Source: an uncultured Verrucomicrobiaceae bacterium
GTDB lineage: Bacteria; Pseudomonadota; Gammaproteobacteria; Pseudomonadales; CAMLJR01
Reading direction: 5' to 3'
NCBI GenBank assembly: GCA_964515735.1
Contig: CAZEVP010000001.1
Location: 14,749-78,748 of the forward strand
Length of the DNA: 64,000 nucleotides
Shown: positions 1 through 64,000 of the stretch, in pieces
Layout: each line of letters starts with the position of its first letter
Position numbering within the stretch: position 1 is the first letter of the stretch
Notes under the pieces: generated by a model
The model's database searches: none
Seen by the model: only the letters and a program-made list of their open reading frames with translations
Told to the model about the DNA's origin: nothing
Made by a program: the position numbers and the translations under genes

Positions 1-443
1 GGGCCGAGCTCGCGCCGCTGCAGCTTCTGCCAGTCGGCCTGAAGAGCCCGCGCCTGTTCGCGCAGCTCCTCGACCATCGGCACCCCCTGCTCGACGATGT
101 CCATCGTCCGGTCGGCCGATTTCTGCGTCAGGTTGATGACGTAGTCGAGGCGCTCCTGAGCGTTGCCCATCTTCGACATGTTGTCGTTCTCGAGACCGGC
201 CTTGCGGGTATCGATCTCGAAGTTGACGATCGCCTCGTGCAGGCCGCGCGTCAGCTTGCCGACCTCGCGGTAGATGCTGCGATCGCGAACCTCGTTGATG
301 TGCTGGATCACCTCGGTCGCACCGGGGAAATCGCCCTGTTCGAGCCGCTCCATCAGCACTGCGGCGCGCTGCTTGAGCTCATCGAACAGATCGTTCCCGG
401 ACAAGCTCGACTCCCTGGCGAGGAATTCATTACCACCCGTCAT
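1..443 (-). CDS. cheZ: Chemotaxis phosphatase CheZ, N-terminal ~147 codons (3' end lies beyond the window start)
   Basis: Own minus-strand translation from ATG at 443 (MTGGNEFLARESS...GKLTRGLHEAIVNFE...AQERLDYVINLTQKSADRTMDIVEQG...) stays open to position 1. It resembles the CheZ N-terminal region and lies directly downstream of cheY. It is absent from the ORF track because it is truncated. Confidence 0.75.
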   Translation of the reverse strand, partial: MTGGNEFLARESSLSGNDLFDELKQRAAVLMERLEQGDFPGATEVIQHINEVRDRSIYREVGKLTRGLHEAIVNFEIDTRKAGLENDNMSKMGNAQERLDYVINLTQKSADRTMDIVEQGVPMVEELREQARALQADWQKLQRRELG

Positions 444-485
444 TTCGGACTGCCCTCTGCAAGGCCTGTTATCGTTTCGGGCCGA

Positions 486-866
486 TCACTTGTTGGCGTC
501 GATGCGCTCGAAGATCTTGTCGATCTTCTCCTTGAGGACAGCGGCGGTGAAGGGTTTGACCACGTAGCCGTTCACACCGGCCTGCGCGGCCTCGATGATC
601 TGGTCGCGCTTGGCCTCGGCGGTGACCATCAGCACCGGCAGCGATTTCAGCCGGTCGTCGGCGCGCACCGCCTTGAGCAGGTCGATGCCGGTCATGCCGG
701 GCATGTTCCAGTCGGTGACGAGGAAATCGAAGTTGCCGCTTTGCAGCATCGGCAACGCGCTGTTGCCGTCGTCGGCCTCGGAGGTGTTGGTGAAGCCGAG
801 ATCACGCAGAAGATTCTTGATGATGCGCCTCATGGTCGAAAAATCATCGACGATGAGAATCTTCAT
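486..866 (-). CDS. cheY: Chemotaxis response regulator CheY (single receiver domain)
   Basis: The ORF 486..1019 contains [25 protein letters not shown]...[13 protein letters not shown]...[10 protein letters not shown]...GYVVKPFT. The ATG at 866 gives a canonical ~126-aa CheY; the upstream extension is arginine-rich and implausible. Confidence 0.95.
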
Positions 867-920
867 GTTCTTGTCCAAAGCAGCCTCCTGACAGTCGCCC
901 GCCGTCGCGGGCTCGATACA

Positions 921-1000
921 TCTTTTTGCAGATCGGTTTTTCGGATCAGTTTTCCGATCGGTTCTTCCGACCGTTTTTCGATCGCTCGTTTTTCGTACCG
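921..1000. repeat. Array of about six degenerate 12-15 bp tandem units (TCGG-T5-CCGA-like) with four GATC sites, in the fliA-cheY intergenic region
   Basis: Read directly: tctttttgcaga tcggtttttcgga tcagttttccga tcggttcttccga ccgtttttcga tcgctcgtttttcg. T-tracts begin near 923, 937, 950, 962, 974 and 989. Confidence 0.6.
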
Positions 1001-1107
1001 CGCTGGCCGGCGGAAACACAGCCGGGGCGGACGCATGCGCCCGGCCCCGTCAAAAAAGCACCCTTAGTCTAGTCGCAGATGGCATCCCGGCCAGTGCGTG
1101 AGAAACG

Positions 1108-1857
1108 CTAACGCGCCAGATCGTCGACGCTCCAGCCGCCGAGCTTGCCGCGCAGCCGCAGCGCCGCCTGACTGTGGATCTGGCTGACCCGGGACTCGCT
1201 GACGCCGAGCACCAGGCCGATCTCCTTCAGGTTCAGTTCGTCGCTGTAGTACAGCGACAGCACCAGCCGCTCGCGCTCCGGCAATTCGCCGATGGCGGCA
1301 GCGAGCTGGCGGCGCAGTACGTCGGCGTGCACGCCGCGCTCGGGCGACGGCTCGCTTCCGGCGATGAAATCATCGGCGCTGCCCTCCTCGCCGCCCAGTT
1401 CGTCGAGGCTGAACAGGCGGGTGCAGAGCGAATCCTGCGCCAGCGCGTGGTACTCCTCGATCGGCATGTCGAGCTCGGCCGCCACCTCGGTGTCGGACGG
1501 GTCGCGACCGAGCCGCTTGCCGAGCCGGATCATCGCCTCCTGCAGCTTGCGCGCGTTGCGATGCACCGAGCGCGGCGCCCAGTCGCCGCGCCGCACCTCG
1601 TCGATCATCGCGCCGCGGATGCGGATGCCGGCGAAGGTCTCGAAACTGGCTCCCTTGCCGGCGTCGTAGTTGCGCGACGCCTCCAGCAGGCCGATGACGC
1701 CGGCCTGCATCAGGTCGTCGAGCTGCACGCTGGACGGCAGCCGCGCCAGCAGATGGTGGGCGATGCGCTTGACCAGCGGTGTGTAGCGCTCGAGCAGCGC
1801 CTCCGGCGTCTCACCGCGCGCGGCGCCGTACATCGCCAGCGGTTTGGATGAGCTCAT
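1108..1857 (-). CDS. fliA: Flagellar sigma factor FliA (sigma-28)
   Basis: 249 aa. Sigma-70 region 2 (DDLMQAGVIGLLEASRNYD), region 3 and region 4 (LVLSLYYSDELNLKEIGLVLGVSESRVSQIHSQA). Located in the flhF-flhG-fliA context. Confidence 0.95.
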   Translation of the reverse strand: MSSSKPLAMYGAARGETPEALLERYTPLVKRIAHHLLARLPSSVQLDDLMQAGVIGLLEASRNYDAGKGASFETFAGIRIRGAMIDEVRRGDWAPRSVHRNARKLQEAMIRLGKRLGRDPSDTEVAAELDMPIEEYHALAQDSLCTRLFSLDELGGEEGSADDFIAGSEPSPERGVHADVLRRQLAAAIGELPERERLVLSLYYSDELNLKEIGLVLGVSESRVSQIHSQAALRLRGKLGGWSVDDLAR

Positions 1858-1866
1858 CGGTCTCGG

Positions 1867-2691
1867 TCACCCCGCCTCGTCGGTCTGCACCAACTGCTCG
1901 ACGAAGAATTCGAGGTGACCGCGCGGCGTCGACGCCAGCGGCCAGCGGTCGACCTTCTCGGCCAGCGCCTTGAACGCCAGTGCCGCCTTGCTGCGCGGCG
2001 CCGCCTCGACCACCGCCTTCTGGCGCTGGATCGCCTTGCGCATCGTCTCGTCGTGGGGAATGGCGCCGACGTACTGCAGTGTCACGTCGAGGAAACGGTC
2101 GGCGGCCTGGGTCAGCTTGTTGAAGAGCGCCTGCCCCTCCTGCAGCGAGCGCACCTGGTTGACCAGCACGCGGAAGCGGGTCATGCCGTAATCGCGATTG
2201 AGCAGCTTGACCAGCGCGTAGGCGTCGGTGATCGACGACGGCTCGTCGCAGACCACCAGCAGCACCTCCTGCGCGGCGCGCACGAAGCTGACCACCGAGT
2301 CGGAGATGCCGGCGGCGGTGTCGACGATCAGCACGTCGATCTGCTGGCTGATCTCGCTGAAGGCGTGGATCAGGCCGGCGTGCTCCTGCGGGCCGAGCTG
2401 CGCCATGCGCTGGGTGCCGGACGACGACGGAATGATGCGGATGCCGGCCGGCCCGGTGATCATCACGTCGAGCAGGTCGCAGCGGCCGAGCAGCACGTCT
2501 TCGAGCGTGCGCTTCGGCGTCAGGCCGAGCAGCACGTCGACGTTGGCCAGACCGAGGTCGGCATCGAGCAGCGCCACCCGCCGACCGAGCTGGGCCAGCG
2601 AGACGCTGAGGTTGATGGCGACGCTGGTCTTGCCGACACCGCCCTTTCCGCCGGTGACGGCGATCACTTGCACCGGGTGGGTACGACTCAT
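1867..2691 (-). CDS. flhG: MinD/ParA-type ATPase FlhG (FleN), flagellar number regulator
   Basis: 274 aa with deviant Walker A VIAVTGGKGGVGKTSVAINLS, located between flhF and fliA. Confidence 0.9.
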   Translation of the reverse strand: MSRTHPVQVIAVTGGKGGVGKTSVAINLSVSLAQLGRRVALLDADLGLANVDVLLGLTPKRTLEDVLLGRCDLLDVMITGPAGIRIIPSSSGTQRMAQLGPQEHAGLIHAFSEISQQIDVLIVDTAAGISDSVVSFVRAAQEVLLVVCDEPSSITDAYALVKLLNRDYGMTRFRVLVNQVRSLQEGQALFNKLTQAADRFLDVTLQYVGAIPHDETMRKAIQRQKAVVEAAPRSKAALAFKALAEKVDRWPLASTPRGHLEFFVEQLVQTDEAG

Positions 2692-2861
2692 GCGCGTGTG
2701 GACTCCTCGGCGCGGTTGAACGGGCGGTCGCGCGAACCGCCGGCGACCCGGCTGTCGCGCGACGGGGGGCGCACGACCGGCGCCGGACGAAAGTGCGCGT
2801 AATTGTAGACGCTTTATGACGATCGACCGGTCGTCATCGCAGCGCTATTCCGATTCCGCCA

Positions 2862-4076
2862 CTAACCGGCCATGGCGCCGGCGAACGAGGCCGCCAGCCG
2901 CGCTTCGTCGGCCTCGACCTGCCGCGCCAGCGCGATCGCCTGGCCGACCAGCTTTTTGGCGCTGGCCGGCGCCAGATCGTTCGGAATCGCCTGGCCGTTG
3001 GCGACGTAGGCCAGCGGCAGCCGGTTGGCGATCGACAGGCTCAGCACCTCGCCGACGCTGGCGGCCTCGTCGAGCTTGGTCAGCACGCAGCCGATCAGGT
3101 TGCCGGTGCGGTAGCAGCGGTGCGCCGCCTGCAGCACCTGTCGCTGGCTGTTGGCGGCCAATACCTGCAGCACCTGCAGGCGGTCGCCGAGCGCGTCGAG
3201 CGCGGCCAGCTGCTCCTTCAGTACCGGCGAGCTGGCACCGAGGCCGGCGGTATCGATCAGGACCAGTTTGCAGTGGCGGAGTTCATAAAGGACGTTGACC
3301 AGGTCCGCAGGCCGGTTGGCCACCTTGACCGGCACGTTGAGGATGCGGCCGAGCGTGCGCAGCTGCTCGTGGGCGCCGATGCGGAAGCTGTCGAGCGTCA
3401 CCAGCGCGACATCGGCGTTGCCGTGCGCCAGCACGTGGCGCGCCGCCAGCTTGCCGATGGTGGTGGTCTTGCCGACGCCGGTGGGGCCGACGAAGGCGAA
3501 CACTCCACCGCGCGCGACCGGGTCGTCGAGCACCGGCAGGCGCGCGGTCAGGCTCGACATCAGCCGCTGCCACTGTTCACGCGGCGGCAGCAGGCCGACC
3601 CTGGCGCGCGGGTCGTCGCCCTGCTCGGCCAGCAGCGCGTTGACGGTATCGGCGTCGAGACCGAGCCGCTGCAGCCGCCGCCACATCGCAGCATCGGCCG
3701 GGCGCTGCGCGCGGTACTGCTGCCACGCCAGCCCCGACAGCTGGTTCTCGATCAGGTCGCGCATCGAGCGCAGCTCCTGCTGCATCTGCCACCAGGCGGC
3801 ATCGCCACGCGCCGGCGCCGCGCGCTCGCCGGACAGCTCGGAGAAATCGTCGGCGGCCGGCGCGGCGGCGGGCTGGGCAATGGCAGCCGCCGCGGTCGGC
3901 GCGGCCGCGGCGGGCGCTACCGGCGCGGCCGGCGGCGGCACCGGCATCTCGGTGCTGGCCAGCAGCTCGATGCCGCCGGGCACGCGCCGGTTGGCCAGGA
4001 TCACCGCGTCGTCGCCGAGCTCCTCGCGCACCATGCGCAGCGCGGTACGCATGTCCGGGGCCACGAAATTCTTCAT
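2862..4076 (-). CDS. flhF: SRP-type GTPase FlhF, flagellar placement
   Basis: 404 aa. N-terminus MKNFVAPDMRTALRMVREELGDDAVIL, Ala/Pro-rich linker, G-domain FAFVGPTGVGKTTTIGKLAA...DTAG. Confidence 0.9.
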   Translation of the reverse strand: MKNFVAPDMRTALRMVREELGDDAVILANRRVPGGIELLASTEMPVPPPAAPVAPAAAAPTAAAAIAQPAAAPAADDFSELSGERAAPARGDAAWWQMQQELRSMRDLIENQLSGLAWQQYRAQRPADAAMWRRLQRLGLDADTVNALLAEQGDDPRARVGLLPPREQWQRLMSSLTARLPVLDDPVARGGVFAFVGPTGVGKTTTIGKLAARHVLAHGNADVALVTLDSFRIGAHEQLRTLGRILNVPVKVANRPADLVNVLYELRHCKLVLIDTAGLGASSPVLKEQLAALDALGDRLQVLQVLAANSQRQVLQAAHRCYRTGNLIGCVLTKLDEAASVGEVLSLSIANRLPLAYVANGQAIPNDLAPASAKKLVGQAIALARQVEADEARLAASFAGAMAG

Positions 4077-4089
4077 CGTTCTTCTCCCA

Positions 4090-6219
4090 TCAGCCGATCG
4101 ACGCTTCGATCGTCACCTGCTTGTCGTCCGGCACTTCGGTGTAGGCCAGCACGCTCATCTCACCGTTGACGTAGCGGCAGAAGCGCGCCAGCACCGCCCG
4201 CAGCGGCGCCGCCACCAGCAGCACGGCCGGCTTGCCGGCCATCTCCTGCTTCTGCGCCGCGTCGCGGATCGCCTGCTGCAGCCGCTCGGCCAGTCCCGGT
4301 TCGAGCACGATGTCGTCACCCTGACCGCTCTGCTGCGACTGCTGCAAAGCCTTGAGCAACATCTGTTCCATCGCCGGCGCCAGCGTGATGACTGGCAAAG
4401 TCTCTGTATTTCCAAAGATTTTCTGCACGATGATGCGGCTGAGAGCAGCCCGCACGACGGCGGTGAGCGCGACGGGATCTTGACTGCGACCGCCGACGCC
4501 GGCCAGCGCCGAGGCGATCGTGCGCAGGTCGCGGATCGGCACCCGCTCCACCAGCAGGTTCTTCAGCACCGTCAGCAGCGTATTCATCGACACGCTGCCC
4601 GGCACCAGATCCTCGACCAGCTTCGGCGACTGCTTGCCGAGCACCTGCAGCAGGTTCTGCACCTCGTCGTAGCCGAGCAGTTCGTGCACGTGTTTCAGCA
4701 GCAGCTGGTTCAGGTGGGTGGCGACGACGGTGCTGGCGTCGACCACGGTGTAGCCGAGCGTCTGCGCGTGGTCGCGCTGCGACGGCTCGATCCAGACCGC
4801 GTCGAGCCCGAACGCCGGGTCGCGCCCCTTGATGCCGTCGAGCTGGCCAAACACCTGCCCCGGGTTGATCGCCAGTTCGCGATCGGGATGGATCTCGCCC
4901 TCGCCGGCATTCACGCCGAGCACGGCGATGCGGTAGCCGTTCGGGCGCAGGTCGAGGTTGTCGCGGATGTGCACCGACGGCACCAGAAAACCGATCTCCT
5001 GCGACAGCCGTTTGCGGATGCCCTTGATGCGGCCGAGCAGCTCGCCGCCCTGCCCCTTGTCGACCAGCGGAATCAGCCGGTAGCCGACCTCGAGGCCGAC
5101 GGCGTCGACCGGCTGCACGTCGTCCCAGCCCAGCTCCGGCAGCTCCGGCGTCGCCGCCTTCTGCTGCGCCACCGCGGTCTGCGCCTGCGTCTCCTGCAGC
5201 TGCTGCACGGCGGTCTGCTGACGCTTTTTATTGATCGCCCAGGCACCGCCGCCGGCCGCCGCCGCCAGCCCGAGGAAGGCGACGTGCGGCATTCCCGGAA
5301 TCGCCCCCATCACGCCGAGCACGGCCGCGGTGATGGCCAGCGCCTTGGGCGAGTCGAACATCTGGTGGCGCACCTGCTCGCCCATGTCCTTCGAGCTGCT
5401 GACGCGCGTCACCATGATCGCCGCCGCCACCGACAGCAGCAGCGACGGAATCTGCGCCACCAGGCCGTCGCCGATGGTCAGCAGCGAGTAGATCTCGGTC
5501 GCCTGCGCGAAGGTGAGGCCGTGCTGCACCATGCCGATGGCGAAGCCGCCGATCAGCGTGACGATCATGATCAGGATGCCGGCGATGGCGTCGCCGCGGA
5601 CGAACTTGCTGGCGCCGTCCATCGAGCCGTAGAAGTCGGCCTCGGCGCCGACCTCCTCGCGCCGCGCGCGCGCCTGGTCCTGATCGACCAGACCGGCGTT
5701 GAGGTCGGCGTCGATCGCCATCTGCTTGCCCGGCATGGCGTCGAGGGTGAAGCGCGCCGACACCTCGGAGATGCGGCCGGCGCCCTTGGTGACGACGACG
5801 AAGTTGATGATGACGAGGATCAGAAAGACGACGATGCCGACCGCGTAGTTGCCGCCGATCACCACCGAACCGAAGGCGTGGATCACCTGCCCGGCTGCCT
5901 CCGGCCCGTCCTGACCGTGCAGCAGCACGACGCGGGTCGAGGCGATGTTCAGCGCCAGGCGCAGCAGCGTCGCCACCAGCAGCACGGTCGGGAACACGGC
6001 GAAATCGAGCGGCCGCAGCGCGTAAACCGCCACCAGCAGCACGACGATCGACAGCGCGATGTTGAACGTGAACAGCACGTCCAGCAGGAACGGCGGTATC
6101 GGCAGCGTCACCATGCCGAGCATCACCAGCACCAGGATCGGCACGCCGAGGTTGCCCTGCGTCAAGCTCTTGAGGGTGTCGCCCAGCGAACGGGGAGCGG
6201 CGGTGGTACTGGTGCTCAA
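4090..6219 (-). CDS. flhA: Flagellar type III export gate protein FlhA
   Basis: 709 aa. N-terminal multi-TM region with FHIPEP-like segment (RISEVSARFTLDAMPGKQMAIDADL) and a large cytoplasmic C-domain. Confidence 0.97.
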   Translation of the reverse strand: MSTSTTAAPRSLGDTLKSLTQGNLGVPILVLVMLGMVTLPIPPFLLDVLFTFNIALSIVVLLVAVYALRPLDFAVFPTVLLVATLLRLALNIASTRVVLLHGQDGPEAAGQVIHAFGSVVIGGNYAVGIVVFLILVIINFVVVTKGAGRISEVSARFTLDAMPGKQMAIDADLNAGLVDQDQARARREEVGAEADFYGSMDGASKFVRGDAIAGILIMIVTLIGGFAIGMVQHGLTFAQATEIYSLLTIGDGLVAQIPSLLLSVAAAIMVTRVSSSKDMGEQVRHQMFDSPKALAITAAVLGVMGAIPGMPHVAFLGLAAAAGGGAWAINKKRQQTAVQQLQETQAQTAVAQQKAATPELPELGWDDVQPVDAVGLEVGYRLIPLVDKGQGGELLGRIKGIRKRLSQEIGFLVPSVHIRDNLDLRPNGYRIAVLGVNAGEGEIHPDRELAINPGQVFGQLDGIKGRDPAFGLDAVWIEPSQRDHAQTLGYTVVDASTVVATHLNQLLLKHVHELLGYDEVQNLLQVLGKQSPKLVEDLVPGSVSMNTLLTVLKNLLVERVPIRDLRTIASALAGVGGRSQDPVALTAVVRAALSRIIVQKIFGNTETLPVITLAPAMEQMLLKALQQSQQSGQGDDIVLEPGLAERLQQAIRDAAQKQEMAGKPAVLLVAAPLRAVLARFCRYVNGEMSVLAYTEVPDDKQVTIEASIG

Positions 6220-6302
6220 GGGAGTGGTCTCCGGTCAACAAATTGTCGGCGCGAGCCTGTCGAAGCGGGCCATCGCAAGAACCGTTCCGATTTCGATCCG
6301 CA

Positions 6303-7457
6303 TCAATCCACCCGCTTGCCGCGCGCGTCGTAGCGCATCTCCGGCGGCAGCTCGATGTCGCCGAGCGGCTTCGGCCGCTTGCCTTGCCCGCCGCTGTAAG
6401 CCTTCAGCTGGAACACGTAGGCCAGCACCTGCGCCACGGCCAGATAGAGCGGGCCGGGAATCTCCTGATCGATGTCGGTGGTGTAGTAGATGGCGCGCGC
6501 CAGCGGCGGCGCCGGCAGCAGCTGCACGCCGTGGGCGTTGGCGATCTCGCGGATCTTCAGCGCCATCTGGTCGACGCCCTTGGCCACCACCTGCGGCGCG
6601 CCGCCGTTGGCGGGGTCATATTTCAGCGCCACCGAGAAGTGCTCGGGGTTGGTGATGACGACGTCGGCCTGCGGTACCGCCTCCATCATCCGGCGCCGCG
6701 CCATCTCGCGCTGCAGCTGGCGGATGCGGCTCTTGACCTCCGGCTTGCCGTCGGTCTCCTTCATCTCCTCGCGCACCTCCTGCATGCTCATCTTCAGCTT
6801 GCGTTTGTGCTCGAACATCTGCCACGGCACGTCGATGCCGGCGATCACCACCATGCCGAGGCTGACCGTCAGCACCGCCCAGCCGGCGGTCGACAGCGCA
6901 TCGGCGAAGGCCGGCTCCAGCGCCTGCTGCCCGAGCGCCAGCAGCTCGTCCTGCAGCGACAGCACGACGACGACGGCGATGCCGGCCAGCAGCACGAACT
7001 TGGCCACCGCCTTCAGCAGCTCGACCAGCGCGTGCATCGAGAACATCTTCTTCAGCCCCTGCAGCGGATTGATGCGGCTCCCCTTCGGCATCAGCGCCTT
7101 GCCGCTGAACAGCCAGCCGCCCATCGCCACCGGGCCGGCCAGCGCCGCCAGCATCAGCAGCCCCAGCAGCGGCAGCAGCGCCCACGCCGCCGCCAGCGCC
7201 GTCGTCAGCAGATGGGAGACCGCCAGGTTGGTGTCGAACGCCACCTCGCGCGACAGCGCGAAGTTGAAACGCATCTGGCCGAGCAGCGCGCGCGCCATCG
7301 AACCGCCGAACATCAGCAGCCCGCCGACGCCGCCCAGCAGCACGAACAGCGTCGCCAGCTCGCGCGAACGGGCGATCTGCCCCTCCTCCTTGGCCTTCTC
7401 CTGCTTTCGGGGAGTTGCCTCTTCTGTCTTTTCCTGACCCGATTCGCTCTCGGCCAC
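6303..7457 (-). CDS. flhB: Flagellar export switch protein FlhB
   Basis: Contains EKTEEATPRKQEKAKEEGQIARSRE and the autocleavage region ITNPEHFSVAL (NPxH-type, here NPEH). GTG at 7457 (VAESESGQEKTEE...) gives the usual N-terminus; the track ORF extends to 7535. Confidence 0.9.
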   Translation of the reverse strand: MAESESGQEKTEEATPRKQEKAKEEGQIARSRELATLFVLLGGVGGLLMFGGSMARALLGQMRFNFALSREVAFDTNLAVSHLLTTALAAAWALLPLLGLLMLAALAGPVAMGGWLFSGKALMPKGSRINPLQGLKKMFSMHALVELLKAVAKFVLLAGIAVVVVLSLQDELLALGQQALEPAFADALSTAGWAVLTVSLGMVVIAGIDVPWQMFEHKRKLKMSMQEVREEMKETDGKPEVKSRIRQLQREMARRRMMEAVPQADVVITNPEHFSVALKYDPANGGAPQVVAKGVDQMALKIREIANAHGVQLLPAPPLARAIYYTTDIDQEIPGPLYLAVAQVLAYVFQLKAYSGGQGKRPKPLGDIELPPEMRYDARGKRVD

Positions 7458-7659
7458 CGCCGCGCCTCCGATCCGATTCACCGACGCCGGAATATTGGCG
7501 CCACCTGACAATGACGGTGTCAGAGCAAGCGCCATGCCGGTGCTGTTTCGGTCGCGGCTCTGCGATTAGACTGCCGGGCTGATCGGCGCCGATCGCAGCG
7601 CCGGGCGATCCTCTTTGGAACCCTCTTCATCTGGAACGACGCAAGGGAGCTGTCCTGCG

Positions 7660-10600
7660 ATGGGAGCCGTACGTCGCCGTTGGCGCTGGGGTTGGTGGCT
7701 GACACTGGCCGTGCTGGCACTGCTGATCTGGGCGGTGATCCACGTCGGCCGCGAGGAGCTGGCCACCTCCAGATACCAGGCGCGCTACCTGACGCAGCTC
7801 GCCGCCGAACTGAAATTCCGGGTCGAGCCGGGGCCGAGCCCCGACATCCGTTTTCCGGTCGCCGGCCCCTACGATATTCGCCTCGGCTACAGCCGCATTC
7901 CGGAATTCGTCACCCGCCTCGAACAGAACCACTTCGAGGTGACGGCGCAGGCGCGCTGGTCGCCGCGGATGTGGGCGCTGTACGACATAGGCCTGTTCCC
8001 GATTTTCCGCGAGCGCCCGCAGAGCGGCCTCGACCTGCTCGACCGCAACGGCAACTCCCTGCACCACGCCCGCTACCCGGAGCGGGTCTACGACAACTTC
8101 GAGGCGGTGCCGTCAGTGCTGGTCGACGCGCTGCTGTTCATCGAGAACCGCGAGCTGCTCGACATGAGCGAGCCAAGCCGCAACCCGGCCGTGGAGTGGG
8201 ACCGCTTCGCCAAGGCGGCGGTGACGCAGCTGATGAAGCGCGTCAGCGACGACGGCGGCCGCGCCGGCGGCGGCTCGACGCTGGCGACGCAGATCGAGAA
8301 GTACCGCCACTCGCCCGATGGCCTGACCCGCACGCCGCAGGACAAGCTGCGGCAAATGGCCTCGGCGTCGATCCGCGCCTACATGAACGGCGAGGACACG
8401 CGCCCGGTGCGGCAGCAGCTGGTGGTCGACTACCTGAACACGGTGCCGATGGCGGCGCGGCGCGGCTACGGCGAGGTCAACGGCATCGGCGACGGCCTGT
8501 GGGCCTGGTACGGCCGTGACTTCGATCAGATCAACGCACTGCTGCGCGACCTCGGCAATGGCAGCGACAGCGACGGCGCCGTGCTGCGCGTCGACCTGCC
8601 GGACGCCGCACTGGCATTCAAACAGGCGCTGTCGCTGATCATCGCGCAGCGCCGCCCGGCCTGGTATCTGCACGAGGGCGAGCCGGCGCTGCGCGAACTG
8701 ACCGACAGCCACCTGCGCCTGCTGGCCGCCGCCGGCCGCATTCCGCAGGCGCTGCGCGACGCCGCGCTGCCGCTCGACCTGCAGCTGCAGCGCGAACTGA
8801 TCAAGTCGCCACCGGTGTCGTTCGTCGAGCGCAAGGCCGCCACCGCGATGCGCAACACGCTGGCCAACCTGCTCGGCGTCAACCAGCTCTACGCGCTGGA
8901 CCGGCTCGATCTGGTCGCGAGCAGCACGCTCGACAGCGACGTGCAGCGCGCCATCAGCCAGTTGCTGACCGCCGTCGCCACGCCGGAAGGCGCGCGCGCC
9001 GCCGGCCTCTACGGTCACCGGCTGCTGCGCAACGACAACGACCCGGCCAACCTGCAGATCAGCTTCACGCTGTACGAGCGCGCCGGCGACGCCAACCTGC
9101 TGCGCATTCAGGCCGACAACCAGGACCGCCCGTTCGACCTGAACCAGGGCGCCCGCCTCGACCTCGGCTCGACCGCCAAGCTGCGCACGCTGATCAGCTA
9201 TCTCGAAGCGATCGCCGGCCTGCACCGCCGCTACGCCGACATGAAGGCCGACGCATTGGCGGCACTGGAGATCCACGAGCGCGACGCACTGGCGCGCTGG
9301 ACCCGCGACTGGCTCGCCGCCAACCCCGGCGGCTCGCTGCGCGAAATTCTGGCGGCGGCGATGGAGCGGCCCTACTCGGCCAGCACCGCCGAAGTGTTCT
9401 ACACCGGCGGCGGCGTGCACCGCTTCGCCAACTTCGAACGCGCCGACGGCGCGCGCATCGTGTCGGTGCGCACCGCCTTCCACGAATCGATCAACCTGCC
9501 GTTCATCCGCATGATGCGCGACGTCGTCCGCCACCAGATGCTGACGCTGTCGGAGAACAACGCGCGGCTGCTGACCGACAGCAGCGACCCGCAGCGCCAG
9601 GATTACCTGGCCCGCTTCGCCGATCTCGAAGGGCGCAAATTCCTCGGCACCTTCTATCAGCGCTACCGCGGGCTGAGCCCGGCGCAGGCGCGCGACAAGC
9701 TGCTGCAGCGCGTGCGGCCGACGCCGCGGCGCGTCGCCACCGCCTATCGCAGCATCCTGCCGAACGCCCCGTTCGACGATTTCGCCGCCGCGCTGCGCGC
9801 GCGCCTGCCGGCCGACAAACCGCCGACCGCCGCCGATCTGCAGGCGCTGTACCGGCGCTACGCCATCGACCAGTTCTCGCTGAACGACCGCGGCTACATC
9901 GCCGGCATCCACCCGCTCGAACTGTGGCTGGTGGCGCAGCTGCAACAGGCGCCGCAGAGCACGCTGTCGGAGCTGATCAGCGCCAGCACCCATCAGCGCC
10001 AGGAGGTCTACTCCTGGCTGTTCAAGACCCGCCACAAACGCGCGCAGGACGTGCGCATCAGCAACCTGATCGAGCTCGAAGCGTTCCGCCAGATCCACCG
10101 CGACTGGCAGCGGCTCGGCTACCCGTTCAGCGAGCTGACCCCCTCCTACGCCGCCGCGCTCGGCGCCTCCGGCGACCGGCCGGCGGCGCTGGCCGAGCTG
10201 ATGGGCATCATCGTCAACGACGGCGTGCGGATGCCGGTCGACCGCATCGACCGGCTGTGGCTGGCGCGCGACACGCCCTACGAGACCCACCTCGAATATC
10301 GGCCGCCGGCCGGCGAGCGGGTGATGACGGCGGAAGTGGCCGAGGTCGCGCGGGAGGTGCTGTTCGGCGTCGTCGAGCAGGGCACCGCGCGCCGCATCAA
10401 CAACGCGCTGGTGCGCGGCGACGGCACGGTGATCCGCATCGGCGGCAAGACCGGCACCGGCGACCGCCGCATCGACCGCGTCGGCGCCGGCGGCCAGCGC
10501 ATCTCGTCGAAGGTGGTCGGCCGCTCCGCCACCTTCGTCTTCACGATCGGCGACCGCTTCTTCGGCACACTGACCACCTACGTGCCGGAGCAGCACGCCG

Positions 10601-10932
10601 CCGAATTCGGCTTCACCTCGGGCATCTCGGTACAACTGCTGAAAAGCATGGCGCCGCTGCTGATGCCGCTGCTGGAGAACCCGGTGCCGCTGCGCACCCC
10701 CGCCAGCCCACCGCGCGAACCGCTCGCACCGCCGCAGCGCCAGCCCGACACCGGCGTCGACCTGCATCCCACCTCGGTCGGCGGCGGCGCCGGCAGCGAT
10801 GCCGCGATGACGCTCATCCCCGCCGATCCGTCAACGGCAGACGACGACGAAGAGACACCGCCGGGCTTCAGCGGCGAATCCGACGAAGAGGACGACCACG
10901 AGGCCACGGCCGAGCCGCCGGTGGCTCCCTGA
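7660..10932 (+). CDS. Long class A penicillin-binding-protein-like enzyme (GT51 transglycosylase + transpeptidase motifs) with a disordered Pro/Asp/Glu-rich tail
   Basis: GT51-like FIENRELLD...GGSTLATQIEKY. Transpeptidase triad candidates STAK (LGSTAKL), SIN (HESINLPF) and KTGTG. TM helix WWLTLAVLALLIWAVI. ATG at 7660 is preceded by AGGGAG; the track ORF starts at TTG 7615. Confidence 0.7.
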   Translation: MGAVRRRWRWGWWLTLAVLALLIWAVIHVGREELATSRYQARYLTQLAAELKFRVEPGPSPDIRFPVAGPYDIRLGYSRIPEFVTRLEQNHFEVTAQARWSPRMWALYDIGLFPIFRERPQSGLDLLDRNGNSLHHARYPERVYDNFEAVPSVLVDALLFIENRELLDMSEPSRNPAVEWDRFAKAAVTQLMKRVSDDGGRAGGGSTLATQIEKYRHSPDGLTRTPQDKLRQMASASIRAYMNGEDTRPVRQQLVVDYLNTVPMAARRGYGEVNGIGDGLWAWYGRDFDQINALLRDLGNGSDSDGAVLRVDLPDAALAFKQALSLIIAQRRPAWYLHEGEPALRELTDSHLRLLAAAGRIPQALRDAALPLDLQLQRELIKSPPVSFVERKAATAMRNTLANLLGVNQLYALDRLDLVASSTLDSDVQRAISQLLTAVATPEGARAAGLYGHRLLRNDNDPANLQISFTLYERAGDANLLRIQADNQDRPFDLNQGARLDLGSTAKLRTLISYLEAIAGLHRRYADMKADALAALEIHERDALARWTRDWLAANPGGSLREILAAAMERPYSASTAEVFYTGGGVHRFANFERADGARIVSVRTAFHESINLPFIRMMRDVVRHQMLTLSENNARLLTDSSDPQRQDYLARFADLEGRKFLGTFYQRYRGLSPAQARDKLLQRVRPTPRRVATAYRSILPNAPFDDFAAALRARLPADKPPTAADLQALYRRYAIDQFSLNDRGYIAGIHPLELWLVAQLQQAPQSTLSELISASTHQRQEVYSWLFKTRHKRAQDVRISNLIELEAFRQIHRDWQRLGYPFSELTPSYAAALGASGDRPAALAELMGIIVNDGVRMPVDRIDRLWLARDTPYETHLEYRPPAGERVMTAEVAEVAREVLFGVVEQGTARRINNALVRGDGTVIRIGGKTGTGDRRIDRVGAGGQRISSKVVGRSATFVFTIGDRFFGTLTTYVPEQHAAEFGFTSGISVQLLKSMAPLLMPLLENPVPLRTPASPPREPLAPPQRQPDTGVDLHPTSVGGGAGSDAAMTLIPADPSTADDDEETPPGFSGESDEEDDHEATAEPPVAP

Positions 10933-11086
10933 TCGCACCGCACGAGTCAACGACAGGAGAATCGATCCCGATAGGCGAACGCGCGCGGATCATCGCGGTG
11001 GACAAGGCCGACCGGCGCGGGGAAAATGCGCGCCTCGTGCGATCCGCGCGCCCGTCGCGCAGCTTTCGGATCCATCGAGCACCACT

Positions 11087-11176
11087 GGAAGAGTGGCAGA
11101 GTGGTTGAATGCACCGGTCTTGAAAACCGGCGTAGGTGCGAGCCTACCGTGGGTTCGAATCCCACCTCTTCCGCCA
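11087..11176 (+). tRNA. tRNA-Ser (anticodon UGA), class II with long variable arm, CCA encoded
   Basis: Folded by eye. Acceptor GGAAGAG/CTCTTCC; anticodon stem CCGGT/ACCGG with loop CTTGAAA; variable arm GTAGGTGCGAGCCTAC; T-arm GTGGG-TTCGAAT-CCCAC; 3' GCCA. Confidence 0.93.
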
Positions 11177-11313
11177 ATACCGAAAGACCTCCGCCCCGCC
11201 GACATCAGTCGGCGGCGGATGTCACCACCACGGCCGGCGCCGCATTCGGTACCGTGGCCTTTCCGATACCGACACCTTTTTCTCACTCCCTCCGTCATCG
11301 CCCGTCGCAGCAC

Positions 11314-12261
11314 TCATCCGTCCCGGTTCGCCAGACGGCTGATCCACTGCATCGGCAGATACCGCAACTGACGCCACCTCATCTGCCCGTATCCGTTCGG
11401 TTTCAATCGCCAGAAAGGGACGAAACCCACCTCGACCAGACGATCGGCGAAGCGCATGTTCCTCTTCACGCAGTCGTTACGCACATCATCATGGACCGGC
11501 AGATGATGAAACTCGTCGTTACGATAGATTCTCTCGATAGCCGCCACGAGCTCTGTCTGATTTTCGACCGAATAATACTGAAGCGCTTCTACCGGAAGGC
11601 CTGCCAGCTTCATCAGGCTCCGGAATTTCGATGAATAGCCGATTATCGAAACGCGACGGCCACTCAACAGCGACCAGTAGGCGACGTGAAAGGAATTGGT
11701 GATGACGCTCCCGGCCTCTGCGAAAGCCTTCATGAATTTCATTTCCGGCTCGTTGTTGGTGTGCAACGACACGTTTTCCCGTAAAAAAACAGGTGACTTC
11801 GCCACCTCGCTCAAATCGGTGATCCCACGGTAGTAGTTCAGGAATACCGATACGCTCCGGCCAGGCTCAAGGCTGGCATAGGGGTGCAGACAGGAAACAC
11901 AGGGAACGAACTTTTCATCGTCGCTGACCGCATCGCGATCACGCACGCCATACAGCAGATAGGGAAGATTGTCGGCATTGGTCGGATTGGCATCTCCCCC
12001 GTGGTGTGAACTTCCTACTCCCCACGCCACGGTTCTCGAAAAATCGAGATCATGCCCCACCCCGAGATCATTGAAGGCACCACCGCCAAGAATCGTCTTG
12101 AACGACCTCCCCCGTAGCAGAAATCGGGTCTGGTGCTCACGCATGCCGAAATCGAAGTAGTGCATCGGCGTACAGAGAAAATCGCCAAGATTGAAGTGAG
12201 TGGGTCGATTCCTCAGGAAAAGCAGATTTTCCCTCACGGTCGATCCCCCTCCTGACACCAA
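11314..12261 (-). CDS. Polysaccharide pyruvyl-transferase-like protein
   Basis: N-terminal NLGDFLC and C-terminal VITNSFHVAYWSLLSGRRVSIIGYSSKF resemble the CsaB/WcaK-type pyruvyl transferase pattern. Start uncertain: TTG 12261, or GTG 12237 after AGGAGG. Confidence 0.5.
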   Translation of the reverse strand: MVSGGGSTVRENLLFLRNRPTHFNLGDFLCTPMHYFDFGMREHQTRFLLRGRSFKTILGGGAFNDLGVGHDLDFSRTVAWGVGSSHHGGDANPTNADNLPYLLYGVRDRDAVSDDEKFVPCVSCLHPYASLEPGRSVSVFLNYYRGITDLSEVAKSPVFLRENVSLHTNNEPEMKFMKAFAEAGSVITNSFHVAYWSLLSGRRVSIIGYSSKFRSLMKLAGLPVEALQYYSVENQTELVAAIERIYRNDEFHHLPVHDDVRNDCVKRNMRFADRLVEVGFVPFWRLKPNGYGQMRWRQLRYLPMQWISRLANRDG

Positions 12262-12272
12262 TTACAACAAAA

Positions 12273-12398
12273 TTATCGGATTACTCCTTTCATGTAAGGT
12301 TCCACGGATTTATAGAAGAATGCCGTCCAGAACAGCACGAACAGGATGATCGAGATCACAACAGGGCGGCGATGAATCAGGTGATGCCGAGTTCCCAA
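12273..12398 (-). CDS. Candidate 41-codon small membrane protein (TTG start), unannotated by the ORF track
   Basis: Own translation: (M)GTRHHLIHRRPVVISIILFVLFWTAFFYKSVEPYMKGVIR*. It has one hydrophobic helix and fills the gap between the GT52 and pyruvyl-transferase genes. No strong SD seen. Confidence 0.2.
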   Translation of the reverse strand: MGTRHHLIHRRPVVISIILFVLFWTAFFYKSVEPYMKGVIR

Positions 12399-12410
12399 TA
12401 CCTGCTCATC

Positions 12411-13382
12411 TCACCAGCCCGGCCCCACCGTCAATCCATTCCGCACACCGTTCCCCAACATCAGCTGGCGAGATACGGCATATTCCTCGCAGTCCGGCAT
12501 CAGCGTGTAGGTCGAAACACCAGCAACGACGGAGAGGTTGATCAATGCCGACGACTCGAAACCGAATACCCGGAAGCGAATTCCCGGTTCGGCGCAAAGC
12601 GCCTGCATGACGTAGTCCTCGACGATCAATGCCGTATCCAGGCGCGGAACGCCAGACACCCTGTCACCCGGATCGCGCGGGTGCGGCAGATAGAAATCGG
12701 GCACGATATCGACAGCTGCCTGCTCGATGATGGCCCAGACACTCACCGGCGCCTCGGGTGCCGGTCCGAGCAGCAGGGTAACGACACGCCCCGATTGCCC
12801 GCCTTCGCCCCGGCCCTCCGTATAGAGCCTGATCCGCTTCGTGTTGGAATACGCATTCGGCGCGTCGTAGATCGTGTAATGAACCGATGAGCGGGCAACG
12901 ATTCGTTCAGGCCAATAACTGATACCAGCGAGCAGATAGAAAATCCTTGCCAATACGGATGTTCTTTTGGTCAGGATTTGAGAATCTCGCTGGATGTTCA
13001 GCAATCCATCGTCATAGCTGCGGATCTGAGCCGGCCTGAACGCGGACAGCAGCGCGTACAGGTAGTGACTCAGTGACGAGGGAACGCAGACCATGTCAAA
13101 GCGACCGAGCGCGCGGAACGACAGCCGATAACGAAGCCGTCGATACCAGATCCTCAGGTGTTTGCATCGGCCGTAATCGCTGTCAGGTGGTGTGACGACG
13201 AACCGTACCGATTCGCAGAACTCCCGCATCTTTTCGGCATATCGCCGGTTTTTTTCATTATCCGACGTAGCGATGAAGATACCCGCCCGAAATCGCACCT
13301 GCTCACTGCGGGTCATCGCCCCGACAATCAGAACATGCAGCGGCGTCATGCAGACGGCCAGAGAACGATCATGAGATGCCAT
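12411..13382 (-). CDS. Glycosyltransferase family 52-like (lipooligosaccharide sialyltransferase Lst-like)
   Basis: Segments match recalled Neisseria Lst. MTPLHVLIV; IRSYDDGLLNI (Lst IKTFDDGTGNL); VHYTIY; LLLGPAPE; YLPHPRDPGDRVSGVPRLDTALIVEDYVMQAL (Lst [32 protein letters not shown]); FGFESSALINL. Confidence 0.65.
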   Translation of the reverse strand: MASHDRSLAVCMTPLHVLIVGAMTRSEQVRFRAGIFIATSDNEKNRRYAEKMREFCESVRFVVTPPDSDYGRCKHLRIWYRRLRYRLSFRALGRFDMVCVPSSLSHYLYALLSAFRPAQIRSYDDGLLNIQRDSQILTKRTSVLARIFYLLAGISYWPERIVARSSVHYTIYDAPNAYSNTKRIRLYTEGRGEGGQSGRVVTLLLGPAPEAPVSVWAIIEQAAVDIVPDFYLPHPRDPGDRVSGVPRLDTALIVEDYVMQALCAEPGIRFRVFGFESSALINLSVVAGVSTYTLMPDCEEYAVSRQLMLGNGVRNGLTVGPGW

Positions 13383-14867
13383 CTATGTCACCCCACCCTT
13401 CGCATTCAACATGCCGAACGCATGACGGCCGATCAGCAGCAGCGATGCCACCGCAATCATCATGCGTAACGACAGATGATCGGCCAGCATCATCGCGGAG
13501 ATGCTCATCAGTACCGTCGCCATACTGATCAGAAACAGTGATCCAGGCCCGACTATCTCGACCTCGTCACTGCCCCGAACGTAGCCGTAGTGAATGGCGA
13601 GCTGAATCAATTGGCTTATCACCATGACAGCTGCCGCAGCCACTATGCCGTGGTTCTCGATGAGCAGAATGTTCAGTACGACATTGACAGCTGCCGCCAG
13701 TACGGAACAGATCGTGATCAGCATGACCCGTTTTCGATAGAACTGAACGGTCAGAAACAGCGACTGACAGAACTGAAAGTAGCTCGCCAGCAACAGAGCC
13801 GGGACTACTGTCTGCGCTTCCTTATAACTGGCCGGCGCCAGCAGCATCACCGCCTCCGGGGCAACGACGCCGCCGAGCACGCAGAGCGCCCCGACCACGA
13901 CAAGCAACTGCACGCTCCTGTCGCTCACCGAGTCCGCGATGCCGTGATGCAGACGCCGCAGCATCCACGGTACCCAGCTGGCGCTGATCGCCGTCCAGAA
14001 CAGCGTCAGCCCCGACGCGATCGCTGCCGCCAGCCCATAGACGCCGACCTCATGAACGCCAAGGCCGCGCTCGATCAGCCATTTATCGATCTGCAGCAAA
14101 CCGGCCTGGGCCAGGTAATGCGGCAGCAACGGAATCGCCAGCAGCAGTGTGTAGCGCCAATAGCCGGCATCGTAGAACGTCCTGCCCCGACACAGCATCC
14201 GCACATAAAGGAAGGCGCCCGCCAATGCCAGTGGCAGTGCCGCCACGATGACGCGCAGCTCGACGAGATAGCCGCTGAACCGTTCCATCGACATCAGATA
14301 CAGCGCACCACCGATGCCGACCAGCGCTGTGACGATCGAAACGGCGGCAACGGCCCGATAGCGAAAAAAGGCGCGTTCGCGTGTGCGCCAGATCAAATAG
14401 GCGGAATTCAGGACGAAATTGACGAACATGAAACCGAACAGATGCGGCCGCACGCCGGTAACGTTGCCGGCCAGCTTGGTGACGACGTACAACAGAAGCC
14501 CGGAAACCAGCGTCGACACCGTGGTAAGACCGATCATCGCGGCGATGAAGCGGTCGAGATCACTCTCCCATTCGAGAATGGCGTTATTGAGGATACTGGT
14601 CGACAGCGACAGCGTCGCCAGAGCGCCGAACACGATCACGAGCGAGTTGTAGAGCGCCACCTCACCGTATTCGGATGGCGTCATCAGACGTGTAAACACG
14701 GGTGTCGCCAACAGCAGAAGCCCGCTGTTGAGATAGATCGCTATTCCCGTCCAGATTGCCGACTTCGCGGGACTCGCCTTCGCTACCCTGGTGTCATTCA
14801 ACGCTTCGTCTTCCTGACCGGGAATCCCGCAGAGATTCCGATTTTCCAGAGCCAGTCCGAGGCCCAC
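13383..14867 (-). CDS. wzx: Wzx-type oligosaccharide flippase (MOP superfamily)
   Basis: 494 aa, roughly 12-14 hydrophobic segments, position in the EPS operon. The start may instead be TTG near 14801, overlapping the upstream stop. Confidence 0.7.
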   Translation of the reverse strand: MGLGLALENRNLCGIPGQEDEALNDTRVAKASPAKSAIWTGIAIYLNSGLLLLATPVFTRLMTPSEYGEVALYNSLVIVFGALATLSLSTSILNNAILEWESDLDRFIAAMIGLTTVSTLVSGLLLYVVTKLAGNVTGVRPHLFGFMFVNFVLNSAYLIWRTRERAFFRYRAVAAVSIVTALVGIGGALYLMSMERFSGYLVELRVIVAALPLALAGAFLYVRMLCRGRTFYDAGYWRYTLLLAIPLLPHYLAQAGLLQIDKWLIERGLGVHEVGVYGLAAAIASGLTLFWTAISASWVPWMLRRLHHGIADSVSDRSVQLLVVVGALCVLGGVVAPEAVMLLAPASYKEAQTVVPALLLASYFQFCQSLFLTVQFYRKRVMLITICSVLAAAVNVVLNILLIENHGIVAAAAVMVISQLIQLAIHYGYVRGSDEVEIVGPGSLFLISMATVLMSISAMMLADHLSLRMMIAVASLLLIGRHAFGMLNAKGGVT

Positions 14868-15672
14868 ACAATGAACGGGCGAGTGCCCGGCACCACAGAC
14901 CGATCACGAATGGCATACCGCTGATGAAATAACGCCGCGCCAGACGGCCCGGTTCCTGTATCACACGGTGCAGCCATTCCAGCCCACTGCGCCGCATCCA
15001 CACGGGAGCACGCCGGATTTCACCAGCCACGAAACTGAAACTGACGCCGACGCCGAGATACCACCCACAGGGATGGCGCGACCGCAGCCCATGAATCAGA
15101 TTCTCCTGCTTCGGAGAGCCGAGACCGACGAAGACGATGGCGGGACGCCACTGGCGAAGCAGGTCATCGATCTTCTGCATCTCGATCTCATTCCGTTCGA
15201 AACCGAACGGCGGGCAGTGGGTGCGCACGCACCCGCCGGGCAGCCGATGGGCGTGCTCCAGCTTGCTGACCGCCGCTTCGGCGGAGCCGGGATTGCCACC
15301 GATCAGGGCCACGCGCAAACCGGCGCGGACAGCGCGGACATACAGGTCGACGAAAAGATCCGAACCCGCCAGCCGCCCCGGCAAGGGGTCGCGCTGCAGG
15401 CGACTGGCCCAGACGATCGGCGCGCCGTCCGGCGTGAACAGCGTCGCCCCGCTGACGGTGGCGCGAAACGCCGCATCCCGGTGCCAGCGGCGCAGGATGT
15501 CGACGTTCGGCGTGACGACCCAACCGCCTTCGCCACTCGCCGCCGAATCGACTATCCGTTTCGCCAGTTCGTCGGCCATGGCCGCGACGAATGGCAGACC
15601 ATCAACCTCGACCACCGGCAGGCCGAGAGGGCTCGACGACCACCCGCTGCCGATCTTCATGTCACCGCGCAT
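14794..15672 (-). CDS. WecG/TagA/CpsF-family glycosyltransferase (GT26)
   Basis: VVTPNVDILRR...TPDGAPIVWASRL...VFVGLGSPKQENLI...LGVGVSFSFVAGEIRRAP.WMRRSGLEWLHRVIQEP are typical GT26 blocks. Confidence 0.85.
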   Translation of the reverse strand: MRGDMKIGSGWSSSPLGLPVVEVDGLPFVAAMADELAKRIVDSAASGEGGWVVTPNVDILRRWHRDAAFRATVSGATLFTPDGAPIVWASRLQRDPLPGRLAGSDLFVDLYVRAVRAGLRVALIGGNPGSAEAAVSKLEHAHRLPGGCVRTHCPPFGFERNEIEMQKIDDLLRQWRPAIVFVGLGSPKQENLIHGLRSRHPCGWYLGVGVSFSFVAGEIRRAPVWMRRSGLEWLHRVIQEPGRLARRYFISGMPFVIGLWCRALARSLCGPRTGSGKSESLRDSRSGRRSVE

Positions 15673-15684
15673 CTCGCCCCTGTG

Positions 15685-16884
15685 CTACGTATCCCGTTTG
15701 GTCCGAATCCAGTCCACCTGCCGATGGAACAGGAATGCCGCATAGATCGATATCTTCCGCAGCAGCAGAATCGGCAGAATGGCGAGCTCGCTGACACCGA
15801 TGATGTCGCGCGCGAAGTTGGCCCAGGTGAGCAGTACCGCCAGCGTCAGTGCAATCAATCCAAGCATGGCCGTCGTCACGATCGCGATGCCGGCGCCAAG
15901 CAGCGCGACGACGATGCCAATAGCCGCGGCGGCGACCAGCCCGATCATCAACAGTGCCAGCGGTGGAATCATCAGATCGCAGGCCATGACCAGCTGCGAC
16001 CAGCGACGGCGCGACAGGCCCGCCGCGACCATCCGCGGCCCCACCGACAACAGCAGTTTCAAATGGCCATGCTCCCAGCGCCGGCGCTGGCTCCTGTCGC
16101 CCTCCGCGTTGTCGGGAAACACGCTGGAAACCTCGGCCATCTCGCAGAACAGTGGCGGCGCGCCCACCTCGCAGCTTCGCAATCCAAGCTGCACGTCCTC
16201 GGCGATATGGCCACTGGCGAACGGAACCCGCTCGACGACCGCCCATGGGAAAGCCATGCCGCTGCCGTAGAGTCCGCAAGGCATCGACATTCGAGCCATG
16301 CCACGCGGCCTCACCCAGTTCTTCAGGCGCATCGCGAACTCGGCCATTCGCGACGAGAGCTTCGCACCTGGCGCACGCATCAGGTATCGAGCCTGCACCG
16401 GCCTTCCGGTCATATGACTCCAGCTGGCGACGCAGGAAATTGCATCATCAGCGAGCGAGCAGTCGGCATCAATCACGACGACCACGTCGGGCGGGTCACC
16501 CTGCAGCGCGCGAATACCATGATCGAGCGCATAGCCCTTGCCTCGCAGCGATACATTTTCGCGCTCGCAGACTTCGGCACCGGCTGCACGCGCGATCTGC
16601 GCGGTCTCATCACTGCAGTTGTCGGCCACGACCAGCAGCCGATCGCCAATCTGCAGCTGCGCTTTCGCCTGCAGAAGCGTCGGCCGGATACCGGTCGCCT
16701 CGTTATGTGCCGGAATCAGAATCGCGATGCGCGGTCGTCGCGGTGGACGCGCTGGCGGCAGTGGAGACTTCAGCGCAGCCCCCACCTGAACCAGCAGAAA
16801 GAACGCCGCGAGCGACAGCAGCACCGTCGCGATCAACAGCGCCCATTGCAGCGCGACCAGAATGGCGCTCGCGATCTCAGCCAT
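15685..16884 (-). CDS. Membrane-embedded family 2 glycosyltransferase with Q-R-R-R-W motif (synthase-like topology)
   Basis: IAILIPAHNE...VVADNCSDET...VVVIDADC...QRRRWEHG. One N-terminal and several C-terminal TM helices. ATG at 16884 overlaps the GT4 stop (ATGGCTGA). Confidence 0.8.
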   Translation of the reverse strand: MAEIASAILVALQWALLIATVLLSLAAFFLLVQVGAALKSPLPPARPPRRPRIAILIPAHNEATGIRPTLLQAKAQLQIGDRLLVVADNCSDETAQIARAAGAEVCERENVSLRGKGYALDHGIRALQGDPPDVVVVIDADCSLADDAISCVASWSHMTGRPVQARYLMRAPGAKLSSRMAEFAMRLKNWVRPRGMARMSMPCGLYGSGMAFPWAVVERVPFASGHIAEDVQLGLRSCEVGAPPLFCEMAEVSSVFPDNAEGDRSQRRRWEHGHLKLLLSVGPRMVAAGLSRRRWSQLVMACDLMIPPLALLMIGLVAAAAIGIVVALLGAGIAIVTTAMLGLIALTLAVLLTWANFARDIIGVSELAILPILLLRKISIYAAFLFHRQVDWIRTKRDT

Positions 16885-18085
16885 GGACCGAGCGCCTGAA
16901 CAGAGCGGCAAGCTTGCCGCCCTCGGTATCGACATCGTGCCTCGCCACAACGTCGCGGTGCGCCACCTCTCCCATCTGTGTCAGACGTTCCGGTGGTGTG
17001 GCGAGACACTCGACCATCGCCTGCGCCATCGCATCGACATCGCCGGCCGGATAGAGCCAGCCCGACTCGCCGTGTCGAACCAGCTCCGGCACGCCGGCGA
17101 TCATCGTGCTGAGCACCGGCCGCTTCAGCGCCATCGCCTCCATCAGCACCACCGGCAACCCTTCGGCGAAACTCGCCAGAACCAGAGCGCGCGCCGCCAT
17201 GATCTCCGCCCTCACCTGATCGCTGCCTATCCAGCCGGTGATTCGAACCTTCTGCTGCAGCCCCAGTTCGCGAATCCGCTGCTCGACGACATCGCGCAAT
17301 TCGCCGTCGCCAGCCAGCACCAGTTCGAACTCGGCACCATGCCGCATCGCGACAGCCATAGCGTCGATCAACAGCAGATGCCCTTTCTGCGCCGACAAGC
17401 GGCCGACACAGACCAGCCGCTTCGCGGCCGGCGAGCCGACATCGCCGACCTCATGGAAATCGCGCTCGACGCCACAGTGAACTTCCATCACCTTTGGCCA
17501 GTGCTCTCCGCCCAGCCAGCGGTAGAGCTGACTGCGGCAGAAGGCGGTGATCGCGACGACGAAACGGGCGCGACGCATCTTCTCTCCCAGATGCAGGAAC
17601 TCGGGTTTGTCGAACTCCTCCGGGCCGTGCACGGTGAAGCTGTAGCCCGGCCCGCCGAGTGCATCGACCAGCATCGCGACCTCGGTCGCATTGGTGCCGA
17701 AGTGGGCGTGGACATGCGCGGTGCCACTCTCCTTCAACCAGAGCGCGACCTGGCACGCCTCGGCGAAATAGACCAGATGGAATGGCAGCGGCCGGTCGGA
17801 GCGAATCCCCACCCTGATCGCCAGCCACAACGCCTTCAATGCCGGCAACGGCGCATCGGCACCCACCCTGAACACCGCCGCCAGCAATCCGCCCGCTCCC
17901 CCCTTCAGCACATAGCGTGTGCGCGCCTTCTCCGCCGCATCCTGCGCATCCGGTGTCGGCTGATCCCAGCCGCGGAGGGCAATCCGCTCCACGTCGATGC
18001 CGTGGCGCTCCACGGCCTGAATCTCGCGGCGAATGAAGGTGTGGCTGACCTTGGGGTATTGATTGACGAGATAAGCGACCTTCAA
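16877..18085 (-). CDS. GT4-family glycosyltransferase (WcaL-like)
   Basis: MKVAYLVNQYPKVSHTFIRREI... N-terminus and a C-terminal EGLPVVLMEAMA E-x7-E-type block. Confidence 0.8.
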   Translation of the reverse strand: MKVAYLVNQYPKVSHTFIRREIQAVERHGIDVERIALRGWDQPTPDAQDAAEKARTRYVLKGGAGGLLAAVFRVGADAPLPALKALWLAIRVGIRSDRPLPFHLVYFAEACQVALWLKESGTAHVHAHFGTNATEVAMLVDALGGPGYSFTVHGPEEFDKPEFLHLGEKMRRARFVVAITAFCRSQLYRWLGGEHWPKVMEVHCGVERDFHEVGDVGSPAAKRLVCVGRLSAQKGHLLLIDAMAVAMRHGAEFELVLAGDGELRDVVEQRIRELGLQQKVRITGWIGSDQVRAEIMAARALVLASFAEGLPVVLMEAMALKRPVLSTMIAGVPELVRHGESGWLYPAGDVDAMAQAMVECLATPPERLTQMGEVAHRDVVARHDVDTEGGKLAALFRRSVHG

Positions 18086-18639
18086 TTACCCACTCCTTCA
18101 TCCATCGGCACCTCTGCTCGATCTGGCACGATGATCTTCGCGGGGTTACCAACGGCAGTGGCACCGGCCGGAACATCGTCGAGCACGACCGCCATCGCGC
18201 CAACACGGCATCCTTTACCGAGATGAATGCCGCCGATCACCTGCGCGTAGGCCCCGAGCTCGACGTCGTCATCGAGCACCGGACACGGACCATCCTCCAC
18301 GCGATTGCCAAGCGTCACGCCCTGCCGCAGCGTGCAACGCGCACCGACCCGGGTAGCGGGATTGACGAAGATATTGCCGAAGTGCCAGATGCGCAGCCCC
18401 GGTCCGAACACCGCCTCCTTCGGCAGACTGATACCGGTGACGGTCTCGACCAGGCGAAACAGCAACCAATAGATCTTCGTCAACGTCCTCTTCCGGAAAC
18501 CATCAGGCCGGGCGTCGATACGGCGACCAAATCGGTAGACCCAGATCGCGCACAACGATTGCTCCGACCGCCACGCGCGCACGCCACCATAGCGCGCGAG
18601 ATCCGCCTGCCAGTCGCTGTCCTGCTTTCCACTTCTCAT
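18082..18639 (-). CDS. Left-handed beta-helix (hexapeptide) O-acetyltransferase, serine-acetyltransferase-like
   Basis: Hexapeptide repeats (GPGLRIWHFGNIFVNPATRVGARCTLRQGVTLG...VELGAYAQVIGGIHLGKGCRVGAMAVV). 4-nt overlap with the upstream GT4 gene. Confidence 0.8.
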   Translation of the reverse strand: MRSGKQDSDWQADLARYGGVRAWRSEQSLCAIWVYRFGRRIDARPDGFRKRTLTKIYWLLFRLVETVTGISLPKEAVFGPGLRIWHFGNIFVNPATRVGARCTLRQGVTLGNRVEDGPCPVLDDDVELGAYAQVIGGIHLGKGCRVGAMAVVLDDVPAGATAVGNPAKIIVPDRAEVPMDEGVGN

Positions 18640-18695
18640 TCAAAGCTCTTCGCTGCTTCAGTCGTCAATGAAATTTCGCGTTGCCGTAACTGACG

Positions 18696-20087
18696 CTATG
18701 GAATCGCAAGCAACTCCCCTCCGACAGCCGATTCGCGGTCGCCGCCACCACTGGTCGCCGTAATGACGATGCCGGGTGTCCCCGCCGGCCAGACGATCTC
18801 GGCCGACTGCCCATCGGCCAGCTCTCTGCTGTCGGCCACCAACATGCCGCCGTTCCCGTACAGCTGCAGCCGCAACGTGCCGCCCCCTCGGGTATTGGCC
18901 AGCAACCGGTATCGACCACCTGACGCCATACTCGCCCACGGCATCTTCGAGATGTTGCGACCCGATTTGTTGACCATTACGACTCGATCGGGGGTCGGCG
19001 GAAAAACCACCGCCTGTGACCAGGTATCGAACCTCCCCGCCTTCGAGCCTTGCTGCAACATCCACGGTCCGCGCATCGACAACCGGTTCAGGTTCGACGC
19101 CATCTGCATCGGCCGCCCGTTGCCATCGATCCAGCCAGTGGTATCGACCACCTGCCGCAACCCGGCGCGAATCCTGTGCAGATCGTGCGCGACGACGGCA
19201 TTCCATCCCCCTTTGTGCAACCCGTAGCCACTGCCATTCTCGGCATAGATGACGAATGGCGTTCCGACATTCCGATCGACGACGTACGCACCATACAACT
19301 TCAGTGTCTCGGCTACTTTGCGCAAATCGGCATTCGCGATCGTTCGTGTGTCGAACCCGGGCGGCAACATCATCAACGCGCCCTGTGGAATCCTGCCGCT
19401 ATTGGTGGATGCGGCATTGCCGTCCGCCGACGTGGCCGGAAAGATGAAGGTGGGTTTGGCGCTCAGTGCATTTGCCGCCAGCGACATCGCCAGCGCATGA
19501 CGAAAGTGCGGCAACCCGTCGTCGATCTCGTGTTTACGGATGAGCCCGCCCATCGTTGGCACACCGGCCGCCCTTGATCCCTGAAAATAGTGCGCTGGCT
19601 CTCCCCAGCCACGACCATCGAGACGAGTCCATGCGTACTGCGTCGCACGCCATTTGCCATCGATCTTTCTGAGCTGAAAAAAGGAATGGATGATCTTCGC
19701 CTCGGGATCGACGATATCGGCATGACCATCGTTTCCAGCCGCTGGCGTCACGTTCGCCGGCCAGCGCGGTATGACGATCTCCGGCTGAAAGGTTTCGGCG
19801 TCCGGATTCCACAGCCCCTTCTTGCCCAGAGCGCCATGGACCGTCATTGGCGTGTCGTCGGGACCGGCGATGAATACGCCGGTGGAATAGTTCCCTTCGG
19901 CAACCGTAGGGAAGTACTGCGAGAGCGGAATCTCGAAGTTTCCGAATTTCGGGTCAACCGGGCGCGAATTCCACGGCGACGTTGCCGCGAACGGGTGAAA
20001 TGCCGTCCCCCATGCCGGCGGCTCCGCATTGGCGGCGATCGCCATCAAGCATCCCGCCATCAGAAGCATTTTCAATAGTCGATTCAC
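18696..20087 (-). CDS. Secreted protein of unknown function (~463 aa)
   Basis: GTG at 20087 preceded by GGAGGG. Signal peptide VNRLLKMLLMAGCLMAIAANA/EPP. No motif I can assign. The track ORF (to 20312) would overlap the MBOAT gene. Confidence 0.6.
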   Translation of the reverse strand: MNRLLKMLLMAGCLMAIAANAEPPAWGTAFHPFAATSPWNSRPVDPKFGNFEIPLSQYFPTVAEGNYSTGVFIAGPDDTPMTVHGALGKKGLWNPDAETFQPEIVIPRWPANVTPAAGNDGHADIVDPEAKIIHSFFQLRKIDGKWRATQYAWTRLDGRGWGEPAHYFQGSRAAGVPTMGGLIRKHEIDDGLPHFRHALAMSLAANALSAKPTFIFPATSADGNAASTNSGRIPQGALMMLPPGFDTRTIANADLRKVAETLKLYGAYVVDRNVGTPFVIYAENGSGYGLHKGGWNAVVAHDLHRIRAGLRQVVDTTGWIDGNGRPMQMASNLNRLSMRGPWMLQQGSKAGRFDTWSQAVVFPPTPDRVVMVNKSGRNISKMPWASMASGGRYRLLANTRGGGTLRLQLYGNGGMLVADSRELADGQSAEIVWPAGTPGIVITATSGGGDRESAVGGELLAIP

Positions 20088-20115
20088 GATAATCCCTCCA
20101 CCGCTACCAAAAGAT

Positions 20116-21537
20116 TCAGAAAGCGAAGTAGATGAATCCGCTTCCGCCCGATGAAATCGCCAACAGAAGATAGAAAACTGCTGCCAGGGACATACCACTG
20201 AGCAATGCCGGCGCCCGTGCGAAATACATCGCGATACCGGTTCCGGCACCGCGTCGCCAGAAGTGCAGAGCCAGCGCCGAAACGACCAGAAAAAAGCCAA
20301 GGACAGAGGCATCCGTCAGCAGCTGCTCTGGCCTGTCGGAAATCATCGCCTCGACATAGTGTCCTGCATCCTCCAATGAATCGGAGCGAAACAGGATTCT
20401 CGACCAGGCGACGAAGTTGAACATGTACAGCCACAACAGCACCTTTCCGGCCAGACCCGTATGTCCGTCACCAATTGGCTGGCCCGAGGCTCGAAACCGG
20501 CGTAAATACCGCTCGATGCAAACGGCGCTTCCATGCAGGAATCCGTAGACGACGAAGTTCCAGCCGGCGCCGTGCCATATGCCGATCGCCACGAAGGTGA
20601 TCAGTATGTTCAGATAGACATTCCCATGCTTCGATCCCCCAAGGCCGAAAAACAGATAGTCCCGGAAGAAGCTCGACATCGATATATGCCATCGCTGCCA
20701 GAACCGGGACACCGACAGCGAGGCATATGGAGACCGGAAGTTCTGCATCAGCTCAAAGCCGAATACCTTGGCCACACCACGCGCGATATCGGTATATCCG
20801 GACAGATCCATATAGATCTGCAGCGTGAACGCGTAAACGGCCAGCACCAGATAAACCGAAGAGAACTTCTCCGGATCGGCGAAGGCCGGATCGACCACAT
20901 GCTGCGCCAGAAGATCGGCGAAAACGATCTTCTTTATGAATCCACGGACGACGAGACAAAGCCCGGCCGTGAATCGATCACCGGAAACTTCGCCACCTCT
21001 GGCAATCTGCGGCAACAGATCGGTGGCCCGATTTATCGGCCCCGAGAGAAGCGATGGGAAGAAGGAGAGATAAAGCAGGAAGTCCATCAGGTTTCGGCAC
21101 GCCGGCAGCTTCCCGCGCCTCACGTCGATGACGTAGGAGAGTCCCTGGAAGGTATAAAAGGATATCCCGATTGGAGCGACGACCATGATCACATCGGAAT
21201 GGAGGTGCAGGGCACGCAGCAGGCTCTCCACCTGCTCGAGAAAGAAGCCGGAATACTTGAAATAGCCAATTGCCAACAGCGGCACCAGAACTGCCACCAC
21301 CAAGGCCGCCCGCTCTCGCCAGCCTCCCCTCCAGCGCTCGATCGCGATCGCGATGAAGAAATAGAAGAACGACATCGCCAGCAGCACGGCGAAGAATCGC
21401 TCGTCCAGCATCAGATAGAAGTACCAGGAGCCGAGCAGCAGCAGGATCTTTCGTGCCCGTGCGGATACCGGCAGCCCCCAGCAGAGCAACCAGAGCACCA
21501 GGGTGAATATCGCGAAACCGGAGGACTGAAAGCTCAT
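20116..21537 (-). CDS. MBOAT-family membrane O-acyltransferase (AlgI/DltB-like)
   Basis: 473 aa, polytopic. FWQRWHISMSSFFRDYLFFGLGGSKHG and conserved His block IGIWHGAGWNF. Confidence 0.9.
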   Translation of the reverse strand: MSFQSSGFAIFTLVLWLLCWGLPVSARARKILLLLGSWYFYLMLDERFFAVLLAMSFFYFFIAIAIERWRGGWRERAALVVAVLVPLLAIGYFKYSGFFLEQVESLLRALHLHSDVIMVVAPIGISFYTFQGLSYVIDVRRGKLPACRNLMDFLLYLSFFPSLLSGPINRATDLLPQIARGGEVSGDRFTAGLCLVVRGFIKKIVFADLLAQHVVDPAFADPEKFSSVYLVLAVYAFTLQIYMDLSGYTDIARGVAKVFGFELMQNFRSPYASLSVSRFWQRWHISMSSFFRDYLFFGLGGSKHGNVYLNILITFVAIGIWHGAGWNFVVYGFLHGSAVCIERYLRRFRASGQPIGDGHTGLAGKVLLWLYMFNFVAWSRILFRSDSLEDAGHYVEAMISDRPEQLLTDASVLGFFLVVSALALHFWRRGAGTGIAMYFARAPALLSGMSLAAVFYLLLAISSGGSGFIYFAF

Positions 21538-22547
21538 CCCCCCCTCCCGGCCAATCTCGACGACAGGATGACATCGGTGATCTTGTCACTGAGCAGCTCT
21601 TCACCACGCCGATTGAAATGGGTCGCATCCCCAAAGTAAGCGGTTCCCGAAGGCAACTCGCGCGCCACGTCGATCACGGAAACACCGAGATTTCCCGCAA
21701 CCCTGCGGATGGCATCGTTGTACAGGTCGTACGCCTCGTTCAGCTGAGCCATCGAAAGGCAGCTCGCATAGCCACGCACCGACGCCGACAACCGCCACTG
21801 CAGCTCCGGCTCCTGATTCGGCGAAAAGGCACGCCCACCGGTCATGACGATGACGTATCGCGAATAGGACTTCGCCTTCTCGATCAGCTCCGACAATGTG
21901 TTCTCGAACTGACTGGTATCGAACTCCTCGACCTTTCCCGATGCATGCATCGGGGCAGCGGGCCGGAAAGGCTCGGTCTTGCGTCGAATCATCCTGAACG
22001 ATACCCACCACTCCGGAAGCACCGAGCCATCCTCGACCCGTTGCGCCTGGCAGTAGTCGGAGACATCGTTGAAACCGGGATATATCAGGATGAAGTCCGG
22101 CTTCACCCTGCCTGCTATCCGCTCCAGCATTGCCAGCTGGTCGGCGATCCGATAGCCGGCGATACCGGCATTTATCGCTCGGTAACTGTCATTCATCCTT
22201 CGCGACAGCTTTTCCGCTACCAGATAGGAAAAGGTTTCTTCGTTGCTATCCGCCAGTTCGCCCATGACCGTGGAAGCGCCAATGAACAGAAGATGGCGAT
22301 CCGATCCCTTTTCTATCTCATCGGATCGAAGCCCGAGTGAATTGATGCGAAAGCCAGGCCGTGAATAGGCCGGGTTCAGCAGTTTCTGTCCCGACTCCTC
22401 GTCATTGATGTATTTGGTCTCGTTCAGCAGGATCGCGATCAAACCCTGACCGGTATTGGTGTAGAAGTAGATCTGCCCCGCCATCTCCACCAGTAGCACT
22501 ACCGAGAGGAAAACAACGACCGGCAAAATGAAATAGAGCCTTTTCAT
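21534..22547 (-). CDS. SGNH/GDSL-type hydrolase/acyltransferase partner of the MBOAT
   Basis: N-terminal TM anchor. Block I LLFIGASTVMG, block III ILIYPGFNDV, block V GDATHFN. ATGA overlaps with both neighbouring genes. Confidence 0.7.
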   Translation of the reverse strand: MKRLYFILPVVVFLSVVLLVEMAGQIYFYTNTGQGLIAILLNETKYINDEESGQKLLNPAYSRPGFRINSLGLRSDEIEKGSDRHLLFIGASTVMGELADSNEETFSYLVAEKLSRRMNDSYRAINAGIAGYRIADQLAMLERIAGRVKPDFILIYPGFNDVSDYCQAQRVEDGSVLPEWWVSFRMIRRKTEPFRPAAPMHASGKVEEFDTSQFENTLSELIEKAKSYSRYVIVMTGGRAFSPNQEPELQWRLSASVRGYASCLSMAQLNEAYDLYNDAIRRVAGNLGVSVIDVARELPSGTAYFGDATHFNRRGEELLSDKITDVILSSRLAGRGG

Positions 22548-23980
22548 GGTCGACCGACGATGCTCTTGCCATCATCGCTCCGTATGCGTTCTCCACACCG
22601 CTCCCTTGCTCTCTCCCTGACGAGGGCGACACCGGCTCCCAGCAGGAAAAATACATACCAGTTGTATGACAGATAACCCAGCATATTGTCCGACATGCTG
22701 ATGACCGCATACTGAACGACGATCAGGATCAGCACCAATGACAGCAGCCGATCATCTTTCCTGAGACTGAACAGGGATTTCCCTATTGCCAGCATCAACC
22801 CCACATAGGCGATCAACCCGAAGGCGCCCAGATTGAAGAACATTTCCACATAGACGTTGTGAGCGCCCGCGTTAACCTCTCCGCTCATCGAAAAGAACAC
22901 CGGAGAATAGAACGTGAAGGCGCCAACGCCATAGCCGAAAAGATAGCGGGAAGGCTCGATCCAGCGCAGGCCTTCGGTCCAGATCAGCTTCCGCCATGCG
23001 AAGGAGTTCAGTCTTGCATACTGGACGACCTCGTTACCCTGGCCGAGGTCCATCAGCCGCTCCTGCACACCCGGAATCATCAGTGCGATGACCGGAGCAA
23101 TGCAGATGTAGACGATATATTTTCTTTCGAAGATCAGCGCATAAATGGCGAACATCGTAAAGCAGGCCAGCCACGCGCTTCGGGTCTGCGTCATCAACAG
23201 AAGAAACATGACGATCAGGAAATAGGCCAATACCAACCGCCTCTGCCACGGCTCCCGAAAATAGCCGTCCGATTTGATCATGTAGAGCAGAACCATCGAA
23301 ATCGTGACCAGATAGAACGCGAATATGTTCGGGTGGGCAAAGGTACCGCTCAATCGCGATGAGCCGACGCCAACCACCGCCAGCTGGAACAGCCCGTATA
23401 AAACCGGAATGAACGACGAAGCCAGCGTGATGTTCAGGCACTGCCGGATTCCGCCATAGCGGCTGACATAGAAAAAGGCGGCGATGAAAACCGAAAAGTA
23501 GGAACAGACCGCCAGCAGGGAACGAAGCCCTGAAGATCGATCCGGTGCATAGAAAACGCCCGCGACAAATGACAGCAGGAGCATCCACCAGATGAACTGC
23601 TGCCTGATTGCCGCAAACCGCCGGCCTTCCAGCAGCAGTGAAACGACGATACCGATGATGGCGATGTTGATCAGGCCACCCAACCCGATCGAAATCCCTC
23701 CGATGCCGAACTTCGTGCTGTCGAACAACAGATCGCCCGCCGACCTGAACAGCAGAATCCCCGTCAGCAACAGGAACTTGTCGACGAAATATACCGTCAG
23801 TAGAACGATCACTGCCGGCAGAACCAGCAGTCGCCCGACGCTGCCATCCATCGCAACCACATAGAACGGCACGGCCATGCCGATGGCCAGCGCCAATCCG
23901 ACCGCCGCCAGCAACGGCAGCCGTCCTGCTGACCTCGCTCCGGCTGTGCGCTCCAGCAACGAACCTGCCGCCCTGATCAT
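22544..23980 (-). CDS. wzy: Wzy-type polymerase / O-antigen-ligase-family membrane protein
   Basis: 478 aa, >10 TM segments, central MTQTRSAWLA loop typical of the O-antigen ligase/polymerase domain. Confidence 0.7.
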   Translation of the reverse strand: MIRAAGSLLERTAGARSAGRLPLLAAVGLALAIGMAVPFYVVAMDGSVGRLLVLPAVIVLLTVYFVDKFLLLTGILLFRSAGDLLFDSTKFGIGGISIGLGGLINIAIIGIVVSLLLEGRRFAAIRQQFIWWMLLLSFVAGVFYAPDRSSGLRSLLAVCSYFSVFIAAFFYVSRYGGIRQCLNITLASSFIPVLYGLFQLAVVGVGSSRLSGTFAHPNIFAFYLVTISMVLLYMIKSDGYFREPWQRRLVLAYFLIVMFLLLMTQTRSAWLACFTMFAIYALIFERKYIVYICIAPVIALMIPGVQERLMDLGQGNEVVQYARLNSFAWRKLIWTEGLRWIEPSRYLFGYGVGAFTFYSPVFFSMSGEVNAGAHNVYVEMFFNLGAFGLIAYVGLMLAIGKSLFSLRKDDRLLSLVLILIVVQYAVISMSDNMLGYLSYNWYVFFLLGAGVALVRERARERCGERIRSDDGKSIVGRP

Positions 23981-24058
23981 TCACTGCCCCCCGTTCGGAG
24001 TTGTCGCATCACGCAACCCTCAGCGCGCCCTCGACACTCTCCAGCGTGCAACGACCCC

Positions 24059-24943
24059 TCATTCGATGAGCACACTTCCAATGGCCTTGATTCCACTCTC
24101 CTCGAACAACGACAGCAGCTTTCTCATGCTTTCGGACCGGCTTCGACCGCGGCGTGCCGCCACCAGCGCCGAACCGGCCCGCATGGCGATGATCTGCCCA
24201 TCCGAGCTTTCGGAAGCAGCCGGCGTATCGACGATGATGACGTCGAAGCTTCCATTCATCAGTCTCATGAAGCTGCCGAGCTCGCTTCTGGCCACCATCT
24301 CCTGCGGATTCGGTGGCAATGCGCCCGACGTGACGACGGACAGATCCAGCAGCGATGGAATACGGACGGTCGCCTCGACGATCGTCGACCTGCCGGCCAG
24401 CACTTCGGAAAGCCCACAGCGATTTTCGATGCCGAACAGTTCGTGCTGCCGCGGATGGCGCAGATCGGCATCGACGATCAGCGTCTTTTCACCAAGCTGG
24501 GAAAAAACAACGCCCAGGTTCGCAGCCAGCCACGAGCGCCCCTCACCCCTGTCCGGACTGACGATCGCGACCACCTTCTGCTCCGTCCCCTGCTGCATCC
24601 AGCGCAGCATCAGCCGGCTTCGCAGTGCACGCAAAGCCTCCACTTTCGCGGTGAATGGCTCGTAAGCAGCCATCACTGTGCTGCTGACCCTGCTTTCTCC
24701 ACGCCGGAGATACGGATATTCGAACTGTCTCGCCATGGCCAGGTCGATGTCTTCCCGGGAGAGAATCCCCAGATCGATTGCAGCCTCACCAAAGCGCAGG
24801 CCACTGCGCTGCTGGTGATTGACGACGAGCTCAGCCTCTTCTGCCGTCAGGCGGCCGGCATCGATCAGAATCGCTCCGATCGAACGCTCCTTGATGGCTA
24901 ATCGGCCACTCAACTTCCCTATCACATTGCTCATATTGTTCAT
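24059..24943 (-). CDS. Stand-alone BY-kinase-like P-loop ATPase (EpsG-type) with MshEN/T2SSE_N-like N-terminal domain
   Basis: Walker A-like VSPDRGEGRSW (Arg where Lys is expected), A' LIVDADLRHP, Walker B FDVIIVDTPA. N-terminus IGAILIDAGRLTAEEAELVVNHQ...RFGEAAIDLGILSREDIDLAMARQ. No Tyr in the last 40 residues. Confidence 0.8.
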   Translation of the reverse strand: MNNMSNVIGKLSGRLAIKERSIGAILIDAGRLTAEEAELVVNHQQRSGLRFGEAAIDLGILSREDIDLAMARQFEYPYLRRGESRVSSTVMAAYEPFTAKVEALRALRSRLMLRWMQQGTEQKVVAIVSPDRGEGRSWLAANLGVVFSQLGEKTLIVDADLRHPRQHELFGIENRCGLSEVLAGRSTIVEATVRIPSLLDLSVVTSGALPPNPQEMVARSELGSFMRLMNGSFDVIIVDTPAASESSDGQIIAMRAGSALVAARRGRSRSESMRKLLSLFEESGIKAIGSVLIE

Positions 24944-24977
24944 AAAACTCTCCTGACGGCGTCAGTCCGACGAGAAA

Positions 24978-26375
24978 TCAACCAATGGCCAGCTGCGCCT
25001 CGGCCCGGGCTCGCATCCGTCGAGACTTCCTGTCATCCCTCGGGATGACACCCAGCACCGGTACACCCGAAAACCTCTCCAGATCGTCCGTGCTGCGCAC
25101 CCGCTGATCGATCAGTTCGAGTATCAATGCCACACCTATTCCCAATACGATCCCGATGCCTACGGCAACCAGGAGATTGACAAGAATCTTCGGGCTGGAC
25201 GGGCTCAGGGGTACCGCGGCCTTGTTGAGTACGGCGATATTCGTCTGCTGCGTTTCACTTTCGAGACTGACCTGCGTCAACCGCTGGGCAACGAGATCGT
25301 AGGCGTGCTGCGCACTTCCCACATCGCGCTGAAGGACCTGTATCTGATCCCGCTGGGCACGCAGCCGAAGAATCTGATCCTTTTTCGCGTCGATCTCCGC
25401 GAGAATCTCCGCCACCCTTTTCTCGTTGACGCGTGCGGCGGTGTTGATCGATCGAACGATGCGCTGAGTCTCCAGGGCTATTTGCTGCTTGAGGGTCTCC
25501 AGCTGCGCCCGCTCATCGAGATACTGAGGATGGTTCCTGCCAAAACGGGACTCGAGCTGAACCAGATTCGCCTCCTGCCTGGCTACCGCCTCCTGAAGGT
25601 TTCTGATCAGTGGGCTCTCGATAACCTCCGGGAGGGATTCCGCCGACGACGAAGCCTGGCTCTGGCGGGAACTTATGTCGGCACGCTTTCCCTGAACCTC
25701 CGCCAGCTGGCTGTGCAAGCCCGACAGATGCGCCACCTCAATGTCCAGGCGCTCGTCATTGACAACGATGCCGTGTTCCTGCTGATAGCTGGAAAGCTTG
25801 CGTTGTGCCCGTTCGAGATTCTCGCGAAGCTCTTCCATGCGCTCCAGAAACCACTGCGCATATTTTCTGGCCGGCTCTACCTTCAACTCCAGACTGGTGT
25901 CGATATAGGCATCGGCGAACGCGTTGGCTATATTCGTGACCAGTTCCGGATCGGGGCCGGAGAAGCTGATACTGATCACGTTCGACTCACGCGATGGATT
26001 CACCTCCAGCCTGGTCTTCAATTGATTCGCTTTCCATACGATAAAATCGCCCTTCCCTTCCGATACCTCTCTCCACAGGCTCTGCTGCTCCGCTGATTGA
26101 TCCATCCTGAGGAGCCTGACCACTTTTTCGGCAACACTCCGGCTATTGATGATGTCGACCTGCGTGGCCATATAGCCCGGCAGGTACTGGGAGGGCATCA
26201 TCGCTCCAACCAACGGATCCGGCGTCTTTACATCGACAACCAGGGACGTAGTGGCCGTATAGCTCTTGCTGAGCAGGAAGCTGACGGCCAATGCCGCCCC
26301 GATGACCACAGCGAATACCAGGAAGGCCGACCTCCATCGCGCCATCAGTATCAGAAAGAGCTGCCGCAAACTCAT
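24978..26375 (-). CDS. Polysaccharide co-polymerase / chain-length determinant (Wzz/GumC-like, no fused kinase)
   Basis: N-terminal TM (AFLVFAVVIGAALAVSFLL), long coiled-coil periplasmic region, C-terminal TM (LVNLLVAVGIGIVLGIGVALILELI). ATG at 26375 preferred; the track ORF starts at 26423. Confidence 0.8.
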   Translation of the reverse strand: MSLRQLFLILMARWRSAFLVFAVVIGAALAVSFLLSKSYTATTSLVVDVKTPDPLVGAMMPSQYLPGYMATQVDIINSRSVAEKVVRLLRMDQSAEQQSLWREVSEGKGDFIVWKANQLKTRLEVNPSRESNVISISFSGPDPELVTNIANAFADAYIDTSLELKVEPARKYAQWFLERMEELRENLERAQRKLSSYQQEHGIVVNDERLDIEVAHLSGLHSQLAEVQGKRADISSRQSQASSSAESLPEVIESPLIRNLQEAVARQEANLVQLESRFGRNHPQYLDERAQLETLKQQIALETQRIVRSINTAARVNEKRVAEILAEIDAKKDQILRLRAQRDQIQVLQRDVGSAQHAYDLVAQRLTQVSLESETQQTNIAVLNKAAVPLSPSSPKILVNLLVAVGIGIVLGIGVALILELIDQRVRSTDDLERFSGVPVLGVIPRDDRKSRRMRARAEAQLAIG

Positions 26376-26512
26376 ATCCCGTTCCCCTGAATATCCTGGC
26401 GACCACTCGCAACCCGTCACCATTTGTTCAACAACTATCCGTGTAGCCGCTATTTACATAGCAACGACGATTCCAGCCCGAAGGCCTTCGAAACCCTTCT
26501 CTCTCGAACGGA

Positions 26513-27733
26513 TCACCACAGGTACTGGACCGAGGTTCTCCAGATATCGACGTCGTACTCACGCAGCGATATGTCGGATTCCCGCTGCTCGTACTGATAG
26601 GTGAGCTGCAGGCTCAGAAACTTGCGTGGAACATAGGTCAGGCCGCCACCGATGATGTCGGTGACATCGTCCTTGCTCACATCCGCAATGACACCGAAAC
26701 CGGGATCTCCGCCAAAACTGCGCTCGCGTCTTTCGAAACGGGCACCCAGTGTCAGCGCCGGTGTCAGAGACCAGGTCGGAGTCACCACCACGGCTTCGGT
26801 GAGCACGAAGTTGTCCACCAGGTCGCCCTCGGCGCCCAGTTCGCGCCGTACCATCAGGTTGAGCCCGACCGTTTCCGTCACCTTCCAGTCATAGGCCAGC
26901 CGTCCCACCACCCCCGAATAGTTACGCGCCGACAGGTTCGGATACTCGCGATCGGCCACCCCGATGTAGCCGGATATGCGACTCAACGCGGACAGCCTCC
27001 AGTCTCCACGCAGCTGGATATCCTGCTGCTCGTAATCGGTGTCCCGGGTGGTGACGTCGGTTTGATTCGGATAGGTACCGTCGAGATGAGATACCACCAG
27101 CGCCAGCTGGCTCAGAGTGGGAGTGCGGTAGGTCAGCTTCGCCTCGATGATCTCCTCGTCGTACTCCGACGCAGTCGACGCGTCGTCGCTGTAGCGACTG
27201 GTGATCATGACTGCCGCCGCACCGATCGACCATGCCGGATGGAAGGCGTAGTTGGCGTCCGCCGAATAGCGATGGAACGTATTGATGCTCTGCTCGAAAG
27301 TGCGCGAATCGGCGAAACTGCGCGAAGCCTCGGACTGGTTGGCAGCAATGACTCCCCACCAATGGTTGCCGAACGCCCACTGCCAGCTCCCTGAGCCGTT
27401 CACAGTGGTGAAATTCAGGTAATCGTTTTCCCGATACTCGTTGCGCGCCGCCAGGACCTCCGCCCGCAACCGTTGCAGGCCCAATGTCTTGTCGATGCGG
27501 ACATTGCCGATCAGCTGCATCAACGCATCGTCGCGTTGCTGGCCATCGGGCGGGTCGACATCGTCGGGCAGGCGAAACAGGTTGTCGTCATCGCTGTAGC
27601 CAACCTGCACGGAAGCGCTCAGCGTATCGGCTGCCTCCTGTTGCGCAGCGGCTTCGTGCTGCATTGCGAACAGACATGCGAGGAGAACGGTGCCCGCTGC
27701 CACCCGGCGCTCGGCCATCCGTGTCGACTCCAT
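26513..27733 (-). CDS. Outer-membrane beta-barrel protein of the EPS locus (EpsL-like)
   Basis: Signal peptide ...GTVLLACLFAMQHEAAAQQ, alternating beta-strand pattern, C-terminal ...WRTSVQYLW aromatic terminus. Start ambiguous between 27718 and 27838. Confidence 0.6.
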   Translation of the reverse strand: MESTRMAERRVAAGTVLLACLFAMQHEAAAQQEAADTLSASVQVGYSDDDNLFRLPDDVDPPDGQQRDDALMQLIGNVRIDKTLGLQRLRAEVLAARNEYRENDYLNFTTVNGSGSWQWAFGNHWWGVIAANQSEASRSFADSRTFEQSINTFHRYSADANYAFHPAWSIGAAAVMITSRYSDDASTASEYDEEIIEAKLTYRTPTLSQLALVVSHLDGTYPNQTDVTTRDTDYEQQDIQLRGDWRLSALSRISGYIGVADREYPNLSARNYSGVVGRLAYDWKVTETVGLNLMVRRELGAEGDLVDNFVLTEAVVVTPTWSLTPALTLGARFERRERSFGGDPGFGVIADVSKDDVTDIIGGGLTYVPRKFLSLQLTYQYEQRESDISLREYDVDIWRTSVQYLW

Positions 27734-27844
27734 ACCCATGCGTACTCCATACCCTGCCGTCATCGCTTCGATCCTGTTGTTGCATCCATCTCGTCCACGA
27801 TCTGCGCCATGCGCCCGGCTGGCGCTGAATCGGCCCATGGCTGA

Positions 27845-28651
27845 TCAGAACCATCGCTCCTTGACCACGAGAACATCTTCCGGATGGAGCACGCTATCAG
27901 GCCCGATGGAGACCTCCTTCTCGGCGCCGGTGCTGCCATCCCGCCGCTTCACCACCACCCTGCTGTCACTGCCGCGCGGAGTCAGGCCACCGCCAACGGA
28001 AATGGCGCGCGACAGCGTCATGCCTCGATCGAGGCGATAGACGCCGGGATTTCGCACCTCGCCGTAGATGTAGAACTTCGGCGCCTTCGGCACATGGATG
28101 GTGTCGCCGCCGTGGACCATCATGTTCTGCTGCGGATCACCGGCGAAAAGCGCCTCCAGATTGACCTCTTGGCGGCTGCCATCCTTGCGCATGATCGTGG
28201 CGGTATCGGCGGCGGAATCGTTGATGACGTCACCGGCCTCGGCGAGGAAGTCCAGCACACGGCTGGAGGCAGCCAACGCATATTTTCCGGGCCGGTGGAC
28301 CTGCCCGAGTACCGACACCTTCTGGCTCTCGTACTCGAGCACCAGCACGCTGACCTGCGGATCACGAATGAAGCCACCGGAGATCAACCGCTGTTTCAAC
28401 AGCGCGGCGACACCGGCTGGCGACTGTGCCGACACCAGAATTTCACCAACCAGAGGAAAGGAGATGCGACCGCTCTGGCTGACGCGAACTTCGGTGGCGA
28501 GATCGGGATATCCGAACACCGATATTCTCAACAGATCTCCCGCACCGAGTCTGAGGTCCTGTTCGTCAGCACCAGCCGGAACGACCAAGGCCATCAGCGC
28601 CACCATCAGAAACGATGCGAACACAGCCTGCCGTTTCACAGTGCATCTCAT
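27845..28651 (-). CDS. Periplasmic polysaccharide export protein (Wza/Poly_export + SLBB-like)
   Basis: Signal peptide. LGAGDLLRISVFGYPDL...VSQSGRISFPLVGEI..., and a C-terminal soluble-ligand-binding beta-grasp-like part. Confidence 0.8.
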   Translation of the reverse strand: MRCTVKRQAVFASFLMVALMALVVPAGADEQDLRLGAGDLLRISVFGYPDLATEVRVSQSGRISFPLVGEILVSAQSPAGVAALLKQRLISGGFIRDPQVSVLVLEYESQKVSVLGQVHRPGKYALAASSRVLDFLAEAGDVINDSAADTATIMRKDGSRQEVNLEALFAGDPQQNMMVHGGDTIHVPKAPKFYIYGEVRNPGVYRLDRGMTLSRAISVGGGLTPRGSDSRVVVKRRDGSTGAEKEVSIGPDSVLHPEDVLVVKERWF

Positions 28652-28774
28652 GATTCTCTCTGCTCTCCACCCTTGACCTCGACGATACGGCCGACATGAG
28701 GGACATGCCCCTCGTCATCATTGCCCGCGATTCATTTTAAATACTTTTCATTCACCGGATAGGCGACCTTTTCA

Positions 28775-30277
28775 TCAATAGACATCCTTGCTGAACAACG
28801 ATCGCGGCGTCTTCAGAAGAATGACCAGATCCAGCCAGAGCGACCAGTTATTGATGTACTGGATATCCAGCTCGACACGCCGCAGCATCTTGTCCAGCGT
28901 ATCGGTTTCACCTCGATACCCGCTGACCTGAGCCAGCCCGGTAATTCCCGGCTTTATGCGATGGCGCAACATATAAGAGGGAATCTGTCGTGAATAGAAA
29001 TCGTTGTGCTCGATGGCATGTGGCCTCGGTCCTACCAGAGACATTCGCCCCTGCAGTACGTTGAACAGCTGCGGAAGCTCATCGATGCTGGTTCGGCGAA
29101 TGAAACGTCCAATGCGCGTAACACGATTGTCATTCCGCTTCGCCTGCGAAACCCGCCTGTCGACATGCACTTTCATCGAACGAAACTTCCAGACCTCGAT
29201 GACACGGCCATCCCAGCCATGCCGGCTCTGCCGAAAGATGATCGGCCCCGGCGACGACTGCCACACCAGGAAAGCGATGGCCATCATCAGTGGACTGAGC
29301 GCCACCAACATCAGAGATGCGATGACCTTGTCGAAGATGCTCTTGAAGAGCGCTTTCGTCTCCGATGCCAGCGGCGACTCCGAAAGGGTTATCAGCGGCA
29401 GTCCGTTGAGTTCCTTCACCGAGTGGTTCAGCAACTGCATGGAGAAGATATCGGGGACCCACACCACATCCACCGTGGTGGAAGAGAGTGCGTCGTAGAT
29501 GCGTTCGATCTCCTGCGACCGTCCGATCGGAACGACGATATAGACACGGGATATTTCCCTCTCCACGACCACCTTCGCGAGGACATCTATATCACCGAGA
29601 AGAGGAACGCCGAGAGAGGAATCACTGTCGCCTTCGGCATCGGCTTCACCGATCATGCCGACGACTCGATCACTGATCCAGTTGTTGCGGTTCACGCTGG
29701 CCACCAACTCCTTCGCCAGCGGCCCCATACCCACCACCAATGCCTTTCGCATCGGAATCGCGTGCTGTCTTGCGCGTCTGTTCGCCATGTATGCGAGCTG
29801 ATAGATGGCGATCTGGCTCGCATAACCGAGCACAGACCAACCGAGAATCACGGCGCGCGAGAACTGTTCGCCGGTCTGGCTGAAAAAGATCGCGACAACC
29901 ACCACACCGACCAGCAGCAGCCAGGAGCGACCGATGCGAAGGCAGCCTCCCAGAAATCCGTTGAAACGCCGACAGATTCCTCGCCAGTTGTATATCGTCA
30001 ACTGACTGATGGCGATAATGACCGTCAGATAGCGGTAGTGCGACTGCAGCGTGCCGTCCCGCCAGATGGCGAGCCCGGCCAGCACGGCAACGGCGGCCAG
30101 CACGCTGACCATCAACTGCAGCTGTGCTGCCAGCGTGTCGCGATCCTGCAGCAGACGACGGGATCTCTTGCCGGCCACATGCACGTAAGCGAGTGGATCT
30201 ATTCGCTGGTGACTGTTCACCACAACCCCCTGGCCACACTTCCCGACAGAACTCTCACGCCAACATCCATTCGCCAC
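28775..30277 (-). CDS. Polyprenyl-phosphate sugar phosphotransferase (WbaP/EpsB-type priming enzyme)
   Basis: C-terminal bacterial sugar-transferase domain: RFIRRTSIDELPQLFNVLQGRMSLVGPRPH...KPGITGLAQVSGYRGE. N-terminal TM bundle. Confidence 0.88.
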   Translation of the reverse strand: MANGCWRESSVGKCGQGVVVNSHQRIDPLAYVHVAGKRSRRLLQDRDTLAAQLQLMVSVLAAVAVLAGLAIWRDGTLQSHYRYLTVIIAISQLTIYNWRGICRRFNGFLGGCLRIGRSWLLLVGVVVVAIFFSQTGEQFSRAVILGWSVLGYASQIAIYQLAYMANRRARQHAIPMRKALVVGMGPLAKELVASVNRNNWISDRVVGMIGEADAEGDSDSSLGVPLLGDIDVLAKVVVEREISRVYIVVPIGRSQEIERIYDALSSTTVDVVWVPDIFSMQLLNHSVKELNGLPLITLSESPLASETKALFKSIFDKVIASLMLVALSPLMMAIAFLVWQSSPGPIIFRQSRHGWDGRVIEVWKFRSMKVHVDRRVSQAKRNDNRVTRIGRFIRRTSIDELPQLFNVLQGRMSLVGPRPHAIEHNDFYSRQIPSYMLRHRIKPGITGLAQVSGYRGETDTLDKMLRRVELDIQYINNWSLWLDLVILLKTPRSLFSKDVY

Positions 30278-30650
30278 TGGTTGCGCATGTGGCTTCTGGC
30301 ACGGTTCATTGTCATGAAGGCGACTGGAGAATCCCCTTAACGACCAGACTCCATGCGACTAATCTGCCATGCAATCCCATGGCTTCTGATGCGGCACATT
30401 TTCAGTGTCAGGGAAAAGCTCATCGACAGAGCCGACGATGCATATTCTTCACTGACACCTTTGACTCGAGCTTACTGACAGGCAAATACAACTGGCGGGC
30501 AATACTACGCGGGGTACTGGTACTTATTTTTTCGATTGGGCTATCGAATAGGTTTTGCAGAGTTTAAAAACCAATGGCCGTCCGTGAATGAGAAATTCCT
30601 CTCAAATTCGAAAAACCGGAAGATATATATCGGTATCGGATTGGTTCGAA

Positions 30651-30693
30651 CGACCGATAAAACCGCACAAACCCTGTGCAAATTTATCGGTCG
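30651..30693. repeat. Nested inverted repeat (11-bp outer + 5-bp inner stems) 40 bp downstream of the cysS stop
   Basis: cgaccgataaa-acc-gcaca-aaccc-tgtgc-aaa-tttatcggtcg read directly. No U-tract on either strand. Confidence 0.5.
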
Positions 30694-30733
30694 GATGACG
30701 GTTCCAGCGCAGGAACGACCTGAACGCGCCGGT

Positions 30734-32128
30734 TTACTCCCGGCGCCAGCTGGTCCCGCCAGCGCCATCTTCCAGAATCACGCCCTGCGCCTTCAGCTCG
30801 TCGCGAATCTGATCGGAGCGTGCGAAATCCTTCGCCTTGCGCGCGGCCAGACGCTCGGCGATCAGCGCTTCGATCTTCGCCGCGTCGAGCCCGCCGACGG
30901 CACCGCCCTGCAGGTAGGCGACCGGATCGTTCTGCAGAATGCCGAGCACCACAGCCAGCGCCTTCAGCTCGGCCGCATGACGCCGTGCCACCACGCCGTC
31001 GCCGGCCGTGTTGATCGCCCGCACCAGATCGAACAGCACAGCCAGTGCTTCACGGGTGTTGAAGTCGTCGTCCATTGCCGCGTTGAAGCGGTCGTGGAAC
31101 GCGCTGGTTTCGAGCTGCCCGCGGTTCGCCGGTTCGACGTCGGCGTGGTCGCGCAGCGCGGTGTAGAGACGGTCGAGGCCGGAGCGCGCCTCCTGTAGGC
31201 TCTGCTGCGAGTAGTCGATCGCGCTGCGATAGTGGCTGCTGATCAGCAGGTAGCGCACCACCTCGGGATCGTACTGCGCGAGGATGTCGCGGATCGTGAA
31301 GAAGTTGCCGAGCGACTTCGACATCTTCTCGCCGTCGACACGCACCGCGCCGGCGTGCATCCAGACGTTGGCGTAGTGCTTGCCAGTGGCAGCCTCGCTC
31401 TGCGCGATCTCGTTCTCGTGGTGCGGGAAACGCAGATCGGGGCCGCCGCCGTGGATGTCGAAGGTGTCGCCGAGGCAGCAGGTCGACATCGCCGAGCACT
31501 CGATGTGCCAACCGGGACGACCCGGCCCCCACGGCGATTCCCACACCGCCTCCTCGCTCGGCTTGGCCGCCTTCCACAGCGCGAAGTCGCGCGGGTCGCG
31601 CTTGGCCTCGTCGACCTCGATGCGGGCGCCGGCCAGCAGCTCTTCCGGGTTCTTGCCCGAGAGCTTGCCGTAGCCTTCGAATTTCGCCACCGCGTAGTAG
31701 ACGTCGCCGTTGTCGGCGCGATAGGCGTAACCGTTGGCGACCAGTTTTTCGATCAGCGCAATCATCTCGCCGATGTGCTGCGTCGCGCGCGGCTCGATGG
31801 TCGGCGGCAGGATGCCGAGGCGGCGCTCATCCTCGTGCATCGCATCGATGAAGCGGCCGGTCAGCGCGTCGTAGGCTTCGCCATTTTCACCGGCACGCTT
31901 GAGGATCTTGTCGTCGACGTCGGTGATGTTGCGAACGTAGGTGACCTCGAAACCACGCGAGCGCAGATAGCGCACGACGACGTCGAAGGCGACCAGCACG
32001 CGCGCATGGCCGAGGTGGCAGTAGTCGTAGACGGTCATGCCGCAGACGTACATGCGCACCTTGCCCGGTTCGATCGGGGTGAACGTGTCCTTGTTGCGGC
32101 TCAGTGTGTTGTAGATCTTCAGCGCCAT
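30734..32128 (-). CDS. cysS: Cysteinyl-tRNA synthetase
   Basis: 464 aa. [16 protein letters not shown]...[15 protein letters not shown] (HIGH), KMSKSLGN (KMSKS). Confidence 0.97.
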
Positions 32129-32155
32129 CGACTCTGCTCGATAAAGTTGTGACGG

Positions 32156-33883
32156 TTATTCGCCGCCGGTCGCGGCTTCGTTGCCGGCAACCGACTCGTT
32201 GAAGGTGTCGCGCAGGCCGATGGTCCTGTTGAAGACCGGCCGCTGCGCGTTGTGATCGTAGCGGTCGGCGACGAAATAGCCCTCGCGCTCGAACTGGAAG
32301 TGACTCTCCGGAGCCACCCCGGCCAGCGCCGGCTCGATCCACGCCTCGCGCACCGACAGTGCCTGCAGGTTGATGTGATCGAGAAAGTGCCCCTCGCCGC
32401 GATCGGGCGCCGGATCGGTGAACAGCCGCTCGTAGAGCCGCACCTCGGCCTTGATGCCATGCGTCGCCGACACCCACTGGATGACGCCCTTCGGCTTGAT
32501 ACCGTCGGCCGGATCATTGCCGTGCGTCGCCGCGTCGTAGCTGGCGCGAACCTCGACGATGTTGCCTGCATCATCCTTCACCACTTCGTCGGCGGTGATG
32601 ACGTAGGCGTGGCGCAGACGCACCTTCTTGCCGAGCACGAGACGCTTGTACTTCTTGTTGGCCTCCTCACGGAAATCGGCGCGGTCGATGTAGATCTCGC
32701 GCGTGAACGGCATCGTCCGCTCGCCGAGGTCGGGGCGCGACGGATGGTTCGGCGCCTGCAGTTGTTCGACCTGCCCTTCCGGGAAATTGGTGATGACCAC
32801 CTTCAGCGGATCGAGCACGCACAGCGCGCGCGGTGCGTTCTTGTCGAGGTCGTCGCGAATCGCGAACTCCAGCATCGCGACATCGACGACGCCCTCGCTG
32901 CGCGCCACGCCGATCATGTCGCAGAAATTGCGGATCGCGCGCGGCGTGAAACCGCGACGGCGCATGCCGGCCAGCGTCGGCATGCGCGGATCGTCCCAGC
33001 CATGCACGATCTTCTCGTCGACCAGCTGCTTCAGCTTGCGTTTGCTGGTGACGGTGTAGTTCAGGTTCAGCCGCGCGAATTCGTACTGGCGCGGTTTCGC
33101 CGGCACCGGCAGGTTGTCGATCAGCCAGTCGTACAGCGGGCGGTGATCCTCGAATTCCAGCGTGCAGATCGAATGGGTGATGCCTTCGATCGCGTCGGAC
33201 TGGCCATGCGCGAAGTCGTAGCTCGGATAGATGCACCACTTGTCGCCAGTCTGGTGGTGATGCGCCTTGCGGATGCGGTACAGGATCGGGTCGCGCAGAT
33301 TGATGTTCGGCGCCGCCATGTCGATCTTGGCGCGCAGCACGCACTCGCCGTCGGCGAACTCGCCGGCGCGCATGCGCGCGAACAGGTCGAGGTTCTCGTC
33401 GACGCCGCGCTCGCGATGGGGACTGTTGCGACCCGGCTCGGTCAGAGAGCCGCGATACTGGCGCGCTTCGTCGGGGCTCAGGTGGCAGACATAGGCCTTG
33501 CCGGCACGGATCAGGTGCAGCGCCCAGTCGTGCAGCTGATCGAAATGATCCGAGGCGTAGCGCACCGGCTCCTGCCACTGGAAACCGAGCCACGCCACGT
33601 CGGCCTTGATCGCGTCGATGTACTCCTGGCTCTCCTTCTCCGGGTTGGTGTCGTCGAAACGCAGGTTGCAGGTGCCGCCGAACTGTTCGGCGAGACCGAA
33701 GTTCAGACAGATCGACTTGGCGTGACCGACGTGCAGGTAGCCGTTCGGCTCCGGCGGGAAGCGGGTGGCCACGCGGCCACCGTTGCGGCCGGCAGCCAGA
33801 TCCTCTTCGATGATCTGGCGCAGGAAATTGTTCGGCCCCCGGCTGTCACTGACGGGGCTTTCGCTGTTGGGGCTTTCGCTCAT
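32156..33883 (-). CDS. glnS: Glutaminyl-tRNA synthetase
   Basis: ATG at 33883: MSESPNSE...[11 protein letters not shown]...[19 protein letters not shown] (HIGH), VTSKRKL (class I KMSKS-like). The track ORF's 65-codon N-terminal extension is implausible. Confidence 0.95.
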
Positions 33884-34001
33884 GCGGGTCTCGCGCGGTG
33901 GAGGCAACGGTAAGGGACGGCTGGAGGGCGGCGGTTCCGCGGCGGGCGCGGGCGGCGTATTATAGCCGCCCCTTTCACCCGATGAAAAAGACGGCCCGCG
34001 C

Positions 34002-34502
34002 ATGATTACCCTGCACACCAACTTCGGCGACATCAAACTGGAACTCGACTTCGACAAGGCGCCGAAAACGGCCGCCAACTTCCAGCAGTATGTCGAGGAA
34101 GGCTTCTACGACGGCACCGTGTTCCACCGCGTCATCGACGGTTTCATGGTTCAGGGCGGCGGTTTCGAACCGGGCATGAAACAGAAATCGACCCGCGCCC
34201 CGATCGACAACGAGGCCGACAACGGCCTGAAGAACGAGACCGGCACCGTCGCGATGGCGCGGACGATGGACCCGCACTCGGCCTCGGCGCAGTTCTTCAT
34301 CAACGTCGCCGACAACCACTTCCTGAACCACAGCGCCAAGACCCAGCAGGGCTGGGGCTACGCCGTGTTCGGCCGCGTGGTCGAGGGCATGGACGTGATC
34401 AACCGCATCAAGAGCGTCGCCACCACCCGCAAGTCGGGCCACCAGGACGTGCCGGCCGAGGACGTCGTCATCGAGAAGGCGACGGTCGAGCCGCAGGCCT
34501 GA
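34002..34502 (+). CDS. ppiB: Peptidyl-prolyl cis-trans isomerase B (cyclophilin type)
   Basis: 166 aa. [27 protein letters not shown]...[15 protein letters not shown]. Confidence 0.95.
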
Positions 34503-34518
34503 TCCCGCAGCCCCGCCG

Positions 34519-35247
34519 ATGGCCACCTGGTTCATCTCGGACCTGCATCTGCAGGCGTCGCGCCCCGAGCTGACGCGCGCCTGCATCGATCTGCTGGACG
34601 AGCTGCACGGCAGCGATGCCCTCTACATTCTCGGCGACCTGTTCGAGGCGTGGATCGGCGACGACGATGACGAACCGTGGCAGGCCGAGCTGATCGCGGC
34701 GCTTGGCCGGCTCGCCGCCAGCGGCACTCCCCTCTTCTTTCTGCATGGCAATCGCGACTTTCTGGTCGGTGCTGCCTTCGCCCGGCGCTGCGGCCTGACG
34801 CTGCTGCCGGAATCGGTCGTCATCGACCTGTACGGACGCCGGGCGCTGCTGATGCACGGCGACACGCTGTGCACCGAGGATCAGGACTACCTCGCCTTCC
34901 GCAATCAGGTGCGCAACCCGCTGTGGCAACAGGCCGTGCTGGCGAAGCCGCTGGCGGAGCGGCGCCAGCTGGCCGCAATGCTGCGCAACGAAAGCCGCAC
35001 GGCCGGCGCGCAGAAAGCGCTCGACATCATGGACGTGACGCCGTCCGAGGTGGAGCGGGCGCTGCGCGATGCCGGCGTCGACCTGCTGATCCACGGCCAC
35101 ACCCACCGGCCGGCCCGCCACCCGCTGCTGCTCGACGGCGGGCCGGCCGAGCGCATCGTCCTCGGCGACTGGGGCGGCAGCGGCTGGAAACTGCGGGCCG
35201 GGCGCGACGGCAGCCTGGCGCTGCTGCAGTTTCCGATCGGTGCCTGA
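34519..35247 (+). CDS. lpxH: UDP-2,3-diacylglucosamine diphosphatase
   Basis: 242 aa. FISDLHL...LYILGDLFEAWIGDDD...LHGNRDFL...HGHTHRP calcineurin-like metallophosphoesterase motifs, in ppiB-lpxH order. Confidence 0.9.
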   Translation: MATWFISDLHLQASRPELTRACIDLLDELHGSDALYILGDLFEAWIGDDDDEPWQAELIAALGRLAASGTPLFFLHGNRDFLVGAAFARRCGLTLLPESVVIDLYGRRALLMHGDTLCTEDQDYLAFRNQVRNPLWQQAVLAKPLAERRQLAAMLRNESRTAGAQKALDIMDVTPSEVERALRDAGVDLLIHGHTHRPARHPLLLDGGPAERIVLGDWGGSGWKLRAGRDGSLALLQFPIGA

Positions 35248-35283
35248 CGGCTTTTCCGAACGCCTGGAGACCACCCGCCCCAC

Positions 35284-35913
35284 TCAGGCCGCGGCCGGCG
35301 GCCCGCTGTGAAAGCGCAGCTCCACGTCCGCTGATTCGATCAGCTCGCGCTCGACCGTCGCGAAATGCGCGACGCGCTCATCGATCGGCCCCAGCCCGCA
35401 CTCCTGCGCGCAGCTCCCGGCCAGCTTCAGGTAGGATTGGAAGTGACGCCCCTCCGACGCCAGCAGGCCGCGATAGAACTTCGCCAGCTCGGCATCGATC
35501 GCTTCCAGCAGCGGCGCCAGCCGCGCGAAGCGCTCGCACGAACGCGCCTCTATGAAAGCACCGACGATCAGCGTGTCGACCAGCCGCGCCGGTTCGTGCG
35601 AGCGGATATGCCTGTGCAGGCCGCCGGCATAACGCGCCGACGACAGCTGCCGGTAGGCGATGCCGCGCGCCGCCATCAGCGCCGTCACCTGCTCGAAGTG
35701 GCGCAGCTCCTCGCGCGCCAGCCGCGACATGCGCCAGATCAGCTGCGGCCGCTCGACATAGCGATAGAGCAGATTGACCGCCGTGGCGGCCGCCTTCTTC
35801 TCGCAGTTGGCGTGGTCGATCAGCAGCGTCGGCAGATCGGCGCAGGCGGCGGCGAGCCAGGCATCGGGCGTGGGACAGGGCAGGAAGTCTTCGATGGCTT
35901 GCAGGTCGGACAT
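35284..35913 (-). CDS. miaE: tRNA-(ms2io6A)-hydroxylase MiaE-like di-iron protein
   Basis: ATG at 35913. LLIDHANCEKKAAATAVNLLYRY...LAREELRHFEQV...FIEARSCERF...ASEGRHFQ matches the MiaE ferritin-like pattern. Confidence 0.8.
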   Translation of the reverse strand: MSDLQAIEDFLPCPTPDAWLAAACADLPTLLIDHANCEKKAAATAVNLLYRYVERPQLIWRMSRLAREELRHFEQVTALMAARGIAYRQLSSARYAGGLHRHIRSHEPARLVDTLIVGAFIEARSCERFARLAPLLEAIDAELAKFYRGLLASEGRHFQSYLKLAGSCAQECGLGPIDERVAHFATVERELIESADVELRFHSGPPAAA

Positions 35914-36017
35914 GTAAAAAGGACGGCTTTCGACGGAAGGGCGGCAGTATAGCGGCGCCCATCGCAGCGACCTATCCGGCACCTCCTGCACGGACAGCCT
36001 CACAAATATGTCCAGAT

Positions 36018-36043
36018 ATATTTTCAGCAGTCCCTGAAAATAT
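36018..36043. promoter_or_regulatory. 26-bp palindromic element ATATTTTCAG-cagtcc-CTGAAAATAT in the miaE / ThDP-A divergent region
   Basis: 10-bp perfect arms read directly, in an AT-rich patch about 235 bp upstream of the ThDP-A start. Confidence 0.5.
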
Positions 36044-36069
36044 TCCGGGACATCACCATTAAATCGACA

Positions 36070-36087
36070 TATTTGTCCGAACAAATA
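36070..36087. promoter_or_regulatory. Inverted repeat TATTTGT-ccga-ACAAATA upstream of ThDP-A
   Basis: 7-bp perfect arms read directly, about 190 bp upstream of the 36276 start. Confidence 0.4.
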
Positions 36088-36275
36088 CAACTTTTCCGGT
36101 TGCACCGACCGGACCCGCGGCGCTATCCTCCCCCGCTCTCTGAACCGCCGGCCATTCGCTGCGACATCCGGGCACCAGCGGCGGTTCGACCCGATTTTCC
36201 CGACCACTCCCCGCAACCGATGCATCGCCACGCTTACGCAACATACGACTACACAACGACGAGGGTACTCTGATC

Positions 36276-38003
36276 ATGGCCGTCAAAGTCTACGAACGCA
36301 TCCTTGAGCTCTTCGAAGCAGAGGGCATCAACACCGTCTTCGGCATCCCGGATCCCAACTTCGTTCACCTGTTCGTAGCGGCCGAAAAGCGCGGCTGGAA
36401 TGTCGTCACGCCGCACCACGAACTGTCGGCGGGCTTCATGGCCGAAGGCTATGCCCGCATGACCGGCAAACCCGCGCTCTGCATCGCCACGCTGGGCCCG
36501 GGCATCGCCCTCACCTCCGGCTCGATGATGACGTCGCTGGTCGAGAACACGCCGGTCATCTACATCGGCGGCCAGCGCGCCCGCATCACCGAGCAGCGCG
36601 TGCGTCGCGGCCGCATCCAGTTCATCCAGCAGGAAGCGCTGTTCGAGAACTCGGTGAAGTGGAGCGCCAGCATCGAGTACGCCGACCAGACCGACGAAAT
36701 CATTCGCCACGCGCTGCGCGTCTGCCAGTCCGGCACGCCGGGCCCGGTCTACATCGAATACCCGTCGCACATCATCCAGCAGGAGCTGGACGTGCCGCCG
36801 GCGCTGCCGCCGTCGAGCTACCGTCTGGTCGAGCCGGGCGCGGACGGCAACATGGTGGCCAAGGCCGCCGAGCTGATCAAAAACGCGCAGTGCCCGGTGC
36901 TGCTGGTCGGTCACGCCGTGCAGTGCACGCGCGCCGGCCAGAAGGTGAAGGAGCTGGCCGAGCTGATGGGCTGCCCGGTGCTGCAGACCTCCGGTGGCAA
37001 CGCCTTCATCGAAGGCATCGAAGATCGCACCTTCCCCTACCTGTTCGCCGAAGTGGCCGATGAAATCGTCGCCAAGTCCGACGTCGTCGTCGCCATCGGC
37101 ACCGAGATCGGCGAGCCGGTGCACTACGGCCGCGGCTACCTGTGGGCCAAGGGCAACGTCGACCGCAAGTGGATCTACGTCGAACTCGACCCCGAGGCGA
37201 TCGGCCAGAACCGCCCGATCGACGTGCCGCTGGTCGGCGACCTGCGCACCGTCGTACCGCAGCTCTCCGCGGCTCTGAAAGACAGCCCGCGCAAGGAACA
37301 CCCGGACCTGCAGCGCTGGATCAAGGAGGACAAGGAGCGCCTGCACAAGCTGACGCAGCAGGACTTCAAGACCGAAAGCGGCCGCGTCCACACCGGTCAG
37401 TGGGTCATCGAAGCCACCAAAGCCATGCCGAAGAATGCGATCCACGCACGCGACGGCGGCTGCACCGTGATCTTCACGTGGACCTACCTGCAGTCCAAAC
37501 CGCACGACGTGGTCTGGAACCAGAACTTCGGCTGCCTCGGCACCGGTCTGGGCTATGCCATCGGCGCATCGATCGCCGACGGCGGCAAGCGCCCGGTACT
37601 GCTGACCACCAGCGACTCGTCGTTCCTGTATCACATCGGCGATCTGGAAGTGGTGCAGCGCTTCAACCTGCCGATGGTCATCGTCGTCGGCGTGGATAAC
37701 GCGTGGGGTCTGGAAGTGGGCGTCTACAAGCGCACCTTCGGCCACGGCAACACCACCGAGCCGGGCGTGCACTGGAGCAAGAACGTGCGCTTCGACGAAA
37801 TCGCCAAAGGTCTCGGCTGCGAAGGCGTTTACGTCGACAAGGGCGAGGACCTCGGCGCGGCCGTCACGGCGGCATTCGAGAGCGGCAAACCGACCGTCAT
37901 CCACGTGCCGATCGATCCGGTCATCAACCACGGCGGCAACAAGAACCTCGATACGCCGAACTACGACCGCTTCCGCACCTGGTACGCCGAAGGCCAGCAG
38001 TAA
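36276..38003 (+). CDS. Thiamine-diphosphate-dependent enzyme, acetolactate-synthase-like three-domain fold (paralogue A)
   Basis: 575 aa. N-terminal PYR domain with PHHELSAGFMAEGY (catalytic Glu context). C-terminal PP domain with TSDSSFLYHIGDLE...VVGVDNAWG. Family-specific QRVRRGRIQ and C-terminal PNYDRFRTWY. Confidence 0.85.
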   Translation: MAVKVYERILELFEAEGINTVFGIPDPNFVHLFVAAEKRGWNVVTPHHELSAGFMAEGYARMTGKPALCIATLGPGIALTSGSMMTSLVENTPVIYIGGQRARITEQRVRRGRIQFIQQEALFENSVKWSASIEYADQTDEIIRHALRVCQSGTPGPVYIEYPSHIIQQELDVPPALPPSSYRLVEPGADGNMVAKAAELIKNAQCPVLLVGHAVQCTRAGQKVKELAELMGCPVLQTSGGNAFIEGIEDRTFPYLFAEVADEIVAKSDVVVAIGTEIGEPVHYGRGYLWAKGNVDRKWIYVELDPEAIGQNRPIDVPLVGDLRTVVPQLSAALKDSPRKEHPDLQRWIKEDKERLHKLTQQDFKTESGRVHTGQWVIEATKAMPKNAIHARDGGCTVIFTWTYLQSKPHDVVWNQNFGCLGTGLGYAIGASIADGGKRPVLLTTSDSSFLYHIGDLEVVQRFNLPMVIVVGVDNAWGLEVGVYKRTFGHGNTTEPGVHWSKNVRFDEIAKGLGCEGVYVDKGEDLGAAVTAAFESGKPTVIHVPIDPVINHGGNKNLDTPNYDRFRTWYAEGQQ

Positions 38004-38022
38004 TCGGCTTTCGTGTTCCAAT

Positions 38023-38051
38023 AAAAAACCGCGCTTCGGCGCGGTTTTTTT
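38023..38051. terminator. Bidirectional intrinsic terminator
   Basis: aaaaaaccgcgc-ttcg-gcgcggttttttt. It follows the ThDP-A stop (+) and lies about 90 nt after the stop of the minus-strand orphan gene. Confidence 0.85.
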
Positions 38052-38140
38052 ATGGCCGCCATCCATGGCCCCCACCCCTGCGGGGCCGTCGCTGACGCGA
38101 CGTCAAAAATCGCTCCCGGCGATTTTCTGTTTCCGGCTTT

Positions 38141-38938
38141 TCAGCAGAGGTTCGTGTGCACGGTGGAGTTCGCGTTCCAGAACCAGTAGAAATAGCCGTT
38201 CTCGGTCTGCAGAAGAGTATGGGTCAACAAACTGTTCTTCCGGAGATGCCCCCAACAGGCGCGCGCCGAATTGCGATTGCCGTGCAGATCCACGCACTCC
38301 TGCCCAAACAGGGCGGGCATCGGCGGGATATACAACGCACTGCCACGCGGTACCCACAAATCCGCCAGCCGGATCTTGCCTGACTTCGGCCAGTAACGTC
38401 CCACCGAGATAACCAGCGGCAGTTCCGCGTCGGTGGAGGCAAAGATATGCGGGAAATCGTGATGTTCGAGATCGGTGCAGACGATGGTGAGCAGCTGATT
38501 GCCCGTCTCCTGATACGGCGACCAGTGACCGGCAAAAACACCGTATTCGTATTCAACCTGCGAGAGCCTCGCGACAGGGCTCGACAACACCACCGCCTGA
38601 CCGGGCTCCACCAATGTAATTCCAAACGCTGCAGCCACCTCGCGAGTCGCCCACATCGGCTCGTATACAACCTCTTTGGCGACGAATCCGAGCTGCGTCT
38701 CTATCCCATAAGGCGGTTTGGGTTTAACGCCAATGATTTCCGAAACGACATACTCCCGCCCCATTGCCACGCGGGGATCGGTGGTTGCTGGAGCAAGCGG
38801 TGTCACACCGGATGGCAACACCTCGAGATAGGTCGGATTGCCGTTATCGTTGTAAAAGAACGGGGTTGAGGAGATATCGACTTCCGTTTCACCTTTCCCG
38901 ATCTCAAAAAGCGGGGCATCAAAATATCCGTTGGCCAA
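38141..38938 (-). CDS. Hypothetical protein (265 aa), low-GC orphan
   Basis: Intact ORF MANGYFDAPLFEIGKGETEVD...WFWNANSTVHTNLC. No motif recognised. Bracketed by two bidirectional terminators. Confidence 0.55.
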   Translation of the reverse strand: MANGYFDAPLFEIGKGETEVDISSTPFFYNDNGNPTYLEVLPSGVTPLAPATTDPRVAMGREYVVSEIIGVKPKPPYGIETQLGFVAKEVVYEPMWATREVAAAFGITLVEPGQAVVLSSPVARLSQVEYEYGVFAGHWSPYQETGNQLLTIVCTDLEHHDFPHIFASTDAELPLVISVGRYWPKSGKIRLADLWVPRGSALYIPPMPALFGQECVDLHGNRNSARACWGHLRKNSLLTHTLLQTENGYFYWFWNANSTVHTNLC

Positions 38939-38970
38939 TTGCGCCTCCTCGACATCTAATTATCGGATGT

Positions 38971-39000
38971 AAAAAAGCCGTCGAAATCGACGGCTTTTTT
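38971..39000. terminator. Bidirectional intrinsic terminator after the aldehyde dehydrogenase gene
   Basis: aaaaaagccgtcg-aaat-cgacggctttttt read directly, 22 nt below the ALDH stop. Confidence 0.85.
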
Positions 39001-39021
39001 CGTTGCTGCCAAGCGGTGTGG

Positions 39022-40446
39022 TTACTGCGGCTGATAGCCAAGCAGCGACTTGATCTCCAGATACTCATGGAAACCGAACTCGCCCCACTCGCGGCCATTG
39101 CCGCTCTTCTTGTAGCCACCGAACGACGCATGGAAGTCGAAGCCGTCGTTGAGCGAGACCCAGCCCGAACGGATCTGGCGCGCCACGTCGCGCACCTTGT
39201 CCAGATCGGCGCCGGCGACGTTACCGGCGAGACCGAACGGCGAATCGTTGGCAATCTCGACAGCGTGATCGACGTCGTCATAACCGATGATGACCAGCAC
39301 CGGCCCGAAGATCTCTTCGCGCGCGATGACCATGTCGTTGGTGACATTGCCGAACACCGTCGGCTTCACGTAGAAACCTTTGGTCAACCCTTCCGGATGC
39401 CCCGGACCACCAGCCACCAGCGTGGCGCCCTCCTCGATCCCTTTCTGGATGTACTCCTGAATCGAATTGAACTGCGACTTCGAAACCACCGGCCCCATCG
39501 CCACGTCGCTGTTCGGATCGCCGACGGTCACCGAGGCGGCGGCCTCTTTCGCGACACGCATGGCTTCCTCCATGCGTGCCTTCGGCACCAGCATGCGCGA
39601 CGTCGCGCTGCAGGTCTGACCGGAGTTGACCATCATGCCGGTGACGCCCTTGGCGACGTTCTGCGCGAAATCGGCGTCGTCGAGAACGATGTTGGCGCTC
39701 TTGCCGCCCAGCTCCTGACAGACGCGCTTGACCGTATCGGCCGCGGCCTTGGCAACCTCGATGCCGGCGCCCTCGGAACCGGTGATCGACACCATGTCGA
39801 TGCCGGGATGACGCGCGATCGCATCGCCAACCACCGAGCCGCGTCCCTGAATCATGTTGAATACGCCGGCCGGCACACCGGCGGCATCGAAAATCTCGGC
39901 CAGAATATGCGCCGAGTAATGCGACTCCTGCGACGGCTTCAACACCACGGTGCAGCCGGCCGCCAGTGCCGGGAACACCTTGACGGTGACCTGATTGATC
40001 GGCCAGTTCCACGGCGTGATCATGCCGACGACGCCGATCGGCTCCTTGACGATCATCGTCTGGCCGCGCAGCTCGTCGAACCTGAATTCCTTCAGCACTT
40101 CAATGGCAGTGGTCAGGTGGCCAAGACCGAGGCCAATGTGGAAACCGCCGGCCAGCCCTTTCGGCGCGCCCATCTCTTCGGTGACGGCTTTCGCCAGATC
40201 GTCGGTGCGTTTCTGATACTCGGCGAGAATGCGCTCGAGCACCGCGACCCGCTCTTCGCGCGTCGTGCGCGACCAGCTTCCGAAGGCCTTGCGGGCCGCC
40301 TTGACGGCGCGATCGACGTCGGCGGCACCACCAAGCGCGATGGTGCCCGACGGCTCTTCGGTCGCCGGATTGATCGGATTTACCGTCTTGAATTCGATCG
40401 GGTCGACCCACTGGCCGTCGACGTAGAACTTCAGATATTCGCGCAT
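39022..40446 (-). CDS. NAD(P)-dependent aldehyde dehydrogenase
   Basis: FYVDGQWV...ELGGKSANIV...catalytic-Cys block SGQTCSATSRMLV...EEIFGPVL. ATG at 40446 (MREYLKFYVDGQW) preferred; the track ORF starts at 40467. Confidence 0.92.
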   Translation of the reverse strand: MREYLKFYVDGQWVDPIEFKTVNPINPATEEPSGTIALGGAADVDRAVKAARKAFGSWSRTTREERVAVLERILAEYQKRTDDLAKAVTEEMGAPKGLAGGFHIGLGLGHLTTAIEVLKEFRFDELRGQTMIVKEPIGVVGMITPWNWPINQVTVKVFPALAAGCTVVLKPSQESHYSAHILAEIFDAAGVPAGVFNMIQGRGSVVGDAIARHPGIDMVSITGSEGAGIEVAKAAADTVKRVCQELGGKSANIVLDDADFAQNVAKGVTGMMVNSGQTCSATSRMLVPKARMEEAMRVAKEAAASVTVGDPNSDVAMGPVVSKSQFNSIQEYIQKGIEEGATLVAGGPGHPEGLTKGFYVKPTVFGNVTNDMVIAREEIFGPVLVIIGYDDVDHAVEIANDSPFGLAGNVAGADLDKVRDVARQIRSGWVSLNDGFDFHASFGGYKKSGNGREWGEFGFHEYLEIKSLLGYQPQ

Positions 40447-40582
40447 GAGTGGAACCGTCCTCTTCATGAACAGATAGCCGGCGACAACGCGCCGGCTACA
40501 TGTGACAGGTGTCTTGCATGATCGTGCCGCCCGATCTTAAGGAGCGACACGATTATTGCAACCAATCGGTCCGTACAACGCA

Positions 40583-42331
40583 TCAATAAGCGTCTTCGGC
40601 CTCCGCCCCGTAACCGGCCTTGAAGTCGGTGTACCAGGATTTGAACTCCTCGTAGTTCGGTGCCTCCATCGCGTTGGCGTAGGGCTCGACCGGCACCTGG
40701 ATCACCACCGGCCGGCCACTGGCGGCCGCGCGCTCGATGGCGGCGGCAACCGTCGGCGCGATGTCTTCCTCGCGTTCGACGTAGTGGCCCTCGGCACCGA
40801 AGCCCTCGGCGACCTTGTCGAAGCGCACCCAGTTGCCCCAGTGCGCTTCGGTCTCCGGTGAATCGGGACCAACCTGCTTCTTCCAGCAGCCGACTTCCAG
40901 ACCCCAGGCGTAATCACAGGCGACCACCGTGACGATCGGCAGTTTCTTGCGCACGGCGGTCTCCAGTTCGTTCAGCGAGAACATGAACGAGGAGTCACCG
41001 GTGATGAAGACGACCGGGCGCTTGCCGTCGGTCGCCAGCGCTGCGCCGATCGCATACGGCAGGCCGGTGCCGAGATGGCCGGTGTTCTGGTTCCACACCA
41101 GATCCTCCGGCTTGTACTGCGAATAGGTCCAGCCGTAGATCGTGGTGGAGCCACCGTCGGCCGCGTAGATAGCGTTGCTCGGAATGACCTTGGTGGCCTC
41201 GACGATCAGGCGCGCCGGGTGCACCGGGGAGCCGCCGCTCGGCACCTCGTCCAGCAGCCTGGCGCGCCACTCTTTCTGCATCGTTTTCCAGCTCTGGAAT
41301 TCGGCGCTGCCGCTGCGCTGGAAATCGCCCAGCGCGTCGATCAGCTGCGGAATGATGTCGCGCATGCAGCCGACCAGCGGCGCGTCGATCGGACGGTTCA
41401 CACCGATGGCGGCGGCGTCGCGCTCGATGTAGATCCACTTGCGGTTGGCGTCGCCCTTCTCCCAGTGACGGCCGATGCCCATGTGCACCGGCTCGCCGAG
41501 TTCGGTGCCGATGGCGATGCAGAGATCGGATTCACCGGCGGCGGCGCGGCCGGCCGGCGAGAAGCCGTAGGCGAAGGTGCGCTCCTCCTGGCCCTTGATC
41601 GTCATCGAGCAGCCGGAGGTCTGCAGGATCGGGCAATCGAGCTTCTCGGCGAGCTGCGCGACCAGCGCGTGCGAACGCGAGGTGAACATGCCCTGCCCGA
41701 CCAGCAGCACCGGGTTCTTCGCCGCCTTGATCAGCTCGACGGCTTTCCTGACCATCGTGCCGCTGGCCGCCTGTTCGACCATGCGGTACTTCTCCGGCGC
41801 CTGCACCGGCGGCCAGTTGTAGGTCTCGTGAATGACCGACAGCGGCAGCTCGACGTAGACCGGGCCGGGCTTGCCGGTGGTGCACTGACGAATCGCCTCG
41901 CGCACGATCTCATCGACCTGATCCGGCTCTTCGATGATGGCGGCGTATTTCACCAGCGGCCGGAAGTGGTCGATCTGGTTCATGTACTGGATGCGGCCGA
42001 CGCGGGCGCGCTGGTTGGCGGTGCGCGAGCGGTTGCCACCGAAGAAGATCGTCGGCGAGCCCTCTTTCTTGGCGACGATCATCGCCGTGGCCAGGTTGGA
42101 GACACCGGGACCCTGGGTGCCGAAGCAGACGCCCGGCTTGCCGGTCATGCGCGACCAGGCATCGGCCATGAAGGCGCCATTCTGCTCGTGGTGCGGCGCG
42201 ACCACTTTCCAGCCGCGCTTCTCGCACACCATGGCCATGTGGATGAAGCCCGGATCGGGAATGCCGAACAGCGTGTTGATTCCTTCGGCTTCGAGCAGGT
42301 GGACGATGCGCTCGTGAACGGGTACGGACAT
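40583..42331 (-). CDS. Thiamine-diphosphate-dependent enzyme, ALS-like fold (paralogue B)
   Basis: 582 aa, collinear with paralogue A. PHHEQNGAFMADAW, QRARVGRIQ, TGDSSFMFSLNELE...VVACDYAWG, C-terminal PNYEEFKSWY. Confidence 0.85.
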   Translation of the reverse strand: MSVPVHERIVHLLEAEGINTLFGIPDPGFIHMAMVCEKRGWKVVAPHHEQNGAFMADAWSRMTGKPGVCFGTQGPGVSNLATAMIVAKKEGSPTIFFGGNRSRTANQRARVGRIQYMNQIDHFRPLVKYAAIIEEPDQVDEIVREAIRQCTTGKPGPVYVELPLSVIHETYNWPPVQAPEKYRMVEQAASGTMVRKAVELIKAAKNPVLLVGQGMFTSRSHALVAQLAEKLDCPILQTSGCSMTIKGQEERTFAYGFSPAGRAAAGESDLCIAIGTELGEPVHMGIGRHWEKGDANRKWIYIERDAAAIGVNRPIDAPLVGCMRDIIPQLIDALGDFQRSGSAEFQSWKTMQKEWRARLLDEVPSGGSPVHPARLIVEATKVIPSNAIYAADGGSTTIYGWTYSQYKPEDLVWNQNTGHLGTGLPYAIGAALATDGKRPVVFITGDSSFMFSLNELETAVRKKLPIVTVVACDYAWGLEVGCWKKQVGPDSPETEAHWGNWVRFDKVAEGFGAEGHYVEREEDIAPTVAAAIERAAASGRPVVIQVPVEPYANAMEAPNYEEFKSWYTDFKAGYGAEAEDAY

Positions 42332-42363
42332 GACTCAACTCTCCAGTGAAGATTTCCGGCAGC

Positions 42364-42396
42364 GAAAAACCGGAATGGCGGTCGACCCCATTCCGG
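42364..42396 (-). terminator. Intrinsic terminator between Rieske-1 and ThDP-B
   Basis: On the minus strand: ccggaatgg-ggtcgaccg-ccattccgg followed by ttttt. Perfect 9-bp stem. Confidence 0.75.
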
Positions 42397-42438
42397 CTTC
42401 GCACTCATCGACGATGAAACAGCAGCTTTATTTCTCGA

Positions 42439-43842
42439 TCAGGACTTCTTGATCAGGCGCGGTGCACCGGTTCCCATGAAACGCCCCAGATGGCGATGGA
42501 AGTTGGTGATCTTCTGCTCCTGATGCGGGTTCGGCAGCGTGCCGCGGAAACCGCGCGACTTCATTCCTTTCTGCACCCACTCCATGTTGGCGAAATCCTG
42601 CGCCAGCACCATGCCCCACTTCTCGGCGGTCGGCTCGGCGTAGACCCACTCGGCCTTCGGCTCCTCCCCTTCCGGGAAGCGTTCGAGCGCGTAGGACTCG
42701 AAGATGCACTTGTTCGGATCGCGGCCATACGGACGCACGCGATAGCAGAGCGCGAAGGTGATGCCCTGCAGGATGGTCTGGTTCGGGAACAGGCTCCAGG
42801 CCAGCCCCGCTTCGGATTGCTGCGCCGGCGTCAGCTCCGGCCAGATGACGCCACGTTTGGCATCATCGGCCTTGGCCGATTTCAGCCAGTGCGCGAGCAC
42901 CTCCTGCACCGGCGTGCCCTCGGGCAGCTCGTCGACGAGGCGCTTGGCCGCGTTCACCAGCGTTTCGGTGGAGGCGGCGTAGTTGACCGTTTCGTAATTC
43001 TCGCGCGCCAGCTCGTAGGTGGAGATACGCGGGTCGCCGAGACCGGCGCGCGTCACCGACGTGCTCTGCGCGGTTTTCTGGCTGGCGTCGCGCTCGTCGA
43101 AACCGCTGACGCCGTGCAGGCCGTACGGTTTGCTGTAGGCATAGAACTGGCCGTACTTCAGCAGCTGCGAGTGGGTGCCGGCGACGTGGTACGGCTCCAT
43201 GAACGCTTCGATGGCGGTCTTCCAGTTGCACGGATAGATCGCCCACTGGCGCCACTTGTAGCGCATCTTGTCGAACTGAAACGGGCTGAGGATGCGATCG
43301 ACCTCGCCGAGGAAGTCGAGCAGCGGCTCGCACTCCGGGTCCATGTTGACGTAGATCCAGCCACCCCAGGTGTCGACCTTCAGTTCGGACAGGCAGGTCA
43401 GCGCTTCGTCGTCGAGCGCGCCCTTCCAGTCCTGCTTGTCGAGGATGTGGGTGTTCCTGCCCTCGAGGTTGAAGGTCCAGCCGTGGAAGCCGCAGACGAA
43501 ATTCTTCTTCTTGCCCTTGACGCAGTTGACGTCGTCCGGCGTGTTGACCAGCTGGCGGCCGCGGTGCGGGCAGACGTTGTAGTACGCCTTCAGCGTGTCG
43601 GGCGCGGTGCGGATGACGATGATCGACTCGTCGAGGATGTTGTAGGTGATGAAGTTGCCGACCTCGGGAATATCCTCGACGCGGCCGGCCATCTGCCACA
43701 CCTTCGACCAGAGCTTCTCCATCTCCGCATCGGCGTACTCCTGCGAAACGAACGCATCGACCGGATAGGTCAACGGCTCCGCCAGATCGGCATCCGTCAC
43801 CGCAATTCTGTCCTGAACCGGAATCTCTGTTTTCTTGTTCAT
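42439..43842 (-). CDS. Rieske [2Fe-2S] non-heme-iron oxygenase, alpha-type subunit (paralogue 1)
   Basis: Rieske CPHRGRQL...CGFHGWTF. Catalytic-domain EAFMEPYHVAGTH. ATG at 43842 (MNKKTEIPV, parallel to paralogue 2) lies 9 nt after the BVMO-1 stop. Confidence 0.9.
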   Translation of the reverse strand: MNKKTEIPVQDRIAVTDADLAEPLTYPVDAFVSQEYADAEMEKLWSKVWQMAGRVEDIPEVGNFITYNILDESIIVIRTAPDTLKAYYNVCPHRGRQLVNTPDDVNCVKGKKKNFVCGFHGWTFNLEGRNTHILDKQDWKGALDDEALTCLSELKVDTWGGWIYVNMDPECEPLLDFLGEVDRILSPFQFDKMRYKWRQWAIYPCNWKTAIEAFMEPYHVAGTHSQLLKYGQFYAYSKPYGLHGVSGFDERDASQKTAQSTSVTRAGLGDPRISTYELARENYETVNYAASTETLVNAAKRLVDELPEGTPVQEVLAHWLKSAKADDAKRGVIWPELTPAQQSEAGLAWSLFPNQTILQGITFALCYRVRPYGRDPNKCIFESYALERFPEGEEPKAEWVYAEPTAEKWGMVLAQDFANMEWVQKGMKSRGFRGTLPNPHQEQKITNFHRHLGRFMGTGAPRLIKKS

Positions 43843-43851
43843 GGCTCTCAC

Positions 43852-45717
43852 CTATCGACCAGATTCAACGATCAGACCTTCCAGATCACCTTTGTTCCGC
43901 CACTCTTCCATCCACTGCTCGAAGGCATCCCAGCCCGGGCCGTAGGTCTCGCCCAGCGCGTAACGGATGCGCTCCTTGCCCGCTTCGTCGGCCACCTTGT
44001 GGCCCTCGTTGTTGTAGTAGCCGGGCGGGCACTGATTGAGGAAGTCGGAGATGTCGACAGCCGTTTCGCGCAGATGGTTCACGTAGGCGGTCTGCGCCTC
44101 TTCGCTCGGCTCCACGGCAACGGCGCCGCGCGCCAGCGCCTCCTTGATGATGTAGGCGATGTGGTAACCCTGCTGGCCGTACTGTTCGGTGGTGCTGCCG
44201 TTGAGACCGCCCTGGTAGTAACCGATGAAGTACTGGTTCGGGAATTTGGTGGTCATAACGCCGTGGAAGGTCTTGTAGCCGCGCGCCCAGTGGTCGTAGA
44301 TCGACACGCCGTCGCGGCCGACATAGCTGCCGATGCCCCAGCGGCGGTCGAGATCACTGCTCACCTCGAAACCACTGGCGAAGATCATGCAGTCGATCTC
44401 GTACTCCTTGCCGTTGGCGACGAAGCCCTTCTCGGTCATCCGCTCCACGCCCTGCGTATCCGACACGTCGATCAGCTCGACGTTGGGGCGGTTGAAGGTG
44501 TCGTAGTAGTCGTCGTTGGAGAGCGGGCGCTTGCACAGGAAGCGGTACCAGACCTTCAGCTTCTCGGCGGTTTCCTTGTCCTTGACCAGCGTGTCGACGC
44601 GGTGGCGCATGCGTTCCATGACGCGGAAGTCCATCACTTCGCGGCGGGCGAAGTAATCCTCGATCGTGATCGTCTCGTCGATGCCCTCGGCGCGCAGCTC
44701 GGCGGCCATGTTGCGGCTGATCTCGGTCCAGAAGTCGCACACCTGATCGTCTTCACCGGGCCGCAGACGCCCCTCCACGGCAGCGTGGTGGAAGTTGGCG
44801 ATGCGCTCCTTCTGCCAGCCGGGCTTGAGGCTCTTCGCCCACTCGGGATCGGTCGGCGCGTTGTAGCGCTGGTCCACCGCCGACGGCGTGCGCTGCAGTA
44901 CGTAGACCTGCTTCGCGTATTTGCCGAGATAGGGAATGGCCTGAATGGCGGTGGCGCCGGTGCCGATGATCGCCACGCGCTTGTCGGCCAGCTTGTCCAG
45001 CACCGGGTTGCGGTAGCTGCCGCCGCTGTAGTCGTACTCCCAGCGCGAGGTGTGGAACATCTTGCCCTTGAAGTCGTGGATGCCGGGAATGCCGGGCAGC
45101 TTGGGAATGTTCAGCAGGCCGTTGGCCATGATGACGTGGCGCGCGCGGATGTCGTCGCCGCGGTTGGTGCCGATGCGCCAGCGCTTGATGCTCTCGTCCC
45201 AGCGCAGCGAGGTGACCAGCGTGTGGAACAGCGCGCCGTCGCCGAGGCCGAACTTGCTGGCGATCTGCTTGATGTAGTCGTAGATCTCGTAGCCGTCGGA
45301 GTATTTCTTCGACGGCATGAAGCCGGTCTCTTCGAGCAGCGGCAGGTAGCAGTAAGCGTCGTTGTCGCACTGGATGCCGGGGTAGCGGTTCCAGTACCAG
45401 ACACCGCCCCAGTCGCCGCCGTGGTCGATGTTGCGGAAGTTGGTGACGCCGGCCTTCTTCAGGTGATAGGCGGCCAGCACGCCGGAAAAACCGGTGCCGA
45501 GAACGGCGACGTCGAGATCCTCGGAGACCGGATCGCGCGGCACCACCGGCATGTGCGGGTCGGCGAAATAGGATTCGCTGAACTCCTCCGTGGTCTTGGC
45601 ATATTGCTTCTGCCCTTCCGGCCGGATGCGCCGGTCGCGCTCCTTGCGGTATCGCTCCTGCAGCGCCGGAATGTCGATTTCAGAAGCCGGCGGCACATTG
45701 GTGGACTGGCATTTCAT
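43852..45717 (-). CDS. Type I Baeyer-Villiger (flavin/NADPH) monooxygenase (paralogue 1)
   Basis: 621 aa. GxGxxG VAVLGTGFSG, GGVWYWNRYPGIQCD, BVMO fingerprint FKGKMFHTSRW, second Rossmann VAIIGTGATA. Confidence 0.88.
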   Translation of the reverse strand: MKCQSTNVPPASEIDIPALQERYRKERDRRIRPEGQKQYAKTTEEFSESYFADPHMPVVPRDPVSEDLDVAVLGTGFSGVLAAYHLKKAGVTNFRNIDHGGDWGGVWYWNRYPGIQCDNDAYCYLPLLEETGFMPSKKYSDGYEIYDYIKQIASKFGLGDGALFHTLVTSLRWDESIKRWRIGTNRGDDIRARHVIMANGLLNIPKLPGIPGIHDFKGKMFHTSRWEYDYSGGSYRNPVLDKLADKRVAIIGTGATAIQAIPYLGKYAKQVYVLQRTPSAVDQRYNAPTDPEWAKSLKPGWQKERIANFHHAAVEGRLRPGEDDQVCDFWTEISRNMAAELRAEGIDETITIEDYFARREVMDFRVMERMRHRVDTLVKDKETAEKLKVWYRFLCKRPLSNDDYYDTFNRPNVELIDVSDTQGVERMTEKGFVANGKEYEIDCMIFASGFEVSSDLDRRWGIGSYVGRDGVSIYDHWARGYKTFHGVMTTKFPNQYFIGYYQGGLNGSTTEQYGQQGYHIAYIIKEALARGAVAVEPSEEAQTAYVNHLRETAVDISDFLNQCPPGYYNNEGHKVADEAGKERIRYALGETYGPGWDAFEQWMEEWRNKGDLEGLIVESGR

Positions 45718-45803
45718 GCGAAGACCTCTTCAGACGGTGCTGGTTTGACGATTCCGGTTCAGGCACGGAGCCGGATGGCGATGATCCACATCATATTGTG
45801 AGT

Positions 45804-45824
45804 CAACAGTGTTGTCTACTGTTG
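45804..45824. promoter_or_regulatory. Overlapping palindromes CAACAgTGTTG / CAACAGT-N7-ACTGTTG upstream of the BVMO-1 operon
   Basis: Read directly, 87-107 bp upstream of the BVMO-1 ATG. The same CAACA-N-TGTTG core occurs upstream of BVMO-2. Confidence 0.45.
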
Positions 45825-45936
45825 TCGATGGCGGCACTGCCCGAACGAAAACGGCGCGGACGGATATTGCGCGCAGGTGCCATCGGCAACTGTCGCTACA
45901 GGAAATCGGTGGATTCTACGGCAGGAAGAGGAAGCG

Positions 45937-45958
45937 GTGCCGGCATCGATGCCGGCAC
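45937..45958. repeat. Perfect 22-bp palindrome/hairpin downstream of SDR-1
   Basis: gtgccggcatcgatgccggcac is its own reverse complement. It lies 54 nt below the SDR-1 stop. No clear U-tract. Confidence 0.6.
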
Positions 45959-46011
45959 GCGTGGTGCGGGGAAAATCGCGGTTCCGATGCCCGGCGGAAG
46001 GCCGGAACGGC

Positions 46012-46770
46012 TCACTGCATGTAGCGGCCACCGTTGACGCTCAGCGTCAGCCCGGTGATGTAGCCCGAGGCCTCGGAGGCCAGGAACGCCACGGCATTGG
46101 CGATGTCCTCCGGCTGCCCGACCCGGTTCACCGGAATCTGGCTCTTGGTATAGCCTTCGATGCCACCGGCCAGACGCGCCTCGACCGATTTCAGGCCGTC
46201 GGTGTAGACGAAGCTCGGCGGCACGTTGTTGACGGTGATGCCGAGCGGCCCGACCTCCTGCGCCAGCGACTTGGTGAAGGCGATGACGCCGCCCTTGGTC
46301 GCCGCGTAGTGCACCATGCGCTTCGCGCCGGACTGCGCGCTGGACGAGGAGATGTTGATGATGCGGCCCCACTTGGCATCGATCATGTCGCCGATGATCG
46401 CCTGCGTGCACATGAAGAGCCCCTTCATGTTGATGTCGAAGACGCGGTCCCAGTCCTCGAGCGTGATGTCGACGAAATCCTTCTCCGGCGAGATCGCCGC
46501 GTTGTTGACCAGAATGCCGATCGGCCCCAGCTGCTCGCGCACCGTCTTCACGGCCGCTTCGATCTGGCTGCCATTGGAGACGTCGACCTGGCAGATCACC
46601 ACCCGGCGCCCGAGCGCCTTCACTTCGTCCGCGACGCTCTGCGCGGCGTCGGTGTTGCGGTCCCAGATCGCGATGTCGGCGCCGTCGCGCGCCAGGAAAC
46701 GGCAGATCGCCGCGCCGATGCCCGCCGCGCCACCGGTCACCACCGCCACTTTTCGCTTCGATTCAGTCAT
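46012..46770 (-). CDS. Classical short-chain dehydrogenase/reductase (SDR-1)
   Basis: VVTGGAAGIGAA, NNAA, SSSSAQ...YAATKGG catalytic tetrad context. Confidence 0.9.
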   Translation of the reverse strand: MTESKRKVAVVTGGAAGIGAAICRFLARDGADIAIWDRNTDAAQSVADEVKALGRRVVICQVDVSNGSQIEAAVKTVREQLGPIGILVNNAAISPEKDFVDITLEDWDRVFDINMKGLFMCTQAIIGDMIDAKWGRIINISSSSAQSGAKRMVHYAATKGGVIAFTKSLAQEVGPLGITVNNVPPSFVYTDGLKSVEARLAGGIEGYTKSQIPVNRVGQPEDIANAVAFLASEASGYITGLTLSVNGGRYMQ

Positions 46771-46804
46771 GCCAAACCCTCCACTCGCTCGATATCTTCA
46801 GGGT

Positions 46805-46820
46805 GTTCGCATATGCGAAT
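46805..46820. promoter_or_regulatory. Operator-like palindrome GTTCGCATATGCGAAt upstream of SDR-1
   Basis: 15/16 palindromic, 35-50 bp upstream of the SDR-1 ATG. Near-identical to the site at 47674. Confidence 0.55.
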
Positions 46821-46881
46821 ATAACTACGCAACCGCAAACGGTCGCCGGATTCTACGTCAGCCGGAACATTTTTCAACCTT

Positions 46882-47646
46882 TCAACCGCCGACGATCTCG
46901 GCGATCACTGCCTTCAGCGCCTGCGAGTAACTCTTCAGGTTCTTCTGCATGCGCGGAATCGGCCCGGCCATGCCGATCGCCAGCTGGTGCCCCTGCACCT
47001 TCAGCGGCACCGCCAGCCCCATGACATCGGCGAGGTGTTCGCCAACCGTGGTGTATATCCCCTGCGCCTCGGCCTGCTGCAGGTTCTCCTTCAGCTCCTT
47101 CTTGCGCGTGATGGTGTGTTCGTTGAAGCGCGCCAGCTTCAGCTCGGTCAGCAGCTGGTTGCGCACGTCCTCGTCGAGGTTGGCCAGCAGCGCCTTGCCG
47201 AGAGCGCTGGCATGGATCGACTTCAGATCGCCGGACGAGGCCGTGTAGCGCACCGCGTGGGTGCCATCGAACACCTCCGAATAGACCACCTGATGGCCCT
47301 GCAGACGACCGATGAGCACGGTCTCGCCAGTCAGGTCGCGCAGCCGCTTCAGTTCGTTCTGTATCCGCTCCTTGATCGGATTGAACTGCCCCACCTTCTC
47401 GGCCGTCTCCAGCAGTCGACGCGACGGGTAGTAACTGCGGCCGCCGTCGATCGCGATGATGTAGCCCAGATGGATCAGCGTCTGGATCAGCTCGAAACAG
47501 CTGCTCTTCGGCGCCGCCATCGATTCCGACAGCTCAGCCAGCGACAGCGGCCGCCGCATCTCGGCGAACACCCCGAACAGCTGCATCGTGCGAATCGCCG
47601 ACTTGACCAGCTTTGTCGACCCTGCGTTTCCCATATCGTCGAACAC
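46882..47646 (-). CDS. IclR-family transcriptional regulator (IclR-1)
   Basis: N-terminal wHTH (SAIRTMQLFGVFAEMRRPLSLAELSESMAAPKSSCFELIQTL) plus C-terminal IclR effector domain. Start is GTG 47646 or ATG 47634. Confidence 0.88.
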   Translation of the reverse strand: MFDDMGNAGSTKLVKSAIRTMQLFGVFAEMRRPLSLAELSESMAAPKSSCFELIQTLIHLGYIIAIDGGRSYYPSRRLLETAEKVGQFNPIKERIQNELKRLRDLTGETVLIGRLQGHQVVYSEVFDGTHAVRYTASSGDLKSIHASALGKALLANLDEDVRNQLLTELKLARFNEHTITRKKELKENLQQAEAQGIYTTVGEHLADVMGLAVPLKVQGHQLAIGMAGPIPRMQKNLKSYSQALKAVIAEIVGG

Positions 47647-47673
47647 TCTTCCAGCCCGTGAGTGCGCATCATA

Positions 47674-47689
47674 GTTCGCATATGCGAAC
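47674..47689. promoter_or_regulatory. Perfect 16-bp palindrome GTTCGCATATGCGAAC upstream of IclR-1
   Basis: Read directly, 28-55 bp upstream of the IclR-1 start candidates. Confidence 0.6.
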
Positions 47690-47745
47690 CGATGGAATGG
47701 CCGAAAGCGCGCTTCGTCACTATCCCGGCCGGCGTGGCGACTGGC

Positions 47746-48483
47746 TCACTCGTTCTGCTTCAGAAAACGCTGCACCGCTTCGCGCAGCAACGCGCCGAAC
47801 TCGGCCTCGCGCCCCTCGATGCGCGGGCTCGGCCCGCCCAGCGCGATCGCGTTGCGGCGACCGCGAAACGGAAACGGCACCGCGATGCCGGCGACGCCCG
47901 GCGCGTAGACACCGGGATTGACGTACCAGCCATCGGCGGCGCTGTCCTGCAGATCGCGCTCGACCTCGTCGGCCGTCATGAACTGCGCCTTTTCGTAACG
48001 CTGGTAGCTGATCCGTTTCAGGATCGCCGCGCGCTCGGGCGGCGAATACTGGGCAAGGATGGCGCGGCCCGCCGCCGCCACCTGGATCGGCAGGCGCTGG
48101 CCGACATGGGCGATGAAACGAATGTCCGCGCTCGATTCGACGACGTCGATGAAAACCACGCTGCTGCCCTCCGGCGCGGCCAGCAGCAGCGTCTCGCCGG
48201 TGCGATGCGCGAGTTCGGCCAGCAGCTCGTGCACCGACTCCGGCAGCGGCTGCGCATCCGACAGCTCGCGCGCCAGCTCCATCCAGCGCGTCGTCGGGTA
48301 ATAACCGCCGCGCGGCACCGGCTGATAGAGATAACCGCGCTCGACCATCGTCGAGACGATGTTGAAAGCGCTCGAACGCGGCCATGCGAATTCGTCGACG
48401 ATCTCGCGCACCGACAGCGGCCGCTTCGCGCGAACGAAGAACTCCATCAGGTCGAAAAGGTTCGCGATCTGCTTGACAAGCAT
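47746..48483 (-). CDS. IclR-family transcriptional regulator (IclR-2)
   Basis: ATG at 48483: MLVKQIANLFDLMEFFVRAKRPLSVREIVDEFAWPRSSAFNIVSTM... wHTH plus IclR effector domain. Confidence 0.88.
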   Translation of the reverse strand: MLVKQIANLFDLMEFFVRAKRPLSVREIVDEFAWPRSSAFNIVSTMVERGYLYQPVPRGGYYPTTRWMELARELSDAQPLPESVHELLAELAHRTGETLLLAAPEGSSVVFIDVVESSADIRFIAHVGQRLPIQVAAAGRAILAQYSPPERAAILKRISYQRYEKAQFMTADEVERDLQDSAADGWYVNPGVYAPGVAGIAVPFPFRGRRNAIALGGPSPRIEGREAEFGALLREAVQRFLKQNE

Positions 48484-48533
48484 GGGCCAGCCTCCGTTAG
48501 ATACGAACATCGTACATAAATGTGATCTTAATA

Positions 48534-48549
48534 GTCCAATATATTGGAC
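48534..48549. promoter_or_regulatory. Perfect 16-bp palindrome GTCCAATATATTGGAC in the IclR-2 / CxxC-protein divergent region
   Basis: Read directly. 51 bp from the IclR-2 ATG and 91 bp from the 48640 ATG. Confidence 0.6.
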
Positions 48550-48639
48550 AAATAAACAAGGCTTCACCCATGGCCCACGCCTGACACAAGTGCAACCGAA
48601 ACGCCCCGAACCGGGGCCGACGACGAGGAGGAAAAATAA

Positions 48640-49206
48640 ATGAGCAGAGGCAACGTGCTGGACCCGACGGCGCTGCGCGCCGACGACATCACCTCACCCG
48701 GCCCCGACGCCGGCCCGCTGGCGGGCAAGGTGGTCGGATTCCGTCTCGACGAGATCTGGCGGGCGTGGGACTGGATCGTCGACATCTGGGCCGACGAATT
48801 CCGCAAGGCCGGCGCCACCGTGAAGCTGTGGCGCTCGAATCAGGGGCGCACCGGCGCCGAGGGTGAGCGTCTCGCCCGGGAGCTGGACGAATTCCTCGGT
48901 TCGATCGACATCGCCGTGGTCGGTCTCGGCAACTGCGGCTCGTGCACCGGCTGGACCATTCGCGACGCGCTGGCCGCGGCGGCGAAGGGGCTGCCGACCA
49001 CGGCGGTCTGCACCGAGGTGTTCGAGGAGCTGGGCCACAACCTGGCGCGGCGCGGCGGCCGCTCGGGGCTGCGCATCCACATCCTGCCCTACCCGCTCAA
49101 CGAAAAACTGAAGGAAGAGGTCGAGCCGGTGGCTTACGACCATCTCGCCGGCATGTTGCAGACGATGGGCGCCGAACTGAAAGCCCGCAAGGAGGCCGCG
49201 CGATGA
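48640..49206 (+). CDS. Small CxxC protein, UGSC-family-like (Cys form: N-C-G-S-C-T)
   Basis: 188 aa, strong SD GAGGAGG 8 nt upstream. Motif VVGLGNCGSCTGWT (TGC GGC TCG TGC at 48934-48945). Family assignment is from memory of the motif only. Confidence 0.55.
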   Translation: MSRGNVLDPTALRADDITSPGPDAGPLAGKVVGFRLDEIWRAWDWIVDIWADEFRKAGATVKLWRSNQGRTGAEGERLARELDEFLGSIDIAVVGLGNCGSCTGWTIRDALAAAAKGLPTTAVCTEVFEELGHNLARRGGRSGLRIHILPYPLNEKLKEEVEPVAYDHLAGMLQTMGAELKARKEAAR

Positions 49207-50348
49207 GCAGAACGATCAGACCGGGCAGCAGCAGCGCGCCGCAGCAGAAAGTGGTCAACCTGCGCGACTGCGGACCGCAGGGCTGTGATCTCGACTGGCT
49301 GTCGAGCCAGCGCCACGACGTCGAGATCGACGACGTCATGGCCTTCACGCACGAGGCGATGGAGAAAGGCTGGGGCGATGGCCTGCCGCTGATTCCGCCG
49401 ACCGAGGGGCGCGTGCGCGAATTCCTGTCGCAGAACAACCGCTACCCCGACGAGGTGATCTGCCGGCTGCCGCCGTCGGATGCCGAGTGCACGGTCGAGA
49501 AGATCGCGATCAACGCGGTGATGGCCGGCGCACCGGCGCAGTCGCTGCCGCTGATCATCGCCGCGCTGGAGGCGATGGCCGATCCCGACTTCGAACTGTT
49601 CGGCCTCAACGCGACGACGGCGCCGGTGGTGCCACTGACGCTGGTCAACGGCCCGATCCGCGAGCGGCTGAACATTCCGTACCGGCACGGCTGTCTCGGC
49701 GGCGCGCCGACGACGGCGCTGGCGATCGGCCGCGCGATCCGTCTGCTGATCAAGAACGTCGCCGGGCAGGAGGTGAACGTCACCAGCCAGACCACGTTCG
49801 GTACGCCGGGCCGCGTCGCCGGCATTCTGTTCGGCGAGTGGGAGGAGCGCTCGCCGTGGGCGCCGCTGGCCGAGCGGCGCGGCGTGACGGGCGACGCGGT
49901 GACCGTCTACGGCACGATGGGGACGATGAACATCCTCGACACCACGTCGCAGAGCGGTCTCGACTTCCTCGAGATGATCGGCAAATCGCTCGGCTACCCA
50001 GCCGCCAACGGCTTCTCGCCGGCGATGCCGTTCGCCGAGATCATGGTGGCGATCAACCCGGTCTGGGCCGAAATCATCCACCGCGACGTGCCGAACCTCG
50101 CCGATGTGCAGGAGCTTATCTGGAAGTTCTCCAGCCTCGACGCCGACTACCTGACGAAGAAGCATCGCGATCAGCTCGACGCACAGGGACGGGTGATCGG
50201 CGGTCGCATCTATCTGGCGACCGAACCGAAGGATGTGCTGGTGGTCTGCTGCGGCGGCACCGGTGGCCTGCACGCCACCGGCTTCCACAGCTTCGGCAGC
50301 TGCCTGACGCAGACCCGGGCCATCGTGCCGGGGCCAGACAGCAAATAG
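49203..50348 (+). CDS. Conserved-looking protein of unknown function (381 aa), translationally coupled to the CxxC protein
   Basis: ATG at 49203 overlaps the upstream TGA (ATGA). Sequence MSRTIRPGSS...GWGDGLPLIPPTEGRV...VVCCGGTGGLHATGF. No motif assigned. The track ORF's upstream extension lies inside the previous gene. Confidence 0.6.
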   Translation: MSRTIRPGSSSAPQQKVVNLRDCGPQGCDLDWLSSQRHDVEIDDVMAFTHEAMEKGWGDGLPLIPPTEGRVREFLSQNNRYPDEVICRLPPSDAECTVEKIAINAVMAGAPAQSLPLIIAALEAMADPDFELFGLNATTAPVVPLTLVNGPIRERLNIPYRHGCLGGAPTTALAIGRAIRLLIKNVAGQEVNVTSQTTFGTPGRVAGILFGEWEERSPWAPLAERRGVTGDAVTVYGTMGTMNILDTTSQSGLDFLEMIGKSLGYPAANGFSPAMPFAEIMVAINPVWAEIIHRDVPNLADVQELIWKFSSLDADYLTKKHRDQLDAQGRVIGGRIYLATEPKDVLVVCCGGTGGLHATGFHSFGSCLTQTRAIVPGPDSK

Positions 50349-50440
50349 CGGATAACAAACAGCACCGGCACCGGCCGCTCTGACGGCGGAGCACTGTCGC
50401 GCAGTGCCCGCCGTCTTTCCGTTCCACAGAGGCTCTCTCC

Positions 50441-52144
50441 ATGCAAGTGAACATCTACGAGCGCGTCCTGCAGCTGTTGGAAGTCGAAGGCATCAGGACG
50501 CTGTTCGGCATTCCCGACCCGAGTTTCTTCCGCATGTTCAACTGCGCGCACGAGCGCGGCTGGCAGGTGGTCGCGCCGCATCACGAGGAGGCCGGCGCCT
50601 TCATGGCCGAGGCGCAGTGGAAACTGACCGGCGTGCCCGGCGTCGTCGTCGGCAATCAGGGGCCGGGTGTCGCCAACCTGGCGCCGGCGGCGATCTGCGC
50701 GGCCAAGGAGAATTCGCCGGTGATCTTCATCGCCGGCCAGCGCAACCACATCGCCGACCAGCGCGTGCGCCGCGGCCGCATCTCGTGGATCCGGCAGTGG
50801 GAGCATTTCGAGGCGTCGATGAAATATGTCGGCATCATCGAATTTCCGGAGCAGGTCGACGACATCGTGCGTGAGGCGTTCCGGCGCGCGCTGTCCGGCA
50901 CGCCGGGGCCGGTCTACATCGAGATTCCGATGAACTCGATGCACGCCGCGCTCGACCTGCCGCCGCCGTTGCCGCCCGAACACTACCGGCTGACGCGACA
51001 GGAGGCCGGCACGCGCGCGGTGAACAAAGCGGTCGAGCTGATCCGCGCGGCGAAACTGCCGATCCTGCTGGTCGGTCAGGGCGTGTTTCCGGCGCGCGCG
51101 CACGAAGCCGTCGGCGAACTGGCGCGGCTGCTGAAATGCCCGATCGTGCAAACCTCCGGCGGCAGCTCGTTCATCGCCGGTATGGAGGAGCGCACCTTTC
51201 CCTATGCGTTTTCGCCAGCCGGCAACGCTGCCGTCAGCGACAGCGATCTGGTCATCGCCATCGGCACCGAGATCGGCGAGCCGGTGCACCACGGCATAAA
51301 GGGCCACTGGGAAGCCAACGATGCCAGCCGCAAGTGGATCTACATCGAGCGCGACCCGCTGGCGATCGGCGTCAACCGCCGCATCGACGCGCCGCTGGTC
51401 GGCGATCTGCGCGACGTGGTGCCGCAACTGATCGAAGCACTGGCCGATATCGAGCGCGAACAGCCAGCGCAATTGAACGACTGGATCAGGATGCACGCCG
51501 ACTATCGCGCCGAGGTCGATGCAAAAGTACCGAGCGGGCGCCTGCCGATGCACACCGCGCGCTTCGTGCACGAAGCGACGAAGGCGATTCCCGACGACGC
51601 TGTACTGGTGCGCGACGGCGGTGCCGTCAGCATCTACGGCTGGACCCACACGCAGGTGAAACCGCGCGACCTGATCTGGAGCCAGAACTTCGGTCATCTC
51701 GGCACCGGCCTGCCCTATGCGATCGGCGCGCAGCTCGCCGTTAGCGACAGCCGCCGCGTCGTGCTGATGACCGGCGACTCGGCGTTCCTGTTCCACATCT
51801 CCGAACTGGAGACAGCGGTGCGCAAGAACCTGCCGGTGATCTGCATCGTCGGCTGCGATTACGCCTGGGGGCTGGAGGTGCGCGGCTATCGCGGCTTCGT
51901 CGGTCCCGGCACCAACGAGACCGAGGCGCACTGGGGGCGTCAGGTTCGCCTCGACAAGACCGCCGAGAGCTTCGGCGCCTACGGCGAATATGTCGAACAC
52001 GAGGCCGACATCGGCCCGGCCATCGAACGCGCGCTGGCAAGCGGCAGACCGGCGGTGATCCAGGTGCCGGTCGATCCCGATGCGCACGCGAAGGAGGTGC
52101 CCGGTCACGAGCAGTATTCGACCTGGTACCACGATTTCATCTGA
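50441..52144 (+). CDS. Thiamine-diphosphate-dependent enzyme, ALS-like fold (paralogue C)
   Basis: 567 aa. PHHEEAGAFMAEAQ, QRVRRGRIS, TGDSAFLFHISELE...IVGCDYAWG, C-terminal PGHEQYSTWY. Confidence 0.85.
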   Translation: MQVNIYERVLQLLEVEGIRTLFGIPDPSFFRMFNCAHERGWQVVAPHHEEAGAFMAEAQWKLTGVPGVVVGNQGPGVANLAPAAICAAKENSPVIFIAGQRNHIADQRVRRGRISWIRQWEHFEASMKYVGIIEFPEQVDDIVREAFRRALSGTPGPVYIEIPMNSMHAALDLPPPLPPEHYRLTRQEAGTRAVNKAVELIRAAKLPILLVGQGVFPARAHEAVGELARLLKCPIVQTSGGSSFIAGMEERTFPYAFSPAGNAAVSDSDLVIAIGTEIGEPVHHGIKGHWEANDASRKWIYIERDPLAIGVNRRIDAPLVGDLRDVVPQLIEALADIEREQPAQLNDWIRMHADYRAEVDAKVPSGRLPMHTARFVHEATKAIPDDAVLVRDGGAVSIYGWTHTQVKPRDLIWSQNFGHLGTGLPYAIGAQLAVSDSRRVVLMTGDSAFLFHISELETAVRKNLPVICIVGCDYAWGLEVRGYRGFVGPGTNETEAHWGRQVRLDKTAESFGAYGEYVEHEADIGPAIERALASGRPAVIQVPVDPDAHAKEVPGHEQYSTWYHDFI

Positions 52145-52155
52145 GGAGAACGCAC

Positions 52156-52950
52156 ATGAATCTGCAGGATCGGGTGGCCATCGTCACCGGCGGTGGTCGC
52201 GGCATCGGCCGCGGCATCGCACTGAAACTGGCTGCGCAGGGTGCCGACGTCGTCGTCGCCGGCACCACGCCGGAACCGCTGCAGGCGGCAGTCGCCGACA
52301 TCGAGGCGCTCGGCCGCCGCGCACTCGCCGTGCAGACCGACGTCAGCGATTTCGGTTCGGTGAAACAGCTGGTGGCGCAGACACTGGAAACATTCGGTCG
52401 GATCGACATTCTGGTCAACAACGCCGGCGGCAGCGCGCGCAACCGCATGTCGCTGTTCTGCGACTCCGAGGAGGAGACCTGGGACTACGTGCTGAACACC
52501 AACCTGAAAGGCGTCTTCTACACCTGCCGCGCCGTCATCAGCCACATGCTGGAGCGCGGCAGCGGCAGCATCGTCAACATCGGCTCGGTGGCCGGCATGA
52601 TCGGGCTGGCCTCGCAGGTCGACTACTCGGCGGCCAAGGGCGGCGTCATCGCCTTCACGCAGGCGCTGGCCAAGGAGACGTCGAGGAAAGGCATTCGCGT
52701 CAACTGCGTATCGCCGGGCCCGATCGTCAGCGAAGCGGGCCGCACGATCTCGGCGGAGAAGCGCAAGAGTCTGGTGCAGGATCTGCTCGGCGAGGCGACC
52801 GGTTTCGGCCACTTCGGCGAAGCATCCGACATCGCCAATCTGGTGGGCTTTCTGGCATCGGACGACGCCAAATACATCACCGGCCAGAACTACGCGGTGT
52901 GCGGCGTCATGAACCTCGGTTTCGCCAACGCGATCGTCGGCGGCGGGTGA
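52156..52950 (+). CDS. Classical short-chain dehydrogenase/reductase (SDR-2)
   Basis: IVTGGGRGIGRG, NNAG, GSVAG...YSAAKGG. Starts 11 nt after ThDP-C. Confidence 0.9.
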   Translation: MNLQDRVAIVTGGGRGIGRGIALKLAAQGADVVVAGTTPEPLQAAVADIEALGRRALAVQTDVSDFGSVKQLVAQTLETFGRIDILVNNAGGSARNRMSLFCDSEEETWDYVLNTNLKGVFYTCRAVISHMLERGSGSIVNIGSVAGMIGLASQVDYSAAKGGVIAFTQALAKETSRKGIRVNCVSPGPIVSEAGRTISAEKRKSLVQDLLGEATGFGHFGEASDIANLVGFLASDDAKYITGQNYAVCGVMNLGFANAIVGGG

Positions 52951-52960
52951 AGCGCGCCGT

Positions 52961-53019
52961 CGCGATCTGCCGTCAGGCCTGCTCGCGATCTCACGAGCAG
53001 CGCCACACGGCAGATCGCG
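52961..53019. repeat. Nested stem-loop (13-bp outer, 7-bp inner stems) between convergent SDR-2 and NTF2-like genes
   Basis: cgcgatctgccgt...ctgctcg-cgatctca-cgagcag...acggcagatcgcg read directly. Confidence 0.6.
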
Positions 53020-53028
53020 TACCGGCTC

Positions 53029-53523
53029 TCAGAGCTGACGGCGGGTGAAAGTCGGCTCGTCCGGCCCCGGCATGCCGGGCGGCGGGCCGTAATCGGGACA
53101 CTCGACCAGCGCCGCCGAGAAGTCGATCGGTCCGCGATAGTGCAGGCCGAAATGGCGCCACTGAAAACGCCAGCGCCCCGCCTCCTCGACGTAACGGTCG
53201 TAGTAGACCGCCAGCGTCATCGCCGAGCTGCCATCGTTCATCCGGGCCAGCTCCGTCACCTGCACGCGACCACTGGCGACACCATCGCCAACTTCCAGCA
53301 GCGGCGTGCCGACGATCAGCTGCACCTTGGCGCAGGCGGCGAGCAGTTTCTCGAAGGCGGCGAGAATGTTGTCGCGACCGCGAAAATGCATGCCGGCGAT
53401 CTTCCATTCGCCGCTCTCGGCAAAACAGTCGGCGAATGCCGCGGCATCCTTGCGCCAGACCGCATCGGCAAAGCGCGCGTGCAACTGCCGGATGCCACAG
53501 TCGGCAACCACGAAATCGGTCAT
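53029..53523 (-). CDS. NTF2/SnoaL-like fold protein
   Basis: 164 aa. IRQLHARFADAVWRKDAAAFADCFAESGEWKIAG...YYDRYVEEAGRWRFQWRHF is typical of the SnoaL_4/NTF2-like pattern. Confidence 0.7.
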   Translation of the reverse strand: MTDFVVADCGIRQLHARFADAVWRKDAAAFADCFAESGEWKIAGMHFRGRDNILAAFEKLLAACAKVQLIVGTPLLEVGDGVASGRVQVTELARMNDGSSAMTLAVYYDRYVEEAGRWRFQWRHFGLHYRGPIDFSAALVECPDYGPPPGMPGPDEPTFTRRQL

Positions 53524-53583
53524 CGCCCAACTCCTCTACTTATGCGTGAAGCGGCGATTCTATGCCCCGCTCTCCGGAGCGAC

Positions 53584-53613
53584 AAGAAAAACGCCCCGCG
53601 AGTGCGGGGCGTT
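53584..53613 (-). terminator. Intrinsic terminator after Rieske-2
   Basis: On the minus strand: aacgccccgc-actc-gcggggcgtt followed by tttttct. Perfect 10-bp stem. Confidence 0.8.
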
Positions 53614-53670
53614 GTTCAGGCTTGCTTGCCGTCCATTCGAGCGGCTTCGGCGCGGCTTTCTATCAACCGC

Positions 53671-55050
53671 TCATTCGAGCGGCTTCGGCGCACCGCTTCC
53701 CATGTACTTCGCCAGATTGCGGTGCAGGTTGGTGACCTTGCGCTCCTGATGCGGGTTCGGCAGGTTGCCGCGGAAACCGCGCGACTTCAGCCCGAGCTGC
53801 ACCATCTCCATGTTCGAGAAATCCTGCGCGATCACCTTGCGCCAGTTCTCCTCGGTCGGATCGGCGTAGACCCACTCGGTCTGCGGCGCCCCGCCCTCCG
53901 GGTAGCGCTCGATCGCGAACGCCTCGTAGATGCACTTGTCGGGATCGGTGCCGAGCGGCCGCGTGCGGTAGCACAGCGCGAAGGTCGGCCCCTGCAGGAT
54001 GCTCATGTTCGGGAATACATGCCATGCCAGCCCGGCCGCGGCCATCTGCTCGTCGCTGATCTGCGGCCACTCGACACCCATCGCCGCGTAGTCGCGCTTG
54101 CACGACTCCAGCCAGTGACGATGAACCTCGTGCGCCGGCGTTCCCTCCGGCAGCTCGTCGACCAGCCGCGCGGCGGCATCGACCAGCACCTGCGTCGTGC
54201 TGGCGCCGACCGTCTCCCAGAACTCCTTCTGCATCTCGGCCATCATCACGCGAGCATCGGCGCCCTTGCCGGTGCGATGCACGGTGGTGCTCGCGGCGGA
54301 GCCGTCATCGGCATGATCCGGCGTGTCGTAGCCGTCGTTGCCGTGCAGCCCCTGCGCGCGGCTCCAGGCGTAGAAATCACCGTACTTGGTCAGCTGCGGG
54401 TGGGTGGCGGCGACGTGGTAGGGCTCCATGAACGCTTCCAGCGCCACCTTCCAGTTGCAGTCGAAAACCGTCCACTGGCGGAAGCGGTAACGCATTTTTT
54501 CGAACTGGAACGGTTCGAGAATGCTCGCCGCCGGCTCCAGATATTCGCGCAGCGGAATGCAGTCCGGGTCCATGTTGATCCAGAGCCAGCCACCCCAGGT
54601 ATCGACCTTGACCTCGGTCAGGCAGGTGCGCTCGTCGGTCAGCGTTCCCTGCCAGTCGGCCTTGTCGAGCAGATCCTGATTCTTTCCGTCCAGGTCGAAC
54701 GACCAGCCGTGAAAGCCGCAGAAGAACTTGAACGATTTGGCATTGCCGCGCGCGCCGTTGCCGCCCTTCGGCGTCGACACCAGCCGGCGACCGCGGTGCG
54801 GGCAGACGTTGTGGAACGCCGTGATCCGGTCCGGCGCGGCGCGAACGATCAGGATCGAATCGTTGGCGATCTCGTAGGTGATGAAATCACCGACCTCCGG
54901 AATGTCCTCGACGCGACCAGCGTGCTGCCACACCTTCGCCCACAGTCTGTCCGCCTCCGCTTCGGCATATTCCCGCGACACATATGCTTCGACGGGAAAC
55001 GTCAACGGCTCGGACAGATCCTCAAGAACGATATCGGCTTTTTTGTTCAT
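53671..55050 (-). CDS. Rieske [2Fe-2S] non-heme-iron oxygenase, alpha-type subunit (paralogue 2)
   Basis: CPHRGRRL...CGFHGWSF, EAFMEPYHVAATH. Collinear with paralogue 1. The ATG overlaps the BVMO-2 stop (ATGA). Confidence 0.9.
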   Translation of the reverse strand: MNKKADIVLEDLSEPLTFPVEAYVSREYAEAEADRLWAKVWQHAGRVEDIPEVGDFITYEIANDSILIVRAAPDRITAFHNVCPHRGRRLVSTPKGGNGARGNAKSFKFFCGFHGWSFDLDGKNQDLLDKADWQGTLTDERTCLTEVKVDTWGGWLWINMDPDCIPLREYLEPAASILEPFQFEKMRYRFRQWTVFDCNWKVALEAFMEPYHVAATHPQLTKYGDFYAWSRAQGLHGNDGYDTPDHADDGSAASTTVHRTGKGADARVMMAEMQKEFWETVGASTTQVLVDAAARLVDELPEGTPAHEVHRHWLESCKRDYAAMGVEWPQISDEQMAAAGLAWHVFPNMSILQGPTFALCYRTRPLGTDPDKCIYEAFAIERYPEGGAPQTEWVYADPTEENWRKVIAQDFSNMEMVQLGLKSRGFRGNLPNPHQERKVTNLHRNLAKYMGSGAPKPLE

Positions 55051-56903
55051 GTCGCACTCTCCTGTTGATCGCGCCCGGTGGTCAGCAACAGCCCTTCCAG
55101 CTCACCGCTGTCGCGCCATTTCTGCAGCATCTCCTCGAAGGCGTAGTAACCCTCGCCCCACGGCTCGCCGAAGATCGACCGCTTCTTCTTGTCGTCGCCC
55201 TCGTTGTTGAAGTACGACGGCGTGCACTCGGTGGCGAAGGTCGAGTTGTCGACGGCAACCGAGCGCAGATGCCTGATGTAGGCCTCCTGTGCCTCGCGGC
55301 CCGGCTCGACCGTGACCGCGTCGCGCTTCAGCGCTTCGCTGGCGATGTAGCCGATGTGGAAGCCCTGATCGATGAAGGTCTTGGAGTTGGTGGCACTGGC
55401 ACCGGCCTGAGTGAAGCCGGTGAAGAACATGTTCGGGAAGTTGTGCGCCATCATTCCCTGGAAGGTCTGGAAGCCGTCGCGCCAGTAATCATAGATCGAC
55501 AGACCGTCGCGCCCCTCGATGACGTCGATGCCCCAGCGGCGGTCGAGATCGTTGGTCACCTCGTAGCCCGACGCGAAGATCATGCAGTCGATCTCGTACT
55601 CGACGCCGTTGGCGACGAATCCCTTTTCGGTCATGCGCTCCACGCCCTGCGTCGAGGCGACGTCAATCAGCTTGACGTTGGGGCGATTGAAGGTCGGGTA
55701 ATAGTCGTCGTTGGAACACGGCCGCTTGCACAGGAAGCGGTAATACGGTTTCAGCGCTTCAGCCGTCGCCGGGTCCGCGACGATCTCGTCGACGCGGCGG
55801 CGCAGCCGCTCCATGACGCGATAGTCCATCACCTCGCGTTTCGCCACGAACTCGGCCGGCGTCTTCGGCCAGCCGTCGCGACCGAACTCCCCGGACAGGT
55901 TGCGGCTGATCTCGGTCCAGATGTCGCAGATCAGGTCCGGCTCGCCGGGCGCGAGCATCTCCATCGCGGCGTGGTGGAAGTTCTTGATGCGCTCCTCCTG
56001 CCAGCCCGGTTTCAGCGACTTGAACCACTCGACGTCGGTCGGCTTGTTGTTGCGCGCATCGACGCTCGACGGCGTGCGCTGGATGACGTAGAGCTGCTGC
56101 GCATACTTGCCGAGATGGGGAACGACCTGAATCGCGGTCGCGCCGGTGCCGACGATGGCCACCTTCTTGTCGGCCAGTCTGGAGAGCACCGGGTTGCGCC
56201 ACTCGCCACCGGTGTAGTCGTAGTTCCAGCGCGCGGTATGGAAAATCTCGCCCTTGAAACCATCGATACCCGGAATACCCGGCAGTTTCGGCTTGTTCAG
56301 CGGCCCCATCGCCAGCACGACGAAGCGCGCCTTGATGTCGTCGCCGCGATTGGTGCCGACACGCCAGCGGTTGAGCGAGGCGTCCCAGCGCAGCGTCTTG
56401 ATCAGCGTGTGGAACAGCGCGTTCTCGTACAGGCCGAAGGTCTCGGCGATGATGCGGCAGTGATGCTGTATTTCAAAACCGTCGGTGAATTTCTTCGACG
56501 GCATGTAGCCGGTCTCTTCGAGCAGTGGCATGTAGCAGTAGGCATCGTTGTCGCACTGAATGCCCGGATAGCGGTTCCAGTACCAGGTACCGCCGAAATC
56601 GCCGCCGTGGTCGATGTTGTAGAAATTGTTGAGGCCGGCTTTCTTCAGCTGCGTCGCCACCATCATGCCGCAGTAACCGGCGCCGAGAATGACGACATCG
56701 GTTTCGCCGGTGATCGGATCGCGCGGCTGCACCGGCAGATAGGGGTCGACCTCGTAGATCTTCGCCCACTTGCCGCTGGTCGGGATGTACTGCTCGTTGT
56801 GATCCTTCTTGATGCGCCGGTCGCGCTCGCGAAGATATTTCTCGCGCATCGCCGGAATGTCGATCTCTTCCGCCGCAGGGCACTTCGTCGATTCGCAGTT
56901 CAT
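55047..56903 (-). CDS. Type I Baeyer-Villiger monooxygenase (paralogue 2)
   Basis: ATG at 56903 (MNCESTKCPAAEEIDIPAMREKY, parallel to paralogue 1). VVILGAGYCG, GGTWYWNRYPGIQCD, FKGEIFHTARW, VAIVGTGATA. Confidence 0.88.
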   Translation of the reverse strand: MNCESTKCPAAEEIDIPAMREKYLRERDRRIKKDHNEQYIPTSGKWAKIYEVDPYLPVQPRDPITGETDVVILGAGYCGMMVATQLKKAGLNNFYNIDHGGDFGGTWYWNRYPGIQCDNDAYCYMPLLEETGYMPSKKFTDGFEIQHHCRIIAETFGLYENALFHTLIKTLRWDASLNRWRVGTNRGDDIKARFVVLAMGPLNKPKLPGIPGIDGFKGEIFHTARWNYDYTGGEWRNPVLSRLADKKVAIVGTGATAIQVVPHLGKYAQQLYVIQRTPSSVDARNNKPTDVEWFKSLKPGWQEERIKNFHHAAMEMLAPGEPDLICDIWTEISRNLSGEFGRDGWPKTPAEFVAKREVMDYRVMERLRRRVDEIVADPATAEALKPYYRFLCKRPCSNDDYYPTFNRPNVKLIDVASTQGVERMTEKGFVANGVEYEIDCMIFASGYEVTNDLDRRWGIDVIEGRDGLSIYDYWRDGFQTFQGMMAHNFPNMFFTGFTQAGASATNSKTFIDQGFHIGYIASEALKRDAVTVEPGREAQEAYIRHLRSVAVDNSTFATECTPSYFNNEGDDKKKRSIFGEPWGEGYYAFEEMLQKWRDSGELEGLLLTTGRDQQESAT

Positions 56904-56975
56904 CTCAAACCTCTCGCGGGGCACGCCCCGGGCAATGGTGCATTGCGATCGTTCATGAACGGATTCATCCATGAA

Positions 56976-56986
56976 CAACATTGTTG
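56976..56986. promoter_or_regulatory. CAACAtTGTTG palindrome upstream of the BVMO-2 operon (next to the GTTCATGAAC palindrome at 56951-56960)
   Basis: Read directly, 73-83 bp upstream of the BVMO-2 ATG. Confidence 0.45.
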
Positions 56987-57173
56987 ACTCGGTGCGATAT
57001 TCGATGATCGGCGCGCCGACCTTCATTGACATGCGTCAACGCCCACTGCGGCGGCAATCAAGTCGCTTTCGAACGGCGATGCAATGAATGGACGTAACAA
57101 GAAACAGACGGGAGCAGTTTTCAGAGTCGCGCCAGCGGCGACCCGAAGGGTGGCGACCATGGATGGCCGCCAT

Positions 57174-57208
57174 AAAAAAACCGGCACACCGCATATCGGT
57201 GCGCCGGT
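57174..57208 (-). terminator. Intrinsic terminator after the TauD-like gene
   Basis: On the minus strand: accggcgcaccg-atatg-cggtgtgccggt followed by ttttttt. Confidence 0.8.
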
Positions 57209-57231
57209 TTCGGACTGCAGGTGAACAGCGA

Positions 57232-58089
57232 TCAGGCGATCGGCTCTTCACCCGCCGTCTTGGTGCGGTGCAGCAGACGGCCGCAGTCGGGGTCATACGG
57301 CATCGCGCGGTGCATCGTGCCGGTGTTGTCCCACATCACCGCGTCGCCGACCGACCACTCGTGGCTGTAGACGAACTGCGGCTGCGTCGCCCATGCGCGC
57401 AGACGCACCAGCAGCTTGGTGCTCTCGGTCGGGTCCATGCCGATCACATGATGCGCGGTGCAGCCGAGCACCAGCGACTTGCGACCGGAGCGGTGGGTCC
57501 AGACCAGCGGCAGCTCCACTTCGCCGATGCGAATCATCTCCATCAGCTTTTCATAGCTCGGCTCCGGCTCGTAGTAGAACAGCGAGGTCCATGCCGAGTG
57601 CATCGCCTTCAGGCTGGCGATCAGCGCCTTGTCCTCATCGGACAGATGTTCGTACGCCGCATAGGTATTACAGAACTCGGTGTTGCCACCCCACGTCGAC
57701 AACACATGGCTGGTCAGGATCGCGACACCGATCGGCATCTTGTTCATCGTGCCGTCGGAGTGCCAGTAGAGCGAACCCTTCAGGTAATCGGATTTCTGGT
57801 TCAGTTTCTGATCCAGCGTGATGTTGTAGATCTCCTGCCCTTCGAGCTCGGGCAGGAACTGCCCCATCGTCTTGGTGAAGACGACCTGTTCGGCATCGGT
57901 GAAGTTGATCTTCGGAAAGACCAGAACACCGCGACGCTCGAGCAGCTCGCGCAGATCGGCCGCGTATTCGCCGCTCAGCAGATCCTTCTTGGCGAGATTG
58001 ACCCGGCTGGCGATCAACGGTGAGACGTCGGTGGCTTTCAGCCGCTCTTCCAGTGAGGCGGTGCATTCCAGAATTGCCGCATTGGTCAT
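57232..58089 (-). CDS. TauD/TfdA-family Fe(II)/2-oxoglutarate-dependent dioxygenase
   Basis: ATG at 58089. WHSDGT (HxD), GGNTEFCN, WDNTGTMHRA are typical family blocks. Confidence 0.85.
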   Translation of the reverse strand: MTNAAILECTASLEERLKATDVSPLIASRVNLAKKDLLSGEYAADLRELLERRGVLVFPKINFTDAEQVVFTKTMGQFLPELEGQEIYNITLDQKLNQKSDYLKGSLYWHSDGTMNKMPIGVAILTSHVLSTWGGNTEFCNTYAAYEHLSDEDKALIASLKAMHSAWTSLFYYEPEPSYEKLMEMIRIGEVELPLVWTHRSGRKSLVLGCTAHHVIGMDPTESTKLLVRLRAWATQPQFVYSHEWSVGDAVMWDNTGTMHRAMPYDPDCGRLLHRTKTAGEEPIA

Positions 58090-58264
58090 GGTCGTGTTCC
58101 TCGGAAGGGTTTTCGATTCGCCCTCATGATGGCCGCGGTCACGAACCTCGGCCTTGACCGAAATCAACGACGGCGCAACAACCCACCCCTAGCATGGCCC
58201 TCACAACCGATAAACAGGCGGCCCCGCCGTGCGGCCGCCCCTTCCCGTCGATGAGGAACAGCCC

Positions 58265-59707
58265 ATGAGCGCCACCTCCAGCAATCTGGCCACGGCCAGC
58301 AATCTGATTGCCAAGGACTCCAGCTCCCCCGCCACGTCGGAGTGGCCGAAACGGTGGCAGACGCTGGCGCAGGGCGTCGGCGTCGGCCGCTACACCGACC
58401 CGGGGTTCGCCCAGCTGGAATACGAGCGGCTGTGGAGCCGGGTCTGGCAGGTGGCCGCGCGCGTCGACGAGATTCCGGCGACCGGCGACTACACCACCTA
58501 CAAGATCGGCGACCAGTCGATTCTGGTGGTGCGCGTCGACGATTCCACGATCAAGGCCTACTACAACTTCTGCCCGCACCGCGGCACCGCGCTCGGCAAG
58601 GACTGCGGCCACTTCGAGGGCGGCCGCATCATCTGCCCGTTCCACGGCTGGCGCTGGGATCTGGAGGGCAACGTCAAGCTGGTGCTGGAGCGGCAGGAGT
58701 TCCGCAACGGCGAGCTGCAGGACGAGGACGTCGCGATGCGCGAGGTGCATTCGCGCGTCTACGCCGGCTTCGTCTTCATCAGCCTCGCGCAGGAGCCCGA
58801 GCCGTTCGATGAGTTCATCGCGCCGCTGCGCCAGTTTCTCGATGACTCGGTGATCGGCGAGATGCGCCACATCTGGTGGAAGCGCGCCGCGATTCCGTGC
58901 AACTGGAAGGTGGCGCAGGAGGCGTTCTACGAGGCCTACCACGTCTCCGCCACTCACCCGCAGCTGGAGAAGGTCGGGCGCGAAGTGGTCTATGGCGACC
59001 GCGACGACGGCCCGATGATGTACCGGGACCTGACCTACGATGCGTTCGCGCACGGCCACGGCCAGTTCTACGGCGGCGACAAGACACCGATCGCCGGCCA
59101 CGTGCAGGAGCCCCTCTCTGTTCAAGGCCCCGGGGCGACCGACAACCTGCTGGAGGAGATGGCGGCGCGGATGAACCTGACCGCCGAGGGGCTCGGCGCG
59201 ATGATTCTGAAGGAGGACATCGAACTGCTGCTGACGCTGCGCGGCAAGCAGCTGCCGCCGAACGCCAATCTCGGCGCCGAATACGTCAGGCTGCAGTACG
59301 AACACGCCGCCGCGGTGAAGCGGCCGATGCCGAAGCTGTCGCCGGAGATGCTGGCGCGCTGGGGCGGCGTCACGGTGCTGTTCCCCAACATCGTGATCCT
59401 GTTCCAGGCCGGTAACGCCGCGATCTACCGCGCGCTGCCGCACCCGACCGATCCGAACCAGTGCACGTTCGAGATCCACGCGGTGAAGACCTACCCGGCC
59501 GGCGTCGATACACCGCGCGCGGTGGTCGAGGATGTCACCGACCCCGAGCGGCAGGTCGGGCTGATTCCGCGGCAGGATCTCGGCAACCTGCCGCGCATTC
59601 AGGAGGGGTTGCGTTCGAAGGGGATGAAACAGACCTGGCTGGCGTCGAATCAGGAGAAGCTGATCCTGAACATGCATCAGGAAGAGGATCGCTACCTGCG
59701 CGGCTGA
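58265..59707 (+). CDS. Rieske [2Fe-2S] non-heme-iron oxygenase, alpha-type subunit (paralogue 3, more divergent)
   Basis: CPHRGTAL...CPFHGWRW, EAFYEAYHVSATH. ATG at 58265 preferred. Confidence 0.88.
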   Translation: MSATSSNLATASNLIAKDSSSPATSEWPKRWQTLAQGVGVGRYTDPGFAQLEYERLWSRVWQVAARVDEIPATGDYTTYKIGDQSILVVRVDDSTIKAYYNFCPHRGTALGKDCGHFEGGRIICPFHGWRWDLEGNVKLVLERQEFRNGELQDEDVAMREVHSRVYAGFVFISLAQEPEPFDEFIAPLRQFLDDSVIGEMRHIWWKRAAIPCNWKVAQEAFYEAYHVSATHPQLEKVGREVVYGDRDDGPMMYRDLTYDAFAHGHGQFYGGDKTPIAGHVQEPLSVQGPGATDNLLEEMAARMNLTAEGLGAMILKEDIELLLTLRGKQLPPNANLGAEYVRLQYEHAAAVKRPMPKLSPEMLARWGGVTVLFPNIVILFQAGNAAIYRALPHPTDPNQCTFEIHAVKTYPAGVDTPRAVVEDVTDPERQVGLIPRQDLGNLPRIQEGLRSKGMKQTWLASNQEKLILNMHQEEDRYLRG

Positions 59708-59731
59708 TGCCGCGCCGATCCACCGGCAAAC

Positions 59732-59763
59732 AAAAAGCCCGGCAATCGCCGGGCTTTTTGTTT
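59732..59763. terminator. Bidirectional intrinsic terminator between Rieske-3 (+) and metZ (-)
   Basis: aaaaagcccggc-aatc-gccgggctttttgttt read directly. Confidence 0.85.
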
Positions 59764-59780
59764 CACCATCGACACGAACT

Positions 59781-61022
59781 CTACAGCGCCGACAACCCGC
59801 GCTGCATGTCGCGTTTCAGATCGTCGATCTCTTCGAGACCGACCGCGACGCGGATCAGATTGTCGGTGATGCCGGCCTCGCTGCGCTCCTGATCGCTGAT
59901 GCGACCGTGCGTGGTCGTCGCCGGATGAACGATCGTCGTCTTGACGTCGCCGAGGTTGGCGGTGATCGAGACGATGCGCGTTGCATCGATGAAGCGCCAC
60001 GCCACCGCGCGCCCCTCCTCCGGCGATGAACCGCCCTTGACGCGGAACGCCATCACACCGCCGAAGCCGCTCTGCTGCTGTTTCGCCAGCGCATGCTGCG
60101 GGTGCGATTCGAGCCCGGCGTAATGGACGCTTTCAATGCCCGGCTGCTGCTCCAGCCACTGCGCCAGCGCCAGCGCGTTGCGCGAATGCGCCTCCATCCG
60201 CAGCCGCAGCGTCTCCAGCCCCTTCAGGAATACCCAGGCATTGAACGGGCTCATCGTCGGGCCGGTGCTGCGGATGCAACCGAGCACCTCGTTCATCTGC
60301 TCGGCGCGACCGACGACGGCACCGCCGAGACAGCGCCCCTGACCGTCGAGATACTTGGTCGCCGAGTGCACGACGATGTCGGCGCCGAGCGCCAGTGGCT
60401 TCTGCAATGCCGGCGTGCAGAAGCAGTTGTCGACGACGAGCAGGCAGCCGTGCGCTTTCGCCAGCCGCGACAGCGCGGCGAGATCGGCGATCTCGTTCAT
60501 CGGATTCGACGGCGTCTCCAGGAACAGCAGCTTCGTGTTCGGCCGCACCGCCGCCTGCCATGCCGCGAGGTCGATCAGCGGCACGAAGCTGGTCTCGACG
60601 CCAAACTTGGCCATGTATCTGGTGAATACGGTCGTGGTCGTGCCGAACACGCTGCGCGAGCAGACAACGTGATCGCCACTCTTCAGCAGCGCCAGACAGG
60701 TGGCGAGGATCGCCGCCATGCCGGAGCTGGTCGCGACCGCCATCTCGCCACCTTCGAGCGCGGCGATGCGCTCCTCGAAGTTGCGCACGGTCGGGTTGGT
60801 GTAGCGCGAGTAGACATTGCCCGACTCATCGCCGCGAAAGCGGGCGGCGGCCTGCGCGGCGCTGTCGAACACGTAGCTGGAGGTCAGGAACAGCGGCTCG
60901 CTGTGTTCGCCCTCGCCGGTGCGGCGGTGGCCGGCGCGAATCGCCAGCGTGTCCAGCCCCGCTTCGCGCAGGGCGGCGGCCCGCTCGCGTTCGAGTTCGC
61001 TGCCGAATTCGCTGTCGCTCAT
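59781..61022 (-). CDS. metZ: O-succinylhomoserine sulfhydrylase (Cys/Met-metabolism PLP enzyme)
   Basis: 413 aa. GEHSEPLFLTSSYVFDSAAQAAARF, PLP-lysine block HSATKYLDGQG. Confidence 0.88.
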   Translation of the reverse strand: MSDSEFGSELERERAAALREAGLDTLAIRAGHRRTGEGEHSEPLFLTSSYVFDSAAQAAARFRGDESGNVYSRYTNPTVRNFEERIAALEGGEMAVATSSGMAAILATCLALLKSGDHVVCSRSVFGTTTTVFTRYMAKFGVETSFVPLIDLAAWQAAVRPNTKLLFLETPSNPMNEIADLAALSRLAKAHGCLLVVDNCFCTPALQKPLALGADIVVHSATKYLDGQGRCLGGAVVGRAEQMNEVLGCIRSTGPTMSPFNAWVFLKGLETLRLRMEAHSRNALALAQWLEQQPGIESVHYAGLESHPQHALAKQQQSGFGGVMAFRVKGGSSPEEGRAVAWRFIDATRIVSITANLGDVKTTIVHPATTTHGRISDQERSEAGITDNLIRVAVGLEEIDDLKRDMQRGLSAL

Positions 61023-61087
61023 GTCACCCCTCGATATCGCTGTCAGAACCGGTTCGCGAAACGTCCCGGCTCATGAAACATCCCAAC

Positions 61088-62614
61088 TCATGAAACATCA
61101 TTGTGCAGGCCGATCAGCGTACCGGAACCGCCTGTGGCCTGACCGTCGCGCGCGCTCTTGCTGTCGTCGTTGCGCTCGGCGGCGAGACGGTGCAGATAGC
61201 CGTCGTCGATATCGCCGGTGACGTATTCCCCGGTGAACACCGAGCAGTCGAACTGGCGGATCTTCGGACTGCCCTCGACCGAGCTGGCCACCAGATCCTC
61301 GAGATCCTGATAGATCAGCCAGTCGGCACCGATCATCCGGCACACCTCCTCTTCGGTGTGGCCGTAGGCGATCAGCTCCTGTGCCGTCGGCATGTCGATG
61401 CCGTAGACATTCGGGTAGCGCACCGGCGGCGCCGCCGACGCGAAGTAGACCTTGCGGGCGCCGGCCTCGCGCGCCATGTCGATGATCTGCTTGCAGGTGG
61501 TGCCGCGCACGATCGAGTCATCGACCAGCAGCACGTTCTTGCCCTGGAATTCGAGGCCGATCGCATTCAGTTTCTGGCGCACCGATTTCTTGCGCTGGTT
61601 CTGCCCCGGCATGATGAAGGTGCGGCCGATGTAGCGGTTCTTGACCAGCCCCTCGCGGAACTTGACGCCGAGGCCGTGCGCCAGCGACTGGCCGGCGACG
61701 CGGCTGGAGTCGGGAATCGGGATGACGACGTCGATGTCGTGATCGGGGCGCAGCCGCAGGATCTTCTCGGCCAGCTTCTCGCCCTGACGCAGCCGCGCCT
61801 TGTAGACCGAGACGCCATCCATGATCGAATCGGGGCGTGCGAAGTAGACGTGCTCGAAGATGCACGGTGTCAGCCGCGGCGCATCAACGCACTGCTGCGT
61901 GTGCAGGGTGCCGGCGGCGTCGATGTAGATCGCCTCGCCCGGCTCGATGTCGCGAACCAGCTTGAAGCCGAGCACGTCGAGCGCGACGCTCTCGGAGGCG
62001 ATCATGTATTCGTTGCCACTCGGCGTCTCGCGCACGCCGAACACCGCCGGGCGGATGCCGAGTGGATCGCGGAAACCGATGACGCCGTAGCCGGCCACCA
62101 TCGCCACGCAGGCATAGGCGCCGCGGATGCGCTGATGCACGCCGCGCACCGCCTCGAAAATGTCGGCCGGGCTCGGCACCAGCTTGCCGAGCCGCTGCAG
62201 TTCGTGCGCGAACACGTTCAGCAGCACCTCGGAGTCGGAGTCGGTGTTCAGGTGGCGCAGGTCCGACTGGTAGATCTCGCGGCTCAGCTCGCCGGCATTG
62301 GTCAGGTTGCCGTTGTGCGCCAGCGCGATGCCGTACGGCGAGTTGACGTAGAACGGCTGCGCCAATGCCGCGCTGGAGCTGCCCGCCGTCGGGTAGCGCA
62401 CGTGACCGATGCCCATGTTGCCGGTCAGCCGCTGCATGTGGCGGGTGTGGAACACGTCGCGCACCAAGCCGTTGTCCTTGCGCTGCTGCATGCGCCCGTT
62501 GTCGCAGGTGACGATGCCGGCCGCATCCTGGCCGCGATGCTGGAGGACGGTGAGCGCGTCGTAGATATCCTGATTGACGCTGCCGCGGGCAACGATGCCG
62601 ACAATGCCACACAT
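61088..62614 (-). CDS. purF: Amidophosphoribosyltransferase
   Basis: ATG at 62614 gives [12 protein letters not shown]... (N-terminal nucleophile Cys), PRTase motif [13 protein letters not shown]. The track ORF's 181-codon extension overlaps cvpA and is implausible. Confidence 0.96.
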
Positions 62615-62736
62615 CTGGATGCGATCTCCGCTGACTGTAAAACTGCTGAGAAATTCGTCCTGACCGCACCGGCCCCCGGGGCCGGCGGCGACGCCTCGTG
62701 CGTCGCGAAAAAAATCGTATGTCGCGAAAATCGCGA

Positions 62737-63255
62737 TCAGGGCACCGTCGAGCGCCCTTTCTCGACCAATTCGCCACCCGCGTTCAGCAACTGGTCGAAG
62801 GTAGCGCGCGACCACCCGTCCATCGCTTCGAAATGGGGAATCAGCCGCGACTGCAGCCACCACGGGTCCTGCCGCACCGGCAGCAGCATCGGCAGCATGA
62901 CGACGATGACCAGCACCAGCAGCAGCCCGCGCGCGACGCCGAAGGCGATGCCGAGCACGCGGTCGAAGCCGCTGAGCCCGGCCGAACTGACGAGCGAGCC
63001 GAGCAGCCGGTTGATCAGCGTGCCGATCAGCAGCGTGCCGACGAACAGCGACAGGAAAGCGAGCAGCGTCGCGATCGACGGTGTGTCGATCCACTGTGCA
63101 TAGACGAGGGCGAGACGAGTGTGGAACACCAGCGCGATCAGGATGGCGGCGACCCACGACAGCAGCGACAGCGCCTCGCGGACGAAGCCGCGCAGCAGGC
63201 TGATCAGGCAGGAGACGAGCACGATGACGACGATCGTGCAGTCGGCCCAGTTCAT
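62737..63255 (-). CDS. cvpA: Colicin V production membrane protein CvpA
   Basis: ATG at 63255: [31 protein letters not shown]..., four TM helices, upstream of purF as usual. Confidence 0.88.
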
Positions 63256-63353
63256 GGCGTGCTCACCCAGATTCATCGGTCGCGGCGTGACCCGTTACGG
63301 CAAGGCGCGAATTGTAGCAGAGCACTACCGCTCGCCCAACGCGCGACGCCGTT

Positions 63354-63941
63354 TCACTCCGGCTCGAAGCGGACGATGAAGCTGTTGACGCTGAACGCCT
63401 TGTCGATCGCCTGCTTGTCGGTGGCGGCCTGTTCGCGGCTCAGTTTCGGGCCGACGAACACCTTGGTGACCTTGCCGTCGGAGCGCGTGTAGGCCTTGTG
63501 GCCGCGTGCGGCGAGATCGCTCTTCAGCTTGTCGGCCGACGCGGCGTTCGACAGCGCCGCCACCTGCACCGCCCATGCCGCCGGCAGTCCCCTGGCATCC
63601 TCCTTGTAAACCGGCGGCGCGGCCGGTTTCGGTGCGGGCTTCGGCACCGGTGCGACAGCGGCCGGTTTCTGCTCGACCGTCGGTGCCGGCGTGCGCTCGA
63701 CCACCTTCATGCCACCGTCGTCCGGCAGCGCCGGCGGCAGCGAAGGCGCCGGGTCGATGCCCTGCGGCGGCTGCGGCTGCGGTACGTTGAAACGCTCGAC
63801 CGCCGGTGCCGCCGGAATCTCGGTCTCTTTCGCGACGTCGTCGATCGGGCTGTCGGCGGAGAGCAGCCAGAACCAGCCGATGACACCGAGCAGCAACAGC
63901 GCGATGGCGCCGGTCAGCCGCTTCTTCAGATGATCTGTCAC
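63354..63941 (-). CDS. dedD: SPOR-domain cell-division protein (DedD-like)
   Basis: TM anchor, Pro/Ala-rich linker, C-terminal SPOR (WAVQVAALSNAASADKLKSDLAARGHKAY...VFVGP). GTG at 63941 follows AGGAGG; the track start is 63956. Confidence 0.8.
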   Translation of the reverse strand: MTDHLKKRLTGAIALLLLGVIGWFWLLSADSPIDDVAKETEIPAAPAVERFNVPQPQPPQGIDPAPSLPPALPDDGGMKVVERTPAPTVEQKPAAVAPVPKPAPKPAAPPVYKEDARGLPAAWAVQVAALSNAASADKLKSDLAARGHKAYTRSDGKVTKVFVGPKLSREQAATDKQAIDKAFSVNSFIVRFEPE

Positions 63942-63952
63942 CCCTTCCCTCC

Positions 63953-64000
63953 TCACGCCAACCGCTGCAGCACTGCCGCGACGGTAAAGAACGATCCGAA
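63953..64000 (-). CDS. folC: 3' end of a folylpolyglutamate synthase-like gene (only 15 codons in window)
   Basis: Own translation ...FGSFFTVAAVLQRLA* resembles the FolC C-terminus, and the folC-dedD-cvpA-purF order is common. Very little sequence is available. Confidence 0.45.
   Translation of the reverse strand, partial: FGSFFTVAAVLQRLA

Follow-up and report, generated by a model that had tools for sequence, protein, structure and literature searches.

What does a protein catalogued as a tyrosine kinase do when its P-loop lacks the catalytic lysine, its C terminus lacks tyrosines and its N terminus carries an MshEN_N module? The question is raised by epsG, a gene in the 64,000-nucleotide stretch of DNA analysed here (the window). 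Polysaccharide machines of the synthase type are activated by c-di-GMP at the post-translational level, through PilZ in BcsA and through MshEN in NfrB, and we know of no equivalent c-di-GMP receptor inside a co-polymerase of the Wzx/Wzy type.

epsG and its genomic context

The window gene belongs, as a typical representative, to the EpsG family, which is widespread. It opens with an ATG codon that has GGAG 8 nt upstream, and its product (Table 1) scores 327 bits against the NCBIfam model TIGR03029 (EpsG), the curated cut-off of which is 313.8, with residues 20–292 matched to a model of 274 positions. The AF2 model of the protein has a pLDDT of 87.9 and a pTM of 0.82. At 50% identity the family falls into about 700 clusters (E ≤ 1e-30), mostly from Betaproteobacteria of wastewater, soil and plant habitats. 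EpsG of Methylobacillus sp. belongs to the same family by the curated HMM and shares both the architecture (MshEN_N plus BY-kinase fold) and the place after EpsF in an EpsE/EpsL/EpsF/EpsG module. The window gene differs in that XrtB is missing from its locus and in its sequence, which is at most 62% identical to any found; identity is 47–56% to the 80 best genome-species representatives among the matches listed, and only 56% to the top-scoring one when 185,579 species representatives are considered.

Table 1. Positions of epsG, its mapped parts and the neighbouring eps genes in the window.
Feature	Position	Strand	Basis
epsG, 294 aa: MshEN_N domain plus BY-kinase-fold P-loop domain	24059..24943	(-)	ORF, TIGR03029, AF2
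MshEN motif 1, SIGAILIDAGRLTAEEAELVVNHQ, aa 21-44	24812..24883	(-)	re-translation; aligned to MshE residues 9-32
Spacer between motifs, QRSGL (5 residues), aa 45-49	24797..24811	(-)	re-translation; length as in MshEN definition
MshEN motif 2, RFGEAAIDLGILSREDIDLAMARQ, aa 50-73	24725..24796	(-)	re-translation; relaxed motif 11/11
EX2RX2R oligomerisation motif, EALRALR, aa 102-108	24620..24640	(-)	re-translation; role from PMC9800525
Walker A variant, SPDRGEGRS	24533..24559	(-)	Arg136 codon CGC (24536-24538) replaces catalytic Lys
Walker A', LIVDADLR	24458..24481	(-)	re-translation
Walker B, VIIVDTP	24221..24241	(-)	re-translation
epsF, PCP-2 transmembrane chain-length determinant	24978..26375	(-)	TIGR03017, 546.7 bits (cut-off 422.75)
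epsL, outer-membrane beta-barrel protein	26513..27838	(-)	TIGR03014, 305.8 bits (cut-off 275)
epsE-like OPX polysaccharide export protein	27845..28651	(-)	TIGR03028, 243.4 bits, under cut-off of 262.65; Poly_export and SLBB domains
WcaJ-type initiating phosphoglycosyl transferase	28775..30277	(-)	TIGR03023, 468.4 bits (cut-off 410.75)
Wzy_C-family membrane protein, candidate polymerase, directly after epsG	22544..23980	(-)	PF04932, E 4.3e-20

The epsF gene ends 34 nt upstream of epsG and is also the directly upstream gene in related loci, where the order EpsE–EpsF–EpsG is conserved. Its start is probably Met17 of the longest ORF, and metagenome copies are called at 465 aa. Wzz and GNVR are the only domains of EpsF, and the translated cytoplasmic C-terminal tail holds no Tyr. 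Natural fusion proteins with the architecture Wzz-GNVR-MshEN_N-AAA_31 (749–790 aa) also exist. Exosortase XrtB, encoded directly downstream of epsG in 47 of 75 related loci, is absent from the 64-kb window (tblastn with two XrtB queries; best E 0.57), and epsG is followed instead by a set made up of Wzy_C, SGNH and MBOAT. The XrtB/EpsH PEP-CTERM-type locus is context for, and not a sequence criterion of, EpsG membership.

With respect to signalling partners, GGDEF, EAL, HD-GYP and LMW-PTP motifs occur in the window in spurious frames only by regex scan. When the surroundings of 80 homologues, up to 10 kb from the gene and 1.36 Mb in all, were scanned likewise, one GGDEF, two HD-GYP-like and zero LMW-PTP motifs appeared; these counts are at regex level and cover phosphatases of the LMW-PTP type. 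On the strength of these scans, we see no ‘local signalling’ partner gene at the locus.

The kinase fold and its altered P-loop

EpsG has a BY-kinase fold with a ring-forming EX2RX2R motif and intact Mg- and phosphate-binding residues. Its best Foldseek matches are CapAB, Etk and Wzc, with 3LA6, 3CIO and 2VED among the entries matched; sequence E-values to these proteins are 4e-30 to 2.5e-27, and the rmsd to 3LA6 is 1.3 Å over about 202 columns. Wzc and Etk of E. coli and CapB of S. aureus have in common with EpsG the fold of the catalytic domain, the EX2RX2R motif, Walker A' and Walker B. They likewise have a PCP-2 transmembrane partner, and EpsF and EpsG are split as CapA and CapB are. EpsG differs in having Arg for the Walker A Lys, no Tyr cluster and an additional N-terminal MshEN_N domain, and a Wzb-type phosphatase motif was not found near its gene (regex).

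The Walker A motif of BY-kinases reads GxxxxGK[S/T] and includes the catalytic Lys, a pattern from which SPDRGEGRS departs; re-translation puts the CGC codon of Arg136 exactly where the original prediction, made from the sequence alone, had placed it. Walker A' (hhhhDxDxR) and Walker B (hhhhDxxP) conform to the BY-kinase patterns, in agreement with the earlier description of both as intact. BY-kinases also end in a Tyr cluster that is autophosphorylated in trans. The last 39 residues of EpsG, AGSALVAARRGRSRSESMRKLLSLFEESGIKAIGSVLIE, contain no Tyr and are preceded by Arg, which bears out the claim of a Tyr-free stretch of 40 residues.

Conservation was assessed in 151 family representatives (50% clustering) and in the 120 closest homologues. 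Arg136, which aligns with CapB Lys55 and Wzc Lys540, is invariant in the latter (120/120). Among the representatives, position 136 is occupied by R (96), K (17), S (10), A (9), C (7), T (6), V (3), N (2) or G (1); 134 of the 151 thus lack the Lys, and an NJ tree shows the residue changing state 33 times or more. The column ranks 109th of 273 in conservation, compared with 1st for R108, 6th for R105, 10th for F51, 14th for G23, 15th for G52 and 17th for Q73. The ring-forming ExxRxxR arginines are retained nearly throughout (R105 in 149/151, R108 in 151/151), as are D158 (148/151) and R162 (143/151) of Walker A' and D239 of Walker B (138/151). A Tyr cluster was found in none of the 151 representatives, which have at most two Tyr in the last 15 residues. 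Loss of the P-loop Lys and the missing Tyr tail, which the original prediction had left to a family alignment to place, are therefore family traits; as judged from these sequences, the P-loop, tail and MshEN_N features belong to the annotated EpsG family (TIGR03029) and not to one gene only.

Replacement of the Walker A Lys by Arg or Met abolishes hydrolysis, and the inactive variants Wzc K540M and CapB K55M have been used for structures. Engineered P-loop Lys-to-Arg mutants such as RecA K72R bind nucleotide and hydrolyse it poorly or not at all. This established behaviour stands against the proposal that EpsG is an active, slow ATPase or kinase using Arg136, directed at Tyr outside a C-terminal cluster (the conserved internal Tyr76, Tyr78 or Tyr94, or the lone terminal Tyr of some homologues) or at other proteins, with MshEN_N as a regulatory add-on only. 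We regard such an enzyme as quite improbable, although several observations speak for it. In the clade close to the window gene, little or no variation is seen at Ser137, Asp158, Asp160, Arg162, Asp239 and the PPNPQE loop, and it is Arg specifically, rather than an arbitrary residue, that is fixed at position 136 of the 120 closest homologues. Moreover, Lys is kept in a minority of the representatives, 22 of the 151 have a Tyr within the last three residues, and one paper credits Ayabe-Chujo et al. 2012 with the report that EpsG-type proteins are autophosphorylating kinases. Nonetheless, in the wider family position 136 also takes Ser, Ala, Cys, Thr, Val, Asn or Gly in an otherwise preserved protein, terminal Tyr is no commoner where the Lys is present (Fisher p = 0.28), Arg165 stands where Wzc has Tyr569, and LMW-PTP phosphatase motifs number zero in the 80 homologous loci.

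Since Walker A', Walker B and Ser137 are strongly selected in the close clade, some residual catalysis with Arg136 may occur. The label ‘tyrosine kinase EpsG’ used in databases is probably a misnomer in view of the P-loop and the tail. The original prediction that this is not a classical tyrosine autokinase holds up in this respect: the Lys is replaced in most representatives, the Tyr cluster is missing, the EpsF tail is Tyr-free and an LMW-PTP motif was not found in the regions scanned.

The N-terminal MshEN_N module

The N terminus of EpsG is a genuine MshEN_N four-helix module, and its homology to MshEN_N in sequence and fold is solid. Searched as a single sequence, it matches PilF GSPII (E 3e-11, with GSPII-A among the closest PDB matches) and MshEN 5HTL (E 1.8e-4); searched as a profile, it matches the same two at 2.2e-20 and 2.9e-8, and the best PDB match of the profile is the binder GSPII-C. 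The first 13 Foldseek PDB matches of the N-terminal model are all MshE or PilF GSPII, and most of the c-di-GMP-bound entries among them superpose at an rmsd of 1.1–1.4 Å over 53–56 residues; the E-values are weak (≥0.02) because the domain is short. The NCBIfam model NF053729 (‘c-di-GMP_motif, MshE-related’; cut-off 38) gives 35.2 bits with the full protein and 37.5 bits with residues 1–100, both slightly below that threshold, and it matches 19 of 19 homologous N-termini (best E 7.3e-13), 14 of which match the NfrB model as well. Detection of the domain comes only from the NF053729 model, from searches of the PDB by sequence and by profile, and from fold comparison. Of the two profile types that the original prediction had put forward, the EpsG model recognises the protein, whereas Pfam T2SSE_N (PF05157) finds no match in EpsG even at E ≤ 1. 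The possibility it had raised that the N-terminal similarity is spurious is dispelled by the PilF GSPII and MshEN matches.

By definition, MshEN_N is a 53-residue unit of two 24-residue motifs and a 5-residue spacer, and EpsG residues 21–73 have this form. Both motifs had been recognised correctly in the original prediction but were described as consecutive, whereas the spacer QRSGL lies between them, as the definition requires. Motif 2 had been said to fit fully; this is true of the relaxed motif, but the motif departs conservatively from the strict consensus at four positions, with F at 2, A at 6, I at 17 and M at 21. For motif 1, the reported Ser at position 1 is accompanied by a second departure from the relaxed motif, Arg at core position 11, which is a conserved Arg/Lys in the family. 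An Arg also sits one residue before position 1.

In terms of ligand contacts, each MshEN motif contributes six, at positions 1, 2, 3, 17, 21 and 24. The contact residues of motif 2 (R, F, G, I, M and Q) are all acceptable, and those of motif 1 are S (not R/K/L), I, G, A, V and Q. In MshE, the motif Gln residues contact only the ligand, and the Gly backbone reads the Hoogsteen edge of guanine. Across the family, G23, L26, G30 and Q44 are conserved in motif 1 and F51, G52, L58 and Q73 are near-invariant in motif 2. Gly23 and Gly52 are present in 147 of 151 representatives, and conservation of Gln44 (131/151) and Gln73 (146/151) far exceeds that of the catalytic Lys position. In 126 of 151, Gly3 and Gln24 are retained in both motifs, independently of the P-loop residue, and motif scores are equal in Lys-keeping and other members.

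Could this module instead be ligand-free, a protein–protein or structural domain through which EpsG is tethered to the membrane, to EpsF or to Wzy, with no direct role for c-di-GMP? There is precedent in the non-binding N-domains of XpsE and GspE, which dock on GspL, and the departures of motif 1 at positions 1 and 11 resemble those of non-binders. I19R, the equivalent of position 11, is one of eight changes in XpsE, and F48K, at position 11 of motif 2, is blamed for binding loss in Dgeo ABF44566_III. PilF GSPII-A, one of the nearest PDB matches in the single-sequence search, is a non-binder of c-di-GMP; in EpsG of M. flagellatus, His replaces the motif-1 Gln; Wang et al. caution in their Supplementary Table 4 that a recognisable binding motif is missing from some of the proteins listed; and the regex scans found no DGC or PDE genes linked to the locus. 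Set against these points, the ligand-only Gln contacts and the Gly residues that read the Hoogsteen edge outlast the catalytic Lys position, the best profile match is a binder, and Wang et al. 2016 placed EpsG in their predicted-binder column alongside NfrB, for which control by c-di-GMP was later demonstrated by experiment (PMC8669469). Furthermore, an MshEN_N domain with four substitutions, positions 1 and 11 included, binds at 2.6 µM, and position 1 tolerates R, K, L or M. Less favourable to binding are Ala37 and Val41 of EpsG, the counterparts of the MshE changes L25A and L29V: L29V binds 4-fold more weakly, although L25A still binds, with a 9 degree thermal shift with c-di-GMP. A ligand-free module is rather unlikely in our view, and gating of EpsG by c-di-GMP is plausible.

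Comparison with known systems and proposed mechanism

V. cholerae MshE and GSPII-B and GSPII-C of T. thermophilus PilF resemble EpsG in their paired motifs, spacer length, four-helix bundle and Gly3/Gln24. EpsG differs in having the MshEN_N subdomain only, with no T2SSE_N1 half, in its fusion to a BY-kinase fold rather than a T2SSE ATPase, and in the motif 1 residues at positions 1 and 11; its binding is a prediction. The E. coli glycosyltransferase NfrB, with a C-terminal MshEN domain, likewise carries an MshEN-type module on exopolysaccharide machinery. However, NfrB is a synthase-type GT2 enzyme, whereas the pathway of EpsG is of the Wzx/Wzy type, and EpsG does not itself catalyse polymer synthesis.

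Closer in architecture are EcpK of M. xanthus and HfsB of C. crescentus, which, like EpsG, are stand-alone BY-kinase-fold partners of a kinase-domain-free PCP-2 protein and have no Tyr tail. By description, both have been proposed to act as scaffolds without phosphorylation, the role suggested here for EpsG. [quoted passage not shown] An MshEN_N domain is not reported in either protein. Blöcher et al. 2025 describe BY pseudokinases as scaffolds for PCP-2 proteins, a model derived from EcpK/EpsV and HfsB/HfsA that raises the question of how the pseudokinase drives assembly cycles of its partner; GumC has been named a ‘pseudo-BY-kinase’ in the literature. EpsG has the features that define a BY pseudokinase and a phosphorylation-independent PCP-2 system, namely the fold, the Lys-to-Arg change, the missing tail and an EpsF with Wzz and GNVR only, the comparison with EcpK and HfsB being one of descriptions.

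Taken together, we lean modestly towards EpsG being a stand-alone cytoplasmic partner of the PCP-2 protein EpsF in a Wzx/Wzy-type EPS locus, where it would act as a nucleotide-binding, phosphorylation-independent scaffold gated by c-di-GMP. EpsG would dock on the C-terminal tail that EpsF exposes to the cytoplasm and assemble EpsF into the octameric ring required for polymerisation and export, without a cycle of Tyr phosphorylation and dephosphorylation. Its Arg P-loop would probably still bind nucleotide with poor or no hydrolysis, as in RecA K72R. c-di-GMP on MshEN_N would provide the on/off input that phosphorylation provides in Wzc and CapB, and EPS chain growth and export would thereby be coupled post-translationally to the cellular c-di-GMP level. 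For the family as a whole, we put forward more tentatively, as a possibility, that EpsG proteins are BY pseudokinases in which c-di-GMP at the fused MshEN_N replaced Tyr phosphorylation and dephosphorylation as the switch for EpsF-ring assembly and disassembly.

The MshEN_N-AAA_31 architecture and the predicted c-di-GMP binding of EpsG (that of M. flagellatus) were published by Wang et al. 2016; we found no paper that joins this prediction to the BY-pseudokinase scaffold idea. Ayabe-Chujo et al. 2012 aside, we found no experimental binding, ATPase or phosphorylation data on EpsG in the literature.

Significance

The window gene itself is a routine family member, and the interest lies in the question that the EpsG family poses and in its probably misleading database name. 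BY pseudokinases have been recognised only recently, and the EpsG family offers a testable answer on the assembly cycles of their partners. If the proposal is true, it would explain how the partners of BY pseudokinases can be cycled when phosphorylation is absent, and it would place a Wzx/Wzy-dependent exopolysaccharide pathway under the direct, post-translational control of a second messenger.

Kinase-like domain of EpsG

With respect to the kinase-like domain, re-translation of epsG bore out the originally predicted P-loop SPDRGEGRS, in which the codon of Arg136 is CGC (24536-24538), along with Walker A′ (LIVDADLR), Walker B (VIIVDTP) and the absence of Tyr from the final 40 residues. Residues 95-294 are similar in sequence to CapB (E = 4e-30), Etk (2.4e-29) and Wzc (2.5e-27), and Arg136 aligns to the catalytic Lys, K55 of CapB, a position held by Met in the K55M mutant chain. 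Superposed on the Wzc kinase domain, an AlphaFold2 model of EpsG (pLDDT 87.9, pTM 0.82) deviates by 1.3 Å over ~202 columns. BY-kinases form their octamer interface through an EX2RX2R motif (PMC9800525), and EpsG has this motif as EALRALR. A second, family-typical Arg lies four residues before Arg136 (Arg132, in SPxRGEGRS), and Arg165 stands where Wzc has Tyr569, a residue in contact with the ATP α-phosphate; either Arg might offset charge in the nucleotide pocket.

Family-wide conservation

Aligned with the EpsG family, the P-loop Arg, the absent Tyr cluster and the tandem MshEN-type motifs all proved to be family traits. E-G-R-S is invariant, with Arg in 120/120, across the 120 closest homologues (50-62% identity; one further entry, not counted here, is nearly identical to the query). 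In all of them the chain ends directly after the last β-strand and lacks a Tyr cluster, and the two MshEN-type motifs are strongly conserved. When 1.84 billion cluster representatives were scanned in full with HMMER, 695 were recovered at E ≤ 1e-30; the N-terminal module is present in all of the best 150, which together with the query make up the conservation set (n = 151). Here the Walker A Lys position is R in 96 sequences, K in 17, S in 10, A in 9, C in 7, T in 6, V in 3, N in 2 and G in 1, and the last 15 residues hold at most two Tyr in every member. This column ranks 109th of 273 in conservation, with at least 33 changes on a neighbour-joining tree, whereas R108 ranks 1st, R105 6th, F51 10th, G23 14th, G52 15th and Q73 17th. 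The Walker A Lys column is the most constrained in any working P-loop NTPase. In the EpsG family it is free to vary, unlike the residues of the ring interface and those at MshEN ligand-contact positions, which is the signature of catalysis lost with assembly and N-terminal function retained.

Within the clade of the window's own EpsG, Arg136 itself, Ser137, Asp158, Asp160, Arg162 and Asp239 are all fixed, which argues that these proteins would still bind nucleotide. When the P-loop Lys is engineered to Arg, the mutant typically binds ATP without hydrolysing it (e.g. RecA K72R). EpsG-type proteins are said, in a secondary citation, to be autophosphorylating kinases. EpsG could be a residual Arg-dependent kinase; we consider this quite improbable. 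The cytoplasmic C-terminal tail of EpsF contains no Tyr, and regex-level searches found no LMW-PTP (Wzb-type) signature in the window, nor any in the 1.36 Mb of sequence that lies within 10 kb of epsG at 80 related loci. These regex-level negatives lend support to a phosphorylation-independent EpsG.

N-terminal MshEN_N module

The tandem motifs of the original prediction were recovered on re-translation as two 24-residue segments (residues 21-44 and 50-73), although they are separated by a 5-residue spacer, QRSGL. To describe motif 2 as a full fit was an overstatement, as F, A, I and M stand where the strict consensus has L, L/V/I, L and L; it does match the authors' relaxed motif at 11/11 scored positions. 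Motif 1 departs from the relaxed motif at two positions, with the anticipated Ser at position 1 and an Arg at position 11.

As a single sequence, residues 1-111 match Thermus thermophilus PilF GSPII (E = 3e-11) and Vibrio cholerae MshEN (5HTL, 1.8e-4). A profile of 19 EpsG-family N-termini gives E-values of 2.2e-20, its best stretch falling on PilF GSPII-C, a c-di-GMP binder, and of 2.9e-8 for MshEN. Each of the 19 hits NCBIfam NF053729 ("c-di-GMP_motif, MshE-related"), for which the copy encoded in the window scores 37.5 bits (cut-off 38), and 14/19 match the NfrB model. A model of residues 1-100 contains four helices (pLDDT 87-93); MshE and PilF GSPII structures make up all of its top 13 PDB matches, and most c-di-GMP-bound entries superpose with rmsd values of 1.1-1.4 Å over 53-56 residues. 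Taken together, the sequence, profile, NF053729 and model matches indicate that the similarity to MshEN is not spurious. EpsG carries the MshEN_N half only.

In MshE, positions 1, 2, 3, 17, 21 and 24 of each motif contact the ligand, the two Gln contacting ligand only, and positions 6, 7, 11 and 12 form the core. In favour of binding, EpsG retains Gly3 and Gln24 in both motifs, and all four residues are kept in 126/151 family sequences. Motif 2 looks good and also favours binding, as does the known tolerance of position 1 for K, L, P and M. Against binding, position 1 of motif 1 is Ser, directly preceded by a conserved Arg, and positions 17 and 21 are Ala and Val; L29V lowers affinity 4-fold, and L25A still gives a 9 degree thermal shift with c-di-GMP. 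Position 11 of motif 1, moreover, is Arg/Lys family-wide, and two non-binders, XpsE (I19R) and Dgeo ABF44566_III (F48K), have a basic residue at position 11 as one of their listed changes. A module serving as a ligand-free docking domain would accommodate these departures, yet we regard that as unlikely; on balance, c-di-GMP binding by EpsG is modestly favoured.

Gene neighbourhood

The epsG gene has a good Shine-Dalgarno sequence and starts 34 nt past the stop codon of the preceding gene. The EpsE-EpsF-EpsG order is kept in 80 loci of genome species representatives (mostly Rhodocyclales and Burkholderiales), and the epsG of this window belongs, as an unremarkable member, to a large annotated family whose model includes the N-terminal module.

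Features of the window, with positions and strands
Feature	Position	Strand	Remarks
WcaJ-type initiating transferase	28775-30277	-	
EpsE-like OPX exporter	27845-28651	-	243.4 bits; NCBIfam cut-off 262.65
EpsL	26513-27838	-	
EpsF, PCP-2 transmembrane partner	24978-26375	-	TIGR03017, 546.7 bits
epsG	24059-24943	-	ORF, 294 aa
Arg132 codon	24548-24550		
Arg165 codon	24449-24451		
Residue 223 codon	24275-24277		
Wzy_C protein	22544-23980	-	immediately after epsG
SGNH hydrolase, MBOAT acyltransferase	within 20116-23980 (with Wzy_C)	-	after Wzy_C gene
Glycosyltransferases, flippase	further along cluster, to ~12.4 kb	-	
538-aa ORF	18696-20312	-	no Pfam or NCBIfam match
315-aa ORF	11314-12261	-	no Pfam match
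Flagellar block	1108-7535	-	
1105-aa ORF, transglycosylase domain	7615-10932	+	
884-aa ORF	8113-10767	antisense	no family match
Thiamine-pyrophosphate enzyme	36276-38003	+	
Thiamine-pyrophosphate enzyme	40583-42331	-	
Thiamine-pyrophosphate enzyme	50441-52144	+	

EpsL lies between EpsE and EpsF, an arrangement from which most related loci differ. Exosortase B (XrtB) directly follows epsG in 47/75 related loci, where the window has Wzy_C, then the SGNH hydrolase and MBOAT acyltransferase; no exosortase was detectable across the whole 64-kb window. The EPS cluster (11300-30300), which includes the 538-aa and 315-aa ORFs, has 59.3% G+C versus 63.5% for the whole window. The exact EpsG protein is present on 7 contigs of related sequencing runs (SRR16797977 to SRR16798010), and a metagenome copy, P0001, differs by one residue (G223S).

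Natural single-chain Wzz-GNVR-(MshEN_N)-AAA_31 fusions were also observed among the homologues (P0139, P0174 and P0246, 749-790 aa; also P0198 and P0212). These are Wzc-like PCP-2a proteins with MshEN_N inserted ahead of the kinase-like domain; P0246 retains the Walker A Lys and has a degenerate motif 2 (GFL...H).

The flagellar block (FliA-type sigma factor, FleN/FlhG-like ParA ATPase, FlhF, FlhA and FlhB) adjoins the EPS cluster; between the two lies the 1105-aa ORF, which carries a transglycosylase domain and is overlapped by the 884-aa ORF. The three thiamine-pyrophosphate enzymes are paralogous and, with an aldehyde dehydrogenase, a Rieske oxygenase alpha subunit, a flavin monooxygenase-like protein and an IclR regulator around them, look like a catabolic island.

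Proposed role of EpsG

EpsF and EpsG have reportedly been the subject of one functional study, by Ayabe-Chujo et al. in 2012. Our literature search found no paper on the EpsG Lys replacement or absent Tyr tail, and none uniting BY-pseudokinase and MshEN/c-di-GMP ideas for EpsG. The domain architecture itself is published: Wang et al. 2016 (PMC5013675) list [quoted passage not shown] (Supplementary Table 4), count M. flagellatus EpsG among the predicted binders (Supplementary Table 3), and treat this EpsG in a footnote and the Discussion. Blöcher et al. 2025 (PMC12004946) describe the BY pseudokinases EcpK and HfsB as phosphorylation-independent scaffolds of PCP-2 proteins and leave open what drives their assembly cycle, with no mention of EpsG, MshEN or c-di-GMP. 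The sequence observations behind the original prediction are confirmed; their interpretation as a second-messenger-gated, possibly catalytically altered partner is supported in part and was partly published already as prediction.

For EpsG, the analysis establishes the fold and motifs, the family-wide loss of the Lys and Tyr tail, MshEN_N homology, and linkage to EpsF including natural fusions. Building from these features, EpsG may bind the C-terminal tail of EpsF, as in CapB-CapA and EcpK-EpsV, and would form a ring through EX2RX2R with nucleotide held without turnover, c-di-GMP occupancy of MshEN_N acting as the putative assembly switch. At the level of the family, EpsG as a c-di-GMP-gated BY pseudokinase is an unproven reading, but an attractive and testable one.

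Follow-up and report, generated by a model that had tools for sequence, protein, structure and literature searches.

Described operons built around a type I Baeyer-Villiger monooxygenase (BVMO), such as those for cyclohexanol (chn), cyclopentanol (cpn), cyclododecanone and camphor, encode an alcohol or short-chain dehydrogenase (ADH/SDR), the BVMO, a lactone hydrolase, a further ADH and an aldehyde dehydrogenase (ALDH). BVMOs of the PockeMO/CPDMO/PtlE type accept bulky cyclic or polycyclic ketones, and we know of no enzyme of this group reported beside a Rieske oxygenase (RO). Rieske monooxygenases of the CntA/GbcA/Stc2 type are alpha-only. A further relevant system is the alpha-oxidation module, known from peroxisomal phytanic acid and from the actinobacterial 2-hydroxyisobutyryl-CoA lyase, in which a 2-hydroxylase is combined with a thiamine-diphosphate (TPP)-dependent 2-hydroxyacyl-CoA lyase and an aldehyde dehydrogenase. 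Here we analyzed a stretch of 64,000 nt (the window) in which a BVMO gene directly precedes an RO gene in two modules; nothing on a BVMO-RO pair was found in the literature. The pair belongs to a widespread, so far uncharacterized bacterial breakdown operon. The reading that we favor, with some reservation, is that BVMO and RO are a conserved co-transcribed pair forming the core of an aerobic catabolic operon, where the two enzymes would work independently, taking successive intermediates of a single carbon skeleton.

Two BVMO-RO gene pairs and their junctions

Modules 1 and 2 are both read on the minus strand. BVMO1 (43852-45717, minus strand, 621 aa) is followed by RO1 (42439-43842, minus strand, 467 aa), and their paralogs BVMO2 (55047-56903, minus strand, 618 aa) and RO2 (53671-55050, minus strand, 459 aa) make up module 2. 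Protein identity is 62% between the two BVMOs and 59% between the two ROs; an earlier by-eye estimate of 60-70% (the first-pass annotation) holds at its low end for the BVMOs and was just too high for the ROs. Direct reading of the minus strand confirmed the ORFs and the module 1 junction of that annotation, ...TCGA TAG GTGAGAGCC ATG AAC, in which a 9-nt spacer (43843-43851, minus strand) separates the BVMO1 stop codon TAG (43854-43852) from the RO1 ATG (43842-43840) and an SD-like AGGTGA overlies the stop codon. The first in-frame start of RO1 is a GTG at 43851; the conserved N-terminus of the homologs (MNK..) favors the ATG at 43842. The module 2 junction reads ...AGGAGAGTGCGAC ATGA AC, and here too the reported ATGA overlap (55047-55050, minus strand) was found as described, with the RO2 ATG (55050-55048) overlapping the BVMO2 TGA (55049-55047) and AGGAGAG lying 8 nt upstream. 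The mechanical ORF of BVMO2 extends to 57032, and a start at 56903 (Met44 of the long ORF, from which the 618 aa are counted) is favored by alignment to BVMO1 and to the closest genome, L003, whose nucleotide identity collapses upstream of 56899 in the BVMO2 start region.

A junction counted as coupled in geometry when its stop and start codons overlap or lie within about 15 nt of each other and an SD falls within the upstream gene or at its end. Both window pairs have this geometry (9-nt gap with AGGTGA; ATGA overlap with AGGAGAG), and the BVMO-RO junction is the tightest junction in both operons of the window. In L003 the orthologous BVMO1/RO1 junction has a 12-nt spacer and the junction matching the ATGA overlap has an 11-nt gap. 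In this organism, spacing as tight as the 9-nt spacer and the ATGA overlap may well couple translation of the two genes. We concluded that the two BVMO-then-RO gene pairs are real.

Conserved motifs of the BVMO and RO proteins

BVMO1 and BVMO2 both match the FMO-like/Pyr_redox families of Pfam and the PtlE model. BVMO1, which carries the N-terminal extension of the PockeMO/CPDMO/PtlE clade, matched PockeMO (PDB 5mq6, E = 2.5e-119) and PAMO (E = 1e-82) over its full length. The dinucleotide motifs G74-T-G76-F-S-G79 (FAD) and G252-T-G254-A-T-A (NADPH) are invariant in 12 family members. The long fingerprint GGVWYWNRYPGIQCD fits [A/G]GxWxxxx[F/Y]P[G/M]xxxD exactly, and the short fingerprint (FxGxxxHxxxW[P/D]) is present as FKGKMFHTSRW, with E (BVMO1) or N (BVMO2) after the W in place of P/D. 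GTGFSG, the long and short fingerprints, GTGATA and CKRP are all invariant in the BVMO family alignment, as are D118 (QCD) and R397 (CKRP), which a phmmer alignment placed on the RCD and TKRL segments of PAMO with its active-site Asp and Arg (D66 and R337 in PAMO numbering). The PtlE/PntE neopentalenolactone D synthase model NF045818 scored 613.7 bits (BVMO1) and 621 bits (BVMO2) against a cutoff of 1100, and identity with that enzyme was rejected in favor of a different enzyme of the same clade. Neither sequence inspection nor Pfam revealed an Fe-S domain or cysteine-cluster motif in the BVMO. By its motifs, the BVMO looks like a catalytically intact type I Baeyer-Villiger monooxygenase of the PockeMO/PtlE clade.

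RO1 and RO2 are Rieske non-heme iron oxygenase alpha subunits (Pfam Rieske and Ring_hydroxyl_A). The Rieske [2Fe-2S] motif of RO1, C91-P-H93...C117-G-F-H120, is invariant in 26 sequences (Pfam Rieske E = 4e-14); E216-x2-H219-x4-H224 aligns with E-x2-H-x4-H of CntA and D416 with the CntA 'ED' segment, both being invariant in the RO family alignment, and D416 would be the iron carboxylate ligand. Foldseek returned the generic Rieske alpha fold for the AF2 model of RO1, with the alpha3beta3 and alpha-only (alpha3) classes matched equally; a long insert of the catalytic domain (residues 225-345) is poorly predicted in this model. No Ring_hydroxyl_B or canonical beta-subunit gene was found beside the ROs of the window. 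The RO looks like a catalytically intact Rieske alpha subunit with CntA-like iron ligands. Equivalog identity was rejected for GbcA (123 bits, cutoff 670, over residues 25-230 only) and for CntA (no full-length similarity to RO1). The RO2 cluster at 90% or higher identity has 42 members, one of which occurs on 58 contigs of Gammaproteobacteria MAGs.

Other genes of the window

Directly downstream of RO1 lies TPP_a (40583-42331, minus strand; Pfam TPP_enzyme_N/M/C), a TPP enzyme of the acetolactate synthase (ALS)/oxalyl-CoA decarboxylase (OXC)/2-hydroxyacyl-CoA lyase (HACL) superfamily that reached no NCBIfam model at its cutoff and has catabolic ALS (220 bits) and HACL/OXC (178 bits) as its best PDB matches. 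The ALDH gene (39022-40467, minus strand; Pfam Aldedh E = 5.8e-151) is the last gene of the conserved core. Upstream of BVMO1 are the SDR gene SDR_a (46012-46770, minus strand; Pfam adh_short) and two IclR-family regulators (46882-47646 and 47746-48567, minus strand; Pfam HTH_IclR and IclR_C); IclR genes recur in related loci. In module 2, a TauD/TfdA-family Fe/2-oxoglutarate dioxygenase (57232-58167, minus strand; Pfam TauD E = 1.7e-52) is encoded upstream of BVMO2 and a SnoaL_4/NTF2-like protein (53029-53523, minus strand; Pfam SnoaL_4 E = 4.9e-17) downstream of RO2, the PDB matches of the latter being Rv3472, SgcJ and LinA rather than Rieske beta subunits. A terminator-like hairpin (53590-53613, minus strand; 10-bp stem, 8 GC, T-rich tail) sits just after the RO2 stop codon; only its position is suggestive, since shuffled sequence is expected to yield just as many such sites overall.

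Between the modules, a plus-strand block (48640-52950; Pfam) encodes a UGSC-family protein, a 382-aa protein with no assigned family, TPP_b and SDR_b, and the pair of UGSC and 382-aa protein genes recurs in L004, L007, L009, L023, L035, L042 and L093. A third TPP-enzyme paralog, TPP_c (36276-38003, plus strand; Pfam), is found at the cluster edge, and genes of the TPP_c type are the ones downstream of the RO in many loci. RO3, a third Rieske alpha subunit (58229-59707, plus strand, divergently oriented to the TauD gene; Pfam Rieske and Ring_hydroxyl_A), is 31% identical to RO1 over its full length and has no BVMO partner.

Conservation of the gene pair in other genomes

We examined ±8 kb around RO homologs, using for adjacency the 72 loci with enough upstream flank. 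The BVMO gene is directly upstream of and co-directional with the RO gene in 53 of the 72 (74%) and within 8 kb in 57; the reversed order, RO to BVMO, also occurs. Loci with the pair come from several bacterial classes and include Cellvibrionales, Sphingomonadales, Caulobacterales, Nevskiales and Steroidobacteraceae. The pairing is not due to chance, since the same co-directional adjacency is present in 53/72 independent genome loci. A genome survey had been suggested in the first-pass annotation, and the adjacency proved to be conserved well outside this genome. We concluded that it is old and strongly conserved. It is also specific to one BVMO subclade: only BVMOs of at least 53% identity have an adjacent RO, compared with 0 of ∼65 at 43-51% identity.

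The usual gene order is (SDR/SnoaL)-BVMO-RO-TPP enzyme-ALDH, with a TPP homolog in 52/82 loci and an ALDH, usually after the TPP gene, in 48/82. SDR-BVMO-RO is found in L003, L004, L007, L009, L011, L016, L023, L075, L077, L080 and Ketobacter L083, and TauD-BVMO-RO in L003, L015, L018 and L038; in 22 loci a SnoaL_4 gene neighbors the BVMO or the RO, its position varying. Several genomes carry two BVMO-RO pairs (L003, L015, L018, L038, L070, L100), and both pair types have orthologs elsewhere. Often flanking the core in other genomes are genes for an IclR regulator, acyl-CoA synthetase, double-hotdog hydratase, family III CoA-transferase, SMP30-like lactonase, P450 and FadL/TonB/Mce uptake, and 16 loci contain a lactonase-like gene of the SGL type. 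The Ketobacter locus reads SDR-BVMO-RO-ALDH-PQQ ADH-Zn ADH with FadL, CoA ligases and hydratases, and an M. branderi plasmid carries an RO homolog near Mce transporter genes. No obvious esterase or hydrolase gene was found in most loci, the window included.

History of the modules and separability of the two genes

Nucleotide identity to L003 is ∼87% across BVMO2, drops near 55100 (0.55 in 55098-54949) and averages ∼70% across RO2 and SnoaL. BVMO2 is 91-92% identical to its L003 ortholog and 77% to that of L070, and RO2 has its nearest relatives in L018 and L010 (80-81%), compared with 68% to L003; in module 1, identity to L003 is 95% for RO1 and 88% for BVMO1. RO2, together with SnoaL, was replaced by recombination with the breakpoint exactly at the ATGA junction, and such a swap implies that BVMO/RO partners are exchangeable. 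The two modules are contiguous in L003 (blastn), relative to which the block 48640-52950 and the regulator IclR_b (47746-48567) are inserted here. The modules are probably anciently diverged paralogous versions, split in this genome by the inserted block and with RO2 replaced. Recent tandem duplication of a single BVMO-RO unit within this genome would account for the same order and strand and for the contiguity in L003, but the copies are only 59-62% identical and their flanks differ (TauD/SnoaL in module 2, SDR/TPP/ALDH in module 1); it is hardly credible, being already contradicted by the ortholog distribution, in which each copy has closer relatives in other genomes (L003, L070, L018, L010). 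The earlier inference that the adjacency predates the duplication stands insofar as the adjacency is old and kept elsewhere, but that the pair was copied as one block holds only approximately (BVMO versus RO distance correlation r = 0.50-0.65).

Tight coupling had also been taken as a selected feature giving stoichiometric co-production, and this was not supported: across 66 BVMO-RO pairs the stop-to-start gap varies between -29 and +288 nt (median 50 nt) and is 15 nt or shorter in only 15/66, the reversed gene order occurs and RO2 was swapped. Beyond the 66, two pairs have another gene inserted. Each RO is preceded by its own SD-like motif. The tight spacing here is, as part of the favored reading, more probably local operon compaction that the family does not need. 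A physical two-oxygenase complex or substrate channel, with tight coupling serving stoichiometric co-assembly, is consistent with an adjacency that is kept in 74% of loci and occurs with either gene first, with the BVMO-RO junction being the tightest in both window operons, and with the BVMO-RO distance matrices having the highest correlation among core gene pairs (0.645 versus 0.59 or less), which leaves some room for a relationship closer than operon membership. That moderate correlation, however, barely exceeds the 0.59 of BVMO versus TPP, and several observations point to separable enzymes. No BVMO-RO fusion was found in the top 120 hits for each protein (BVMOs all 606-643 aa, ROs all 431-487 aa) or in the 66 pairs; gaps reach 288 nt, and L037, L024 and L026 have a SnoaL or TauD gene inserted between BVMO and RO. 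RO2 was exchanged relative to BVMO2, and the local operon may miss either gene: RO orthologs of 64-82% identity have no BVMO in the ±8-kb locus in 15/72 loci (including Mycobacterium and L006), L019 and L027 have RO-TPP-TPP-ALDH without BVMO, and Phenylobacterium (L053) has BVMO-TPP-ALDH with the RO elsewhere on the same contig. We regard a complex or channel as unlikely.

A search for Fe-S/FNR-motif ORFs found no ferredoxin, FNR-type or Rieske-ferredoxin gene consistently within ±8 kb of 80 RO loci, and no reductase or ferredoxin gene was seen among the genes scanned in the 64-kb window. Together with the binding of FAD and NADPH by the BVMO, this would suit the idea that the NADPH-flavoprotein BVMO replaces the missing Rieske reductase and hands electrons to the RO. 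Yet all Baeyer-Villiger catalytic elements are strictly conserved, which a mere reductase would not need, the BVMO has neither Fe-S domain nor cysteine-cluster motif, and the RO orthologs just mentioned (Mycobacterium, L006, L019, L027) lack a BVMO. Rieske-system reductases are often unlinked (KshB; sphingomonads), type I BVMOs have a buried flavin and keep NADP+ bound throughout the cycle, and we know of no flavin-to-Rieske electron transfer by a BVMO. Nothing positive speaks for such a role, the tight spacing is no evidence of electron feeding, and we consider it very improbable.

Proposed pathway and comparison with known systems

If BVMO and RO act independently on successive intermediates, as we favor, the BVMO would use NADPH and O2 to convert a ketone to an ester or lactone, the RO would carry out C-H hydroxylation or oxidative cleavage with electrons from an unlinked shared ferredoxin/reductase, and the ALDH would oxidize the resulting aldehyde. 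The unlinked shared reductase is an assumption drawn from Rieske systems in general, since neither the window nor the ±8-kb surroundings of 80 loci encode a partner, and most loci offer no obvious esterase for the step after the BVMO. A hydrophobic ketone or acid, alicyclic or methyl-branched (isoprenoid-like), is the probable substrate. The two oxygenases might instead form a hydrolase-free device for oxidative C-C cleavage, which we hold to be quite doubtful in all its variants: the BVMO would put oxygen next to the ketone, a CntA/GbcA-like RO would hydroxylate the carbon to which the new ester oxygen is attached (or make an alpha-hydroxy-ketone beforehand), and the product would collapse spontaneously to acid and aldehyde, the latter oxidized by the downstream ALDH. 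In an iterative variant, RO or TauD, TPP lyase, BVMO and ALDH would repeat as an alpha-oxidation/Baeyer-Villiger cycle removing methyl-branched or quaternary carbons that block beta-oxidation in isoprenoid or alicyclic acids; in a weaker one, BVMO and RO would also interact physically or share electrons. If true, the device would account for why BVMO-RO-(TPP)-ALDH are so strictly linked, why an esterase is usually missing and why one genome has two or three paralogous sets.

CntA is the best sequence match to the RO Rieske domain (E = 2e-26; GbcA model, 123 bits) and shares with RO1 the bridging Glu (E216) in ExxHxxxxH and a C-terminal D...VQxGxKSRGxRG segment; the match is limited to RO1 residues 24-225 and this 22-residue segment, the catalytic domain being too divergent for sequence alignment. 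Unlike in CntA/GbcA systems, no CntB/GbcB-type reductase gene adjoins the RO, and its context is hydrophobic/CoA-dependent catabolism, compared with quaternary amines for CntA/GbcA/Stc2. Among long type I BVMOs (PockeMO, PDB 5mq6, with CPDMO and PtlE/PntE), BVMO1 aligns with PockeMO over the full length including the ∼60-residue N-terminal extension; all type I motifs are present and the best NCBIfam model is PtlE, whereas the fingerprint of BVMO1/2 ends in W-E/N and not W-P/D. As in the alpha-oxidation module, an ALDH comes after a TPP enzyme (here of the ALS/OXC/HACL superfamily) and an oxygenase (RO or TauD-family) is encoded upstream; many loci also have acyl-CoA synthetase and family III CoA-transferase genes nearby. 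The TPP enzymes here score higher with catabolic ALS (220 bits) than with HACL/OXC (178) or the actinobacterial lyase (122) and reach no NCBIfam cutoff, and the likeness goes no further than resemblance. The classical BVMO operons (chn, cpn, cyclododecanone, camphor) likewise place the type I BVMO gene between an upstream SDR and a downstream ALDH, and 16 loci here also have the lactonase-like gene of the SGL type. These operons have a hydrolase, and none is obvious in most loci here, including the window; the positions held there by esterase/lactonase and alcohol dehydrogenase are occupied here by a Rieske oxygenase and a TPP enzyme.

Organization of the two BVMO-RO gene pairs

Both gene pairs encode a type I flavin Baeyer-Villiger monooxygenase (BVMO) and a Rieske non-heme iron oxygenase alpha subunit (RO). 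In module 1, the BVMO1 gene (45717-43852, minus strand, 621 aa) ends with a TAG stop codon at 43854-43852; sequence reading gave a 9-nt spacer, GTGAGAGCC, between this stop and the ATG (43842) of the RO1 gene (43842-42439, minus strand). A Shine-Dalgarno-like AGGTGA straddles the BVMO1 stop codon. In module 2, the start of the RO2 gene (55050-53671, minus strand) overlaps the BVMO2 stop codon, the two sharing ATGA at 55050-55047, and an AGGAGAG motif is located 8 nt upstream. The mechanical ORF of BVMO2 reaches 57032; a start at 56903, as in the first-pass annotation, is supported by the alignment with BVMO1 and by the fact that similarity to the closest genome (L003) is lost upstream of 56899. 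In alignments, BVMO1 and BVMO2 are 62% identical and RO1 and RO2 are 59% identical. ORF and junction reading confirmed the coordinates and the description of the pairs made in the first-pass annotation.

Opposite both RO1 and BVMO1 runs an antisense open frame of 1103 aa (42490-45801, plus strand), and BVMO2 and RO2 have comparable long ORFs on their antisense strand. None of these is a gene; such shadow ORFs are typical of coding sequence with high GC3. A promoter-like site is found at 45790-45818 (minus strand), ∼70 nt upstream of BVMO1, and a strong terminator-like hairpin at 53590-53613 (minus strand) directly after the RO2 stop codon. Only the positions of these sites are suggestive, since overall counts equal the shuffled expectation.

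Genomic neighborhood

Both modules lie inside a 24-kb catabolic block bounded by housekeeping genes, with cysS, glnS, ppiB, and miaE at one end and purF, cvpA, and the gene of a PLP enzyme of Cys/Met metabolism at the other. The order in module 1 is SDR (short-chain dehydrogenase)-BVMO1-RO1-TPP (thiamine-diphosphate) enzyme-ALDH (aldehyde dehydrogenase), and that in module 2 is TauD-family dioxygenase-BVMO2-RO2-(terminator-like hairpin)-SnoaL-like protein. Between the modules are two IclR regulator genes and plus-strand genes for a UGSC protein, an unknown protein, a TPP enzyme, and an SDR. The block at 47746-52950 reads IclR_b-UGSC-family protein-382-aa protein-TPP_b-SDR_b; the 382-aa protein has no Pfam or NCBIfam match. 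It is found together with the UGSC protein in seven related loci (L004, L007, L009, L023, L035, L042, and L093), and the two look like a conserved two-gene unit.

Three paralogous TPP enzymes are encoded in one 16-kb region (36276-38003, 40583-42331, and 50441-52144). They belong to the ALS/OXC/HACL superfamily, and no NCBIfam cutoff was reached by any of the three; the scores, all under family cutoffs, are too alike to decide among ALS, HACL/OXC, and cyclohexane-1,2-dione hydrolase. In related loci a TPP_a-type (40583-42331) or TPP_c-type (36276-38003) gene follows RO, and sometimes both do (L019, L027). A 265-aa ORF at 38141-38938 (minus strand), between ALDH and TPP_c, has a lower GC3 (0.68) and no family match. 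The ALDH-TPP_c gap is ∼970 nt in the window vs. 160 nt in L003, and therefore an insertion of ∼800 nt is placed at this ORF.

An apparent third BVMO-RO pair at 30734-34078 (464 and 640 aa) was discarded, the genes being those of CysS and GlnS. A third Rieske alpha subunit gene, RO3 (58229-59707, plus strand; 31% identical to RO1), is transcribed away from TauD-BVMO2-RO2 and lacks a BVMO partner; L024 and L079 contain partial matches of RO3 type, at 69-73% identity. Elsewhere in the window, at 11087-30300, a tRNA-Ser (TGA) gene (11087-11176) is followed by a ∼19-kb stretch of lower G+C content (55-60% vs. 65-71% in the flanks). Genes for exopolysaccharide production (Wzz/GNVR, Poly_export, Bac_transf) are clustered in this stretch, which may be a genomic island that integrated at the tRNA.

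Conservation of BVMO-RO adjacency in other genomes

The first-pass annotation had proposed a survey of genomes for BVMO-RO adjacency and had named a lack of conservation outside this genome as refuting. A scan with the RO alignment as query and one genome per species returned 80 loci, and the adjacency withstood this check, being conserved beyond the source genome: of 72 loci whose upstream flank was long enough, 53 had a same-clade BVMO gene directly upstream and co-directional, and 57 had one within 8 kb. The recurrent core order is (SDR/SnoaL)-BVMO-RO-TPP-ALDH, with a TPP gene in 52 of 82 loci and ALDH in 48 of 82; the recurrent unit is a four-gene core of BVMO, RO, TPP enzyme, and aldehyde dehydrogenase. 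Carriers include Halioxenophilus, Pseudomaricurvus, Zhongshania, Spongiibacteraceae, Halieaceae, Sphingobium, Sphingomonas, Novosphingobium, Caulobacter, Solimonas, Steroidobacteraceae, and Ketobacter. The four-gene core is found in marine Cellvibrionales, sphingomonads, Caulobacter, Nevskiales, and Steroidobacteraceae, and the RO gene alone also in mycobacteria. Six genomes have two pairs (L003, L015, L018, L038, L070, and L100). L070 is only a MAG bearing the taxonomic label Sphingobium sp. Chol11; a steroid Rieske link through that strain was dismissed, as the paper deals with KshA homologs, a different family.

In the reciprocal scan of metagenomes with BVMO as query, an RO neighbor was present only beside BVMOs at least 53% identical, and beside none of ∼65 relatives at 43-51% identity. 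We concluded that the BVMO-RO link is clade-specific. A reversed order, RO-BVMO-(TauD)-SDR, is found in metagenome contigs L092, L094, L095, and L096, with RO 53-57% identical to RO2.

History of the two modules

In L003, RO1 is 95% and BVMO1 88% identical to the window copies, and the two modules are contiguous (TauD-BVMO2-RO2-SnoaL-IclR-SDR-BVMO1-RO1-TPP-ALDH); the block at 47.7-53 kb of the window is additional relative to L003. Every window copy is closer to orthologs in other genomes than to its in-genome paralog, which makes the duplication an old one. Nucleotide identity to L003 is ∼87% over BVMO2 and averages ∼70% over RO2 and SnoaL, dropping at the BVMO2/RO2 junction (breakpoint at window ∼55100, matching L003 positions 2300-2400), where the gap in L003 is 11 nt. 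The nearest relative of BVMO2 is in L003 (91%), and those of RO2 are in L018 and L010 (80-81%). From this drop and the different nearest relatives, we conclude that recombination replaced RO2 and that the ATGA overlap was created or retained at the joint. The partners in module 2 are from different lineages. The cluster of RO2 at ≥90% identity comprises 42 sequences, and 58 Gammaproteobacteria MAG contigs carry one of its members.

BVMO and RO distance matrices were correlated at r = 0.50 (64 pairs). Mirror-tree analysis of 34 four-gene loci gave 0.645 for BVMO-RO, 0.59 for BVMO-TPP, and 0.34-0.52 for other pairs; special BVMO-RO co-evolution was not retained, the correlation being just marginally over that of control gene pairs. 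The distance correlations are consistent with shared operon inheritance, with no clear sign of special co-evolution.

Coupling, redox partners, and possible pathway

The close junctions had been taken in the first-pass annotation to suggest stoichiometric production, which could mean a complex, substrate channeling, or, speculatively, electron donation from BVMO to RO. Tight coupling did not hold up as support for these proposals: over 66 pairs the stop-to-start distance ranges from -29 to +288 nt (median 50), with a gap of ≤15 nt in only 15 pairs and an overlap in 7, and nearly all ROs come with a separate SD-like motif. The genes are also separable. The pair is split by a SnoaL gene in L037 and by a TauD gene in L024 and L026, BVMO is divergent in L040, and in Phenylobacterium (L053) BVMO-TPP-ALDH remain together with RO elsewhere on the contig. 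No BVMO is present in 15 of 72 loci with enough flank, including those of Mycobacterium ROs at 80-81% identity, and the 120 best relatives of each protein include no BVMO-RO fusion. As for a BVMO substituting for the Rieske reductase, what favors it is that redox-partner genes are consistently absent from RO loci: no ferredoxin or reductase gene was found among the window genes scanned, and motif scans of all loci for plant-type, adrenodoxin-type, Rieske-type, and 3/4Fe ferredoxins and FNR-type reductases gave only scattered matches, mostly in shadow ORFs, plus one small ferredoxin adjoining a P450 in L025. However, the Baeyer-Villiger machinery is fully conserved, the BVMO has no Fe-S domain, RO orthologs exist without a BVMO neighbor, and Rieske reductases are frequently unlinked. 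Type I BVMO flavins are not known to donate electrons to partner proteins, and the substitution is not supported. The evidence best fits two oxygenases that work independently of each other, each on a different one of the successive intermediates of a single pathway, with tight spacing as local compaction.

On the Mycobacterium branderi plasmid pJCM12687 (L168, 10864-13365), an RO ortholog (80.6% identical) is preceded by an LLM-class flavin-dependent oxidoreductase, not a type I BVMO, with Mce lipid-uptake genes and ALDH nearby; the oxidoreductase may be a non-orthologous flavin monooxygenase partner. In L013 and L014, a MarR gene and no LLM-class gene is upstream of RO.

Neighboring genes encode SDRs, ALDH, TPP enzymes, acyl-CoA synthetases, double-hotdog hydratases, family III CoA-transferases, an SGL-type lactonase-like protein, P450s, and FadL, TonB-receptor, and Mce uptake proteins. 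From this gene set we infer a hydrophobic ketone or acid substrate, probably alicyclic or methyl-branched and partly handled as a CoA thioester; the order of steps is likewise inferred. Two speculative schemes fit the parts. In scheme (a), RO would hydroxylate the carbon carrying the ester oxygen of the BVMO product, or alternatively make an alpha-hydroxy-ketone before the BVMO step; the product would collapse to acid and aldehyde, the latter passing to ALDH. This would account for the usual lack of an esterase (3 weak matches in 80 loci with a single alpha/beta-hydrolase query from Sphingobium RAC03, other hydrolase families being beyond its reach). In scheme (b), an alpha-oxidation-like cycle would run from hydroxylase through TPP lyase to a methyl ketone, then BVMO and ALDH.

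Sequence features and relation to known oxygenases

RO1 and RO2 contain Rieske and Ring_hydroxyl_A domains. The Rieske ligands C91, H93, C117, and H120, the E216-x2-H219-x4-H224 motif, and D416, which probably serves as third iron ligand, are invariant in the family. With named models, GbcA among them, RO scores stay far under the cutoffs. The AF2 model of RO1 is moderate (pLDDT 66.8; catalytic-domain insert and C-terminus poor) and shows a generic Rieske alpha fold only; Foldseek searches with it did not separate alpha3 from alpha3beta3 relatives (TM ∼0.45-0.5 for all). The SnoaL-like protein was considered as a candidate Rieske beta subunit; with the threshold relaxed to E ≤ 5 it gave no Ring_hydroxyl_B signal, and its PDB matches are Rv3472/SgcJ/LinA.

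BVMO1 and BVMO2 match FMO-like/Pyr_redox families and score ∼614-621 bits with the PtlE model (cutoff 1100). Across the family, both Rossmann motifs and both fingerprints of type I BVMOs are invariant, as are an Asp and an Arg that align to active-site residues of PAMO. Judged by these features, BVMO and RO both look catalytically competent.

The carrier taxa include degraders of hydrocarbons, terpenoids, and steroids, and identification of the substrate could reveal a widespread degradation route for branched or alicyclic carbon, with possible esterase-independent resolution of Baeyer-Villiger products. The significance would grow if hydrolase-free cleavage, or physical or electronic coupling, were demonstrated. 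For annotation, tight spacing in a single genome should not be read as evidence for a protein complex. Searches of the full text of open-access papers and preprints turned up neither a description of this pair or of the four-gene core nor a substrate assigned to it.

BVMOs and Rieske oxygenases are textbook oxygenases, and multi-oxygenase catabolic operons are common. The pair is thus unsurprising in kind; the novelty is the recurrence of one BVMO subclade with one Rieske subfamily, along with a TPP enzyme and an aldehyde dehydrogenase. BVMO and RO each add a new member to a family already known. BVMO aligns along its entire length to PockeMO, a polycyclic-ketone monooxygenase (5mq6; E = 2.5e-119), and to PAMO (E = 1e-82), and the Rieske ligands, E-x2-H-x4-H motif, and D416 of RO align with the matching elements of carnitine monooxygenase CntA. 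The cluster is an uncharacterized but widespread catabolic operon assembled from known enzyme families.
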